Positions 1 through 52,879 of a stretch of 52,879 nt of DNA are shown here, in pieces. The stretch is from assembly GCA_041484785.1 (NCBI GenBank), contig JBGPIH010000003.1, forward strand, positions 1-52,879, in the 5' to 3' direction. Below the pieces are notes generated by a model. That model was not told the DNA's origin. It saw only the letters and a program-made list of their open reading frames with translations, and made no database searches. The position numbers and the translations under genes were made by a program. Position 1 is the first letter of the stretch; every line of letters begins with the position of its first letter. This DNA is from Candidatus Limnocylindria bacterium. Its GTDB lineage: Bacteria; Chloroflexota; Limnocylindria; Limnocylindrales; CSP1-4.

Positions 1-593
1 ATCCCCTGGGCGATGTTGTCCAGGATCTCCACCTCGCGGGGGGAGAGCGGGGCGAAGATCGGGGCCGCTTCCTGGCCGTAGACCGCCAGCTCACGGAACT
101 CCTTGAGGACGCGCGAGGCCACGGCCGGCTTCGAGAACACCTTGTCGTTGATCAGGTACTCGCCGGCGACCACCCGACGGATGATCGTCACCAGGTCGTC
201 CGGCCCGACATCCTTGAGGATGAACGCCGCGGCGCCGGCCTTGATCGCGTCGAACAGGGCGTCCTCGTCCTCGCTGACGGCCAGCACGATGATCGCCGTG
301 GCGGGCAGCTCGCGCTTGATCCGCTGGGTGGTCTCGATGCCCCCGGGCGCCGGCAGCGACAGGTCCATCAGGATGAGGTCGGGCGAGGTCTCCAGCGCGC
401 GGTCGATCGCGCCCCGTGAGTCTTCGGCCTCGGCGACGATCTCGAAGTCGGGCTGCTGGCCGAGGATATTGGCGATCCCCATGCGGAACAGCGCGTGGTG
501 GTCGACGACCAGGATCCTGGTGATCTCGTCGAGCGCCTTGCGGTCCGCTCCACCTCGCCGGCGGTCCGGTCCGTTGTAGTCACTGGCACTCAT
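1..593 (-). CDS. NarL/DegU-family response regulator (REC + LuxR HTH), runs off the window at its 3' end
   Basis: Not in the ORF track; translated by hand from ATG 593, which overlaps the kinase stop (ATGA): MSASDYNGPDRR...RILVVDHHALFRMGI...DLILMDLSLP...AIKAGAAAFILKD...PLSPREVEILDNIAQG. Confidence 0.92.
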   Translation of the reverse strand, partial: MSASDYNGPDRRRGGADRKALDEITRILVVDHHALFRMGIANILGQQPDFEIVAEAEDSRGAIDRALETSPDLILMDLSLPAPGGIETTQRIKRELPATAIIVLAVSEDEDALFDAIKAGAAAFILKDVGPDDLVTIIRRVVAGEYLINDKVFSKPAVASRVLKEFRELAVYGQEAAPIFAPLSPREVEILDNIAQG

Positions 594-1711
594 CTGCTCT
601 CCTCCGCTCCCGTCGAGGCTGCCACCGGGATCGCCAACCCGACGACAGTGCCGCCGTCCGGTCTCGATCGTACGTCCAATCGTGCGCCGATCAACTCGGC
701 TCGCTCGCGCATGAACTGCAGTCCGAAGTTGCGCCGGCCCCGGGCGGCAACCGCGCCCACATCGAACCCGCGGCCGTCGTCCCGGACTTCCAGCACCCAG
801 TCGGCGCCTTCGAGGCGCGTTGCGACGGTCACTACCGTGGCCCCCGCGTGCTTGCGCACGTTCTGCAGCGCTTCCTGGGCCACGCGAAGGGCGACCGTTC
901 GCTGGCCGTCCGTGAGCAGATCCGATGGCGCGCCGAAATCGGTCGTCACGGCCAGGCCGGCCATCGCGCGGACGTTCTCGACGGCCTGGGCGATGGCGCC
1001 GTCCAGGCCGACTTCGTCGAGCATCGGCGGGCGGAGCTGGGTGATGAACGCGCGGACGTCGCCGAGCTCCCGCCGCAGCAGCTCGCGCAGCAGGCCGAGC
1101 TCCGAGTGGGCAAGGGCGGTGTCGGCATCGAGGACCCGCTCGATGTAGTCGACCTGGAAGATGGCGTTGCTGAGGGCCTGGGCCGGTCCGTCGTGGATCT
1201 CCTGGCCGAGCCGCGATCGCTCGGCCTCCTGCGCCTCCATGATCCGCATGTTCAGGTCGGCCGCCGTCGACGGCCCGTTGGGTTCGCTGATCAGCGACGC
1301 GTCGCCGCCCTGCAGGAAGAGCCAGGTCCGTTCCAGCGTCTGCTCGGCCAGCGCCAGCTTCGCCAGCTCGGCCTGGTGGGCACCGAGATCGACGGTCAGC
1401 CGGTCCACGTCGCCGCGCAGGATGCGCCGCCGGGCGTCGTCGGCTCCGGCCTCGGCGGCGATCGCCGCGGCGTCGGCGCCCGTGCCATCCGGGACGCCCC
1501 GCGGCCGGCTGTCACGGGGCTCGTGATCCGCCGTGTCGAGCTGGTCGCGCAGGCTCTGCCAGTAGCTGAGCGCCTGGGCGTACGCCTCGCGATACCGCTC
1601 GTGGACGCTGCCGAGCGTGTTCGCGCTGTACCCGACCGCCGCCGTTGCCTCCGCCTGGAGGCCGTCGAATCGGCTGTCCCAACCATCCGTTCCGGGGCGT
1701 GCAGGCTCCAT
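590..1711 (-). CDS. Soluble DegS-like sensor histidine kinase (HisKA_3 + HATPase)
   Basis: H-box QEAERSRLGQEIHDGPAQALSN, N-box QEALQNVRKHA, G-boxes DDGRGFD and NFGLQFMRERA; no TM segment. Start 1711 chosen from the upstream TATACT (alternative ATG 1741). Confidence 0.9.
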   Translation of the reverse strand: MEPARPGTDGWDSRFDGLQAEATAAVGYSANTLGSVHERYREAYAQALSYWQSLRDQLDTADHEPRDSRPRGVPDGTGADAAAIAAEAGADDARRRILRGDVDRLTVDLGAHQAELAKLALAEQTLERTWLFLQGGDASLISEPNGPSTAADLNMRIMEAQEAERSRLGQEIHDGPAQALSNAIFQVDYIERVLDADTALAHSELGLLRELLRRELGDVRAFITQLRPPMLDEVGLDGAIAQAVENVRAMAGLAVTTDFGAPSDLLTDGQRTVALRVAQEALQNVRKHAGATVVTVATRLEGADWVLEVRDDGRGFDVGAVAARGRRNFGLQFMRERAELIGARLDVRSRPDGGTVVGLAIPVAASTGAEESR

Positions 1712-1720
1712 CGACTTTGG

Positions 1721-1726
1721 AGTATA
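1721..1726 (-). promoter_or_regulatory. Putative -10 box TATACT for the kinase/regulator operon
   Basis: TATACT lies 9 nt before ATG 1711. Confidence 0.5.
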
Positions 1727-1737
1727 CGGGTCGCCTC

Positions 1738-3363
1738 TCATGGGCAGACGATCTCGAAGATGCGGGTCCCCGCGAGCGGATCGATCTGTCCGGCGGGACC
1801 TGCTCCGAGGTCCAGTTCGTGGAAGCAGTCGACGCCGTGGCTCGGGCCATCGAGGACCGCCGGCCAGCGACCGTGATCGCCGGTCACGATCAGCAGGCGC
1901 GTCCCGCGGAACGCGGCCGCCAGATCCAGCACGTCGTCGGGCGATTCGTCGGGCAGGGCGAGGGCCGGGACCCGCTCGCTCTCCGCCAGCCAGATCGGGA
2001 AGTCCGTGATGACCGGGCCAGCGCCGGCGTCCAGTGGCTGGCCGATCGCGGCCATCCGCCGCGACAGCTCGTCGTAATAGGTGGCGCTCGCCTGCGACCC
2101 CGCACCAAACGACGGGAGGAGCACGATCGAGAAGAGGACCGAACCGAATACCCCCAGGGTGCCGCCGAGCCATGCCACGGGGCGCGTCCAGCCCCGGCGG
2201 GCGCCGAGCCGGGCGATCCCCCCATCGAGCGCCAGGAGTGCGGACACGACCAGCAGCACGTGGGCGGGCCCGGCCGCGTGGAGGAACGTGCCCCAGGTCG
2301 TGGAGACCGGGAACACGAGCGTCGTCACGGCGAACGTCAGGACGCTGACCACGAGGAGTGGCCGCAACGACAGCCCGCGCCCTTGCCATGGCAGTGCCAG
2401 CAGGCCGATCAACGAGATCGGCACACCGGGCAGCAGGAGCACGGTCAGCAGGTTGTGCTCGAAGCCCTCCACACGCATCGCGACGAGCCGTTCAGGCCCA
2501 ACGGCGAGATACCGGGCGAGGGTTGGGGGATCGTTCCAGCCGAAGATGTCGAAGCCGCTGACGGAGAGCGCGTTGGCCGCGGCCTGACCCGGCAGCGGAC
2601 TCCCGAAGACCGCCCAGTCGCGGATCGCCCAGGGCAGAAACACCAGGCCGGCGACGACCGCGGCCACGGCGACCACACGAACCCGCGCCGCGCGATCCGG
2701 GCCGGGGATCCGGCTCGCGACGATCGCCCAGGCCAGGCCGATCCAGACCACCTCGTTGCGCGTCAGCGCCGCCAGCCCGATGAGGACACCCAGGCCGAGG
2801 AGGCGCGGATCGAGAGCACGGGCGCCGCGCGGGTCGCGCGCGATCCGCGACATGAGCAGGCATGCCCCGAGGGCCAGGGCGGCGAACGGCATCGTCGAGT
2901 CGGGGAGGGCCGAGTGGAGCAGCAGCGGCAGGTAGACGGCGGTCGTCAGGCCCGTACCAACGGCGACGGTCCGGGCACGCCCGACCGGCAGTCGCCGTTC
3001 CACCGCGACGTCGGCCGCGAGCCGCCAGGCGAGGACCGGGACGAGCGCGCCGACGACGACAGGCGCCCACTGGGCCGAGGCGAACGACGCGCCGGCCAGG
3101 AGCATCGGGATCGCTGCGAGGAAGCTCGGCAGCGGCAGCCAGACCTCGAACGCAGGCCGGGGGAAGAGCAGGGGCTGGGTCTGGTAGCTCCACAGCGCAT
3201 CGGAGACGAGCCCACGACCCTCGACCAGGTTGCGCGCCACGCCGAAGTAGTACGCGGTGTCCTCCGGTTTCGGGAACACGATCTGGGCCGCGAAGACGAC
3301 GCGGACGACGAGCGCGACCAGGAAGATACCGAGGGCGGAGCAGGCGGCCTCGCGACGGCTCAC
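1738..3363 (-). CDS. GT-C fold membrane glycosyltransferase (PMT/ArnT-like, GT39/83-like)
   Basis: Multi-TM; first-loop acidic motif PEDTAYYFGVARNL; LAALTRNE; PWAIRDWAVFGSP; soluble C-terminal domain. GTG 3363 overlaps the upstream TGA. Confidence 0.8.
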   Translation of the reverse strand: MSRREAACSALGIFLVALVVRVVFAAQIVFPKPEDTAYYFGVARNLVEGRGLVSDALWSYQTQPLLFPRPAFEVWLPLPSFLAAIPMLLAGASFASAQWAPVVVGALVPVLAWRLAADVAVERRLPVGRARTVAVGTGLTTAVYLPLLLHSALPDSTMPFAALALGACLLMSRIARDPRGARALDPRLLGLGVLIGLAALTRNEVVWIGLAWAIVASRIPGPDRAARVRVVAVAAVVAGLVFLPWAIRDWAVFGSPLPGQAAANALSVSGFDIFGWNDPPTLARYLAVGPERLVAMRVEGFEHNLLTVLLLPGVPISLIGLLALPWQGRGLSLRPLLVVSVLTFAVTTLVFPVSTTWGTFLHAAGPAHVLLVVSALLALDGGIARLGARRGWTRPVAWLGGTLGVFGSVLFSIVLLPSFGAGSQASATYYDELSRRMAAIGQPLDAGAGPVITDFPIWLAESERVPALALPDESPDDVLDLAAAFRGTRLLIVTGDHGRWPAVLDGPSHGVDCFHELDLGAGPAGQIDPLAGTRIFEIVCP

Positions 3364-5027
3364 GGGGTGCTCGATCCGGTCGAGAAGCAGCGCGGATCGG
3401 ACGATCCCTCGAGGCATACCGGGAAGATCCCGAGCGAGTACTTCGCGGTCGTCCCGCCAGCGGTCAGTGCAGTGCCTGGCTGCGTGTAGATCGGCGGACC
3501 GATCCAGGCCGGTCGCTGGTCCTCCTCCAGGATCGGCGCCACGGAGTCCACGCTCTCCGAAGCGTCCAGCACCAGCCAGCGGATCCGGTAGGCGTAGCCG
3601 ACGTCGAGGATCGTGCCGAGCGGGTCGTTGACCAGGACGACGCCGCCGCGACCGGTCGCATACTTTGTCCCGGACGCATCGATCGACATCACCCGGTCGG
3701 TCGCGGGTACATGCGCCTGCTCGAAGGCGGCGGCAATCGCGCTCGCCCGGTCGCGCCGGGCGGTCCAGGTGTCATGGACACCCAGCGTTCCGAGCACCGC
3801 AAGGACGATGCTGAACGCCACCGCAGCGGCCGTGAAGAGCCGCGTCGCGACGGGTGCACTCCAGCTCGGACGCCGCGCGGCGATCCAGGCCACGCCAACC
3901 CCGATCCCTTCGAGCGCCAGGACGTAGCTGTGGGGCGCGAGCGCGACCGCCGAGTGGATGAACGTCCCGCCCGGCACGTGGACCGCCGAGACCAGGCCGG
4001 AGAACCCGAAGAGGATCGCGGCGTAGAGAAAGAACGGCAGGAAGTCTCGCGAATGGCGGCGTGCCCAGGTGCCGAATGCCAGCGGCGGACCGAGGACGAT
4101 GCCGCACACCAGCACGAGGTAGATCGTCGCCGCCGCGATGAACCCGCCGATCCGTGTCGCGATGAGCGGGATGATGCCCATCCCGAGCAGGTGGTCCAGG
4201 GAGGCCGGCGTCGTGATGTCGTTCCACTCACCGATGTCGCGGATGAACAGGACCTTGCCGGACGCGGTCGAGGGGGAGAGCGATCCGAATTCGAGCAACT
4301 GGCGGGCCCACCAGGGCGCCATCACCAGGGCGAAGATCCCGACGCAGGCAAGCGCGGCCCAGAGGGGGAGGGCCGGCTTCAGCGCGCCGGCTGACCCACG
4401 CGCCCGCGCTCGATCCCAGGCGAAGACCAGACCGAGCGCGACGAGGACCAACAGCCCGTCGCTTCTCGCCAGCGTCGCAACGCCCGCGAGCAGTCCGGCC
4501 GCAACGAACGATCGGGCCGACCCGCGCAACCCCCGGGCGGCCAGCCAGAGCGAGGCGGCGACCAGCGGCTGGTAGAGCGAGAAGTTGTCCGGCTGGGCCA
4601 TGAACGGCAGCGACAGGACGGGGATCGCCACGAGGATCCCGGCGCCGTTCGCCACCAGCGGCCGCGCCCCCGCGTCCCGCGCGATCGCCCAGGTCAACGG
4701 CGCGGCGAGCGCGCCGAGAAGCGCGAACGGGGCCGCGGAGGCCCAGGCGACGTCGCCGAAGATGAACAGGAACGGGACCTGGACGACTGACGCGAGTGGC
4801 ATCCAGTGGGCATTCGAGGCGATCGGCAGGACCGGGTTGGCCGGGATCGCGCCACCGACCTCGGCGAAGATCCAGATGAAGTCCACGTTGAAGCCATGTC
4901 CCGCGTGGAGCTCCCGTGCCACGTCGACGTAGTAGGCGGAGTCCGGGTAGGCCGGGTCGGGGAAATGCGCGATCAGCAACCCGCGGACCACGAGCGCGAG
5001 CACGTAAAGCAGCAACGGCGTACGCAA
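3360..5027 (-). CDS. GT-C fold membrane glycosyltransferase (PMT/ArnT-like), tandem paralog of 1738-3363
   Basis: PDSAYYVDVARELHAG; ATLARSDG; PWWARQLLEFGS. TTG 5027 lies 8 nt after an extended -10 box (TGcTAGGCT). Confidence 0.8.
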   Translation of the reverse strand: MRTPLLLYVLALVVRGLLIAHFPDPAYPDSAYYVDVARELHAGHGFNVDFIWIFAEVGGAIPANPVLPIASNAHWMPLASVVQVPFLFIFGDVAWASAAPFALLGALAAPLTWAIARDAGARPLVANGAGILVAIPVLSLPFMAQPDNFSLYQPLVAASLWLAARGLRGSARSFVAAGLLAGVATLARSDGLLVLVALGLVFAWDRARARGSAGALKPALPLWAALACVGIFALVMAPWWARQLLEFGSLSPSTASGKVLFIRDIGEWNDITTPASLDHLLGMGIIPLIATRIGGFIAAATIYLVLVCGIVLGPPLAFGTWARRHSRDFLPFFLYAAILFGFSGLVSAVHVPGGTFIHSAVALAPHSYVLALEGIGVGVAWIAARRPSWSAPVATRLFTAAAVAFSIVLAVLGTLGVHDTWTARRDRASAIAAAFEQAHVPATDRVMSIDASGTKYATGRGGVVLVNDPLGTILDVGYAYRIRWLVLDASESVDSVAPILEEDQRPAWIGPPIYTQPGTALTAGGTTAKYSLGIFPVCLEGSSDPRCFSTGSSTP

Positions 5028-5035
5028 GGCAGTGC

Positions 5036-5041
5036 AGCCTA
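5036..5041 (-). promoter_or_regulatory. Putative extended -10 box TAGGCT
   Basis: TGcTAGGCT lies 8 nt before TTG 5027. Confidence 0.5.
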
Positions 5042-5097
5042 GCACCGGATTTGCGTCCGGCCGACCGGTACGAATGGCCTAATCCGCTTGGATCGAA

Positions 5098-5898
5098 CTA
5101 CCGCGATTCGTCCTTGGCAGGGACCTGATCTGCGGACGCCAAGCCAGACCGCCTCCTCCCGCGTCGCCCCAGATACGCGATGACGCCAATCGCCATGAGC
5201 GGGAATTCCGTGAGCGAATAAAGCGGTCCGCCGCGGCCGTCGACGGGGTTGGTCTGAGCGTCCAGGAGCACCTGGGCGTAGCGCAGGGAGTCGGCGAGGA
5301 AGGGCAGGGAAGCCACCATCAGGACGACAACGACTACCCACCATCGCCGGTCACGGATCCCAACGAGCGCGAATGGCGCGACCGTCGGTTTCACCAGGAC
5401 GAGCGCCGCCGGCCACCGATAGATCGTGCCCAAGCCGACGGCTGCCGCCGCCCAGATCACGGGATTGCCGAAGATGTACTTCGCAGGCGAGTACGGCCAT
5501 GCGAGGCAGAGCGCGATGATTCCCAGGGCCCATGGTGCCGGCCGGTGCCGCCACACGACCCATGCCAGGGTCGCGGCCGGCAGCATCCACCACAGCCACG
5601 GGCCGAGGAGCCGGAACGGGATCAGCAGGTACAGCAGGATCGGCGGATACAGGATGTCGCCGATCTCGATCGGGTAGGGGCCCGCCAATTGTCGAGCCTG
5701 GTACCAGCCGTCGCCGGCCCACCAGCGATCGACCGCATTCATGTAGATCCCGTAGTCGATCGCGAACGAGCGAGCGAACCAATCCGGCGCCGACACCAGC
5801 GCGATACCCCAGCCGACGATCGCGAGCGTCGCCACGGCGATGGCCGCCAGGCGCAGCGCTGCCTCGGCACGGCTGGCCGGCAATGTGGTCGGATCCAT
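5098..5898 (-). CDS. Small GT87 (PimE-like) membrane glycosyltransferase
   Basis: DYGIY...LYPP...FGNP...LVKP motif order; hydrophobic; about 266 aa. Confidence 0.7.
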   Translation of the reverse strand: MDPTTLPASRAEAALRLAAIAVATLAIVGWGIALVSAPDWFARSFAIDYGIYMNAVDRWWAGDGWYQARQLAGPYPIEIGDILYPPILLYLLIPFRLLGPWLWWMLPAATLAWVVWRHRPAPWALGIIALCLAWPYSPAKYIFGNPVIWAAAAVGLGTIYRWPAALVLVKPTVAPFALVGIRDRRWWVVVVVLMVASLPFLADSLRYAQVLLDAQTNPVDGRGGPLYSLTEFPLMAIGVIAYLGRRGRRRSGLASADQVPAKDESR

Positions 5899-5905
5899 CC
5901 CTCGC

Positions 5906-5929
5906 ATCCTATGCGACCGCGCGTACGAT
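5906..5929. promoter_or_regulatory. Back-to-back divergent leaderless -10 boxes (TAGGAT minus 5906-5911; TACGAT plus 5924-5929)
   Basis: Each hexamer lies exactly 7 nt before a start codon (ATG 5898, GTG 5937). Confidence 0.6.
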
Positions 5930-5936
5930 GCGGCTC

Positions 5937-6794
5937 GTGGCCAGCCGACGATCGCCCTTCGACGCCCGCGGGGTCAAGATGGTGCTCGCCTCGGCCGCGA
6001 TCGTCGGGCTGCTGATCGGTCTCGACACCCTGGCACTGCACCTGCGTCTCGACCCCCTGGTTGATGTCCACGCCTACTACGACGCCGGCGCCCGGCTCAA
6101 CGCGGGTCAGCCGCTCTACGACCAGCCGACGGGCACGAACGACGCCGACTTCTATCGATACCCACCGCTCCTGGCCGTAGCCTTCCGCCCGCTGGCGCTG
6201 TTGCCGTTCCAGACAGCCGCACTGCTCTGGGAGGCCTTTCTGCTCGCCCTTCTTGCCGCAACCGTCGTCCGGATGGGCGTCCGCAGTCGATGGACGTGGC
6301 TCGTCCTCGGCTGGCTCGCGGCCCCGATCGCCTGGAGCCTGGCCATTGGCCAGGCCCAGGTCGCCGTCACCTTCCTGCTCGCCCTCGGGTCGCCGCTCGC
6401 GGTGGCGACGGCGGCGCATTTGAAGCTCCTGCCGGCCCTCGTCGCCGTCTTCTGGATCGGTCGTCGCGACTGGTCGTCGCTCGGCCGGTTCGTCGGCTGG
6501 ACCGTGGGGCTGGGGCTGCTGTCGGCGATCCTGGAACCCAGGGGCACGATCGCCTTCCTGGGCTTCACGGACCTCACCCAGGTCGGCAACGTCGAGAACC
6601 GCTCGCTCTACGCAATCTCGCCGATCCTGTGGGCCACCTCGACCGCGATCCTGATCGCCCTCGCGCTCCGTTTCGCCCCGACGCGCGCCGGCTGGGCCCT
6701 GGCCATCTGCCTGGCGGTCTTCGCGAGCCCGCGCCTGCTCCTCTACCAGCTGTCGACGCTGCAGGCGGCCGTCCGAGCGAGGGGCAAGGCGTGA
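5937..6794 (+). CDS. GT87-family membrane glycosyltransferase
   Basis: DVHAYYDAGARLNAGQPLY...YRYPP...IGQAQ...HLKLLP...ENRS. Start set at GTG 5937 (alternative ATG 5928). Confidence 0.82.
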   Translation: MASRRSPFDARGVKMVLASAAIVGLLIGLDTLALHLRLDPLVDVHAYYDAGARLNAGQPLYDQPTGTNDADFYRYPPLLAVAFRPLALLPFQTAALLWEAFLLALLAATVVRMGVRSRWTWLVLGWLAAPIAWSLAIGQAQVAVTFLLALGSPLAVATAAHLKLLPALVAVFWIGRRDWSSLGRFVGWTVGLGLLSAILEPRGTIAFLGFTDLTQVGNVENRSLYAISPILWATSTAILIALALRFAPTRAGWALAICLAVFASPRLLLYQLSTLQAAVRARGKA

Positions 6795-7642
6795 CGGCGC
6801 GCCGAGCGCTGCGGGATGGGGCCATCGTCGCCGGCCTCCTCTTCACGGCGTACCTGTTCGTCATCGTGGCGCCGCAGCAGCGGACCGTCGGCTTCGATGC
6901 CTTCGGCTACTGGTCGGTGAACCCGGCGCAGCCGTACCAGGCGCCGGTCGGGGGCCTGTCGGCGTTCAACTACTCGCCGCCGATCGCGCGGCTCTTCGGC
7001 CTCTTCGCCAACCTTGACTGGTATGCGTTCCTCTGGATCTGGCTCGCCCTCCTGGTCGGGACCGTCATCTGGTTGGGCGGGCGCGGACCGCGGGTCATCT
7101 GGCTGCTCGCGTTCCCGCCGGTCGCGCTGGAGCTCTACCACGGCAACGTCCACCTGCTGATCGCGGCTGCGATCGCGCTCGGGTTCCGCTATCCGTGGGC
7201 CTGGGCGTTCATCCTGCTGACGAAGGTGACGCCGGGCATCGGCCTCGTCTGGTTCGCGGTCCGGCAGGAATGGCGCTCGCTGGCGATCGCTCTCGGCGCG
7301 ACGGCGGCGATCGTTGCGGTCTCGCTCGTCGTCGACGGGAGCCTCTGGGCGGACTGGCTCGACTTCCTGGGGCGCGCCGGCGGGGGCGCCACCGTGGCCC
7401 AGTTCGAGATCGGCGTCCCGCTGTGGCTACGCCTGCCGGCGGCGCTCGTCCTGGTCGCCTGGGGCGGCCTGACTGACCGTCGCTGGACCGTGCCAGCTGC
7501 GGCGACCCTCGGGCTGCCGATCCTGTGGCCGAGCGGCTTCGCGATCTGCGCTGCGCTGGCGAGCGAATCTCTGTGGCGGCAGCGGGAGACGCCCAGCGTG
7601 GTCCAGGTGCCCACCGCCGGGGTGGACGTTCGCGCCACATAG
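6791..7642 (+). CDS. GT87-family membrane glycosyltransferase
   Basis: GTGA overlap with the upstream gene; GFDAFGYW...YSPP...HGNVH...LTKVTPG. Confidence 0.82.
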   Translation: MTARRALRDGAIVAGLLFTAYLFVIVAPQQRTVGFDAFGYWSVNPAQPYQAPVGGLSAFNYSPPIARLFGLFANLDWYAFLWIWLALLVGTVIWLGGRGPRVIWLLAFPPVALELYHGNVHLLIAAAIALGFRYPWAWAFILLTKVTPGIGLVWFAVRQEWRSLAIALGATAAIVAVSLVVDGSLWADWLDFLGRAGGGATVAQFEIGVPLWLRLPAALVLVAWGGLTDRRWTVPAAATLGLPILWPSGFAICAALASESLWRQRETPSVVQVPTAGVDVRAT

Positions 7643-7661
7643 GTCCGGGCGCGCTCGCGGC

Positions 7662-7667
7662 TACGAT
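7662..7667 (+). promoter_or_regulatory. Putative leaderless -10 box TACGAT
   Basis: 6 nt before GTG 7674. Confidence 0.55.
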
Positions 7668-7673
7668 GCGCGC

Positions 7674-10034
7674 GTGACCAGTCCCACCGGCGAGGCGATC
7701 GACGGCCATCCATCACTCCGCGATCGCCCCGCGACCGCTCGTCCGTCGACCAGCCGGCTGACGACGATGGCGCTCGTCCTCGCGACGACGGCGGGGGCCA
7801 CCTTCACGATCCTCATCGCGGGGGGCGCCGGACCTCAGGCCCTCCCGGTGCGCGTCGTCTACGACGTCATGGCCGCGGTCGCCCTCGTGCCGTGGCTGAT
7901 TGTCGCGACCGTCCGCCCGAGCTGGCGGCCATCCAGCGTGCTGCTCCCGGCGATCGGCGTCTGCCTGGCCGTCTTCGCGATCTCGACCGTGACCTCGCGC
8001 GTTCCACGCCTGAGCCTCGAACTGTTCGCGTACGCGATTCTCCTCACGGGCGTCTATCTGCTGCTCATCACGCTAATACGTCGGCCGGAGACCCGCGCCC
8101 ATCTCGAGCGTCTGGCCCTCCTGCTCTGTCTGGTCGTCTGTGGGCTCTACCTCGCGCAGGTGCTCCAGTCGTGGACGGAGTGGTGGGGCCTCGTCGGTCG
8201 GATTGCGGTGCCGCCGCTTCGTCCCGAGTACCTCGGCCTGACGCTCGGCTCGCCGAACCCGGTCGCAGCGATCGTCCTGATGCTCGGGGCGCTCGGGCTG
8301 GCCACGAGTCCCTTCCGCGGGCGAGCCGGCCGCGTTGCCGCGGCCCTCGTCGTGGTGCTGATCGCCGTCACGACATTGGTCACGGCCTCGCGAGGCGCCT
8401 GGCTCGGGGCCGCGGCGGGCGTCGTGGCCGCTGGCGTCGCTGCCGTCCTGGTCCGGTCCGACACTCGCGGTCGGGCCTGGCGGTTCGTGCACACGCGTGC
8501 CGGCGTGGGCGTCGCCGTCGCGGTCCTCATCATGGCCGTCGGGGTGGTCGGGCTGGCCGCGTTGACCGGGCGGCTCACCCTCGACGACAGCGGGTACCGC
8601 GAGGGGTTCGTGGCCGTCAGCGCCAAGCTCTTCTCATCCGCTCCACTGACCGGCGTGGGGCCGGGCGCCTGGGCGGTGCTCCGGGCTGCCGCCACCAACC
8701 CGCGGGATCCGGACCTGTATGTGCCACACCCCCACAACCTGTACCTGTTCACGGCGACCGAGTTCGGCGTCCTGGGGGTTGTTGCCGGGATCGTCCTGGT
8801 CGGGGCATTGGGTCTCCTGGTCGTTCGGGCCATCCGATCCGAGGACCCACGCCGCCGCCGGGTCGCCTACGCGGCAGTCTTCGCGATCTTCGTATTCGCC
8901 GGACAGCAGGTGGGGGACGTCCTGGTCAACGTCCTCGCGGTCCTGCTGGCCGTCGCGCTCCCGGTAGCCTGGCTCGACGCGGTCGCCCAGCCGCCGCCAG
9001 TGGGGACGGCCTCCGCCGATCCCCGGCTGGAGCGATTCGCACGGGCCTCGATGCTCGGGGCGGCCGCCCTTCTCATCGTGATCCTCGTGGGGATCGCTCG
9101 CGTCGAGAGCGCCACGGCGGCCGCCCAGGACGGTGTGGACCTCGCGAACGCCGGACAGTGGTCCGACGCCTCGAGCCGGTTCGGCGACGCGGTCGCCATC
9201 GACCCGGAGGTCCCCCTCTATCAGTTCAGCCTTGGGGTCGCGGCGGCCGACGCGGGGGACCTCGCCCTGGCCGAACGAGCGCTGGCCGCCAGCGCCAACG
9301 CCGACGACTACACGTACGCCTGGCTCGACCTGGCCGCGGTCCGCTGGCGTCTCGGCGATGACGCCGGGGCCAGGGATGCGCTCGTCCGGGCGGAGCGACT
9401 CGGCCTTCAGCGGCCACCCGTTGCGGTCGCCGCCGGCTGGCTCCATCAGCAGCTCGGCGACGAGCAGGCCGCGGTCCACGATTACACCGACGCCATCTCG
9501 CTCGCACCGGGCCTCCTCGGTGACCCGTTCTGGTCGGCGCCGTCGGGGCTGCCCGCCGGTCTCGCCGACGCACTCACGTCCGTCGAGCGGAACGCCGCCC
9601 CGGACACCGCATTGCAGGTCGCCCTCATGCAGGGCCATTACGAGGATGCGCGAGCGACGCTGGGACGATTCCCGTCCTCCGAGCGGGCGGCGTACGCGGA
9701 TGCCATCGCCGCCTGGCAGGGTGATGCGGAGGCCTGGCGCGACCTCCAGGCCGAGACGGCCGCACAGCCGCTCGACCCTACCCGGATCGGGCTTGCCCGG
9801 CTCGTGGCAGTCCACCTCGGCGACGCGGCGGCCATCACCCGGTATCACCGCTGGCTCGAGATCGTCCAGGCGTCGGAGAACGCGCTCCCGATCGTGGGAC
9901 GTGTCGTCTTCGGGCAGCCCCAGCCAATCCCGCCCTACCTCATCGACCGCTACGGCTCGCTCTACCGGCGCGACATCTTCGTCGCCCAGGTCGTCTCGCT
10001 TCTACCCCAGATCGTGTGGCAGGACCACGAGTGA
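7674..10034 (+). CDS. O-antigen ligase/Wzy_C-family membrane protein with C-terminal TPR region
   Basis: TLGSPN, TASRGAWLG, PLTGVGPG and HPHNLYL ligase motifs; about 12 TM followed by Ala-rich TPR-like helices (AVAIDP, AISLAP). Confidence 0.85.
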   Translation: MTSPTGEAIDGHPSLRDRPATARPSTSRLTTMALVLATTAGATFTILIAGGAGPQALPVRVVYDVMAAVALVPWLIVATVRPSWRPSSVLLPAIGVCLAVFAISTVTSRVPRLSLELFAYAILLTGVYLLLITLIRRPETRAHLERLALLLCLVVCGLYLAQVLQSWTEWWGLVGRIAVPPLRPEYLGLTLGSPNPVAAIVLMLGALGLATSPFRGRAGRVAAALVVVLIAVTTLVTASRGAWLGAAAGVVAAGVAAVLVRSDTRGRAWRFVHTRAGVGVAVAVLIMAVGVVGLAALTGRLTLDDSGYREGFVAVSAKLFSSAPLTGVGPGAWAVLRAAATNPRDPDLYVPHPHNLYLFTATEFGVLGVVAGIVLVGALGLLVVRAIRSEDPRRRRVAYAAVFAIFVFAGQQVGDVLVNVLAVLLAVALPVAWLDAVAQPPPVGTASADPRLERFARASMLGAAALLIVILVGIARVESATAAAQDGVDLANAGQWSDASSRFGDAVAIDPEVPLYQFSLGVAAADAGDLALAERALAASANADDYTYAWLDLAAVRWRLGDDAGARDALVRAERLGLQRPPVAVAAGWLHQQLGDEQAAVHDYTDAISLAPGLLGDPFWSAPSGLPAGLADALTSVERNAAPDTALQVALMQGHYEDARATLGRFPSSERAAYADAIAAWQGDAEAWRDLQAETAAQPLDPTRIGLARLVAVHLGDAAAITRYHRWLEIVQASENALPIVGRVVFGQPQPIPPYLIDRYGSLYRRDIFVAQVVSLLPQIVWQDHE

Positions 10035-10035
10035 A

Positions 10036-11679
10036 TCACGACGCCGGCTTGAACACCGTCCCACCCGGACCGTCGTAGGCGACGACGTACCGCGACGACG
10101 ATCGCAGCGAGGCTCGCAGCCCCGCGCAACAGTCGCCCGTCGGCGACAGGGTGTCGATCGTCCGGACCGGAACGTAGACCCAGGCGTCGGTCATTGCGTT
10201 GGCCCTGGCCCACGCCTCCACGCAGTCCCGGGTGGCGTAGGCGCATTCCTGCAGCTCGGCGTTCCGACGCGCCTGGGCGTCCCACGCCGCCTTCCCGAGC
10301 CACTCGTACCCCTGGAGCGTGGCGACGCTCTGGCGGGCGGCCAGGACCGGGAACCACTCGGAGTTCGCGTCCAGGAACCACTGGCTCCCGGTCACGACCA
10401 GGAACCGTGTCGTCGGGGGCGTGTCGGCGGCGATCCAGCCCATCGCCGTGCGGTTCGGCTCTGGGAGGGCATGGAGGGGTGAGCCGAGGACGACCGGCGC
10501 CTTGACCGCGCCGATGACCCCGAGGACCACGCCGGCGATGAGCACCGCGCGACCGAAGCGGTCCTCGAGCGCGAGGCCGCCCCGCGCCGGGTCGTCCGCG
10601 ACCTGGCCCTGCGGTTCCCGCAGCCGGGCGAACAGGACGTGGTCGATCGCCACCGCGACCAGGAGCGAGAGCGGGACCATGGCGCTCGTGGCCGCCCCAC
10701 GCGGCGCGAGCACGAACAACAGCACGACCCAGGCGGGCAGCAGATAGCGCCGCCGCGCGATCTCGAAGAGGAACCCGATGAGACCGATCGCCCCGAGGAA
10801 GGTGAGGTACGGCTCGTCGGTGAAGGCGAAGGTGACGAGGTACTGGAAGCTGACGCCCACGTCGATGGTCGCCTGCCCGCCCGACAGGAACGGCGCGAGG
10901 CCATCCCTCGAGACGGCCGTGAGCCACCAAGGTGCGGCGATGAGCGCCGCGAGGCCGGCGAGCGCCAGCAACTCGGCCAGGACCCGACGCGTACGGCCGT
11001 ACGCGAGGAACATCAGGAACAGGCTGAGACCGGTGAAAAGCGCCGCCTCGGGATGGCTCAGCGCCGTGAGGCCGGCCAGGATCCCCATCGCGACGCCGTC
11101 TCGCCGGCGGGAGGTTCGGAAGAACCGGAGGCCTTCGAGGATGGCCAGCAGGCCCAGCAGGAGGCCGAGCGAGCGGGTCAGCCCGCCGCCCACGACCAGC
11201 CACTCGAAGCTTCTCGGCAGGAGGGCGAACGCCCAGGTGGCGATGAGCGCCTTGAAGGTCGAGCCGAGGATCTCCCTCGCGAGGAGATAGACGACTGGGA
11301 TCGTCAGGGCCGCGAAGAGCAGCGGCAGGAACTGGAACAACGGCAGCAGCGCCACCCCGGCCTCGGAGAGCAGACCGGCCAGGTAGAACCCGAGGGGTGG
11401 ATAGGCGAAGGGGATCCCCAGGTCGTTGTAGGTGGTCGTGGCCGGGGGTACGAAGCCGGCCGCCTGGAGGTCGCGCGTCATCGTGTAGAACAGACCGCCG
11501 TCGTTGAGCGGGAAGTCGGCCGTCGCGACCGGGATGGCCCTGACCAGCAGTCCGGCGATGACCGGCAGCGACACCGCGCGAGCCAGCGCCCAGCCGGAGA
11601 GCCCTGCCGCGGGCCTGGCGATCGTCGGGCGTGCGCCGTCGTCGGCCGTCGCGATCAGCCCTCCGCCCTGGTCGATCAT
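10036..11679 (-). CDS. GT-C fold (ArnT/PMT-like) membrane glycosyltransferase
   Basis: PLNDGGLFY first loop, YPPLGFY, TALSHP; soluble C-terminal domain with four Cys. Confidence 0.78.
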   Translation of the reverse strand: MIDQGGGLIATADDGARPTIARPAAGLSGWALARAVSLPVIAGLLVRAIPVATADFPLNDGGLFYTMTRDLQAAGFVPPATTTYNDLGIPFAYPPLGFYLAGLLSEAGVALLPLFQFLPLLFAALTIPVVYLLAREILGSTFKALIATWAFALLPRSFEWLVVGGGLTRSLGLLLGLLAILEGLRFFRTSRRRDGVAMGILAGLTALSHPEAALFTGLSLFLMFLAYGRTRRVLAELLALAGLAALIAAPWWLTAVSRDGLAPFLSGGQATIDVGVSFQYLVTFAFTDEPYLTFLGAIGLIGFLFEIARRRYLLPAWVVLLFVLAPRGAATSAMVPLSLLVAVAIDHVLFARLREPQGQVADDPARGGLALEDRFGRAVLIAGVVLGVIGAVKAPVVLGSPLHALPEPNRTAMGWIAADTPPTTRFLVVTGSQWFLDANSEWFPVLAARQSVATLQGYEWLGKAAWDAQARRNAELQECAYATRDCVEAWARANAMTDAWVYVPVRTIDTLSPTGDCCAGLRASLRSSSRYVVAYDGPGGTVFKPAS

Positions 11680-12815
11680 CGCCGACGCGAGACCGCGGCA
11701 ACGTCCTCGAAGACCGCGCGGTAGCGGCGGCGGACCTCATCGGGAGCCCATTCGTCGAGCGCGAGCCGTCCGGACGGCACTGCGCAGAGCATCGCTCCGG
11801 TCGCCGCCGCGGCGGCCTCGAGGTCGCCGCGCGGGACCACGCACCCGACCGCCCCGAGGTCGATGAGTTCCGCGGGACCGTCCACGTCGTACGAGACGAA
11901 TGGCGTCCCGGCCGCCCCGGCCTGGACGAGGACCGTCGCCAGCCCTTCTGCTCGGCTGAGCATCACCAGGCAGTCGGCCGCAGTCATGGCTTCTGGCACC
12001 TGGGCCGTGAATCCAAGGAAGCGCACCGCGGACGCCAACCCGCGCTCCTGCACCCGCCGTTCGAGCTCCGCGCGCAACGGACCATCACCGGCGACGACCA
12101 GCGTCGCATCCGGGACGCGCTTCCGGACCGCGACCAGGAACTGCGGCAGGTCAAGGGCGCCCTTGCGCTCGTCCAGGCTGCCCGCGAACAGGATCGTCGG
12201 CGGATCGACACGAAGACCGAGTCTCGCACGGGCCACTCCCATGCCTTCGTTCGCGGCGGCGCGGAACGGCCCGGGGTCGACGGACGAGCGGATCATCACG
12301 TACTGCTCCTGCGACCCGATCCCGGCCCGGAGGTATCGGTCGCGCAGCTCCGTCCCGTTGACCGGGAACCGGTCGGTCCAAGTGCCGACGAGCCGCTCGG
12401 CATTCGCATAGACGACGCTCAACAGCGGGTGGAACCCTGCGCCGAAGTTCGCCATGTTGACGGTGTGGACGAAGGCCTGGACTCCCGCGAGTCGTCCGGC
12501 GACCCTGCCCAGGATGCCGGACTTGGACTGGATCGTGTGCAGGATGGTAGGCCGGAGGCGTCGGATCGTCCGCGTCAGATGGGCCGTGGTCAGCGGATCC
12601 TGGAGTGGGTCGGGGCGACGGACGAGGCGCGGCGAGACGATGACCTGGATGTCACCACACAGCGTGCGGATCGACACGGGGTCGTGGTCACGGCCGACGA
12701 TCAGGACGTGCTCGAAGCCCGGTGCCGGCAGGGCGGCCACGATATCGGCGATGGCGCGTTCAGTCCCCGAGGCAAGGAATCGCGTGGCGACGTGGACGAT
12801 GCGTGTTGCGGTCAC
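11676..12815 (-). CDS. GT4-family glycosyltransferase
   Basis: GTER, GSLDERKG, AGDGPLR, SRAEGLATVLVQA. Confidence 0.88.
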   Translation of the reverse strand: MTATRIVHVATRFLASGTERAIADIVAALPAPGFEHVLIVGRDHDPVSIRTLCGDIQVIVSPRLVRRPDPLQDPLTTAHLTRTIRRLRPTILHTIQSKSGILGRVAGRLAGVQAFVHTVNMANFGAGFHPLLSVVYANAERLVGTWTDRFPVNGTELRDRYLRAGIGSQEQYVMIRSSVDPGPFRAAANEGMGVARARLGLRVDPPTILFAGSLDERKGALDLPQFLVAVRKRVPDATLVVAGDGPLRAELERRVQERGLASAVRFLGFTAQVPEAMTAADCLVMLSRAEGLATVLVQAGAAGTPFVSYDVDGPAELIDLGAVGCVVPRGDLEAAAAATGAMLCAVPSGRLALDEWAPDEVRRRYRAVFEDVAAVSRRR

Positions 12816-13747
12816 GGGACACCCTGCACGTAACCGCGAAAGATTGTCCGGATGACCTTGTAGTCGATGAGCCGGCGCTGCACGCCGAACGGGACGTGCG
12901 GGAGCAACCCGTCGACGATCCGGTCGGTCACCGGGTTCATCGCGGCAAGGAAGACGCGGTCCCGGAGACGTGGGGCTTCGAGACGATCGATCCAGAAGGG
13001 CGCCGGCGGCCCAGGATGTCGAGCCCGTATGAGCCGCAGGTTCGTCCCTCCATAGGTTTCCAGCTCAGCCATCGCTGCCGGGATCGTTTTACCTTCGATG
13101 GTCATCGCCTCGGCCGAGGCGTTGTAGTAGAAGCGCAGGTCCCGATCTTTCCAGAGCCGGAGCGCAAGCTCCGTGTCCTCGCCACCGTACCAACGCAGCG
13201 CTTCGTCGAATCCTCCGACCGCCACGAAGTCCTCGGTCCGAAGCGCGACGTTCTGGGTGTTGAAACCGAGCGGCCCGACCTCTGAGCCGGGTGGGCTCTT
13301 GTACTTACCCCGGGTCGTGAGATAGCGAGCCCATAGGTTCGAGGTCTTGTTCAGGTAGACAACATCGCCGATGGACACCCGGCCCGCCTCCCGCAGCATG
13401 TCTGCGTGTCGATCCAACGCATCTGCGGCGAGCCGCATGTCCGAATCCAGCATGAGGAGCAGCGACGACTCCAGGTGCGGGACCGCGAGGTTCCGTGCCG
13501 CGGCCCGGCCGTGATTCACGTGATCCATGTGTTCGAGCACACGGAGGGCGAACGGGAATCGGGCGTCGCGGAGGTGCTCGATGGTACCGTCGGTCGAGCC
13601 GTCGACACAGACGAAGACCGAGATCTCGGGACCGGTCGACATCTCCAAGGATGCGAGGCAGGCCTGGAGCTCGTCCCAGTTGTTGTACGTCGGGATGACG
13701 ACGTCGAATGAGCTTGGAGACAACGCGCCCCTCGTGGAGGACAACAA
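12812..13747 (-). CDS. GT2-family glycosyltransferase
   Basis: VVIPTYN, VDGSTDGT, LDSD, GGFDE, GGEDTEL; start codon uncertain. Confidence 0.88.
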   Translation of the reverse strand: MLSSTRGALSPSSFDVVIPTYNNWDELQACLASLEMSTGPEISVFVCVDGSTDGTIEHLRDARFPFALRVLEHMDHVNHGRAAARNLAVPHLESSLLLMLDSDMRLAADALDRHADMLREAGRVSIGDVVYLNKTSNLWARYLTTRGKYKSPPGSEVGPLGFNTQNVALRTEDFVAVGGFDEALRWYGGEDTELALRLWKDRDLRFYYNASAEAMTIEGKTIPAAMAELETYGGTNLRLIRARHPGPPAPFWIDRLEAPRLRDRVFLAAMNPVTDRIVDGLLPHVPFGVQRRLIDYKVIRTIFRGYVQGVP

Positions 13748-13883
13748 CGCGCCTGGCTACCGCCGAGACGTAGGTGGCTAGGGTACCCGCCGAACCGGGT
13801 CCGGCAGCGACCCAGGAGTACCTGGTCCGTCACGAACGACCGGTCCACACCGCTCGACCGTCGGCGTCCCCGATACTGCAGCA

Positions 13884-14987
13884 ATGAATCGATCGGTCGT
13901 CCACATCGTCGGCGCGCGGCCGAACTTCATGAAGGCAGCGCCTGTGATCAGCGCCATGGCGGCGCGCGGCATGGACCAGCAGCTTATCCACACCGGCCAG
14001 CATTACGACCCAGCGATGTCCGATGTCTTCTTTCGCGAGCTGGGGTTACCCGAGCCGGATCGGAACCTCGGGATCGGGTCGGGATCGCATGCCGTGCAGA
14101 CCGCCGGGATCATGCTCGCCCTCGAACCGGTCTTTGCCGAGCTCACGCCATCGCTCGTCGTCGTGTACGGCGACGTCAACTCGACCACCGCGGCGTCGCT
14201 GGTCGCAGCCAAGATGGGGATCCCGATCGCACACGTGGAGGCCGGTCTCCGCAGCTTCGACGACACGATGCCGGAGGAGATCAACCGCAAGATCACGGAC
14301 CTGCTGTCCGAGCTCCTGTTCGTGACGGCTCCTGAAGGACTCGAGAACCTTCGTGCCGTCGGTGCCCCCGAGTCGAAGATCCATTTCGTCGGCAACCCGA
14401 TGATCGACACCTTGCTGGCGAACCTCGAGCGGTTCGATCCCGCCGGACCGCGGACCTCTCTGGATCTGGATGGGGCCTACGCGGTGGCCACGATCCATCG
14501 CCCCACGAACGTCGACAGCCGGGCCGCGGCACAACGCACGGTCAAGATGCTCGACGGGATGGCTCGCGTCATTGATGTCGTGCTCCCGCTCCATCCCCGG
14601 GGACAGCGATCCCTGGCCGAAGCGGGGCTGCGCGCCAACGAGCGGCTCCGGATCATCGAGCCCCTCGGCTACCTCGACTTCATGTCGCTCGTGCGGGGTG
14701 CCACGGTCGTGGTGACGGACTCGGGCGGGATCCAGGAGGAGACGACGGTGCTTCGGATCCCGTGCCTGACGGTTCGCCGCAACACCGAGCGGCCGATCAC
14801 CATCAACCACGGGACGAACCGCCTGATCGAGCCGGAGGACGTCGCCGAGGCTGTCGCATCGATCGTCGCTGGCGACTGGTCAGCCCCGAGCGAGCCGCCG
14901 CCTCTGTGGGATGGTCATGCCGGGGAGCGTATCGCCGATGTGATCGTGCGCTGGCTCGGTGAGGTGGCGGTCACCAGATCTCACTGA
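13884..14987 (+). CDS. wecB: UDP-N-acetylglucosamine 2-epimerase (non-hydrolysing)
   Basis: GARPNFMK, HTGQHYD, HVEAGLRS, MPEEINR, TDSGGIQEET, TERP, WDG. Confidence 0.95.
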   Translation: MNRSVVHIVGARPNFMKAAPVISAMAARGMDQQLIHTGQHYDPAMSDVFFRELGLPEPDRNLGIGSGSHAVQTAGIMLALEPVFAELTPSLVVVYGDVNSTTAASLVAAKMGIPIAHVEAGLRSFDDTMPEEINRKITDLLSELLFVTAPEGLENLRAVGAPESKIHFVGNPMIDTLLANLERFDPAGPRTSLDLDGAYAVATIHRPTNVDSRAAAQRTVKMLDGMARVIDVVLPLHPRGQRSLAEAGLRANERLRIIEPLGYLDFMSLVRGATVVVTDSGGIQEETTVLRIPCLTVRRNTERPITINHGTNRLIEPEDVAEAVASIVAGDWSAPSEPPPLWDGHAGERIADVIVRWLGEVAVTRSH

Positions 14988-15570
14988 CTCTGAAGCCGCG
15001 GTTCACCCGAAGGTCGAGGGAGGGAGAGTCCAGCTCGCTGACGACGTAGGGGAATCCCCAAACGCCATGGATGTCCGTCACCTCGAGCGCCAATGCGTGG
15101 ACGCCGGCCGGACAATCCACGATCGTCTGCAATTCGGCGGGCGAATCCTCGTAAACGCCGCTCGTCGAGCCTACGATGATCGACGCTATCGGCTCGTCGT
15201 CGAGCAACGCTGTGAGATGGATGCCGGTGTTCGGATAGGTCGGCTCCAGGTTCCCGACATGCCACACCACGGTGGCGATCCCACCGTGGCACTCGAAGCT
15301 CATCGGATCGACGAGACGCCCGAGATCGGTCGGCTCCAGGCGGACCGTGTGGTCGTACGCTCGCAGATTGTCCGTGAGGGTGATATGGGTGCCCGTGAAG
15401 GTGTTCGTCTGTGCGGGATCGAGCAGTGAGCGATCACCAAGGAATGCCACGTTCGCGGGGATCGGCGGCGGCGGCCAGATCAGCGCGATCGCGAACGCCA
15501 GCACGGTCCCGAGGAGGAGCCCGCCAAGCACGCCGCCGATCGCGATCCGACGCCACCGGAGTCTTTTCAT
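14971..15570 (-). CDS. Hypothetical membrane-anchored or secreted protein
   Basis: Basic N-terminus, one hydrophobic helix, PPPPIP linker, then an acidic beta-rich-looking domain; SD-like GGCGGA before the ATG. Confidence 0.65.
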   Translation of the reverse strand: MKRLRWRRIAIGGVLGGLLLGTVLAFAIALIWPPPPIPANVAFLGDRSLLDPAQTNTFTGTHITLTDNLRAYDHTVRLEPTDLGRLVDPMSFECHGGIATVVWHVGNLEPTYPNTGIHLTALLDDEPIASIIVGSTSGVYEDSPAELQTIVDCPAGVHALALEVTDIHGVWGFPYVVSELDSPSLDLRVNRGFRVSEIW

Positions 15571-17267
15571 GTTCCGCCATTACGTGAGGGACTGCGATAC
15601 CCGCTTGACGATGGTACTGACCTGTCAAGCGTTTCGTTGGCACTCGCACGGAATCCGTGCTCTCGATCGCCTCGTTGGTGATCGATGCGGTCGGACGTTC
15701 TCAAGTCGGACGCCCTCGAATATGACAGCCGGATCAACAAACGCCAGCCGGCGAAACCTGCTGCCACCGGCTCGGCGTTTCGCTGGACCACCTCGAACCG
15801 GACCCCGTCGATCGATGTCGACGCTGCGCCAGCTTCCAGGCGTGTCATCGCCTCGTCGAGCATCGTCCCTCGCGTGTACGGCAGCTGGTGGATCGGGTCG
15901 TCGGCGATCCAGAGCGACGGCCGGTAGCTCTTGAGGAAGCCCGCCATGTCACTCACCCTGATGAATGGCGCGACCTTCCCATCGGTGATGCCATTGACCG
16001 CGAGCAGGTCGACGTCGTCACGCAATGACCAGCGGTCCTGGACTTCGTACGCAAGGACGCGATCGCCGGGGATCGCCACGCCGTTGACGCGATCGATGAC
16101 GACGCGTTCGGTGATGACGTCGAACGCATAACCGGCGTGGCTCGCGTCGACGGCGGTCAGGAATGTGGTCGCAACCGTCGAGAGCAGGACGACGAATCCG
16201 AGCGACCACGCGAAGGCGCGAATCATCGGTCTGGCAGGCGCCATCGTTAGAGCCTTCGCGATCGCCGCCACGACGAATGGCGCCGCGAGCAGGAAGTAGC
16301 GCGGCACGTACAGCGTCACGGGATAGAAGACGAGGACGAGACTCCAGATCACGATCGCCCCGCCCGTGTACCAGCCGAGCCATCGGTCCGGGCGCGTGTG
16401 CAGCCAGGCCCAAATCCCCGGCACTGAGATCGCGAGTGGGATGGCGATACTCCACAGGTACTCGGCCGCGGCCGGCGAGTAGAGCAACGGTCCAATCGCC
16501 ACGGCGCCCGCACGCTGATCCATCGTTCGGGTCGCGTTCGAGACGCTGTAGCTCCCGAGCGTGACCTGGCTATAGCCGTAGTAGACGGCCGCGGGGAATG
16601 CGGCGACGAGCGCCAGGGCCACCAACACTGCGATTCTGCCTCGCGAGCCGGTAGCCGCCAAGGCCAGGAGCTCGAGAAGGACCAGCAGTGCGCATTCGGG
16701 ACGCGCGAGCGGCAGCGCAGTCCACGCGGCTCCGAGGAACAAGACATCCGCTCGAGACATCGCTCCTGGCCGCGACGCGACGCGGTGCCCGATGAGCAAG
16801 CTCGCCGCGATCAGCGTCACGACAAGACCGGAGTCGTACAGGAGAACCCCGTAGAAGGCGAGGCCCGGGACGATAAAGAGGGACCCGATCGCTGCCGCCG
16901 ACCATGATCCAGTCAGTCTGGCGGCAGCCCAGAGCGTCGTCAGGAAACCGATCAATACGAAGGCCGCGGCGCAGACCTTGGCGCCGGCGACGCCCGTGCC
17001 TACTGCGAGGGGCAGCGCGAGCACCAGTTCCCAGAGGACGGACGCGACGCCTGAAGAGAATTCGGGTGGATTGAACGTGAAAGGCAGCCCACGGGCGGCG
17101 TTCTGGGCGAACGCCAAGTAGATGGTCGGATCACCCCAGAACGTGTCGCGAAGGACGAGCGCACCGGCACCCAGGGCCGCGATCCCAAGCCCCGCTGCCG
17201 CCACTCCGATGGCCCCAGCGACCAGGACCGTATCGTCCCGGACTCTGATTCGCGGGATCCTCATCAT
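15567..17267 (-). CDS. GT-C-like multi-TM protein (putative glycosyltransferase)
   Basis: GDPTIYLAFAQNAARGLPFTFNPPEFSSGVASVLW first loop, LARPE, PRYFL; ATGA overlap at 17264-17267. Confidence 0.7.
   Translation of the reverse strand: MMRIPRIRVRDDTVLVAGAIGVAAAGLGIAALGAGALVLRDTFWGDPTIYLAFAQNAARGLPFTFNPPEFSSGVASVLWELVLALPLAVGTGVAGAKVCAAAFVLIGFLTTLWAAARLTGSWSAAAIGSLFIVPGLAFYGVLLYDSGLVVTLIAASLLIGHRVASRPGAMSRADVLFLGAAWTALPLARPECALLVLLELLALAATGSRGRIAVLVALALVAAFPAAVYYGYSQVTLGSYSVSNATRTMDQRAGAVAIGPLLYSPAAAEYLWSIAIPLAISVPGIWAWLHTRPDRWLGWYTGGAIVIWSLVLVFYPVTLYVPRYFLLAAPFVVAAIAKALTMAPARPMIRAFAWSLGFVVLLSTVATTFLTAVDASHAGYAFDVITERVVIDRVNGVAIPGDRVLAYEVQDRWSLRDDVDLLAVNGITDGKVAPFIRVSDMAGFLKSYRPSLWIADDPIHQLPYTRGTMLDEAMTRLEAGAASTSIDGVRFEVVQRNAEPVAAGFAGWRLLIRLSYSRASDLRTSDRIDHQRGDREHGFRASANETLDRSVPSSSGYRSPSRNGGT
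15602..15631. promoter_or_regulatory. Perfect 8-bp inverted repeat CGCTTGAC-N14-GTCAAGCG enclosing a minus-strand -10-like TACCAT (15611-15616)
   Basis: Read directly from the sequence; 32-61 nt upstream of ATG 15570. Confidence 0.45.
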
Positions 17268-18421
17268 CGGAGCTCGGCCAAAAGCAGCTCGACGCGGCCT
17301 TGCCAGTCGGCCGCGCGAGCGAAGGCGATCCCCGGACCCGGTTCGGATGGTCGGTCGATCGCGGCACGGATCGCGGCGACGTGCTCCTCGGGCGTTCGGC
17401 ACAGGAGCGCCGGGCTGCCGAGCCGGCGGAGCTCGTCCCAATCGCTCGCGACCACGGGCAGCCCGCTGGCCAGGTACTCGTACAGCTTGAGCGGATGGAT
17501 CCCGTTCACGAGGTCCCGATGGCCGGCGACATCGAACGGGATGAGCCCCACGTCGGCGTTGTGGAGATAGCGCCCGATCTGGTCATGCGGCCGTTTGCCG
17601 AACAGGTGGAGGTTGGAGCGAGGCGCCAGGCGCGAGGCGGCGGGCTCGGTCGGCCCGATCAGCACGAATGACACCTCGGGGAGAGCCGCCGGCAGTGCCT
17701 CCATCAGGACGAAATCGAACCACTCGCCAGTCGCTCCGACGTAGATCGCGATCGGATGCGGGATCCCGGCGAGGTCGTCCGGCAGCGACCGGTCGCCTGC
17801 CGCGAACTGATCGAAGTCCACCCCGTTTGGTAGGTGGAGACTGCGTCTGGCACCCAGGCGCGCGACGTCGGGCTCGAGGCTGGCGGCGCTGTAGACGACG
17901 AGATCGACCGACGCGGCGATGTGGCGTTCGAGGGCCTGCATCGATGGCGTGACGTGCGAGAACGCCGCCATCCGGTCGGCGATCCGCAGGACCGAGCGCC
18001 GATGCGGGATCGCGTCGAGCAGGAACCCCTGGATCGGGCTGTCGAGGTAGAGGAGGTCTACCTTGCCGAACCCGCGCCTGCGAAGCATGCGAACAAGGTT
18101 CGGGACCGAGAAGCGTGCCCAATGCCGGTTAACCTGCCGGCTCCGCAGGCCGGGCTTGGCATGTGGCGTCAGGAGTGCTCCCGGGACGTATGCCCAGACG
18201 TGGCCGTCGATGTCGACGACCCCGCCGGATCGGTAGTTGGCGATTCGGGCCCGCAACTCTGGGGACAAGCCCTCAATGAGATGGAACGGCGAGATCGGGC
18301 TCGAGAGGTAGGCCACATCCCAGCCCAGGGCGGCGAAGGCCTTGGCGATCTGGTGCCCTCCCACTTGGAACGGCGAATCCCAGAACTCGAAACAGCCCAT
18401 CAGGACCTTGGGCCTCGTCAC
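17264..18421 (-). CDS. GT-B glycosyltransferase (GT4/TuaH-like)
   Basis: LPNGVDF, YVGA, DVGLIPF, PLKLYEYLASGLPVV; GTGA overlap. Confidence 0.88.
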   Translation of the reverse strand: MTRPKVLMGCFEFWDSPFQVGGHQIAKAFAALGWDVAYLSSPISPFHLIEGLSPELRARIANYRSGGVVDIDGHVWAYVPGALLTPHAKPGLRSRQVNRHWARFSVPNLVRMLRRRGFGKVDLLYLDSPIQGFLLDAIPHRRSVLRIADRMAAFSHVTPSMQALERHIAASVDLVVYSAASLEPDVARLGARRSLHLPNGVDFDQFAAGDRSLPDDLAGIPHPIAIYVGATGEWFDFVLMEALPAALPEVSFVLIGPTEPAASRLAPRSNLHLFGKRPHDQIGRYLHNADVGLIPFDVAGHRDLVNGIHPLKLYEYLASGLPVVASDWDELRRLGSPALLCRTPEEHVAAIRAAIDRPSEPGPGIAFARAADWQGRVELLLAELR

Positions 18422-20613
18422 GGCGGACCCGCTCGCTCGACGATCCCGTAGCCCGGCGAGAACGGCAGGGTCCCGGCGCCATCTGTCTCCACGAACCGGG
18501 CGCCCTCGAGCCCGTAATCGAGGGTGACACGGTCGTCCTCGAGCCGGGCACGAAGGACGAGGACCCTCGATCCGGTCATCTGCCAACGGCCAGCGAACCC
18601 CGCCGGCCCCCAGTAGGTGCAGGTCGCCTCGGAGCCCCGACCGAGCCGGAAGAGGAATTCCTCGAGATCGGCCGGTTCGGGGCCGTCGAAGGTTGGGATG
18701 GCATGAGCGCGGACCGACCGGTAGGCGTTGCGTCGCTCCGGGAGCGGCGTGTACACGTCGGTTCCGGGGTCGCGCAGCCGGTCCACGCCATCGATCGCCA
18801 GTTCGATGCCCAGCTGGTCGTTGTGCGCGTGGCCGCCCACCCCGTTCTGCCCGACCGGACCGCAGCGGATCGCCAGGTAGACCCGTCGCGAGCGAAGGAT
18901 GAAGAGGCCGAAGCCCGGATAGGCGATCCGTTCCAGGCCGTCGGTCGCGCCGCCGCCATCGAGCGCGATCCGGGTCGAACGCCGTTGATCCGCTGCCCGG
19001 GCACCAAGCCAGGCCCCGATGTCGTCGAGCGCCTGGTCGTCGCCGACCCGGATCGATCGGGCGTGACCGACCGCCTCGCCGTCGGTCAGCAGGCACGCAC
19101 CATTCCCGAGCAGTCGGACGACGGCTGTCTCGACCCGCGCGGTCGCCGCGAAGCGCTCGAGATCCGCCCGTTCGAAGAGGCCTGCGATCGCGCCGACGAG
19201 CGGCCGGTGATCCAGATGGTCCTCCGCCCAGTACGTCGAGCCGTCGGGCAACGCGGCATCGACGGTCAGGTTCGCGAAGCGTTCTCGGGCGGCGGCCGCG
19301 GCGACTGGGCGGACGACCGGCACGAGCTTCAGGAATCGCCCGTTGTCGTTGTCGCCGATCTGGCAGACGCGCCCGCTCGGCTTCGTAGCGTCCATGCTGA
19401 ACCCGGCCATCCGCTCGAGCCGCTCGGCCAGCCACCCGGGTAGCGGCGATGCCCCGCCGTTCGGCAGAGCCCTCCGCTTCTCCGCGTCGAGGCTGAGGAT
19501 CAGGGCGACGGCCCAGGTGACCATCTCGGCCGAGAGGCGGTGATACGAGGTCGACGCCTCGAAACCCGTGCCGTCGTCGTTGAATTGCAATCGGGTCTCG
19601 GCAATCAGTTCCCGGCCCGCGAGGGTCAGCCACGCATCGGTCTCGGCGGTGCCGGGGAGATATGCCGCGGTGAACAGCAGCCCGACGATGTCTGCGAGGT
19701 AGTGGTTGGCTCGCAGGTCGGGCGCCCACTCGAGGTTGGCGGCGATGTGCCGGGCGTGCTCCAGGACGCTGCGGCGGAAGGCGGCCTCAAAGTCGGGGTC
19801 GAAGGCGGTTCCGATCGAGACGAACAGGTCGTGGGCGACGAGCAAGTTCGCCACGCGGATGGCGACGTCCATCGTCGTCGTCCAGTTGACGCCGAACCGG
19901 GGCGGGTTCGTCGCGATGAAATCGAGGACCTCGTTGCGGAACTCCGCCGTATAGCGCTCCGGCGAGCTCAGCCCCGATTCACCCGCGCGAGCCAGGGCCG
20001 TCGCCAGCGCGAGCTGGGGCAGATGCTGCATCCGTGCGAGTTCCCACGGGACCTTGACGTCGGCCCCAGGGACCGAGCCGTACTCGATGTCGCGGTACCA
20101 GGTCGCCTCCGACCAGCGCCATCCGGACTTGAAATCGAGCTGCCAGTCGATCGGTTCGTAGCCCTCGTCGACGAGCTGCCAGACCCGCCGCGACTCGGGG
20201 AGGTTCGCCGCGGTCACCCGTCCGGCGAGCCACCCGCCGTCCAGATCCGCCTCGACCGTCGGCTTCGCGGGGTATCGATGGCCCTCGAGACCGGCGCATG
20301 CCACGCCGTGGCGGACCCGGACCCACCCAGAGCCGAGCAGGTCGAAGCGATGGTCGAGGTACAGGCCCGTCACGCCGGCGATCGCCTCCGCGTGTGGGCG
20401 GAGCAGCTCCACGGGCGGGACGTCGAGGTATCGGAGCAGCGTGGCCGGGATCGCGTCGTCCGGCAGGTAGGTCGTCTCCGCTGCGTCTCGGCGCCGATCC
20501 CGGCGACCCTCGCCGGACCGGCGCGCCATCGCAAGGGCCCGGGTCGCGGTGACCTGCGGCGGCTGGCGGAGCCCGGCTCGGACCCACGCGGCGAGTCGCC
20601 CGGGCTCAGGCAT
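18418..20613 (-). CDS. Heparinase II/III-family protein
   Basis: DVKVPWELARMQHL, NPPRFGVNW, ANHYLAD, FEASTSYHR, IGDND, GHAHNDQL, DPGT. Confidence 0.88.
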   Translation of the reverse strand: MPEPGRLAAWVRAGLRQPPQVTATRALAMARRSGEGRRDRRRDAAETTYLPDDAIPATLLRYLDVPPVELLRPHAEAIAGVTGLYLDHRFDLLGSGWVRVRHGVACAGLEGHRYPAKPTVEADLDGGWLAGRVTAANLPESRRVWQLVDEGYEPIDWQLDFKSGWRWSEATWYRDIEYGSVPGADVKVPWELARMQHLPQLALATALARAGESGLSSPERYTAEFRNEVLDFIATNPPRFGVNWTTTMDVAIRVANLLVAHDLFVSIGTAFDPDFEAAFRRSVLEHARHIAANLEWAPDLRANHYLADIVGLLFTAAYLPGTAETDAWLTLAGRELIAETRLQFNDDGTGFEASTSYHRLSAEMVTWAVALILSLDAEKRRALPNGGASPLPGWLAERLERMAGFSMDATKPSGRVCQIGDNDNGRFLKLVPVVRPVAAAAARERFANLTVDAALPDGSTYWAEDHLDHRPLVGAIAGLFERADLERFAATARVETAVVRLLGNGACLLTDGEAVGHARSIRVGDDQALDDIGAWLGARAADQRRSTRIALDGGGATDGLERIAYPGFGLFILRSRRVYLAIRCGPVGQNGVGGHAHNDQLGIELAIDGVDRLRDPGTDVYTPLPERRNAYRSVRAHAIPTFDGPEPADLEEFLFRLGRGSEATCTYWGPAGFAGRWQMTGSRVLVLRARLEDDRVTLDYGLEGARFVETDGAGTLPFSPGYGIVERAGPP

Positions 20614-22198
20614 AGCGCGACTGCAGCTTCTCGATGATCCGGCGCGTGTGCTCGTACCAGGTGTGCTTGGCGACCGCGTCCTCGCGCGCGGCCCGACCGA
20701 GCCGTTCGCGAAGGGCCGGGTCGTCGATGAGGCGCTCGAGGCCGTTAGCGAGCGCATCGACGTCACCGGGTTCGACCAGCCAGGCCGTCCGTTCGTGATC
20801 GAGGACCTCGCCGATCTGCTCGAGCCGCGAGGCGACGATCCCCTTGCCCATCGCCATGTACTCGAACAGCTTCGTGGGCGAGCCGAAGAACGGCGAGCCG
20901 TCGACGTTGGGAACATGCGGCGAGACCAGGATGTCGCAGGCGGCAAGGTAGGCCGGCCCGTCCTCCTGCGCGGTTCGGCCGACGAAGAGCGTTTCGTCCC
21001 CAACCCCGCCGGCGCGGATCCGTCGACGCGTCTCCTCGACCGTCGGGCCGTCGCCGATCATCAGCAGCCGCACGCCTTCCCGATACTCGGGACGCCGCGC
21101 GACCAGACGACCGAACGCCTCGGCCAGCACCTCCGCCCCATGCCACGGCCCGAACGTCCCGATGAAGCCGACGACGATCCGGTCATCGAGTCCCAGGCGC
21201 TCGCGAACCGGACCGCCATCGACCGCCGGGGAATAGCGATCCGGGTCGACTCCGTTCGGGTTCACCAGCACCTTGTCACGATCGACTCCCCGATGGACAA
21301 GGTCGCGAGCCAGCGTTTGACTCACAACCACGACCACGTCGGCGGCCGCGAGGTCGAATGACTCGATCGTATCCGACAGGGCTTCGTACTTCAGTCGGCG
21401 ACCCCAGTTCCGGTTGACCCAGACCTCCGATCCGTTATATTCGAGTACGAGCGGAATGCCGTGCCTCCGGGCGATCTGGACGCCGACGTAGCTATTGAGG
21501 CTGTACCGCTGATACACGAATGCGAGCCCCCTCCCTTCCAGGTGCCGCCTCGCTCGATCGTCGAAGACGTCGTTGAAAGCGAACGCCGGCAGCTCCAGGA
21601 AGTCAGCAAACCGGCCATCGGGCGGGATCACGTGTGTCTCGATGTCGGACCGAACGGAAGGGATCGCGTCGCTCGTCAGGAAGATCGGTGGGCCGGTGAA
21701 CCCATCCAGTTTGTTCAGCACCCCGGCGATGTGGCCGACCGACCCGCCGGACGTGAGGCCGAAGACCAGATCCGTGCGAAGGTAGACCGGAGATGCCCGC
21801 TGGTCGATCGGCCGAGGCCTCGAAGCGGGCGACGATCCGAGATCCTCGATCTCCCTCTCGATGTCACGAAGGAGTCGGGCGCGGTGCATGAGGTCACGAA
21901 CGGTGCGTCGGCCGAGCCGCGCAAGCGTTCGTGCATCTATCGAGATGCTGGCTCCGTGGTCGTCCTGGATCAAACACGTCCCCCGGGCCATCAGCCGAAG
22001 GAGAAACATGGTGAGGAAGGGCCTGGTCAACGCTCCGATCCGATGCGTTTGGAGCCGGACCTCGCGGTAGCCGAACGCTCGCCGGACGATGGTGCCGTGA
22101 TAGACCCATCGCTTGAATTCGTCGAACGTCACCGCCACCTCGTGCGGTCGAGCGACATACGCCGTGTCCTTGACGATCACGAGACAGGAGTCAGGCAT
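20606..22198 (-). CDS. GT4-family glycosyltransferase with N-terminal extension
   Basis: GGSVGH, NPNGVD, GTFGPWHG, SPTKLFEYMAMGK; start ATG 22198. Confidence 0.88.
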   Translation of the reverse strand: MPDSCLVIVKDTAYVARPHEVAVTFDEFKRWVYHGTIVRRAFGYREVRLQTHRIGALTRPFLTMFLLRLMARGTCLIQDDHGASISIDARTLARLGRRTVRDLMHRARLLRDIEREIEDLGSSPASRPRPIDQRASPVYLRTDLVFGLTSGGSVGHIAGVLNKLDGFTGPPIFLTSDAIPSVRSDIETHVIPPDGRFADFLELPAFAFNDVFDDRARRHLEGRGLAFVYQRYSLNSYVGVQIARRHGIPLVLEYNGSEVWVNRNWGRRLKYEALSDTIESFDLAAADVVVVVSQTLARDLVHRGVDRDKVLVNPNGVDPDRYSPAVDGGPVRERLGLDDRIVVGFIGTFGPWHGAEVLAEAFGRLVARRPEYREGVRLLMIGDGPTVEETRRRIRAGGVGDETLFVGRTAQEDGPAYLAACDILVSPHVPNVDGSPFFGSPTKLFEYMAMGKGIVASRLEQIGEVLDHERTAWLVEPGDVDALANGLERLIDDPALRERLGRAAREDAVAKHTWYEHTRRIIEKLQSRYA

Positions 22199-23024
22199 CG
22201 GTCTTATTGGCGCTAGCGACCACGTACCAGCCCCATCGGCGCCCGATACGATCCAGCCATGCCAACGGAACCCTTTTCCAGACGCCCCACAGGAAGCCTG
22301 GAGCGGGCAAGTCCTCGGCAACGAGTTTGCGCACGGCTATGGCTCGATTCACGAAGCCTGCGTCGGCCAACATCCTGACTACGGCTCGTCTCGAGTAGAC
22401 ATTGACGATCGGATGACTCGAGCTCGAGCTGGCTTCGATCATCGAGAGCCGCTCTCGGAAGGAGTGCCGCCGGAAGCCGCCTCGAAGAAGGTGGATCCAG
22501 CCGAACAGGGTCACCCAATGGAAGACCGAGTCTCGGTGGTAGACGATCAACCAGATGACGCCGCCCGACTTCAAGACGCGAAACGCCTCAGCGAGCGCGA
22601 TGCCGATATCCGGCACGTGATGAAGGACGCCGTTGCTGAAGACCACATCGAATGTGTCGTTTTCGAAGGGGAGGTTCTCGGCATCGGCCTCCCGGACGTC
22701 CGGGTGAAAGCCGTAGAGCGAGAGGTGAGCTCGAGTGCGGTCGACGTTCTCCGGGGTGAGATCGATGCCCGTGTACTCGGCGCCCTGTCGGCAGAACTCG
22801 TAGGCATCGTAGCCTGCGCCGCAGCCGATCTCGAGCACGCGCCGGCCGGCATACGAACTGAACGGGACCAGGTCGAACAACCACGGCTGCTCGTAGGTCG
22901 AACGGCGCTCGAGGACGCGCTCGAAGAACTCGCGGGTGCCCGGGTCGGCACCATCGCCGAAGGTCCATCCGGCCGGCGAGGCTCCCCAGACCTCACGCGC
23001 GGCATCGCGGGGGTCCTGACTCAT
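22191..23024 (-). CDS. Class I SAM-dependent methyltransferase
   Basis: VLEIGCGAG, GIDLT, DAENLPF, FDVVFSNGVLHH, RVLKSGG; ATGA overlap with the flippase stop. Confidence 0.9.
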   Translation of the reverse strand: MSQDPRDAAREVWGASPAGWTFGDGADPGTREFFERVLERRSTYEQPWLFDLVPFSSYAGRRVLEIGCGAGYDAYEFCRQGAEYTGIDLTPENVDRTRAHLSLYGFHPDVREADAENLPFENDTFDVVFSNGVLHHVPDIGIALAEAFRVLKSGGVIWLIVYHRDSVFHWVTLFGWIHLLRGGFRRHSFRERLSMIEASSSSSHPIVNVYSRRAVVRMLADAGFVNRAIAVRKLVAEDLPAPGFLWGVWKRVPLAWLDRIGRRWGWYVVASANKTDA

Positions 23025-24346
23025 CGCGTCGACGTTCGCGCCCCAGGCGACCGGCGTCGCTGGAGGAAATACGTTGCGCTGATCGCCAGCATCAGCGAAT
23101 AGGCGATCGTCGAGGCCACCGAGGCACCGACGATCCCGACCGTCGGAATGAGCCACAGGTTGAGTGCAACGTTCACGATGAAGCCTGCGAGTGGCGCGTA
23201 CACGGTGATGGGCGGCATGCCGACCGCTCCGGCGTAATTCATCAGGATCACGTGCATCGATAACCCCACGATCCCTGGGAGGAGCACGACGAACGCCGGC
23301 ACGGCCGGCAGGAACACCTCGCCGTAGAGGATCGAGATGACCGTTCCGCCGAGGACGCCCGCCACGATGGCCACCGCCGTCATGACGACACCGAGAGCGA
23401 CAGCGACGGTCCAGGCGATCCGCCATTGCCGTTCCGAGTCCGTGATCGCGGAAAGCCGAGGAAAGAGAAGCGTTCCCACGACCACCGGGAGGAGGTAAAC
23501 AAGGTCGGCGAGCGTCACCGCGATCGAGTAGTAGCCAGCGTCGGCTGAGCCGCGGATGTACTGGACCATGAGCAGATCGAGGCGAAGGGTCAGGAAGGCG
23601 AACAAGGCCGCGAAGTACGCCTTCGCGCCGTAGGAGCTGTGCTCGCGCAAGAGCGACAGACTGGGCCGAATCGGATCCTGGACTCGCTGCACCAGGAGGG
23701 TTCCTGCCGCAATCGTGGCCAGGATGGAGACGCCGACGACCACGATGAGGGCGCTCGCCACCGTGACCCAGTCTGCAAGGATCAGTGCCGCGAAGCACAC
23801 GACGGTGAGAATCCGACCCGCCAGGTCCAGGAGGTTGAACGCACGGATGCGGTTGGTTCCGAGCAACAGGTTCTGGAGGAGCAGGTAGGCAAGTCCGATC
23901 GGGATGGCCAGGAGCCCGATCGCGAGGACCAGTGGAGGCAGCGGCGAGACGCCCGGCGCAACAGTCACGATGGCCCAGATCAGGATCGCGCCGCCGCCCC
24001 CGACGACGAGACTCACCGCAAGGCTGTTGGCGAGCAACGGAGCCAGGAGGCGCGGGTCGCGCGAGACCGCCCAGGTATTGGACGCGTGGAGGCCGAGATT
24101 GCCGAGCTGGACGCCGACCGCACCGAGCGCGACCGCCACCGCGAACTGACCTCGACCCTCGGGACCCAGCGCCCGGGTCACCAGCACCGAGGTGACCAGT
24201 CCGATCGCGATCAGCAGGAGCCGGTTCCCGAGCGTCGCGATGATGTTCCGGAGGAAGTCCGACCCGGTCGCCTCCTGGAGCATCTCTCGGGGACCCATCG
24301 GGGCCGAACCGCGGGCGCTCACGAGGCTCGAAGCGTCGTCCGTCAC
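23021..24346 (-). CDS. Wzx-type polysaccharide flippase
   Basis: TRALGPEGRG, RLDLLMV, AGYYSIA, LIPTVGIVGASVA; about 12 TM; GTGA overlap. Confidence 0.9.
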   Translation of the reverse strand: MTDDASSLVSARGSAPMGPREMLQEATGSDFLRNIIATLGNRLLLIAIGLVTSVLVTRALGPEGRGQFAVAVALGAVGVQLGNLGLHASNTWAVSRDPRLLAPLLANSLAVSLVVGGGGAILIWAIVTVAPGVSPLPPLVLAIGLLAIPIGLAYLLLQNLLLGTNRIRAFNLLDLAGRILTVVCFAALILADWVTVASALIVVVGVSILATIAAGTLLVQRVQDPIRPSLSLLREHSSYGAKAYFAALFAFLTLRLDLLMVQYIRGSADAGYYSIAVTLADLVYLLPVVVGTLLFPRLSAITDSERQWRIAWTVAVALGVVMTAVAIVAGVLGGTVISILYGEVFLPAVPAFVVLLPGIVGLSMHVILMNYAGAVGMPPITVYAPLAGFIVNVALNLWLIPTVGIVGASVASTIAYSLMLAISATYFLQRRRSPGARTSTR

Positions 24347-26238
24347 GCGAGGTACTCGTTCCACCACATGGCCAGGTTGTGGAGGTACCACGCTTGCGGG
24401 CCTCGGTCCTGGGCCAGGAGGCTGCGGACCGCATCCCGGTCCAGGAAGTCGGTCGACGCGCAGAAGGCATCGATGTCGCGCCGGATCTGGTCGCCCAGCC
24501 GGTCGTGGTACCACTCCTGGACGGGCACGCCGAAGCCCTGCTTCGGCCGATCGATCAGCTCGTCCGGGATCACGCCGCGGACCGCCTTCTTCAGGACGTA
24601 CTTGAGCGTCCCGTCTCGCGTCTTGAGTTCGGTCGGGATGCTCATCGCCAGCTCGACGAATTTGTGGTCGAGGAACGGGACCCGGCCCTCCAGGCTGACC
24701 CCCATGCTCATCTTGTCCACGCGCATCAGGAGCAGCTCGGGCAGGCGGAGGTTGAGGTCCAGGTAGGTCATCCAGTTGAGGTCGGACGGCTCCCACGCCT
24801 TCGCCGCGAAGCGCTCGCGGATCGGCGCGAGGACCTGCCACGAGGTCAGCCCGTCGAATCGACGCTGCAGCCGCGGACTGAGCAGCCGTTTCTTGTCCCG
24901 CTGGGTGAAGGCCTCGGCCCCGCCCCAGAAGACCGGCTGCCCCGCAGCCCCCCGCCGGAGCCATTCGTATCGCTTGCCGCCGTCCCTGCCCGTGCCTCGC
25001 AGGCCGGCAAGCGCGAGGCGCTTGAGCGACCGGGGCACCGGCCACCCATCCATCCGCTGCACCTCGAGCGCCCGCTTCCACGACGGGTACCCGCAGAACA
25101 GCTCGTCGGCGCCCTCGCCGACCTGGGCCACCGTCACGCCGTTGTCGCGGGCCAGCTTGGAGACGTAGTAGACGGGCACGCACACGGGGTCCGCGATCGG
25201 CTCGTCCTGGAGCTGGACCATGCGTGGCAGGAAGTCGAGCAGGTCGTCCTGGGTCAGCAGACGTTCATGGTGCTCGGCCCCCACCTCGTCGGCCATCCGG
25301 CGGGCCCAGTCGAGCTCGTTGCGGTAGCTCTCGTACTCCCCTTCGTAGCCGATCGAGAAGGTCTTGACCGGCCGCGTCTCGCCCTCCGAGAAGAGGGCGG
25401 CGTTCGTGCTCGAGTCGATGCCGCCCGACAGGAAGACGCCGACCGGCACGTCGCTGACCTTGCGGAGCTGGACCGCGGTCCGCAGCTCGGCGAGCACGCG
25501 CTCGGCGATCTCCGCCTCGGGGACGCCGGTCAGTGGCGTGACGTGATCCCAGACGTCCCACCAGCGCCGTTCCTGGACGGTCCCGTCCTCGGACACGCGC
25601 ATCCACGTGCCGGCCGGCAGCTTCCGGATACCGGCGAACAGGGTGTCGGGTGCCGGCGTCGTCAGGAACGAGAGGTAGTGGAAGAAGGCCTCCTCGTTGA
25701 CCGCCCGCTCCTGCTCGGGATCCTGGAGGAGCGCCTTGATCTCCGAGGCGAACGAGATCCGGCCGTGATGGATGCTGTAGTAGAGCGGCTTGATCCCGAT
25801 CCGATCCCGGACCAGCCAGATCTCGCGCCGGCGCGCGTCCCACAGCCCGATCGCGAACATCCCACGGAACCGCACGAGGCAGTCGATCCCCCATTCCTCG
25901 AAGGCGTGGAGGATGACCTCGGTGTCGCTGTGGTCGGTCTTCCAGCGATGGCCGCCGATCTGCTCGAGTTCGGCCCGGATCTCCGCGTGGTTGTAGATCT
26001 CGCCGTTGTAGACGACGCGCAGCGAGCCGTCCTCGTTCGACATCGGCTGCATGGCCGCGGCGCTCAGGTCGATGATCGCGAGGCGCCGGAACGCGAGGCC
26101 GATCCGGCAGTCGGCGCCGACCCAGGTGTCCGCGCCATCGGGCCCGCGATGTCGCATGGTGTCGCGCATCCGCTCCATCTGATCGACCGTCACCTGGTGG
26201 TTCCGGTCGAACGTCAGCGTCCCGACGATCCCGCACAT
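24343..26238 (-). CDS. asnB: Asparagine synthase-family glutamine amidotransferase (probably sugar amidation)
   Basis: MCGI, HRGPD, NGEIYN, RDRIGIKPLY, LSGGIDSS, GEGADE, RVPFLD, RPKQGF. Confidence 0.95.
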   Translation of the reverse strand: MCGIVGTLTFDRNHQVTVDQMERMRDTMRHRGPDGADTWVGADCRIGLAFRRLAIIDLSAAAMQPMSNEDGSLRVVYNGEIYNHAEIRAELEQIGGHRWKTDHSDTEVILHAFEEWGIDCLVRFRGMFAIGLWDARRREIWLVRDRIGIKPLYYSIHHGRISFASEIKALLQDPEQERAVNEEAFFHYLSFLTTPAPDTLFAGIRKLPAGTWMRVSEDGTVQERRWWDVWDHVTPLTGVPEAEIAERVLAELRTAVQLRKVSDVPVGVFLSGGIDSSTNAALFSEGETRPVKTFSIGYEGEYESYRNELDWARRMADEVGAEHHERLLTQDDLLDFLPRMVQLQDEPIADPVCVPVYYVSKLARDNGVTVAQVGEGADELFCGYPSWKRALEVQRMDGWPVPRSLKRLALAGLRGTGRDGGKRYEWLRRGAAGQPVFWGGAEAFTQRDKKRLLSPRLQRRFDGLTSWQVLAPIRERFAAKAWEPSDLNWMTYLDLNLRLPELLLMRVDKMSMGVSLEGRVPFLDHKFVELAMSIPTELKTRDGTLKYVLKKAVRGVIPDELIDRPKQGFGVPVQEWYHDRLGDQIRRDIDAFCASTDFLDRDAVRSLLAQDRGPQAWYLHNLAMWWNEYLA

Positions 26239-28392
26239 CTAGGGGTCACCGGTCAGGAACGGCTCGACGGCGAGCGCGATCTCGGTCGCCTGCACCTGCT
26301 GCCAGAGGGGGATCGGCCACTCGCCGCCGTCGCGGATGGCTCGCGCCAGTGCGCGGAGTTCGTCCTTCTGCCCCTTGTCGGCGACCTGTGACGTCAGCCC
26401 CCTGGAGGACGCGCCGGCGACCGTGAGCTTCCGGTAGTCGTCGAGCACGATGACCTTCCCGTCGACGAAGACTTCGAGCTGTTCCTTGGGGTGGTCCTTC
26501 GAGCCGAGCGCGGTGTAGGTAAGCGTCGCGAGCGAGCCCTCGTCGAACCCCATCGTCGCGACGAAGTTGTCGGCCCGCCCGTAGTAGCCGGTGGCGGGAC
26601 GGATCGTCCGCGCCTGGACATCGGTGACGTGGCCGCCGGTCAGGTAGGTGAACAGGTCGTAGATGTGGCACGCCTCGCCCCGGTTCCGGCCGCCGCCCTC
26701 GGTGCCATGGACCCAGTCGCCGGGCGCGATGTAGGCCGCGTTCATCCGGTAGTCGAGGATCATCGGGTTGGAGCGGGACTGCGTGAGCTCGGCGATCCGC
26801 CGGCCGTAGGCCGAGAAGCGCCGGTTGAACCCGGTCAGCAGGACGGAGGGGCTCGCCGTGGCCGATACACGCGCGTAGAAGTCGATGATCCCGTCGAGGC
26901 CCTCCCGGGTCAGGGCGAGGGGCTTCTCCACCAGCACGTGTTTCCCGTGCTCGAGCGCGGCGAGGGCCAGGGTCGCGTGGAGGTCGTGGCGCGTCGCGAT
27001 GAGGACGAGGTCGATCTCCGGGTCGTCGAGGACCCGCTCGAACTCGGTCGTGGAGTACGCCGCGCCGTACTGCGTCGCGGTGGCGGCGGCGTTGTGCCCG
27101 GTCCGGCTCACGACGGCGCGAAGCTGGTACTCGTCCGAGAGTAACTGGATGTTGGGCAGGTGCATCCCCTTGGCGAACCCGCCGGCTCCGACGAGCGCGA
27201 CCCGGATGGCCCGGGCCGCCCCCGGGCGCACCTGCGGGTTCGAGATGAGGCGTGCCGCGGGGCGGTCCTCGGTCGCCGTCGGGTACGAGAGCAGGACCGT
27301 CAGCGGCCGCGGGGTCTCCGATGTCAGCGAGGCATAGGCCTCGGCGGCGTCCTCGACGCGGTGGGTCGCGTGGATCAGCGGCGTCACGGTCACGTGCCCG
27401 CCGGCGACGAGCCGCAGGTACTCGGCCATGTTCCGGTTCTCGGTCCAGCGAACGTACCCGATCGGGTAGTCGTGTCCGTCTCGTTCGTAGTCGGGGTCGT
27501 AGCGTCCAGGCCCGTAGGACGACGAGATGAAGAAGTCGAGCTCCTTGCGGTAGAGGTCCTCGCGGTCGAGGTCCAGCCCGACGCTGCCCACGAGCACGAC
27601 GCGACCCTTCTTCCGGCACATCCGGAAGGCCGTCGAGACGACCTCGTCGGATGACGTGGCCGCGGTGATGATCACCCCGTCGGCGCCGATGCCGCCCGTC
27701 AGACGGCCGACATGCGCGATCGCGTCGCCGTCATCGGGACCGAGTCCGATCTCCATGCCGAGGCCCACCGCGACCCGGACGCGCTCGGGGTCGAGATCCA
27801 TCCCGATGATCCGGCAGCCATTGGCCCGAAGGAGCTGCGCGGTGAGCTGGCCGAGGATCCCGAGGCCGATCACCACGAAGGTCTCGCCGAGGGTCGGCTG
27901 CGCGCGACGGACGCCCTGGAGCGCGATCGCGCCGAGCGTCACCGTGCTGGCCTCGGCGAACCCGAGCCCGGCGGGGATCGGCGCGACCAGGTTGCGTGAC
28001 ACGCGGATGACCTCGGCGTGGTGTGCCTCGCCGGCGCCCGCGCAAGCGACGCGATCGCCGACCCTGAGATCCGCGATGCCGTCGCCGACCTCGATGACCG
28101 TACCGGCGGCCGAGTAGCCCGTCGGCTCACCCGCCGCGAGCTTGCCCTCGATCCGGTTCCGGGTCGCCGTGATCCCCTGCGTGGCGACCGAGTCGACGAG
28201 CTCCATGACGCGGCTCGGTTGGCGGACGGCGCGTTGCCACAGCGGCGTCGCGCTGGAACGCATGCCGCTCAACTCGGTGCCGACCGAGATGCATGAGCGG
28301 TCGACGCGGACCAGGACCGTCCCCGGTTCGACGACCGGCGCCGGGACCTCCTCGACGACCGCCTGGCCTCGCTTGATCATCACCTGCTTCAC
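26239..28392 (-). CDS. Bi-domain oxidoreductase (MDR/Zn-type dehydrogenase fused to Gfo/Idh/MocA)
   Basis: ISVGTE, GYS, SYGPGRYDPDYE, RWTENRN; then GAGGFA, VEKP, GFNRRF. Confidence 0.9.
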   Translation of the reverse strand: MKQVMIKRGQAVVEEVPAPVVEPGTVLVRVDRSCISVGTELSGMRSSATPLWQRAVRQPSRVMELVDSVATQGITATRNRIEGKLAAGEPTGYSAAGTVIEVGDGIADLRVGDRVACAGAGEAHHAEVIRVSRNLVAPIPAGLGFAEASTVTLGAIALQGVRRAQPTLGETFVVIGLGILGQLTAQLLRANGCRIIGMDLDPERVRVAVGLGMEIGLGPDDGDAIAHVGRLTGGIGADGVIITAATSSDEVVSTAFRMCRKKGRVVLVGSVGLDLDREDLYRKELDFFISSSYGPGRYDPDYERDGHDYPIGYVRWTENRNMAEYLRLVAGGHVTVTPLIHATHRVEDAAEAYASLTSETPRPLTVLLSYPTATEDRPAARLISNPQVRPGAARAIRVALVGAGGFAKGMHLPNIQLLSDEYQLRAVVSRTGHNAAATATQYGAAYSTTEFERVLDDPEIDLVLIATRHDLHATLALAALEHGKHVLVEKPLALTREGLDGIIDFYARVSATASPSVLLTGFNRRFSAYGRRIAELTQSRSNPMILDYRMNAAYIAPGDWVHGTEGGGRNRGEACHIYDLFTYLTGGHVTDVQARTIRPATGYYGRADNFVATMGFDEGSLATLTYTALGSKDHPKEQLEVFVDGKVIVLDDYRKLTVAGASSRGLTSQVADKGQKDELRALARAIRDGGEWPIPLWQQVQATEIALAVEPFLTGDP

Positions 28393-28416
28393 CGGCGCGG
28401 TCCCGTCATCGGTCGG

Positions 28417-29763
28417 TCAAGGGCGGGTCGACCAGCCGGCGCCGAGGCGCAGCACCTGACGGGGACGGACGGCGCGACCGGCCGAGCTGTCGACGGTGTC
28501 GACCACCAGACCGGCGCGCCCGTACAGCGCGGTCCAGTCGATCGCGCGATGCGCGGTCAGGACGACGACGACGTCCGCCCAGTCGATCAGCGGGTCCGCC
28601 TCGGTGGACTCGCGCACGACGCCGGCCGCATCCCGGAAGTTCGGGACGTGCGGGTCGTGATAGCGGACCTCGCCGCCTCGGGCGCTGACACCGGCCATGA
28701 CGTCCGCGGCCGGGGAGTTCCGGGCGTCCTGGATGTTCGGCTTGAAGGCCACGCCGACGACGCCGACCTTGGCGCCCTTGAGCGCTGAACCGCGATCGTT
28801 GAGGGCCTCGGCAACGAGGTCCACTACGTGGCGCGGCATCGCCAGGTTGATGTCACCGGCGGCTTCCACGAAGCGGTCGATGAAGTCGAACTGGCGGGCG
28901 CGCCAGGACAGGTAGTAGGGGTCGACCGGGATGCAGTGACCACCGACCCCAGGGCCAGGCGTGAACCGCATGAACCCGAACGGCTTTGTGGCGGCCGCGT
29001 CGATGACTTCCCAGACGTCGAGTCCCATCCGCTCGCACAGGAGGGCGAGCTGGTTCGCGAACGCGATGTTGATGTTGCGAAACACGTTCTCGAGGAGCTT
29101 CGCCATCTCGGCCGCGTCCGGCGAGGACATCTCGACCACGTGGTCGTTGATGTTCGCAAGCAGCGCGGCTGCCCGTCGCGTGGCGGCCGGTGTGGTCGCG
29201 CCGACGAGCCTCGGCACGTCCTTCGACGCACTCGCCGGGTCGCCGGGGTTGACGCGTTCGGGCGCGAAGGCGAGGTCGAAGTCGGTCCCGGCGATGAGGC
29301 CGTGACGCTCGATCGCACCACGGAACGGGCCGGTCGTGGTCCCCGGGAACGTCGTGGACTGGAGGATCACCAGCTGTCCTCGACGGAGGTTGGCGCCGAT
29401 GAACTCCGCGGCCGAGAGGACGGCCGACAGGTCCGGGTCCTTCGTCCCGGTGATCGGGGTCGGCACGCAGACGAAGATCGCGTCCGCGTCGGCCAGCTGG
29501 GCGTCGGCCGGCAAGGTGACGCGCAGTCCGGCATCGATGGCCGAGCCGAGTCGCGCATCGCTGATGTCGTCGATCGGTGACGTGCACGCGTGCAACTCGT
29601 TGACCCGCGCGACGGACGAGTCGATCGCTTCGACCTCGAGTCCGGCCTCGATGAACGCGATCGCCAGCGGCAGCCCCGTATAGCCGAGACCGATCACGGC
29701 CACCCGGCAGTCGGCCCCGTCCCGGACCTGCTCGTCCCGGGTCGTGGGATGGGTCGTCGTCAT
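28417..29763 (-). CDS. UDP-HexNAc 6-dehydrogenase (WbpA/WecC-like nucleotide-sugar dehydrogenase)
   Basis: GLGYTG, CVPTP, PERVNPG, KLLEN, GVGGHCIPVDP, AFKPN. Confidence 0.92.
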   Translation of the reverse strand: MTTTHPTTRDEQVRDGADCRVAVIGLGYTGLPLAIAFIEAGLEVEAIDSSVARVNELHACTSPIDDISDARLGSAIDAGLRVTLPADAQLADADAIFVCVPTPITGTKDPDLSAVLSAAEFIGANLRRGQLVILQSTTFPGTTTGPFRGAIERHGLIAGTDFDLAFAPERVNPGDPASASKDVPRLVGATTPAATRRAAALLANINDHVVEMSSPDAAEMAKLLENVFRNINIAFANQLALLCERMGLDVWEVIDAAATKPFGFMRFTPGPGVGGHCIPVDPYYLSWRARQFDFIDRFVEAAGDINLAMPRHVVDLVAEALNDRGSALKGAKVGVVGVAFKPNIQDARNSPAADVMAGVSARGGEVRYHDPHVPNFRDAAGVVRESTEADPLIDWADVVVVLTAHRAIDWTALYGRAGLVVDTVDSSAGRAVRPRQVLRLGAGWSTRP

Positions 29764-31164
29764 TCAGCGTCCCTCGAAGGCCGCGGGGATCGTCCGTGCC
29801 AGGATCTTGAGATCCAGCCAGAACGACCAGCGGTCGATATAGGCGAGGTCGAGTTCGGCGCGCTGGTCGAAGTCATTCGACCGGCGGGCAGTGACCTGCC
29901 ACAGACCCGTGATGCCGGGCTTCATCGAGAGCCGTCGCCGATGCCAGAGGTCGTAGGTGTCCACCTCGCGCGGCGGCGCGGGGCGCGGCCCGACGAGGCT
30001 CATCTCGCCGCGGAAAACGTTCCACAGCTGCGGCAGCTCGTCCAGGCTGGTGCGGCGCAGGAAGCGGCCCAGGCGCGTGACGCGGGGGTCGCGCTCCATC
30101 TTGAACGCGGGTCCGCTGCCCTCGCCCAGGTTCGCGACCTCGTCGAACCGATCCTCGGCGTCGGGGGTCATGCTCCGGAACTTGACCACTGTAAAGGCGC
30201 GCCCATGGAGGCCGATCCGGACCTGCCGGAACAGGATCGGCGACCCGTCCGAGAGACGGATCGCGATGGCGACGGCCAGCAGGATCGGGCTTAGGAGCAC
30301 GAGCCCGACCCCCGAGACCGACAGGTCGATCAGTCGCTTGACGGCCAACCCGACGGCCCGGTCCGGTCCGCTGATCAGCGAATAGACCGGTGTCCCGTCG
30401 AGATCCTCGACACGGCCCGATGCGAAGGCACGGTCGAGGAGATCCATGGGGACTCGAACGATCTTGCCCTGGTCCTCGCAGATCCGGGTGATGGCATCGA
30501 CCCGGTCCCACTGCGAGAAGGGGAGACAGACCGCCACTTCGTCGATCACCTTGGTCCGCAGGATCCGCTCGATGTCTTCCAATGCCCCGACTCGGTGCCA
30601 GCGCGCCGGGAGCGCGATCGTCGGGTCGTCGTCGATGAAGCCACGAACCTCAAGGCCGAGTTCCCGGTGGTCCTCGACCTTGGTGGCGAAGGCCTGTCCT
30701 CTTGGCCCACTCCCGACCACCAGCATGAAGCGCCGGTTGTAGCCGCGCTCGCGAAGACGACGGAAGGTCAGTCGGAGCGCCACGCGGGTGACCAGGGCGA
30801 CGAGCCACTGGGCCGGGAACAGGAAGAGCAGGAAGAGACGACTGATGTCCGGCAGGCGCACCCAGAACAGAACGGCCAGGAGGATCGCGGCCATCATCGT
30901 CGTGGCCCGCAGCAGGTCCACCGCCTCGGATCGCATGGTCCAGCGCGCCCGTGGCCGGTACAGCCCGTTGAAGGCCAGGACGGCGACCCAGGTGATCGCG
31001 TAACCGACGACGAGCAGCAGCGGGTCGAGGTCGAGTTCCTGCCAATGGACCGACCAGTCGCCGCCGAACCGGACGACCGACGCGACCACGAGCAGCCCGA
31101 TGGCCATCAGGCCATCGACCAGCATCAGCAGGGCTCGGAGCTCGTTGACGTGCTTGCGGAGCAT
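29764..31164 (-). CDS. Polyprenyl glycosylphosphotransferase (WcaJ/WbaP-like initiating transferase)
   Basis: 4 TM plus a CoA-binding-like domain; KFRSM, DPRVT, SLDELPQ, MSLVGPRP, KPGITG. Confidence 0.94.
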   Translation of the reverse strand: MLRKHVNELRALLMLVDGLMAIGLLVVASVVRFGGDWSVHWQELDLDPLLLVVGYAITWVAVLAFNGLYRPRARWTMRSEAVDLLRATTMMAAILLAVLFWVRLPDISRLFLLFLFPAQWLVALVTRVALRLTFRRLRERGYNRRFMLVVGSGPRGQAFATKVEDHRELGLEVRGFIDDDPTIALPARWHRVGALEDIERILRTKVIDEVAVCLPFSQWDRVDAITRICEDQGKIVRVPMDLLDRAFASGRVEDLDGTPVYSLISGPDRAVGLAVKRLIDLSVSGVGLVLLSPILLAVAIAIRLSDGSPILFRQVRIGLHGRAFTVVKFRSMTPDAEDRFDEVANLGEGSGPAFKMERDPRVTRLGRFLRRTSLDELPQLWNVFRGEMSLVGPRPAPPREVDTYDLWHRRRLSMKPGITGLWQVTARRSNDFDQRAELDLAYIDRWSFWLDLKILARTIPAAFEGR

Positions 31165-31171
31165 GACGATG

Positions 31172-31177
31172 AACCTA
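31172..31177 (-). promoter_or_regulatory. Putative leaderless -10 box TAGGTT heading the polysaccharide operon
   Basis: 7 nt before ATG 31164. Confidence 0.55.
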
Positions 31178-31224
31178 CTCGGGGCGATGAGGTCGGGGCT
31201 ATGGTACCGGGGAGCTATCGATGT

Positions 31225-31488
31225 TCAAGGCGCCTCGAACCATTCGCGCCGGTCGGACATCCCGGGCCGGTCGATGAGCTCGCGGGTCTCGTCCTCCTGG
31301 GGAAAGATGTGGTGGTAGTACGGCTCGATCGGCTCGCCACCGACCGTGATCGCTCGGGCCAGGCCGCCCACGGTCGAGGCGGCCTCGACCAGCATCACCC
31401 GTTGAACCTGCTCGAGCGACCGCTCGGCGGCGGCCAGACCCGCCCTGCCGCCGTCGAGGACGACGGTGTCGAAACGTGGGTCAGTCAT
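31225..31488 (-). pseudogene. N-terminal remnant of an FAD-dependent oxidoreductase (HemY/amine-oxidase-like)
   Basis: Degenerate dinucleotide motif VVLDGGRAGLAAA, then EAASTVGGLA and IEPYYHHIF; stops after about 87 aa. Confidence 0.7.
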
Positions 31489-31603
31489 GCGTCGGGTCAC
31501 CTGCGGCGGGAGAAGCAGTGGCACCATACCGCCCGGCCGACGCCCGGCGATAGCCCGTTCGGGCCATGACCACGGCCGGGATACCCGCCGCAGGGCGCCC
31601 GGC

Positions 31604-31609
31604 TAGACT
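31604..31609 (+). promoter_or_regulatory. Putative leaderless -10 box TAGACT
   Basis: 7 nt before ATG 31617. Confidence 0.6.
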
Positions 31610-31616
31610 GCGCGCG

Positions 31617-32432
31617 ATGTCACCCGACCCCGGCCTCGCGATCGTCCTGCCGGCATACGACGAGGCCGAACGGATCGGTCCGGCGCTCGACGAGCTGTTC
31701 GGCTACCTGCACCGGGGCGGCGAGCTGGCCCGCGAGGGCGCGCCCGGCGCGAGCACCCTCCCGTACGAGATCGAGGTCCTCGTCGTCGACGACGGGAGCA
31801 CCGACGGGACGGCCGCCATCGTCGAGGGCAGGCCGGAGGCGGTCATCGGTGGATCGGGTGGCACGACGCTGCGGGTCATCCAAGTCCCGCACGGCGGCAA
31901 GGGCGCCGCCGTCCGGGCCGGCATGCTCGCCTCGACTTCGGACCTCGTGATCTTCGCCGACGCCGACATGGCCACCCCGCCCGACCAGCTGCCACTTCTC
32001 GTGACGGCGCTGGCGGATCACGACGTCGCCCTTGGCTCGCGGATCCAGGCCGACGGCTCTGACATGCGAACCAGCCAGCAGCCGTATCGAAGGGCGCTGG
32101 GGCGGATCTTCCACGCGCTTGCCTCGGTCTGGGTCACCGGTCCGATCAAGGACACCCAGTGCGGGTTCAAGGGGTTCACTCGAGAGGCCGCCCACGATCT
32201 CTTCGCCGCCCAGCGGATTCGCAGCATCGTCTTCGACGTCGAGCTGATCTACCTGGCTCGCCGTCGCGGCTATCGGATCGCCGTTGTCCCGGTTCAATGG
32301 GCGGACCGGCGCGGGTCGCGGATGCGGCCGCGGCTCAGCCTGGCGGCGACCGTGGCCTGGGATCTCTTCCGGATCCCGCTCCTGCATCGTGGGGTACGCC
32401 GCATTTCGCGCAGCAAGTCCCCGGCCAACTGA
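31617..32432 (+). CDS. Polyprenyl/dolichyl-phosphate beta-glycosyltransferase (ALG5/DPG synthase-like GT2)
   Basis: LPAYDE, VDDGSTD, GKGAAVRAG, FADAD, GSR, DTQCGFK, FDVE. Confidence 0.88.
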   Translation: MSPDPGLAIVLPAYDEAERIGPALDELFGYLHRGGELAREGAPGASTLPYEIEVLVVDDGSTDGTAAIVEGRPEAVIGGSGGTTLRVIQVPHGGKGAAVRAGMLASTSDLVIFADADMATPPDQLPLLVTALADHDVALGSRIQADGSDMRTSQQPYRRALGRIFHALASVWVTGPIKDTQCGFKGFTREAAHDLFAAQRIRSIVFDVELIYLARRRGYRIAVVPVQWADRRGSRMRPRLSLAATVAWDLFRIPLLHRGVRRISRSKSPAN

Positions 32433-32434
32433 TC

Positions 32435-33493
32435 GTGGCGCTCGCCCGGGCGGCACTGCCGGTCGTCGCCGTCGTCCTCTTCGCAGCGGGCTCCCTGGCC
32501 ATCATTGCGACCGCCGGATCGACCTGGGGGTACGACTACCAGGCCTACGCCCACGCGGCCCAGCGGCTGCTCGACGGCCAGCGGCTCTACGACCCCGGGG
32601 TGGACCTGGCCGGCGGGTTCGCGATCTATCTCTATCCGCCGCCGTTTGCGCTGGCGTTCGTGCCATTCGTGTGGCTCGGTGACCCGCTCGGCCTGGACGC
32701 CTGGACGGCGCTCCTCATTGGCAGCACGGTGGCCGCAATCGCGGTCATGCCCGTGTCGCCGAGGCTTCGCTGGGGGGTGCTCCTGCTCGCGGGCGTCGAC
32801 TGGCCGGTCCTGTATTCGCTCAAGCTCGGCCAGGTTGGGCCGGTCCTGCTGCTGTTGTTCGTCCTCGGCTGGCGCTGGCTGGAACGGCCCGGCGGGCTGG
32901 GCGGGACGATCGGGACTGGAGCGCTGGTCAAGCTTCAGCCGGCGCTCGTGGGTGGCTGGGCCGTCCTGACGGGCCGGTGGCGGGCGGCGCTCATCGGGTT
33001 CGGTCTGGCGGCCGGCGCATGCCTCGTGACTCTCCCGATCGTCGGGACGGCCGCGTGGGCGGACTATGTCGCGCTGCTTCGGCAGGTGAGCGCCCCGATT
33101 GTCACGCCGCACAACTTCACCCCGGGCGCCGTGCTCTATCAGGCCGGCGTCGACCAGGGCGTCGCGACCGCCGTCCAATGGCTCGTGGTGGCCGGGGCAC
33201 TCGTGCTCGTCGTCCTGGCCGCGCTGCGGTGCTCCGCCTCCGGCAGCTACGTCGTGGCCATCGTGGCGAGCCAGCTGATCTCGCCGCTGCTCTGGGATCA
33301 CTACGCCATCGTCCTGTTGCTGCCGGTCGCCTGGCTCGCTGCTCGCGGGGCGTGGTGGGCGCTGGCCATCCCGATCGTGACGTCGCTGCCACTCCTGTGG
33401 CTGGTCCCGGCGGCGGTCTACCCGATCGTCTTCATCGTGGCGCTGGTGGCGCCGATCCGCGTCGATCGCGCCCAGCGGATGGCGGCCGCGTGA
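32435..33493 (+). CDS. GT87-family membrane glycosyltransferase
   Basis: GYDYQAY...YLYPPP...LGQV...VKLQP...SPLLWDHY. Confidence 0.88.
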   Translation: MALARAALPVVAVVLFAAGSLAIIATAGSTWGYDYQAYAHAAQRLLDGQRLYDPGVDLAGGFAIYLYPPPFALAFVPFVWLGDPLGLDAWTALLIGSTVAAIAVMPVSPRLRWGVLLLAGVDWPVLYSLKLGQVGPVLLLLFVLGWRWLERPGGLGGTIGTGALVKLQPALVGGWAVLTGRWRAALIGFGLAAGACLVTLPIVGTAAWADYVALLRQVSAPIVTPHNFTPGAVLYQAGVDQGVATAVQWLVVAGALVLVVLAALRCSASGSYVVAIVASQLISPLLWDHYAIVLLLPVAWLAARGAWWALAIPIVTSLPLLWLVPAAVYPIVFIVALVAPIRVDRAQRMAAA

Positions 33494-34680
33494 TCGGCAG
33501 GCGCCCGGGCCGGGCCGTCACCATCGGGTTGGCGCTGACCGAGGCCGCGTTCGTCGTCTACTGGCTGTGCGACCGCTACTTCGACGCCGGCCGCGGCGAC
33601 TTCTTCTACCTGGCCGATGCCTTCCTGCACGGACGGACCTACCTGGACTTCCGGCCCGGGGGGAACGACGTCATCATCGTGGGCGGTCGGTTCTACGTGC
33701 CGTTCGCGCCGTTCCCGGCGATCGCCCTGATGCCGCTGATCGCGCTGATCGGCCCCGTCACCGCGGACCAGATCGAATCGGGGATCAATGCCGCCCTGGC
33801 CGCCGGGTGCGTGGGCATGGGCTGGTGGCTGGTGGGGCGGATCGGCGTCGCGCGCCTGCGCGATCGGTTCTGGCTGACCCTGCTGCTTGGTTTCTCGACC
33901 CAGATCCTGTGGGTCACGACCCGTGGGGGCGTCTGGCACACGGGGCACCTCATCGCGACGATCCTGACGCTGGGCTGCCTGATCGAGCTGTTCGGCAGCC
34001 GTCGAGCGTGGCTGATCGGGCTGCTTGCGGGAGCGGCGTTCCTGACCCGGGCACCGCTGGCGTTCGCCCTGCCGTTCTACGCGCTGTTGGTCGCCCCGAT
34101 GCCGTTGCCCGGCCCCCGGGCCTGGCCATGGCGCGATTGGGCGTGGCTGGTCATCGGCGCGCTCCCATCGATCGCGTTCTTCTTCCTGTACAACCAGCTT
34201 CGGTTCGGGTCGCTCTTCGAATCCGGCTACGCGCTGGCCACGCTGCCGGCATGGCTCGAGGCGCAGCGGCAACAGGGCCTGTTCGCGCTGGTCCACGTCC
34301 CGATGAACCTCGACTACCTGTTCTACCACCTGCCGTCCTTCATCCCTGAGCCGCCGTTCTTCAAGCCGGATGGCCTCGGCATGTCCGTACTGATCACGAG
34401 CCCGGGCCTCCTCTACGCGATCCGCGCGGACTGGCGGCGGGCGACCCCGTGGTTGCTGCTGGGCGCCGCGATCGCGGTTCTGGTCCCGACGCTGCTCTAC
34501 TACGGCGGCGGCTGGCTCCAGTACGGGTATCGCTACTTCCTGGACTCCGTGCCGTTCGTCATCGCGCTATGCGCGCTCGCGGCGGTTCGCCGCGGATCGA
34601 TCGCCCTGGGCTGGCGGGTGCTGATCGTGGCTGGGACCATTGTCATGTTCGTCGGCGTGTACTGGGCGTACCACCTGTGA
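33490..34680 (+). CDS. GT-C-like multi-TM protein (putative glycosyltransferase)
   Basis: GDFFYLADAFLHG, AFLTR, YNQLRFGSLFESGY, YGYRYFLD; GTGA overlap. Confidence 0.7.
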   Translation: MIGRRPGRAVTIGLALTEAAFVVYWLCDRYFDAGRGDFFYLADAFLHGRTYLDFRPGGNDVIIVGGRFYVPFAPFPAIALMPLIALIGPVTADQIESGINAALAAGCVGMGWWLVGRIGVARLRDRFWLTLLLGFSTQILWVTTRGGVWHTGHLIATILTLGCLIELFGSRRAWLIGLLAGAAFLTRAPLAFALPFYALLVAPMPLPGPRAWPWRDWAWLVIGALPSIAFFFLYNQLRFGSLFESGYALATLPAWLEAQRQQGLFALVHVPMNLDYLFYHLPSFIPEPPFFKPDGLGMSVLITSPGLLYAIRADWRRATPWLLLGAAIAVLVPTLLYYGGGWLQYGYRYFLDSVPFVIALCALAAVRRGSIALGWRVLIVAGTIVMFVGVYWAYHL

Positions 34681-34716
34681 GTGCCGCCCGCGTGTTGCAC
34701 CCTCCATCATTCGCCG

Positions 34717-37017
34717 ATGCGTCGTAACGCCCTCCTCCTCGGGATCTTCACCCTCTCGGGGGCGGCGGGCCTGATCTACGAGATCGTCTGGTCGCGCCAG
34801 CTCGTGCTCGTCTTCGGGAACACGACCCAGGCCATCTCGGCGATCCTGACCGGGTTCTTTGCCGGGTTGGCGATCGGGGCCGTCGTCGGTGGCCGGATTG
34901 CCGACCGGGTCCGCTCCCCGCTCCGGATGTACGGGATCCTGGAGATCCTGCTCGTTGCCGTCGTGCTGGTGACGCCGGTCTCGTTCCGGTTGATTCACGA
35001 GGTCTACCGCGGGATCTATCCCTCCATCGAGGGGACGGCTGCGCTGCCGCTGCTGCGGCTCGTCCTGGCTGTGGTCGCCGTCTCTCCCGCCACGATCATG
35101 ATGGGCGCGACGTTCCCGAGCCTGGTTCGCCACTTCACGCGGTCGGCCCAGCTCAGCCACTCCTTTGGCCGGCTCTATGCCGCCAACACCTTCGGCGCGA
35201 TCGTCGGGACGCTGGTGGCGGGCCTGGCCCTGATCGAGATCCTCGGTCTCTCCGGGGCGTTGACCGTTGGTGCCGGCTGCTCGTTCATCGCGGGTATCTC
35301 GGCCGTCTGGCTGTCACGGACGGACCCGCAACCGGTCGACAGGGCTGGCTCGATGCCTGTCGACAACGCCGAATCGTCGGGCCGTCCGTCACGGCCGTCG
35401 CGGATGCGGCTGGCGCTGACGATCGCCTTCATCTCCGGGTTGACCTCGCTCGGGTACCAGGTGACCTGGACCCGGTTGCTGGCATCGGGGACCGGGAACA
35501 CGACCTATGTGTTCACCGTGATCCTGGGGGTCTTTCTCGCCGGGATCGCGATCGGGGCGATGATCTTCAACGTGCTGCGTCCGCGCCTGCGTGACCCGAT
35601 TCGCGTCCTGGCACTCACGCAGGTGCTCCTGGCGGCCTTCGTGATCATCGGCCTGGTCACAGGGCTGACCCATCCGAACAGCGTCAACCCCAACCACCCC
35701 ATCGAGACGGTGATTTCGCTGCTCGGGTCAGCAGTGCGAACGATCCTGCCGGCAACGATCGTCCTCGGGATCGCGTTTCCTATATCGTCCGCCCTGCTCC
35801 GCGAGGATGGATCGGAACCCGGCACCGATTCGGGCTCACTGCTGGCAGTCAACACGACGGGGGCCATCCTTGGCAGCCTGATCGTGCCGTTCATCCTCAT
35901 GCCCACGATCGGTTCGCCGGCGGTGCTGGCGCTCCTGGCCGCCATCAACGGCGGCGTGGGGATCTGGCTCGGGCTGATCAGCCGGCCGCGCGGCATGCCG
36001 AGCGTCCTCTTTGGCTTCGCGTCGTTGATCGCGGTCGTCGCCGTGGTCGCCGTTCCCGGCCTGATCACCCAGCCGAACGCGTACCTTGTGGTCAAGTCGG
36101 GCGGCGACCTGTTCGCGTCCACCGAGGACGAGATTGCGTCCGTCCAGGCCGGTGAGACGAGCTTAACCCCCCAGCTCTGGGTGGCCGGCACGGCGATGAC
36201 CGTCCTGACCGTGGACGCGAAGCTCATGCCGATCCTGCCCCTCATCGCGCGGCCTGGCTCACGGGACGCGCTGGTCGTGGCGTTCGGGATGGGGACCGCG
36301 TTCCGGTCCGCGCTTATCGCCGGCCTGCACACCGACGTCGTCGAGCTGGTGCCGTCGGTCCCAGGGATGTTCCCGTTCTACTACTCCGATGCGGCAGACG
36401 TGCTGGCCGACCCAAACGGGCACGTGATCATCGCGGATGGCCGGAATCACCTGGAGCTGACCGACAATCGCTACGACATCATCGTGACCGACCCGCCGCC
36501 GCCCATTGAGAGCTCCGGGGCCTCGGTCATCTCGTCGCGCGAGTACTACGAGGCCGGCCGGATGCATCTCACCGCCGACGGAATCATGATGGAGTGGGTC
36601 CCGTACGGCCAGACGATCGACGAGTTCAAGACGCACGTCCGAGCCTTCGCGTCCGTCTTCCCGCAGGTCACGATCGTGTTCGGGCCCGGTGGTTACGGGA
36701 CCTACATGCTTGGGTCGAGTGACCCCGTCGCCTTCGATCCCGACGCGATCCGGACGGTCCTGGCCCGTCCGGGGATTCTCGATGACATTTCGTCCGCGTA
36801 TGACAGCCCGACGCGGTCGGTCGACGGGTGGATCGCCGAGATCGACCAGCTGACGTGGATCTCGGGATCGGCCGTGGCGAGATTCGCGGGCGACGGACCG
36901 ATGGTGACCGACGACCGTCCGCTGTCTGAGTACTTCCTGCTCCGACGCCTTGGCGGGACGCATTCGCCGATCGCGGTGCCCTCCACGCTCCGCGCCGCAA
37001 CCGTGTCGGGCGGTTGA
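34717..37017 (+). CDS. Fused MFS-like / spermidine-synthase-like (SAM-fold) membrane protein
   Basis: Internal 6+6 TM repeat (SGAAGLIYEIVWSR..GNTT / SGLTSLGYQVTWTR..GNTT), a 13th helix, then AFGMG, VVEL, ADGRNHL, YDIIVTDPP, TDDRP. Confidence 0.88.
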   Translation: MRRNALLLGIFTLSGAAGLIYEIVWSRQLVLVFGNTTQAISAILTGFFAGLAIGAVVGGRIADRVRSPLRMYGILEILLVAVVLVTPVSFRLIHEVYRGIYPSIEGTAALPLLRLVLAVVAVSPATIMMGATFPSLVRHFTRSAQLSHSFGRLYAANTFGAIVGTLVAGLALIEILGLSGALTVGAGCSFIAGISAVWLSRTDPQPVDRAGSMPVDNAESSGRPSRPSRMRLALTIAFISGLTSLGYQVTWTRLLASGTGNTTYVFTVILGVFLAGIAIGAMIFNVLRPRLRDPIRVLALTQVLLAAFVIIGLVTGLTHPNSVNPNHPIETVISLLGSAVRTILPATIVLGIAFPISSALLREDGSEPGTDSGSLLAVNTTGAILGSLIVPFILMPTIGSPAVLALLAAINGGVGIWLGLISRPRGMPSVLFGFASLIAVVAVVAVPGLITQPNAYLVVKSGGDLFASTEDEIASVQAGETSLTPQLWVAGTAMTVLTVDAKLMPILPLIARPGSRDALVVAFGMGTAFRSALIAGLHTDVVELVPSVPGMFPFYYSDAADVLADPNGHVIIADGRNHLELTDNRYDIIVTDPPPPIESSGASVISSREYYEAGRMHLTADGIMMEWVPYGQTIDEFKTHVRAFASVFPQVTIVFGPGGYGTYMLGSSDPVAFDPDAIRTVLARPGILDDISSAYDSPTRSVDGWIAEIDQLTWISGSAVARFAGDGPMVTDDRPLSEYFLLRRLGGTHSPIAVPSTLRAATVSGG

Positions 37018-37028
37018 GGGGACCGGCC

Positions 37029-38294
37029 GTGAGGTCTCGACGGCTGCTCGTCCGCCTGGGTCTCGCGGCAGGGGCGTCTGTCTTCGCGCTCTATCTGGGC
37101 CTGTGGGGCGCGCTGATCGGGGGTGGTTCGGATGGGGCCGACTTCACCGCGTTCTACACAGGCTGGACGATGGTCGCCGACAGTCGCGGCGCCGAACTGT
37201 ACGACCCGACTGCCCAGGCACAGGTCCAGAAGGAGATCCTCGAAGGGCGCACGTTCAAGGCTGGCCTCAATCCGTTCAACAACCCGCCGCACCTCGTGCT
37301 GCCGTTCGTGCCTTTCGCCGCCTTACCCTTGCGAACCGCGTATCTGGTATGGGGCGCCGTCCAGGTCGGCCTGCTCGGCTGGATGCTCTTGCGATTGCTC
37401 ACGCGGGTCGCGGGCGGCTGGTCGCGCGAGGAACGGACGCTGCTCGTCGGCGCGTCGATCGCCGCGCCACCGCTCGCGCTCGCGCTGCTCCAGGGCTCGC
37501 TGTCGCTGCTGGTGGCGGTTGCGCTGCTGGAGGCCTACCTCGCGCTGCGAGTGGGCGGCGTTCGAGGGGCCGTGGCGGGGTTGGTGGCGGCCTCGGTCAA
37601 GCCGCAGGCCGTGCTGACGACCGGTGTCGCGCTGCTGGTCGGCCGGCGCTGGGCGGTTATCGGATGGAGCGCCCTGGCGGGCGTGCTGCTGGCGGCGTCC
37701 GCGACGGTCGTCATGGGCGTGGGGATCTGGACCGCCTACCTTCGATTCCTGGGCGACTACGTCGGCTCGTTCGACGTCTTCAGCGTTCGTCCTTCGGTCA
37801 TGTGGAACCTGCGCGGGACACTGGCCCTCCTCTCGGGACCGGAGCTTAGCGCGGCGCAGGCCAACCTCGTGAACACGCTGGCCCTGGCCGGTCAGGTCGC
37901 GGCGCTGGCCGCGGTCGCCTGGCTGTGGCGCGGGCGGTGGGACCCGGGGCGTCCGTCGTTCGCCCTGCGCTTCAGCCTGACCATCGTCCTCGGCCTGCTG
38001 TTCAGCCCGCACCTGAACCCGCACGACGACCTCCTGCTCGTGCCGGCCGCGGCCATCGCCTATGACGTGCTGCGTGAAGGAACGATCGGGCGCCCGCTGG
38101 GCGTCGCCATGTTCGCGGCGCCGTTCCTCGTCCTGGTCGTGAACGGGCTCAGCGTGAACGAGGTTGGCGGGCCGCCGATCCGGCTCCCGGTTCTACTGAT
38201 GCTGACGTTCTGTGCGGTGCTGGCCTGGGCCCTGGCCGCGCGTTCGAGCCCACCAGGCGATCAGGGGAAAGAGGCAGACGGTGTTCTCGCTTAG
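37029..38294 (+). CDS. GT87-family membrane glycosyltransferase
   Basis: GADFTAFY...LYD...NNPP...LQGS...VKPQ...SPHLNPHD; SD-like GAGG before GTG 37029 (alternative TTG 37014). Confidence 0.85.
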   Translation: MRSRRLLVRLGLAAGASVFALYLGLWGALIGGGSDGADFTAFYTGWTMVADSRGAELYDPTAQAQVQKEILEGRTFKAGLNPFNNPPHLVLPFVPFAALPLRTAYLVWGAVQVGLLGWMLLRLLTRVAGGWSREERTLLVGASIAAPPLALALLQGSLSLLVAVALLEAYLALRVGGVRGAVAGLVAASVKPQAVLTTGVALLVGRRWAVIGWSALAGVLLAASATVVMGVGIWTAYLRFLGDYVGSFDVFSVRPSVMWNLRGTLALLSGPELSAAQANLVNTLALAGQVAALAAVAWLWRGRWDPGRPSFALRFSLTIVLGLLFSPHLNPHDDLLLVPAAAIAYDVLREGTIGRPLGVAMFAAPFLVLVVNGLSVNEVGGPPIRLPVLLMLTFCAVLAWALAARSSPPGDQGKEADGVLA

Positions 38295-39008
38295 GGTGTA
38301 TTCCCAGCCCCGACCTCGGGCGTCCGCGATGACCCGGAAGTAGTCCGGCCACATCGGGAGGAAGGCCAGCGACACGAGCCCCAGGATCCCGAGGGCGAGC
38401 CACCAGTCGCGTCGCCTGATGCCGAGCAGGCCGAACGGGAAGAAGGTCGGCTTGACGAACACGAGCACGCCCATGGGTCGCCACCGGGTCGAGACGGCGA
38501 CCGCCGCGCCGATCCACATGGTCGGGTTGCCCTTGATGAACGTGTTGGCGAAGCCGGTGCCGGCCACCATGCACAGCGTGAGCAAGGGCCAGACCCACAA
38601 CGACGGGCGGTAGTAGACGACCACGCCCAGGATGATTGCGATCGGGATGACCCACCAGATGAAGGCCGGCAGCCACAGGAACGGAACGAAGAGCAGCAGG
38701 CTCGGCGGCGGGTAGAGTGAATCGCCGTTCTGGATGAGGTACGGGCCGGCGAGCTGGCGGGCGAGGTAGAAGCCACGGCCTGCCACGAAATCGGCGGCCC
38801 GATCCTGGTAGATGTGGAAGTCGAGGCCCATCCCGAGCTGGATGGCGCCCAGGATCAGCCACTCCAGCCCGAGGGCCAGGAAGATCCCGGTCGCCAGCAG
38901 CACGACGAGTCTCGTTCGCCCGGTCGGCGGTCGCTCCCGCACCGTGTCCTGGGCTCGGGCCAGGACGTTGACTACGACATGCCAGCGCGCGATGAGCGCA
39001 GGTCCCAC
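38193..39008 (-). CDS. Small GT87-like membrane glycosyltransferase, paralog of 5098-5898
   Basis: GLDFHIY...ARQLAGPY...LYPP...KGNP...VKP; start uncertain. Confidence 0.72.
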   Translation of the reverse strand: MGPALIARWHVVVNVLARAQDTVRERPPTGRTRLVVLLATGIFLALGLEWLILGAIQLGMGLDFHIYQDRAADFVAGRGFYLARQLAGPYLIQNGDSLYPPPSLLLFVPFLWLPAFIWWVIPIAIILGVVVYYRPSLWVWPLLTLCMVAGTGFANTFIKGNPTMWIGAAVAVSTRWRPMGVLVFVKPTFFPFGLLGIRRRDWWLALGILGLVSLAFLPMWPDYFRVIADARGRGWEYTLSENTVCLFPLIAWWARTRGQGPGQHRTERQHQ

Positions 39009-39010
39009 GC

Positions 39011-41173
39011 TCAGCCCTCGGACCCGACCGCCGTCAGGTCCGGCGCCGGTGTGATCGCCGCCCGCTCGTCGACCAGGTCTCGATCGGCCAGCAGCCGGAC
39101 GCGCCGGGCGAGGACGAAGGCGGCGACGTAGAGCAGGCCGACGACCACCAGCAGGGTCCGGAACCCCGTCAGCAGGGCGATGTACTCGAGCACCCCGCCG
39201 AACATCGCGCCGAGCAGGTTGGATGCGAACGCCATGTCCGCCGAGGCCGTGTCGCGGAACGAGTTGGTGAACACCAGGTTGGCGAAGAAGACGGGAGCGA
39301 AGGCGATCGCGGCCGACAAGGCATAGCGCAACTCGGGCGGGTCGATCAGCAGGGCATCCGCCGGGATCAGCCAGGCGATCGCGATCGCCACGAATAGGGC
39401 GCCATAGAGGAGTGCCGGGCTCTTCGGCCGGAACCTCGCGTTGATCGAGATCGCCAGCAGGACGCTGGCGAGGATCGCGAAGAAGGCCAGCGCGTTGACG
39501 ACCCACGTGGTCCCGAAGAGCAGGCTGAATGACACCAGGCTCTTCGTCTCCAGCAGCAGGAAGGCGACCCCGAGCGTGAAGAAATGCGGGCTGAAGCGGC
39601 GGATCGGGGTGGTCGTGACGCGAGCGGCGCCAGCGACCGCTACCAGCGCGAAGAGCAGCACGAACGCGAGGCCGGCCAGGTAGTACGGGGCGATGCTGCC
39701 AGTCCGGAGGTAGAGGAACGGCCAATCGTCCGTGGCCGGGCGCGGATCAGGCGTCCCGACGGTTGGGATGGCGTCCACCCTGCCGCCCGGCGGCTGGGCG
39801 CCGTGCAGGGCGTCAACGGCGGGACCGGCGGCCAGGATGGCCGCCGCCGTCGACTCGAGCCGCAGCAGCGGTGCGCTGCCGAAGACGTCTGCGATCATCG
39901 AATCGAGCTTGGTCACCAGCCATGGTTCGCGGTACAGGTTGTACATCGCGAACAAGCCGCCAGGCGCGAGGTGGTCGCGCGCTTCGCGCATCGATTCCTC
40001 GGTGAACAGGAACGATTCGAGCCGGACGCCCGCCGTGGAGCTGACCAGCGTCAGCGAGTCCGTCACGGCGTAGACGATCAGGTCGTACTTGTCGGGCGAC
40101 TGGTTGAGGAACGCCCGGCCGTCGTTGACATGAACCGTCACGCGTGGGTCGTTGTAGACGCCTTCGGGATGGAAATCCCGTCCGATCTGGGCAAGCTCGG
40201 GGTCGATCTCGACCGCGTCCACGTGCTTCGCGCCTTTCGACAGCGCCAGTGCGGTGTCAGTCCCCGAGCCGGCGCCGATGACAAGGACGCGGTCGAAGGT
40301 TCGATTCGGGAACCAGTCATACAGCTGGCGGTGGAGATCGCTCCTGGCCGCCGCCACCGAATCCCAGATCTGCTGGTGGGGGATGCCATCCACGGACAGG
40401 AAGTACGGCGGCAGCCGATCGGCGGGGTTCATCGAGGCATGCTTCAGGTCCGTGCCGTAGCCCGAGATCCGGTAGTAGGGCGACCAGACATCCAGGCTCG
40501 CGCTGCCGACGGCAGCGCTGGCCCCGATGACCAGGACCATTGCGATGCCGCTGAGGGCGGACCACGGCGTCGCCCCGGTCCCCAACGCCAGGAGCAGAAG
40601 CAACGCGCCCGTGACCGCGAACCAGGCCGTTGGGCCGGTCCCCAGGTAGGCCAGCACCGTGAACCCGGCGATACCGATCATCGAGCCGGAGATGTCGATC
40701 GCGTAGGCGCGCAGCGGCGGCATCGAGCGAAGGAGCGGCCCCAGGGGCAGCGCCAGCGACGCCATCAGGGTGGCGACCAGGACGACGAGCAGCGGCAGGA
40801 CGACGAAGTTGACGTCGGCGCTGTTCGACGTGTCGAGGCCAAAGATGATTTCGCTCGCGTCGCGTGCCTGGATGTTCAGCTGTGCGCCGTAGACCAGGAA
40901 GATGGTCCCAAGCAGGAGCGCCGGGAACGGCGAGATGACCAGGCGCCGATCGCGTCGCCCGAGCAGGATGCCAACACCGATGCCGAGGAAGCTGGCCATC
41001 AGCAGGAAGTTGCTGAAGAAGCCGACGTACGTGACGTTGGCCGGGATCCATCGGATCAGGAGCAGCTCGACGAACAGCAGCGTCGCGCTGGTGAGCAGCA
41101 ATCGAATCGGGGCGCCAGCGAGCAGCCGCACGGGCGCGAATGGCTGGCGAGGGTCAGGCAGGCGGCGGGCCAT
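39011..41173 (-). CDS. Membrane protein with a spermidine-synthase-like SAM-fold domain inserted between two TM bundles
   Basis: 7 TM, WSPYYRI, VLVIGAGSG, AVEIDP, NDGRAFL, ATDDWPFLY, then 7 TM. True start is ATG 41173; the track's longer ORF is antisense to the GNAT gene. Confidence 0.87.
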   Translation of the reverse strand: MARRLPDPRQPFAPVRLLAGAPIRLLLTSATLLFVELLLIRWIPANVTYVGFFSNFLLMASFLGIGVGILLGRRDRRLVISPFPALLLGTIFLVYGAQLNIQARDASEIIFGLDTSNSADVNFVVLPLLVVLVATLMASLALPLGPLLRSMPPLRAYAIDISGSMIGIAGFTVLAYLGTGPTAWFAVTGALLLLLALGTGATPWSALSGIAMVLVIGASAAVGSASLDVWSPYYRISGYGTDLKHASMNPADRLPPYFLSVDGIPHQQIWDSVAAARSDLHRQLYDWFPNRTFDRVLVIGAGSGTDTALALSKGAKHVDAVEIDPELAQIGRDFHPEGVYNDPRVTVHVNDGRAFLNQSPDKYDLIVYAVTDSLTLVSSTAGVRLESFLFTEESMREARDHLAPGGLFAMYNLYREPWLVTKLDSMIADVFGSAPLLRLESTAAAILAAGPAVDALHGAQPPGGRVDAIPTVGTPDPRPATDDWPFLYLRTGSIAPYYLAGLAFVLLFALVAVAGAARVTTTPIRRFSPHFFTLGVAFLLLETKSLVSFSLLFGTTWVVNALAFFAILASVLLAISINARFRPKSPALLYGALFVAIAIAWLIPADALLIDPPELRYALSAAIAFAPVFFANLVFTNSFRDTASADMAFASNLLGAMFGGVLEYIALLTGFRTLLVVVGLLYVAAFVLARRVRLLADRDLVDERAAITPAPDLTAVGSEG

Positions 41174-41181
41174 CGCGCGGC

Positions 41182-41302
41182 AGCCTATCACCCAGCCACG
41201 CGCAGGCGACGACCCCCGACGGTCCGGTTGGAGGTGACCCGGAGGTCCCGCCTCCTGTCGCCAGGTTGCTTCCGCAACCAAATCCGAGTCCGGTGCTAGA
41301 GT
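41182..41302. promoter_or_regulatory. Divergent promoter region with extended -10 boxes (TGaTAGGCT minus, hexamer 41182-41187; TGcTAGAGT plus, hexamer 41297-41302)
   Basis: 8 nt before ATG 41173 and 6 nt before GTG 41309. Confidence 0.6.
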
Positions 41303-41308
41303 TTCGCC

Positions 41309-42502
41309 GTGACCCCCACCACCCTCGACGCGGAGCCTGCTTGTCCGGCCCCGACCGAGACTCGACAAGCACCGGATCGTGTGCTCGCGGGGGCGTTCCA
41401 CGCCGAGCGGCGCAACGTCGCTGACATCCCGCGGGAATCCTGGGACGCGCTTGCCGCGCTGACCCCGTGGGCGACGCCGTTCTCGGGCTGGGCATTCCAG
41501 CGCGCCTGGTGGGACGCCTACGCCGAGAACGCGCACGAGGAGACCCTCCTGGTCTGCGCCTACGGGCCCGCCGGATCGGAACCCGTCGCCATCGTCCCGC
41601 TCATGCACCGCCACGAGGTCGAGCCGGGCGACGCGCTGATTCACACGACGATGCGGCACGGCGCCGGCGTCGAGCTGACGCGGGTCGAGCCGACCGCGAC
41701 CGCGGTCTTCTTCGGCGCCTCGTACCACGCGGACTACGCCACGATCCTGGGCGCGCCGGCCGACATGCCGGCGATCGCGGCGGCCGTCGCCGATCATCTC
41801 GTCGCCACCGGTGGCCGCCGACGGTGGGACGCCGTCGACCTGCGCCGGCTCCGCTGCGGCGACCCGGCGGCCGATGCCCTCGCCGCGGCATTCGGTGCGC
41901 GCGAGATCGCCGAAGGCTGGACGCTCAACGTGGAGCGCGAGGACGTCTGCCCGGTCGTCCACCTGCCGGTTGCCGCCTCCATGGACGACTACCTCGGGAC
42001 CCTCGGCAAGAAGGTGCGCCACGAGGTCCGGCGCAAGGTCCGCCGAGCCGAGGCGGCCGGCGCGGTTCGCCTCGAGGACTCGGCCGATCCGCGGGCCGAC
42101 CTGGAGGCCTTCATCGACCTGCACCAGAAGCGCTGGGGTTCGGACGGGCTCTTCCCGGACACGCCCGGCGGCGCCCAAAGCCGGGTCTTCTTCCGACGCC
42201 TGTTCGAGCTCGCCGGCGTCGAAGGCCCGCGACTCACCTTCCTGACCGTCGGTGGCCAGCGGATCGCGGCCGGGGTCCACTTCGAGACCGCGGACGGGAT
42301 CATGTACTACAACGCCGGAGTGGATCCGGACGCCCGCGACCTGTCGCCCGGCGTGCTCATGGTCCATGCCTACCTGGAACGCGCCCTCGCCGCCGGCAAG
42401 CGTCGGGTCGATTTCATGCGCGGCAACGAGCCTTACAAGTACGAATGGGGCGCCGAGGATGAGCCCATCCAGCGCATCCTCGTTCGCCGGCGGAACGGCT
42501 GA
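41309..42502 (+). CDS. GNAT-family acetyltransferase (CelD/BcsL-like)
   Basis: TPFSGWAFQRAWW, ADY, DYLGTLGKKVRHEVRRK, YNAG, SPG, DFMRGNEPYKYEWG. Confidence 0.88.
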   Translation: MTPTTLDAEPACPAPTETRQAPDRVLAGAFHAERRNVADIPRESWDALAALTPWATPFSGWAFQRAWWDAYAENAHEETLLVCAYGPAGSEPVAIVPLMHRHEVEPGDALIHTTMRHGAGVELTRVEPTATAVFFGASYHADYATILGAPADMPAIAAAVADHLVATGGRRRWDAVDLRRLRCGDPAADALAAAFGAREIAEGWTLNVEREDVCPVVHLPVAASMDDYLGTLGKKVRHEVRRKVRRAEAAGAVRLEDSADPRADLEAFIDLHQKRWGSDGLFPDTPGGAQSRVFFRRLFELAGVEGPRLTFLTVGGQRIAAGVHFETADGIMYYNAGVDPDARDLSPGVLMVHAYLERALAAGKRRVDFMRGNEPYKYEWGAEDEPIQRILVRRRNG

Positions 42503-42503
42503 A

Positions 42504-43718
42504 TTGAGCGCGCCGCTGCCCTGGGATCCGTGCCTGGAGCCCGTCGCTCGCGGCGCCCTGGCCGGCGGCCGCCCGATCCGGGTCGTTGAGGTCCTCGCAA
42601 CCGGCACGAACGGCGGCGCCCAGGAGCACCTCCATTCGCTGGTCACCCGGATGGACCCGCAGCGCTACGACGTCTCGGTCGTGGCCCTGTCCACCGGCAG
42701 CGCGGTGCGCAAGCTGGTCAAGGCCGGCGTCGCCGTCCTGGTCATCGACGATCCGGACGACTCGATCGCCGTTGGCGCGCTGGCCGCGCACCTGGCCGAG
42801 ATTCGCGCCGACGTCGTCCACGCCCACATGTATCGAGCCGAGAGCGTCGCCACGCGTGCCGTGGTCGCGCTCGGCGAAGCCGGCCAGCGCAAGCCGTACC
42901 TCGTCGCGACGATCCACTCGAGCCGGATCCGCTCGCTCGACGACCAGCGCCACCTGCGCGAGCTGACCCCGTACATGGACCGGCTCATCGCCGTCTCCCG
43001 GGCGATCGAACACAAGCTCATCGACGAGGAGCGGACGACCGTCCCGGTCAGCCTCGTCTACAACGGCGTTGATCTCCAGCGCTACGACAACCAGGAAGCC
43101 TGCTGCACGCTCCCCGAGGAGTACGGCATGGAGCCCGGCTCGCAGATCGTGGGCGTCGTCGCGCGCCTCGAGCCGGAGAAGGGGCACCCCACGCTGCTCG
43201 AGGCCTGGCCGGCCGTCCTGCGCGCCTGTCCCGGCACGTACCTGCTGATCGTGGGCGAGGGGAGCCGCCGCGACGCGCTGGAGGCCCAGGCGCGCGAGCT
43301 CCGGATCGCCCATCGCGTGATCTTCACCGGGCGGCGCGACGACGTGCCGGCTGTGACCGCCGCGCTGGACGTCGCGGTGCTGCCGTCGTACCGCGAAGCC
43401 CAGGGGATGGTGATCCTGGAGGCGATGGCGCTGTCGCGGCCGGTCGTGGCCTCGAACGTGGGCGGGATCCCGGAGATGATCGAGGACGGGAAGACGGGGC
43501 TGCTCGTGCCGCCCCACGATGCCGAGGCGCTGGCGGCGGCGATCGTTCGGCTGCTGACCAACCACCCGCTGGCCGACACGCTTGGGCGGGCCGGCCACGA
43601 CATGGTCCACGACCGCTTCTGCATCGAGCTCATGGTCGGCGCCATCGAATCGATTTACGACGAGGGGGCCGCCTTCGTACGGCCGTCCGAGGTCCCGGCG
43701 GTGGCGGTCGCCGGCTGA
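42504..43718 (+). CDS. GT4-family glycosyltransferase
   Basis: GGAQ, YNGVD, ARLEPEKG, EAQGMVILEAMA, GGIPE; TTG start 42504. Confidence 0.9.
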   Translation: MSAPLPWDPCLEPVARGALAGGRPIRVVEVLATGTNGGAQEHLHSLVTRMDPQRYDVSVVALSTGSAVRKLVKAGVAVLVIDDPDDSIAVGALAAHLAEIRADVVHAHMYRAESVATRAVVALGEAGQRKPYLVATIHSSRIRSLDDQRHLRELTPYMDRLIAVSRAIEHKLIDEERTTVPVSLVYNGVDLQRYDNQEACCTLPEEYGMEPGSQIVGVVARLEPEKGHPTLLEAWPAVLRACPGTYLLIVGEGSRRDALEAQARELRIAHRVIFTGRRDDVPAVTAALDVAVLPSYREAQGMVILEAMALSRPVVASNVGGIPEMIEDGKTGLLVPPHDAEALAAAIVRLLTNHPLADTLGRAGHDMVHDRFCIELMVGAIESIYDEGAAFVRPSEVPAVAVAG

Positions 43719-43963
43719 CGGAGCCTGAACCTGAACGATGGCCTCCATTGGATAGGTCGCGGTAAGCGGACCAGCGGGAATAGGCCGACCAGCACGACCG
43801 GCGAGAGGTAGTACCAACGCGGCAGGGCAAGGAACAAGGTCACGATCAGGGCCCACCGGTGATCGTTGCGCGCGGCCCACACGACAACGATGGCCGCCAC
43901 CGGAAGTCGCCATTCGATCCGCAGGAGAGGGTGACACTCGCGTGAGGGTAGCGCCAGGACCAT
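43655..43963 (-). pseudogene. C-terminal remnant of a GT87-like gene
   Basis: WRLPVAAIVVVWAARNDHRWALIVTLFLALP aligns by eye to LRLPAALVLVAWGGLTDRRWTVPAAATLGLP at the C-terminus of 6791-7642; the catalytic N-terminal part is absent. Confidence 0.62.
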
Positions 43964-44015
43964 CGGATGTCCTACCGTCCGATCGCCGCGACGAGAGTCC
44001 GGTGCGTCGTCACGC

Positions 44016-44864
44016 CTAGCGTCGCTTACGCCGGTACCAGACTTCGATTGCGGCGGCGACGGCGGCGACGGCCGCCCCACCCTGGATCGGCGCGGCGAGG
44101 ATTGCTGCGGTCAACGGCGTCAGGGCAGGCATCGCCATCAGCGAGTAATACCACTGTGTGGACGGCCAGAGAGCCGGGATCGCCCACCACGAGGCACGCT
44201 GGCGGCCCATGACGAACATCGCCACGACCGCGAACGGGACGAGGACCGGGAAGAACCAGGCGCTCATGCCGCCCTGGGATTGCTCGGAGAGCAGCGTCGT
44301 GGTCGCGGACAGGTGACGCAGGAATGCCGACCACGGCAGGATCGGAAGCGTCACGAGGACGATAAGCGCAGTGATCGCGAGCGCCTTTACCCGCCACGCG
44401 ATGAGGAGCGGGACCACTCCATACGCCTTGACCACGGGTGCGAGCCACGCCGCCGGGCCGAGCAGCAACGGGACGATGAACAGCTGCGGATTGCCGTTCC
44501 AGAGGTTGTCGACCAGGGGCGGCCAGGTGATCCACCACCAAGGCAGGCCCAAGCGGCGCAATGTCCAGAGCGACGCGATGATGGCGAGCAGCGTCAGCAG
44601 GACGATTGCCAGTGGCTCAGGTAGAAGCGTGAACGGGGCGATTGGCAAGAGAGATGGTGGGGCCGCTGCGAAATGGAAGGTGCCGAAATGGACCGACCAC
44701 GGGTCGCCGCCGCGCAACCATTCAGCGGTGCCGCGCAGGTAGAGCCGCAGATCCGCGGCTCGGTCCGGCCACAGGACCGTCAGCCGCATGAGCGACAGGG
44801 TGATGAACCAGGTCGCGAGCCCGACATTCGCCAGTCGACCCCACCTGACCGCGATGAGCTGCAC
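44016..44864 (-). CDS. Small GT87-like membrane glycosyltransferase
   Basis: ADLRLY...GDPW...AAPP...NGNP...VKAY; GTG 44864 lies 6 nt after TACGGT. Confidence 0.72.
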   Translation of the reverse strand: MQLIAVRWGRLANVGLATWFITLSLMRLTVLWPDRAADLRLYLRGTAEWLRGGDPWSVHFGTFHFAAAPPSLLPIAPFTLLPEPLAIVLLTLLAIIASLWTLRRLGLPWWWITWPPLVDNLWNGNPQLFIVPLLLGPAAWLAPVVKAYGVVPLLIAWRVKALAITALIVLVTLPILPWSAFLRHLSATTTLLSEQSQGGMSAWFFPVLVPFAVVAMFVMGRQRASWWAIPALWPSTQWYYSLMAMPALTPLTAAILAAPIQGGAAVAAVAAAIEVWYRRKRR

Positions 44865-44870
44865 CCGGAA

Positions 44871-44946
44871 ACCGTACACGACGGTCGTCGCGCCGGGACC
44901 GGGACGATCGGACCGGTACATCGTGGAACCGCCGGGGCGCTAGCAT
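44871..44946. promoter_or_regulatory. Divergent leaderless -10 boxes (TACGGT minus 44871-44876; TAGCAT plus 44941-44946)
   Basis: 6 nt before GTG 44864 and 7 nt before ATG 44954. Confidence 0.55.
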
Positions 44947-44953
44947 CCGCCCG

Positions 44954-46369
44954 ATGACCCTGCCAAGACTCTGGGCGTTTCTGGCGATCGCGCTCCCGAC
45001 GCTGGCCGCGCTGGTCGCCGCTACGTCGACCATCGACCTTGCGTACCAACTGCGAGCCGGGGCACAGATACTCGACGGTGGAGGGATCCCCGCAGTCGAC
45101 ACCTGGACCTTCACCGCTGCCGGCCTGCCCTGGTTCGATCAGCAATGGGGCGCGCAGGTCGTTCTGGGTGGCGTCTATCGATCGGCCGGCTGGACTGGAC
45201 TCATCCTCCTGCGGGCCGGCCTGGTCGCCCTTATCTTCGGTTCATTGTGTGAGATTGGGCGTCGACACGCTATCGGGTTGCGGTGGGCGTCATGGCTGAC
45301 CCTGGCCGCATTCGTTGTCAGCGCGCCGGCCCTTGCACTCCGTCCCCAACTCGGAGGCATGGCCCTCTTCGCGGTCATCCTACTGCTCGTTGCAGACCGG
45401 CGCGCCCATCCTCGACGGCTCTGGGCGGTCCCGGTCCTGGTGGCGATCTGGGCCAATGTGCATGGAAGCTTTCCCCTCGGCCCCCTGGTTCTGACCATCG
45501 CCTGGCTGCACGATGTCCACGATCGCGTCGAGAGGCCCCATCTGACGCTCGTCGTCAGCATCGTCAGTGTCGCGGCCGCCTGCATGACCCCATTCGGCCC
45601 GCTGGTCTGGGGATACGCCGCGGGCCTATCAGTGAACCCCGCAGTGACGGCCCGGACCTCGGAGTGGCTGCCGACATCTCTACGAGACGTCCCGGGGCTC
45701 CTGTTCTTTGCGTCCGCGGTAGCCGTCCTGACGCTGGTCGCCAGGCGTGGCCGTACGACCTCATGGCCGACCCTTGTTGGGCTTGTGGTCTTTCTGGGCA
45801 TCGGCACCTACGCCGTTCGAGGGGTCGCCTGGTGGACGCTTGCGGCGGTTCCCATGGTCGCCTCGCTCCTGCCTAGCCGCGCGCATGCGCCACCCGCGAG
45901 CCAATCATCCATGTCGCGGCGCCTCAATCTCACCGTCGTCGCGGCCGTCGCCCTCGCCGGCGTAGTCGCGCTCCCGGTGTGGCGTCCCATCGACAGAAGT
46001 ACGGGAGCTCCAGCGAATGTCCTTCGCGATGCGCCGCCGGGGATCAGCGCGGCCCTGCATGCTCTGGCCAGCCCGGGGGCCCGGCTCCTCAACCCACAGC
46101 CTTGGGGCTCATGGTTCGAGTTCGCCGAGCCGGGCGTCCAGGTCGCCGTCGACGCCCGGATCGAGCTGTTTCCGGCGGATGTCTGGGGAGCGTACTCCGA
46201 TGTTATTGCCGGCCGTGGGGATTGGTCGGCTATGCTTCGCCGTTGGGGTGTCACGATCGCAGTCGTCGACGATCGCCGAGGCGACCTCGCGAATCGCCTG
46301 GAGGACGCCGGATGGTCTCGCGTCTACGAGGATGACGACGGGGCCGTTTTCGCCGCTCCCGCTCGGTAG
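44954..46369 (+). CDS. GT-C-like multi-TM protein (putative glycosyltransferase)
   Basis: DLAYQLRAG first loop, LRPQ, WANVHGSF, SEWLP; soluble C-terminal domain with VDARIE. Confidence 0.7.
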   Translation: MTLPRLWAFLAIALPTLAALVAATSTIDLAYQLRAGAQILDGGGIPAVDTWTFTAAGLPWFDQQWGAQVVLGGVYRSAGWTGLILLRAGLVALIFGSLCEIGRRHAIGLRWASWLTLAAFVVSAPALALRPQLGGMALFAVILLLVADRRAHPRRLWAVPVLVAIWANVHGSFPLGPLVLTIAWLHDVHDRVERPHLTLVVSIVSVAAACMTPFGPLVWGYAAGLSVNPAVTARTSEWLPTSLRDVPGLLFFASAVAVLTLVARRGRTTSWPTLVGLVVFLGIGTYAVRGVAWWTLAAVPMVASLLPSRAHAPPASQSSMSRRLNLTVVAAVALAGVVALPVWRPIDRSTGAPANVLRDAPPGISAALHALASPGARLLNPQPWGSWFEFAEPGVQVAVDARIELFPADVWGAYSDVIAGRGDWSAMLRRWGVTIAVVDDRRGDLANRLEDAGWSRVYEDDDGAVFAAPAR

Positions 46370-47015
46370 GGTGCGGCTAGTCCGAGCAACCACACCTGGG
46401 CCGCATAGGCGATCGTTGCGACCGCGGGGAGGGCTGCAGAGAGAAGGCACAAACCCAGGCCAACCGCCAGTGGGCGCCAGCGCCTGCCGATCGCCAGCGG
46501 GAGCGCGGCGTAGACCTTCAGGACGATCGAGACCGCCTCCAGGCGTGGCAGCGCCACCAGCAGTGCGATGACCGCGACGTCCGAGTTGAGCACGATGAGG
46601 CTGTCGCTGATCGGGGGAAAGAGCAGCCACCAAACGTGCAGTCGCACCGTTCGCAGTGCGACCACGGCACACAACAGCGTGAGAGAGCCGTACACGATGA
46701 TGGCGACGCCTTCGGACGGCAACGCGGCAGGCAGGTACGGCAGCAGCGTAGGCGGCGGGCCGGCGAACGTCAGACCGGCAACGCTCGCCGTCCAGGGGTC
46801 GGTGCTGGCAATCGCGGCCGCTGCGGCGGCGCGATAGATGCGCAGGTCGAGGCCGAACGTCCACCCGCGGCCGCTCCGATGAGGCGCTCCAAGGTGCTCA
46901 GGATGAACACGAGGAGCAGCCCGCATTGCACCGAGGTATGCCGAACCGACGGGCTGCAGGATCGCTCAGCCGTATCGAGGACATCCGCCAGGTTGCGGTC
47001 GATGGCTCGCCTCAT
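46324..47015 (-). pseudogene. Frameshifted, internally deleted GT87-like paralog of 44016-44864
   Basis: TM1 (GLLLVFILSTLERLIG) is in the frame from ATG 47015; the rest (WTFGLDLRIY...DPW...GPPP...LKVY) is in another frame. The shift lies at a G3 run near 46864-46866. Confidence 0.72.
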
Positions 47016-47088
47016 GCCGGGGCGTAGCCTACGCGGTACCGACCGACCCCGGGACCTTCGGCGGGCTGAGTAGGAGCGAACCGGCTGG

Positions 47089-47094
47089 TAGAGT
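47089..47094 (+). promoter_or_regulatory. Putative extended leaderless -10 box (TGgTAGAGT)
   Basis: 7 nt before ATG 47102. Confidence 0.6.
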
Positions 47095-47101
47095 CGTCGC
47101 G

Positions 47102-48307
47102 ATGATCGAAGGGACGCCGGATCTCGACGTCGTCATCCTTGGTGGCGGCGGACACGTCGGTCTGCCGCTGAGCCTGGCGTTCGCGTCGGCAGGTCTGCGA
47201 GTCGGGATCTACGACACCAATCAGGCAACGCTGGACCGGATCGCAGCCGGAGCGATGCCGTTCCTGGAGACCGGCGCGGACGAGCTGCTTCGGGAGATCC
47301 TTCCGACGGGTCGCCTCGAATTGGGGACCGGTGGCGACATGATCGAACGGACGATGCAGTTGGTCGTCGTCATCGGAACGCCGGTTGACGAGTTCCTGGG
47401 TCCCTCGATGACGATCTTCGAGAGGGCGGTCGATCAGATCGCGCCGTATCTTCGCGCTGGGGCGCTCGTTGTCCTGCGCAGCACGGTCTACCCAGGCACC
47501 ACGGCCTATGTCGCCCAACATCTGGCCGAGCGTGGTTGCTCGGTCGACGTCGCCTTTTGCCCGGAGCGGATCGCCGAGGGGCACGCGCTCGAGGAGCTGC
47601 ACACCCTGCCGCAGATCATCGGGGCGGATACCGATGCGGCGGCAGAACGGGCTGCAGACCTGTTCGGGGTGCTGGCGACCAAGACCATTCGGACGACAAC
47701 GAAGGAAGCGGAGCTGACCAAGCTCTTCACCAACACGTGGCGTTACATGAAGTTCGCCGTCGCCAACCAGTTCTTCATGATTGCCGACCAGGCCGGAGTG
47801 AACTATACGAACATCCTGCGGGCGATCCGCGAGGATTACCCACGGGCGGCCGACTTGCCAGGCCCCGGGTTCGCGGCCGGACCTTGCTTGTTCAAGGACA
47901 CGATGCAATTGGCGGCATTCACAACCGACCACTTCCCGCTCGGCCAGTCCGCCATGCAGGTCAACGAAGGGTTGCCGGCCTATGTCGTCTCGGCGCTCGA
48001 GCGTCGGTATGGCGGGCTCAAGGGCAAGACGGTCGGGATCCTGGGGATGGCCTTCAAGGCCGAGTCGGACGACACCCGGGCATCGCTCAGCTACAAGCTG
48101 CGCAAGCTCCTCTCCTGGGCGGGCGCGCACGTCGTGTGCACGGACCCGTACGTGGCTGACGATCGGCTGGTCTCGCTGGACCAGGTCCTCTCGGAGAGCG
48201 ATGTCCTGGTGCTGGGCGCCCCGCATCACGTCTATCGAGGCCTCGAGATCGGTGGCAAGGATGTCGTCGACGTTTGGGGCGCCATGGGCGGCGGGATCCA
48301 GCTCTGA
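47102..48307 (+). CDS. Nucleotide-sugar dehydrogenase (UDP-glucose/GDP-mannose dehydrogenase family)
   Basis: GGGGHVGLP, IGTP, RSTVYPG, CPER, KLFTN, GFAAGPCLFKD, AFKAESDD. Confidence 0.92.
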   Translation: MIEGTPDLDVVILGGGGHVGLPLSLAFASAGLRVGIYDTNQATLDRIAAGAMPFLETGADELLREILPTGRLELGTGGDMIERTMQLVVVIGTPVDEFLGPSMTIFERAVDQIAPYLRAGALVVLRSTVYPGTTAYVAQHLAERGCSVDVAFCPERIAEGHALEELHTLPQIIGADTDAAAERAADLFGVLATKTIRTTTKEAELTKLFTNTWRYMKFAVANQFFMIADQAGVNYTNILRAIREDYPRAADLPGPGFAAGPCLFKDTMQLAAFTTDHFPLGQSAMQVNEGLPAYVVSALERRYGGLKGKTVGILGMAFKAESDDTRASLSYKLRKLLSWAGAHVVCTDPYVADDRLVSLDQVLSESDVLVLGAPHHVYRGLEIGGKDVVDVWGAMGGGIQL

Positions 48308-49329
48308 TGCGGATCCTGGTCACGGGCGCCGCGGGATTCATCAACGGCTACTTGGTCCCCGAGCTGCTCGAGGCCGGGCACGAGGTCATCGGCCTCGATG
48401 ACTTCAGCAAGTACGGCCCGCTGACCAAGTCATACGACAGCCATCCGCGATACCGCTTCGTCCAGGGCGACGCGAAAGATGTTGCGTTGATGCGTGAGCT
48501 CGCCGCCGACTGCGACCAGGTCGTGGCGGCCGCGGCGATGATCGGCGGGATCAGCTACTTCCACGAGTTCGCCTATGACCTGCTGGCCGAGAACGAGCGG
48601 ATCCTGGCGTCCACGTTCGACGCGGCGATCGCGGCCCACCGGGACGAACACCTCGAGCGGATCGTCGTGGTCAGTTCGTCCATGGTCTATGAGTCGGCGA
48701 CGGTCTTCCCGACGCCGGAGGGCGCCCAGCTGACGTCCCCCCCACCCGTTTCGACCTACGGCTTCCAGAAGCTAGCGTCCGAGTACTTCGCGAAGGGCGC
48801 CTGGGAGCAATTCAGGCTTCCGTACACGATCGTCCGGCCGTTCAATTGCGTGGGGATTGGGGAGCGCCGGGCGGTCCGCGACACCGACGTCATGAGCGGC
48901 AATGTGAAGCTGGCCCTGTCGCACGTCGTGCCGGACCTGGTGCTCAAGATGCTCAAGGGCCAGGATCCGTTGCACATCCTGGGCGAGGGCAACCAGGTTC
49001 GTCACTACACGTACGGCGGCGACTTGGCCCACGGGATCCGCCTGGCGCTGGAGTCGCCGGCGGCCATCAACAACGACTTCAACCTGTCGACCGCGGTCTC
49101 GACCACGGTCCTCGAGCTGGCCGAATGTATCTGGCGCAAGGTCCACACGGACGGGCGGCCTTTCCGCTACGTGACCGACCCGCCATTCCAACACGATGTC
49201 CAGATGCGCGTTCCGGACGTCCGCAAGGCGCGCGGGGTTCTCGGCTTCGAGGCGACCACGACGCTCGATGCGATGCTCGACGAGGTCGTCCCGTGGATCG
49301 CCGCCGAGGTCGAGGCCGGGAGGCTGTGA
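48307..49329 (+). CDS. NAD-dependent epimerase/dehydratase (extended SDR)
   Basis: TGAAGFI, AAMIGGI, SSSMVY, YGFQK, RPFN, GEGNQVR; TGATG overlap. Confidence 0.92.
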   Translation: MRILVTGAAGFINGYLVPELLEAGHEVIGLDDFSKYGPLTKSYDSHPRYRFVQGDAKDVALMRELAADCDQVVAAAAMIGGISYFHEFAYDLLAENERILASTFDAAIAAHRDEHLERIVVVSSSMVYESATVFPTPEGAQLTSPPPVSTYGFQKLASEYFAKGAWEQFRLPYTIVRPFNCVGIGERRAVRDTDVMSGNVKLALSHVVPDLVLKMLKGQDPLHILGEGNQVRHYTYGGDLAHGIRLALESPAAINNDFNLSTAVSTTVLELAECIWRKVHTDGRPFRYVTDPPFQHDVQMRVPDVRKARGVLGFEATTTLDAMLDEVVPWIAAEVEAGRL

Positions 49330-50072
49330 GCGAACCTCCTGAGCTCTCGATCATCCTGCCCGTCTACAACGAGGGGGAGGCCGTCGAGCCCGTGCTCCGG
49401 GCGCTCTCGGCTGAGGTTCGGACGCCACACGAGCTCGTCGTGGTGTACGACTTCGACGAAGACACGACAGTGCCGGTGGTCGCACGCTTGACGGGCGTCA
49501 TCGTGGGGTTACGCGGTCTCCGAAACGACCTCGGCCGGGGCGTCCTCAACGCGATGAAGGCGGGGATTGCCGGAACGACCGCCCCGTACGTCCTGATCTC
49601 GATGGCCGACGGCTCCGATGAGCCCCATGTGGTCGACTCGATGGTGGCGCTGGCACGCGGAGGCGCGGACGTCGTGGCAGCGAGCCGCTACATGCGTGGC
49701 GGTCGGCAGGTCGGGGGGCCGCCGCTCAAGCGGCTGATGAGCCGGACGGCGGGCCTGACCCTTTACTGGTTCGCCGGCGTCCCAACCCACGATCCGACCA
49801 ACAACTTCAAGCTCTACAGCCGGCGCTTCCTCGACTCGGTCACGATCGAGAGCGCAGCGGGGTTCGAGCTGGCGCTGGAGCTGACGATCAAGGCGACCCT
49901 GGCCCACCGCGGCATCGCGGAGGTGCCGACGACCTGGCGCGATCGGGCCGCCGGCCAGAGCAATTTCAAGCTGCGAAAGTGGTTGCCCCACTACCTCCAA
50001 TGGTATTGGGTCGCGTTCCGTGGTCGGCTGGGATCGCTCGCCCGGCGACGCCGTCGGTCAGGGGACCGCTGA
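49326..50072 (+). CDS. DPM1-like GT2 (putative polyprenyl-phosphate sugar synthase)
   Basis: LPVYNE, SMADGSD, ASRYMRGG, HDPTNNFKLY, RAAGQSNF; GTGA overlap. Confidence 0.85.
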   Translation: MSEPPELSIILPVYNEGEAVEPVLRALSAEVRTPHELVVVYDFDEDTTVPVVARLTGVIVGLRGLRNDLGRGVLNAMKAGIAGTTAPYVLISMADGSDEPHVVDSMVALARGGADVVAASRYMRGGRQVGGPPLKRLMSRTAGLTLYWFAGVPTHDPTNNFKLYSRRFLDSVTIESAAGFELALELTIKATLAHRGIAEVPTTWRDRAAGQSNFKLRKWLPHYLQWYWVAFRGRLGSLARRRRRSGDR

Positions 50073-51425
50073 CCCCGCCTCAACCTTGGCCCGAACTGAG
50101 TTGACGATGTCGGGAGGCACAGGCCGAACCGCATCGCCGGCAATCGAATCCGTCAGCGGCGAGCCGAATCGGTCGATCGCCTCGCGCAGGTGGGTCACGG
50201 TTCGATCGAGGATCAAGGCTCGGTCCGGGTCGATGCCAGGACCCAGGTCGCCCATCGCGACGACGACCTTGGCCCGTGTGCTATCGGCCCTGTCGAGGAA
50301 AAGCGCTCGTCCGGCGATCAAGAGCCACACGTTCCAGGTGATCGCCAGCGTGGCGACGACGGTCAGCGTGGCGAGGCGGGCCACCCGCAAGCGTCCCGGT
50401 TCGGTCAGCGAGCGACGACCGATTAGGGCGGCGAAGCCCAGCAGCGCGAAGATCGTCGAGAGATAGGCATAGCGACTGTATTCGGCCGCGCCATCGAAAA
50501 GCTCCGCACGGATCGTGCCAAGGATCGCGTACTCGACGAGGATCGCGCCGAAGCAAGCGAGCGCCCGGGGCGGCACGCTGGCGAACCCGTCACGTGCGAG
50601 CCGCCAGCCGATCCAGGCAGCCAGTGCGATGCCGACCAACCGGCCGAGGATGGGCCCGATCCCGAGCGCCGAGCCGATCGCAGTCCCGCTGCCGTCGACT
50701 ACGAACCACGGGAGGTCCAGCAGGGCCGCGATGGTGAACGGGTCGCGATGCGTGGCGAGGCCGGTCCGGCCGAAGGCGAGGTACCAGGCCAGGTAGACGC
50801 CTGCCGGGACGAACAAGACCACGACGAGGCGGCGCCGCCGCGGATCCAGGAGCAGCTCCAGGCCGGCGAAGGCCAGCATGAAGATGCCGAATCCGGAGGT
50901 CATCATGCCGATCGTCAGAAGCGCACACGCCGCCACGACCCGACCGCGGCCGGGAGCGCCCTCCAGGATGATGAAGGCTCCGAGGCCAAGGGCGATCGCC
51001 CCGACGAAGCCGATCTGCATCGCCCAGTAGAGATTCTCGAAGCCGCTCCCCAGGACGGCGAGGATCGTCGCTGCCAGCACGCCGAGGGCGGCGCCTGCCG
51101 TCCGTCGGACGAGAACATAGACAGCCAGCACGACGACTACATGGAGCGCGAGCAACAGGGCGAGATACGGCACGTACGACGTCAGCCCGACCCGCTCGAG
51201 CAGCAGCCGATAGACAAGGGTGGTCACCCCCAGCCAGTGCTCGTTGAACGGCCGCAGGAAGTTGTCGAGCGAGATCGGTCGCTCGACGATGACCGCCCAC
51301 TCGTCGGCGAAGAATGTCATCCCTCGGCCGAGCCAGAGGATGCCAAAGAAGGCCGCGATGGCAACGGTACCGACCGCGAGGTCGGCTCGGTCTGGGCGGC
51401 GAGCCCCCCGGATGGCGTCGGTCAC
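50058..51425 (-). CDS. GT-C-like multi-TM protein (putative glycosyltransferase)
   Basis: TFFADEW...PFNEHW first loop, ENLYWAMQ, SRYAY; GTGA overlap. Confidence 0.68.
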   Translation of the reverse strand: MTDAIRGARRPDRADLAVGTVAIAAFFGILWLGRGMTFFADEWAVIVERPISLDNFLRPFNEHWLGVTTLVYRLLLERVGLTSYVPYLALLLALHVVVVLAVYVLVRRTAGAALGVLAATILAVLGSGFENLYWAMQIGFVGAIALGLGAFIILEGAPGRGRVVAACALLTIGMMTSGFGIFMLAFAGLELLLDPRRRRLVVVLFVPAGVYLAWYLAFGRTGLATHRDPFTIAALLDLPWFVVDGSGTAIGSALGIGPILGRLVGIALAAWIGWRLARDGFASVPPRALACFGAILVEYAILGTIRAELFDGAAEYSRYAYLSTIFALLGFAALIGRRSLTEPGRLRVARLATLTVVATLAITWNVWLLIAGRALFLDRADSTRAKVVVAMGDLGPGIDPDRALILDRTVTHLREAIDRFGSPLTDSIAGDAVRPVPPDIVNSVRAKVEAGSAVP

Positions 51426-52696
51426 GGCGGCAACGATAGCCCGCGATCGAAGCTGCCTTCCGCGGCCCGATGGTCGTGCGACTCCCGGATGAGCCACCAA
51501 AGGAGGAAGCCGGTCAGGACCAGCATCGCCAGCGAGCCCACGATTCCAAGGATGCCGCCGATCCGCACGTGCTCGCCGATGGCCGGTGTCGGTGGAATGG
51601 CCGCGACGAGGTTCAATGTGGAGGCGGCGCCGAGCGCAAGCGCCAGCCAGTGGAACCTCCGGTCTGGCAGCAAGAGCGTGAGCAAGATCACGGCGCCATA
51701 CGCATATCGCTCGTGCATCGCCGTCAGGAAGCAGAACGCCGACAGCGTTGCGACCGTGAGGCCCAGGACCAGTGTTCGTGGCCGTGGGTCTCGGACGATG
51801 CAGCCTGCGACGACGACCGACAGCGCCACGGTCAACCCGTAACCCAGATAGCGGCCGGTGAGCGGGCCAATCAGGGCGGCCTGGTCGTTGACAAACTGGC
51901 CGCCGGCCAGCCCATCCTGGACGATCCACCACAGATTCCAGGCGCGCAGCGACAGGACGGGGAAGACCTCCTGCTGGTAGAACGCCAGGTTGTGGAGGTA
52001 GTTTGCCGGGCCTCCGGCGGCGGCGAACGGGAGCCACAGGACGACGATGACAGCCAGGCCCATGGCGGCGCATGTGATAAGGCCCCTTGCTCCGCCTCGA
52101 ACCCAGAACCACGCCGCGAAGGGAAGGATGAATGGCAGAGCCTGCGGCTTGGTCATGATGGCCAGGGTCACGAAGCCGGCGGCCAGGACGTTCCGGCCGC
52201 CGACGGCACACACAACGGCGGCGACGCCCCACAGCACGTAGATCGACTCGTACTGACCCCACCAAGCGCTCACGTCGATGACGGCCGGGTGGAGCAGGAT
52301 GGCGCCGGCTCCCAGGACAGCCCAACGCGGGCGCTCCCGGAGTGCGTATGCGACCAGCGCGGCCAGGCCGAAGTCGGCGAGCGTCGCCGGCAGTTTCATG
52401 AGCACCCGGATTGTGGGGTCGGAGGCATCGGTCGCTGTTCGAAATGCCGGCTCCAGCGCCGCCAGCATGCCCCAGATCCCGGCCATCACCGGTCCGAACG
52501 TCAGGTTCTGGTCGTACGCATGCCCTAGCCCGTTGACGGCGATGCCGTGGACCCACAGCACGAACTGGTCGAGATCGGGGCGAAATCCATCGGTTGGCAA
52601 AAGGACCGCTCGGACGAGGATCCCGGCGAGCACCACGCCCGCCAGCGCGACGACCTCTCGCCTCGACCAGCGTACTGTCGCCGCGCCGGCCGCCAT
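51422..52696 (-). CDS. GT-C glycosyltransferase (Gpi18/ALG6-like bacterial family)
   Basis: DLDQFVLW, MKLPATLAD, SAWWGQYES, TKPQ, AWNLW, MHERY; ATG 52696. Confidence 0.82.
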   Translation of the reverse strand: MAAGAATVRWSRREVVALAGVVLAGILVRAVLLPTDGFRPDLDQFVLWVHGIAVNGLGHAYDQNLTFGPVMAGIWGMLAALEPAFRTATDASDPTIRVLMKLPATLADFGLAALVAYALRERPRWAVLGAGAILLHPAVIDVSAWWGQYESIYVLWGVAAVVCAVGGRNVLAAGFVTLAIMTKPQALPFILPFAAWFWVRGGARGLITCAAMGLAVIVVLWLPFAAAGGPANYLHNLAFYQQEVFPVLSLRAWNLWWIVQDGLAGGQFVNDQAALIGPLTGRYLGYGLTVALSVVVAGCIVRDPRPRTLVLGLTVATLSAFCFLTAMHERYAYGAVILLTLLLPDRRFHWLALALGAASTLNLVAAIPPTPAIGEHVRIGGILGIVGSLAMLVLTGFLLWWLIRESHDHRAAEGSFDRGLSLPP

Positions 52697-52700
52697 CGGA

Positions 52701-52879
52701 TCAGACGCGGCCGGAAGCCCAGTAGCGCTCGGCCGAGCCATCCACCCCGCCCAGCTCGGCCATCGCCCGACCGTACGCGCGGGTCGCGTCCGCCATCGCG
52801 GACGTGCCCTCGAAGAGCCGCTCGATCTGGCTCTTGTACAGGTCGATGCCCATGATCTTGCGTTCGATCTGGTCGGTGA
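52701..52879 (-). CDS. C-terminus of a PIG-L/LmbE-family N-deacetylase (partial)
   Basis: Translated by hand: TDQIERKIMGIDLYKSQIERLF...AERYWASGRV*; matches the K..I..YxSQ and ERYW C-terminal pattern of this family. Confidence 0.7.
   Translation of the reverse strand, partial: TDQIERKIMGIDLYKSQIERLFEGTSAMADATRAYGRAMAELGGVDGSAERYWASGRV

Follow-up and report, generated by a model that had tools for sequence, protein, structure and literature searches.

In a 52,879-nucleotide stretch of Candidatus Limnocylindria bacterium DNA (contig JBGPIH010000003.1 of assembly GCA_041484785.1; hereafter the window), two genes encode membrane proteins whose homologues are named spermidine synthase in source databases, yet the catalytic domain of each appears to lie on the outer side of the membrane. 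The question is whether these proteins make polyamines from decarboxylated SAM (dcSAM), or whether they are SAM-dependent methyltransferases served by their own transporter. The initial annotation proposed the latter on three grounds: the loss of the aminopropyltransferase GGGDG motif, an odd number of helices before the SAM-fold domain, and the convergence of the two genes around two GT87 genes. It inferred that the MFS-like part delivers SAM for extracytoplasmic methylation of a GT-C-built glycan, and that two architectures reach this solution. These observations were confirmed in the present analysis. The interpretation drawn from them is supported only in part, as set out below. The two proteins, here called P1 and P2, and the genes between them are arranged as follows.

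34717..37017 (+), P1, 766 aa: a 12-helix MFS (residues 1-425), a 13th helix (427-450) and a spermidine-synthase-fold domain (451-766)
34717..35331 (+), P1 MFS N-half, helices 1-6 (residues 1-205)
35410..35991 (+), P1 MFS C-half, helices 7-12 (residues 232-425)
35995..36066 (+), P1 helix 13, the linker predicted to carry the chain to the outer face
36067..37014 (+), P1 SAM-fold domain, with key residues G524-M525-G526, E543, D574-G-R-N, D592-P-P-P-P and T731-D-D-x-P-x-x-E-Y
37014..38294 (+), GT87 (GT-C) glycosyltransferase, 426 aa, directly downstream of P1
38193..38999 (-), short GT87-like GT-C protein, about 268 aa (start uncertain), directly downstream of P2
39011..41173 (-), P2, 720 aa: seven helices, a spermidine-synthase-fold domain, then seven helices
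40496..41173 (-), P2 helices 1-7 (residues 1-226), the predicted MFS N-bundle plus a linker helix
39692..40495 (-), P2 SAM-fold domain (residues 227-494), with key residues G300-A-G-S303-G304, E322, D351-G-R, D372 and T481-D-D-W-P
39014..39691 (-), P2 helices 8-14 (residues 495-720), a linker helix plus the predicted MFS C-bundle

The two gene pairs converge, with P1 followed by a GT87 gene on the forward strand and P2 followed by a GT87 gene on the reverse strand. The two GT87 reading frames overlap tail to tail at 38193-38294. The forward gene scores 73.5 bits against Pfam GT87, and the shorter reverse gene scores 29.2 bits against a cut-off of 25.

The membrane part of P1 is a full MFS built from a repeated helix module. 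Profile alignment of its two halves with hhalign gave a probability of 100 (E 1.2e-44), and the NCBIfam model NF037959 ('fused MFS/spermidine synthase') matches twice, with positions 2-184 on the N-half and positions 12-200 on the C-half. In addition, a motif-A-like G(R/K)xxD(R/K) lies in loop 2/3. Helix 13 is strongly hydrophobic (Kyte-Doolittle mean 2.48 for residues 432-450), is modelled by AlphaFold2 as a helix at 427-445, and is preceded by a loop 12/13 holding 2 Arg. P2 carries the homologous domain between helices 7 and 8 of a 14-helix bundle that is predicted to fold as one MFS, and its linker helices are also strongly hydrophobic. However, the MFS assignment of P2 rests on predicted fold alone, as there was no Pfam MFS hit and the hhalign probability was at most 23. 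Its relation to NF037959 is inconsistent, since it was not listed in one search and scored 45.7 bits in another. The soluble domain of P1 matched the spermidine synthase structures 1inl in a PDB sequence search (E 2.4e-08) and 1uir_B in a Foldseek search (E 2.5e-09), and the N-terminal beta domain of the spermidine synthase fold is present in both proteins. The P1 and P2 domains are homologous to one another (hhalign probability 99.3, E 4.4e-20). Thus, the suggestion of two different architectures was supported.

The possibility that P1 and P2 are true aminopropyltransferases, making or attaching polyamines from dcSAM as the database names say, was considered first. It has some support in the shared fold and in the Pfam Spermine_synth hit to P2 (46.5 bits). 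However, P1 falls below the Pfam cut-off (21.8 against 22.9), and both proteins score far below the speE equivalog cut-off of TIGR00417 (34.5 and 41.2 bits against 249.55). P1 has VVAFGMGT and P2 has VIGAGSGT where aminopropyltransferases have GGG(D/E)G. In family alignments, the dcSAM-selecting acid of GxG(D/E)G was found in 0 of 81 P1-family sequences (M65 G5 I3 A3 V2 S2 T1) and 0 of 51 P2-family sequences (S42 T8 A1). Furthermore, Pfam AdoMet_dc (AdoMet decarboxylase) was found in 0 of 31 genomes of the lineage, including 0 of 11 that are at least 90% complete, while the control was detected in 7 of 14; the genome of the window is itself only 75% complete. Of the 18 same-genus genomes among the 31, 13 carry NF037959 matches. 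An aminopropyltransferase function is therefore regarded as very unlikely, and this part of the initial annotation was supported.

Other residues of the cofactor site are retained. The acid at the end of strand 2 is kept in 81 of 81 P1-family sequences (position 543; E71, D10) and 51 of 51 P2-family sequences (E322), and the Asp of the DG motif is kept in 81 of 81 (D574) and 51 of 51 (D351). An Asp aligned to the catalytic position is also invariant (D592 in 81 of 81; D372 in 51 of 51). These roles, including ribose and adenine binding, are assigned from alignments to 1inl and 1uir and by analogy with spermidine synthase structures. The equivalence of D372 is ambiguous, as HMMER aligns it to the second Asp of DxxD, with Ala at the first, whereas BLAST against P1 aligns it to D592.

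Several lines of prediction place the domain on the outer face. The family mean of Lys+Arg is 21.4 in loops assigned inside and 5.2 in loops assigned outside for P1, and 20.1 against 3.2 for P2. Both soluble domains are acidic (19 K/R and 37 D/E in P1; 22 and 34 in P2). An MFS has both ends and its central loop in the cytoplasm, and exactly one extra helix (P1), or one on each side of the insert (P2), is what is needed to bring the domain to the other face. A complex model of P1 split at 450/451 gave an ipSAE of 0.82 (runs 0.82, 0.83 and 0.82) against a best control of 0.00, with at least 98% of contacts agreeing between runs and partner pLDDT of at least 89. The same mark was reached by 58 of 80 solved complexes and 2 of 110 mismatched pairs, although these counts hold only roughly here because a custom alignment was used and an unscored SAM ligand was included. 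In this model, the domain touches the MFS at 27-39, 98-105, 169-179, 253-266, 317-329 and 391-401, which are all six outer loops, and none of the inner loops. The domain residues in contact include 544, 573-577, 595-601, 609 and 732-745. The chain break leaves helix 13 with the MFS, and the two halves come from one gene, a case that tends to pass such a test. It remains possible that the topology is wrong and that the domains are cytoplasmic, using cytoplasmic SAM on a membrane-bound or exported acceptor, since every argument for the topology rests on prediction and SAM is a cytoplasmic metabolite. However, given the charge bias, the canonical MFS fold of P1 with its extra helix, the two extra helices of P2, and modelled contacts only on the loops opposite the N-terminus and the motif-A loop, this reading is considered very unlikely.

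The modelled position of the domain as a lid on the outer mouth, with its ligand-pocket motifs at the interface, is also what a non-catalytic capture domain would look like. Such a domain, similar to a fused solute-binding protein, would bind an adenosyl compound or an amine from outside (SAM, SAH, MTA, a nucleoside or a polyamine) and hand it to the MFS for uptake. This reading needs no SAM export, and it fits both the conserved ribose- and adenine-binding acids and the lack of glycan context in distant family members. Against it stand the invariant Asp at the catalytic position, the genomic context conserved within the class (described below), and the presence of three paralogues in the genome. 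In addition, the only characterised protein found to combine a multi-helix membrane part with a spermidine-synthase-like domain is an enzyme. This explanation is considered unlikely. An equally unlikely alternative is that the domain is an outward-facing methyltransferase but the MFS handles the acceptor (a lipid-linked sugar, a glycolipid or a lysolipid), as with the lipid-flipping MFS proteins LtaA and Spns, in which case the SAM supply would come from elsewhere or remain unexplained.

That enzyme, the fungal N-terminal histidine methyltransferase NHMT (Aspergillus nidulans AN4663; PMC10349129), is the closest characterised relative. It has seven transmembrane helices followed by a spermidine-synthase-like seven-beta-strand domain, was annotated as a spermidine synthase, and has Ile322 in place of the D/E of GxG(D/E)G. 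It resides in the ER and methylates His1 of secreted LPMOs; a lumenal domain is inferred here, as the word 'lumen' does not occur in the text of that paper. The first half of P2 has the same layout. NHMT is eukaryotic, and its authors found the 7TM sequence only in filamentous fungi and no structural match for it. P1 and P2 carry a whole MFS (12 helices plus linkers). Among bacterial families, P1 is a member of NF037959 (100.8 bits, cut-off 40), but that model covers one helix module plus the domain, whereas in P1 the module is duplicated into a full MFS. P1 scores 82.9 bits against a cut-off of 472 for PRK03612 (membrane-bound polyamine aminopropyltransferase). Literature searches found no functional study of the family and no paper on the bacterial proteins. 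Compared with the soluble spermidine synthases (SpeE; 1inl, 1uir and 3o4f), the whole fold, the acid after strand 2, the DG Asp and, in P1, the Asp aligned to the catalytic Asp are kept, but P1 and P2 lack the dcSAM-selecting acid, are membrane-embedded and are predicted to face outward.

A precedent for SAM transport by an MFS is available from eukaryotes only. MFS members are putative importers of SAM into the plant Golgi (GoSAMTs), where lumenal methyltransferases modify polysaccharides (bioRxiv 10.1101/2021.07.06.451061). There, the transporter and the enzymes are separate proteins and the lumen is closed; in P1 and P2 the two are fused and the outer space is open. A working analogy is provided by the OafA/OatA-type AT3-SGNH acyltransferases, in which a membrane domain passes a group from a cytoplasmic cofactor to a fused outer domain that decorates an envelope glycan, although the folds, the group transferred (acetyl) and the cofactor (acetyl-CoA) all differ.

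The acceptor was approached through the neighbouring genes, whose recurrence was counted among 79 P1 loci.

31566..32432 (+), GT2, a candidate polyprenyl-phosphate sugar synthase: Pfam Glycos_transf_2 83.8 bits; best NCBIfam matches, all below cut-off, dolichyl-phosphate hexose transferase (53.2 bits), then AglJ and ArnC; 32 of 79 loci
32420..33493 (+), GT87 glycosyltransferase (start uncertain): Pfam GT87 80.8 bits; 33 of 79 loci
33490..34680 (+), GT-C-like membrane protein (start uncertain), directly upstream of P1 and its most constant neighbour: no Pfam hit, atlas lead to PMT_2-like clusters; 35 of 79 loci
41309..42502 (+), FemAB-like GNAT (Acetyltransf_6): 98.7 bits; 34 of 79 loci
42600..43718 (+), GT4 glycosyltransferase (start uncertain): Pfam Glyco_trans_1_4 152.7 bits; 38 of 79 loci
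44954..46369 (+), polytopic protein with no family, possibly another GT-C: no Pfam or NCBIfam hit, atlas leads of 0.92-0.93 to PMT_2 and GT87 clusters; 30 of 79 loci

The cassette GT2 - GT87 - GT-C - P1 ... GNAT - GT4 thus recurs, and a short GT87 lies beside P2-type genes in 4 of 19 further loci (numbered L116, L117, L119 and L122 in this analysis). However, the GT-C neighbourhood is conserved only within this Chloroflexota class. Among 89 neighbour ORFs of 26 more distant P1 loci, no GT-C family is among the 25 commonest listed (the top being MFS_1, 4 of 89), and 15 of 19 P2 loci lack a GT87 neighbour. That the acceptor is the GT-C-built glycan, as the initial annotation proposed, was therefore not shown. 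Sugar O-methylation was likewise not shown, and an amine (N-methylation) is at least as likely an acceptor as a sugar hydroxyl. The characterised enzymes of this fold encountered here, namely the spermidine synthases, METTL13 (the eEF1A N-terminal methyltransferase) and NHMT, act on amines or on an N-terminal histidine, and as far as is known all of them alkylate nitrogen. P1 also has an invariant D-P-P-P-P motif.

Taken together, the favoured but still tentative explanation is that P1 and P2 are outward-facing SAM-dependent methyltransferases of the spermidine-synthase fold, each built onto a complete MFS transporter. The in silico evidence shows the fold, the missing dcSAM-selecting acid, the retained cofactor-binding acids, the predicted topology, the modelled docking and the clade-limited synteny, whereas SAM binding, SAM transport by the MFS, catalysis and the acceptor are inferred. 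The model was read from its contacts, without the position of the ligand, and a path for SAM from the MFS cavity to the pocket likewise remains an inference. In this view, the domain would sit as a lid on the extracytoplasmic mouth with its cofactor-binding face turned toward it, and the MFS would bring SAM from the cytoplasm and perhaps take SAH back; a point against this reading is that SAH released outside would be a costly loss unless it is recycled. The domain would then methylate an envelope acceptor, which in this lineage is most likely a product of the neighbouring GT-C / polyprenyl-phosphate-sugar pathway. Such an arrangement would put SAM chemistry outside a bacterial cell membrane.

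The window has about 65-72% G+C and lies in a metagenome-assembled genome of 3.0 Mb that is estimated to be 75% complete. Named relatives of its proteins are Chloroflexota, including Candidatus Limnocylindrales. Two genes for proteins designated P1 and P2 converge here, each followed on its own strand by a GT87 gene:
34717-37017, + strand: P1, 766 aa
37014-38294, + strand: GT87 gene following P1 (73.5 bits)
38193-38999, - strand: short GT87 gene following P2 (29.2 bits, cut-off 25)
39011-41173, - strand: P2, 720 aa
The observation made in the initial annotation, that these genes converge around two GT87 genes, was therefore correct. The two convergent GT87 reading frames overlap tail to tail by 102 bases (38193-38294; the + gene stops at 38294 and the - gene at 38193), which is an unusually long 3' overlap. 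An Rfam search of the window at gathering thresholds returned 0 matches, so there is no SAM riboswitch or other known RNA.

In P1, Pfam identified MFS_1 over residues 8-386 (41.2 bits, cut-off 33.4), whereas Spermine_synth scored just under its cut-off (21.8 against 22.9). P1 belongs to NCBIfam NF037959, "fused MFS/spermidine synthase" (100.8 bits, cut-off 40), and the helix module of this model matches P1 twice. The two halves of the membrane part are an unmistakable repeat (hhalign probability 100, E 1.2e-44), and this part has the 12-helix major facilitator superfamily (MFS) fold of two 6-helix repeats. E76, N157, R253 and N379 are invariant membrane residues. The AlphaFold2 (AF2) model is very confident (pLDDT 93.8, pTM 0.93), and between the MFS and the spermidine synthase (SpdS)-fold domain lies one more hydrophobic helix (427-450). 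Motif A of the MFS has the form G-x-x-x-D-(R/K)-x-G-R-(R/K) and lies in loop 2/3. P1 reads GGRIADRVRSPLR there, with G59 kept in 72 of 81 family sequences, R/K60 in 67 of 81, D63 in 47 of 81 and R/K64 in 67 of 81, while P2 reads GRRDRR but with the Asp kept in only 3 of 51.

In P2, Pfam identified Spermine_synth (46.5 bits), and the AF2 model (pLDDT 82.1, pTM 0.84) shows seven helices, the SpdS-fold domain, and seven more helices. P2 thus reads as an MFS whose central loop holds the domain flanked by two linker helices, although this assignment rests on predicted fold only, given that Pfam MFS_1 does not hit P2 and hhalign sees no similarity between its halves or to those of P1. A similarity seen by eye between the two helix bundles of P2 and the repeat of P1 was not borne out (hhalign probabilities of 0.2 to 23), and the claim of sequence homology was dropped in favour of the fold match alone. 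With respect to NF037959, the result for P2 is inconsistent: it was not listed in the NCBIfam search but scored 45.7 bits in the six-frame genome search. The two SpdS-fold domains are homologous (hhalign probability 99.3, E 4.4e-20; BLAST 29% identity over 122 residues, E 7e-07).

Both proteins share the SpdS fold, comprising an N-terminal beta domain and a Rossmann domain, but several features argue against aminopropyl transfer. In alignments to the spermidine synthase structures 1inl and 1uir, the acidic residue of GxG(D/E)G that binds the amine of dcSAM is Met in P1 (M525) and Ser in P2 (S303), and it is acidic in 0 of 81 P1-family and 0 of 51 P2-family sequences. The same single-residue argument was used by the authors of the study of the fungal methyltransferase NHMT (PMC10349129). 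Scores also lie far below the curated equivalog cut-offs, with P1 at 34.5 and P2 at 41.2 bits against 249.55 for TIGR00417, and at 37.3 and 50.1 bits against 260 for PRK00811. The other cofactor contacts, and with them the features of a class I SAM-dependent methyltransferase, are kept: in P1, G524 in 81 of 81 and G526 in 80 of 81 for the GxGxG of motif I, the acid at the end of strand 2 (E/D543) in 81 of 81, and the DG Asp of motif III (D574) in 81 of 81; in P2, G300, G302 and G304, E322 and D351, each in 51 of 51. Pfam Methyltransf_25 on P2, however, scores 25.8, below its cut-off of 27. An invariant Asp lies at or next to the catalytic position of the D-x-x-D segment. D592 of P1 aligns to the first Asp of 1inl and is kept in 81 of 81, whereas in P2 the alignments disagree: HMMER puts Ala at that place and D372 at the second Asp, whereas BLAST aligns D372 with D592 of P1.

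Other family members also lack the acid. A third membrane-embedded SpdS-like paralogue in the window's genome (locus L080, 675-2963, - strand; 762 aa; motifs GLGTG, DAFSSD and LTDDFSD) matches NF037959 at 53.2 bits and has no acidic GxGxG residue. Its neighbours are enoyl-CoA hydratase, HMGL-like, HNH and CCA-adding enzyme genes, not a glycan locus. A canonical NF037959 gene in a same-genus genome (locus L081, about 943-2770) reads IGGGGF and GDAFGG in its domain, and is split between two frames near locus position 1900-2100 by either a frameshift or an assembly error.

A source of dcSAM was sought in the window's genome and 30 relatives. AdoMet decarboxylase (AdoMet_dc, PF02675) was found in 0 of these 31 genomes, including 0 of 11 that are at least 90% complete, while the control was positive in 7 of 14 and the window's own genome is incomplete. 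A search with PF01536 (SAM_decarbox) found 0 of 31 genomes but also 0 of 14 controls, and is uninformative. Of the 18 same-genus genomes, 13 have NF037959 matches. If this lineage makes spermidine at all, it may have to use a route that does not need dcSAM. True aminopropyl transfer is regarded as the most remote of the alternatives.

Three lines of prediction agree in placing the domain outside. First, the family mean of Lys+Arg is 21.4 in the loops assigned inside against 5.2 outside for P1, and 20.1 against 3.2 for P2. Second, an MFS has its termini and central loop in the cytoplasm, and a cytoplasmic domain would need no extra helix, yet P1 has exactly one and P2 has one on each side of the insert. 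Third, a complex model of P1 split at 450/451 scored 0.82 in the median of three runs against a best control of 0.00, with the runs agreeing in at least 98% of their contacts and partner pLDDT of at least 89. This mark was reached by 58 of 80 solved complexes and 2 of 110 mismatched pairs, although these counts hold only roughly here. The MFS residues at the interface are 27-39, 98-105, 169-179, 253-266, 317-329 and 391-401, which are all six outer loops and none of the inner ones. The domain residues include 544, 573-577, 595-601, 609 and 732-745, which are the cofactor motifs, the DPPPP loop and the conserved TDDxPxxEY tail. The domain is thus modelled as capping the outer mouth with its active-site face turned inward, with the caveats that the two chains are halves of one gene, that the ligand was neither scored nor located, and that the result rests on reported contacts rather than inspected coordinates. 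A wrong topology is considered very unlikely. Two other readings, each considered unlikely, are a non-catalytic capture domain feeding an importer and an MFS that handles the acceptor rather than SAM.

Among 79 genome loci with P1 relatives, tblastn finds the window's neighbours in a fixed order: GT2 - GT87 - GT-C - P1 ... GNAT - GT4 - unnamed polytopic protein - UDP-sugar dehydrogenase. The GT-C gene was found in 35 of 79, GT87 in 33, GT2 in 32, GNAT in 34, GT4 in 38, the unnamed polytopic protein in 30 and the short GT87 in 24, and a separate P2-type gene lies beside P1 in 7 of 79. These loci are all Chloroflexota of the same broad group, and many are short contigs with little flank, so these counts are lower bounds. 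The GT2 resembles polyprenyl-phosphate sugar synthases, below cut-offs, and atlas searches for two unnamed membrane proteins gave only leads. Two further features lie upstream:
24343-31164, - strand: operon of four genes, an AsnB-like amidotransferase, a fused zinc-ADH / GFO-IDH-MocA oxidoreductase (717 aa), a UDP-sugar dehydrogenase and a Bac_transf phosphoglycosyl transferase
31225-31527, - strand: 100-aa ORF matching only the first ~70 positions of the flavin amine oxidase family (Amino_oxidase, 35.6 bits)
The operon suggests that an amino- or amido-uronic acid sugar is made here, which could offer a nitrogen acceptor. The 100-aa ORF looks like an N-terminal fragment lying between the phosphoglycosyl transferase gene and the GT2 gene.

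The GT-C link does not hold across the whole family. Around 26 P1 loci lacking the cassette (Dormibacterota, Actinomycetota and other Chloroflexota), 89 neighbour ORFs show no recurring family; the commonest was MFS_1 (4 of 89), and no GT-C family was among the 25 listed. Only the two nearest ORFs on each side were kept for this count, each at least 120 aa, passing a GC3 filter and under 1400 aa (89 of 163 ORFs). P2-type proteins occur in 31 of 301 sampled Chloroflexota genomes and 25 of 171 genera. Among 112 neighbour ORFs of 19 P2 loci, a set that left out locus L113 as a near relative of the window, Pfam found GT87 in 7 and PMT_2 in 3, and a purpose-built GT87 HMM found 9 ORFs, all in 4 loci of the window's class, where a short GT87 lies next to the P2-type gene. 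In one genome (locus L117), two P2-type genes (7932-9863 and 16829-18778) lie within 10 kb, with four GT87-like ORFs and PMT_2-like ORFs between and around them. The locus therefore looks like a pathway that builds a glycan outside from lipid-linked sugars, but the family as a whole is not tied to such pathways.

The closest characterised protein is fungal NHMT, which has 7 TM plus a SpdS-like domain and Ile at the acid position, is resident in the ER, and is the only enzyme that methylates His1 of secreted LPMOs (PMC10349129). NHMT (AN4663) has 452 fungal homologues and a conserved segment at 389-394. Residues 1-494 of P2 have the corresponding layout of seven helices followed by the SpdS-like domain, with the non-acidic S303. 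The NHMT authors note that SAM supply in the ER may limit the enzyme and cite Golgi SAM transporters (PMC10349129), which are MFS members (bioRxiv 10.1101/2021.07.06.451061). P1 and P2 would join the two functions in one chain, and they are therefore read, tentatively, as outward-facing SAM methyltransferases supplied by their own MFS. What the analysis itself establishes is computational, namely the conserved and missing residues, the predicted folds and topology, and the clade-limited gene order, whereas SAM binding, methyl transfer, SAM transport and the acceptor are inferred. The interpretation offered in the initial annotation, that the MFS-like part delivers SAM for extracytoplasmic methylation of the GT-C-built glycan, is thus supported only in part.

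The characterised enzymes of this fold named in the literature consulted, the spermidine synthases, METTL13 and NHMT, act on amines or on an N-terminal histidine, which are, as far as we are aware, all nitrogen nucleophiles. The invariant D-P-P-P-P of P1 also recalls the (D/N)PP(Y/F) motif of amino-methyltransferases, by analogy only. N-methylation of an amino sugar, a lipid head group or a protein terminus is therefore as plausible as O-methylation.

Literature searches found no paper on the bacterial fused proteins or on membrane-bound spermidine synthases that was relevant by title or abstract, none on bacteria among follow-ups of NHMT, and none on periplasmic or extracytoplasmic methyltransferases, extracytoplasmic methylation or SAM in the periplasm, within the one library searched. 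A membrane-anchored SpdS-like methyltransferase is already known from one fungal enzyme, whereas, as far as that library shows, the full-MFS fusion in two permuted layouts and the predicted lid-over-mouth geometry are new. A more far-reaching reading, doubtful on present evidence but not excluded, is that these proteins are self-contained cofactor shuttles, in which an MFS would exchange cytoplasmic SAM for spent SAH directly beneath a lid-like methyltransferase domain, so that the cofactor never escapes and SAM-dependent methylation takes place on the outer face of a bacterial cytoplasmic membrane. In this view, the very large "fused MFS/spermidine synthase" family and, by architecture, fungal NHMT would be versions of the same machine, and the one-module forms would pair up to make the MFS.

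The outer face of the bacterial membrane is generally taken to lack SAM, and the envelope modifications known to us there use lipid-linked donors or groups passed through a membrane domain. If P1 and P2 work as proposed, they would add methylation to the chemistry available outside the cell and would show how the cofactor problem is solved. They would also give a bacterial counterpart to fungal NHMT, whose membrane part and SAM supply are unexplained (PMC10349129). The family is very large, with 24,921 representative clusters at E up to 0.001, and is systematically named spermidine synthase, so a corrected function would change many annotations.
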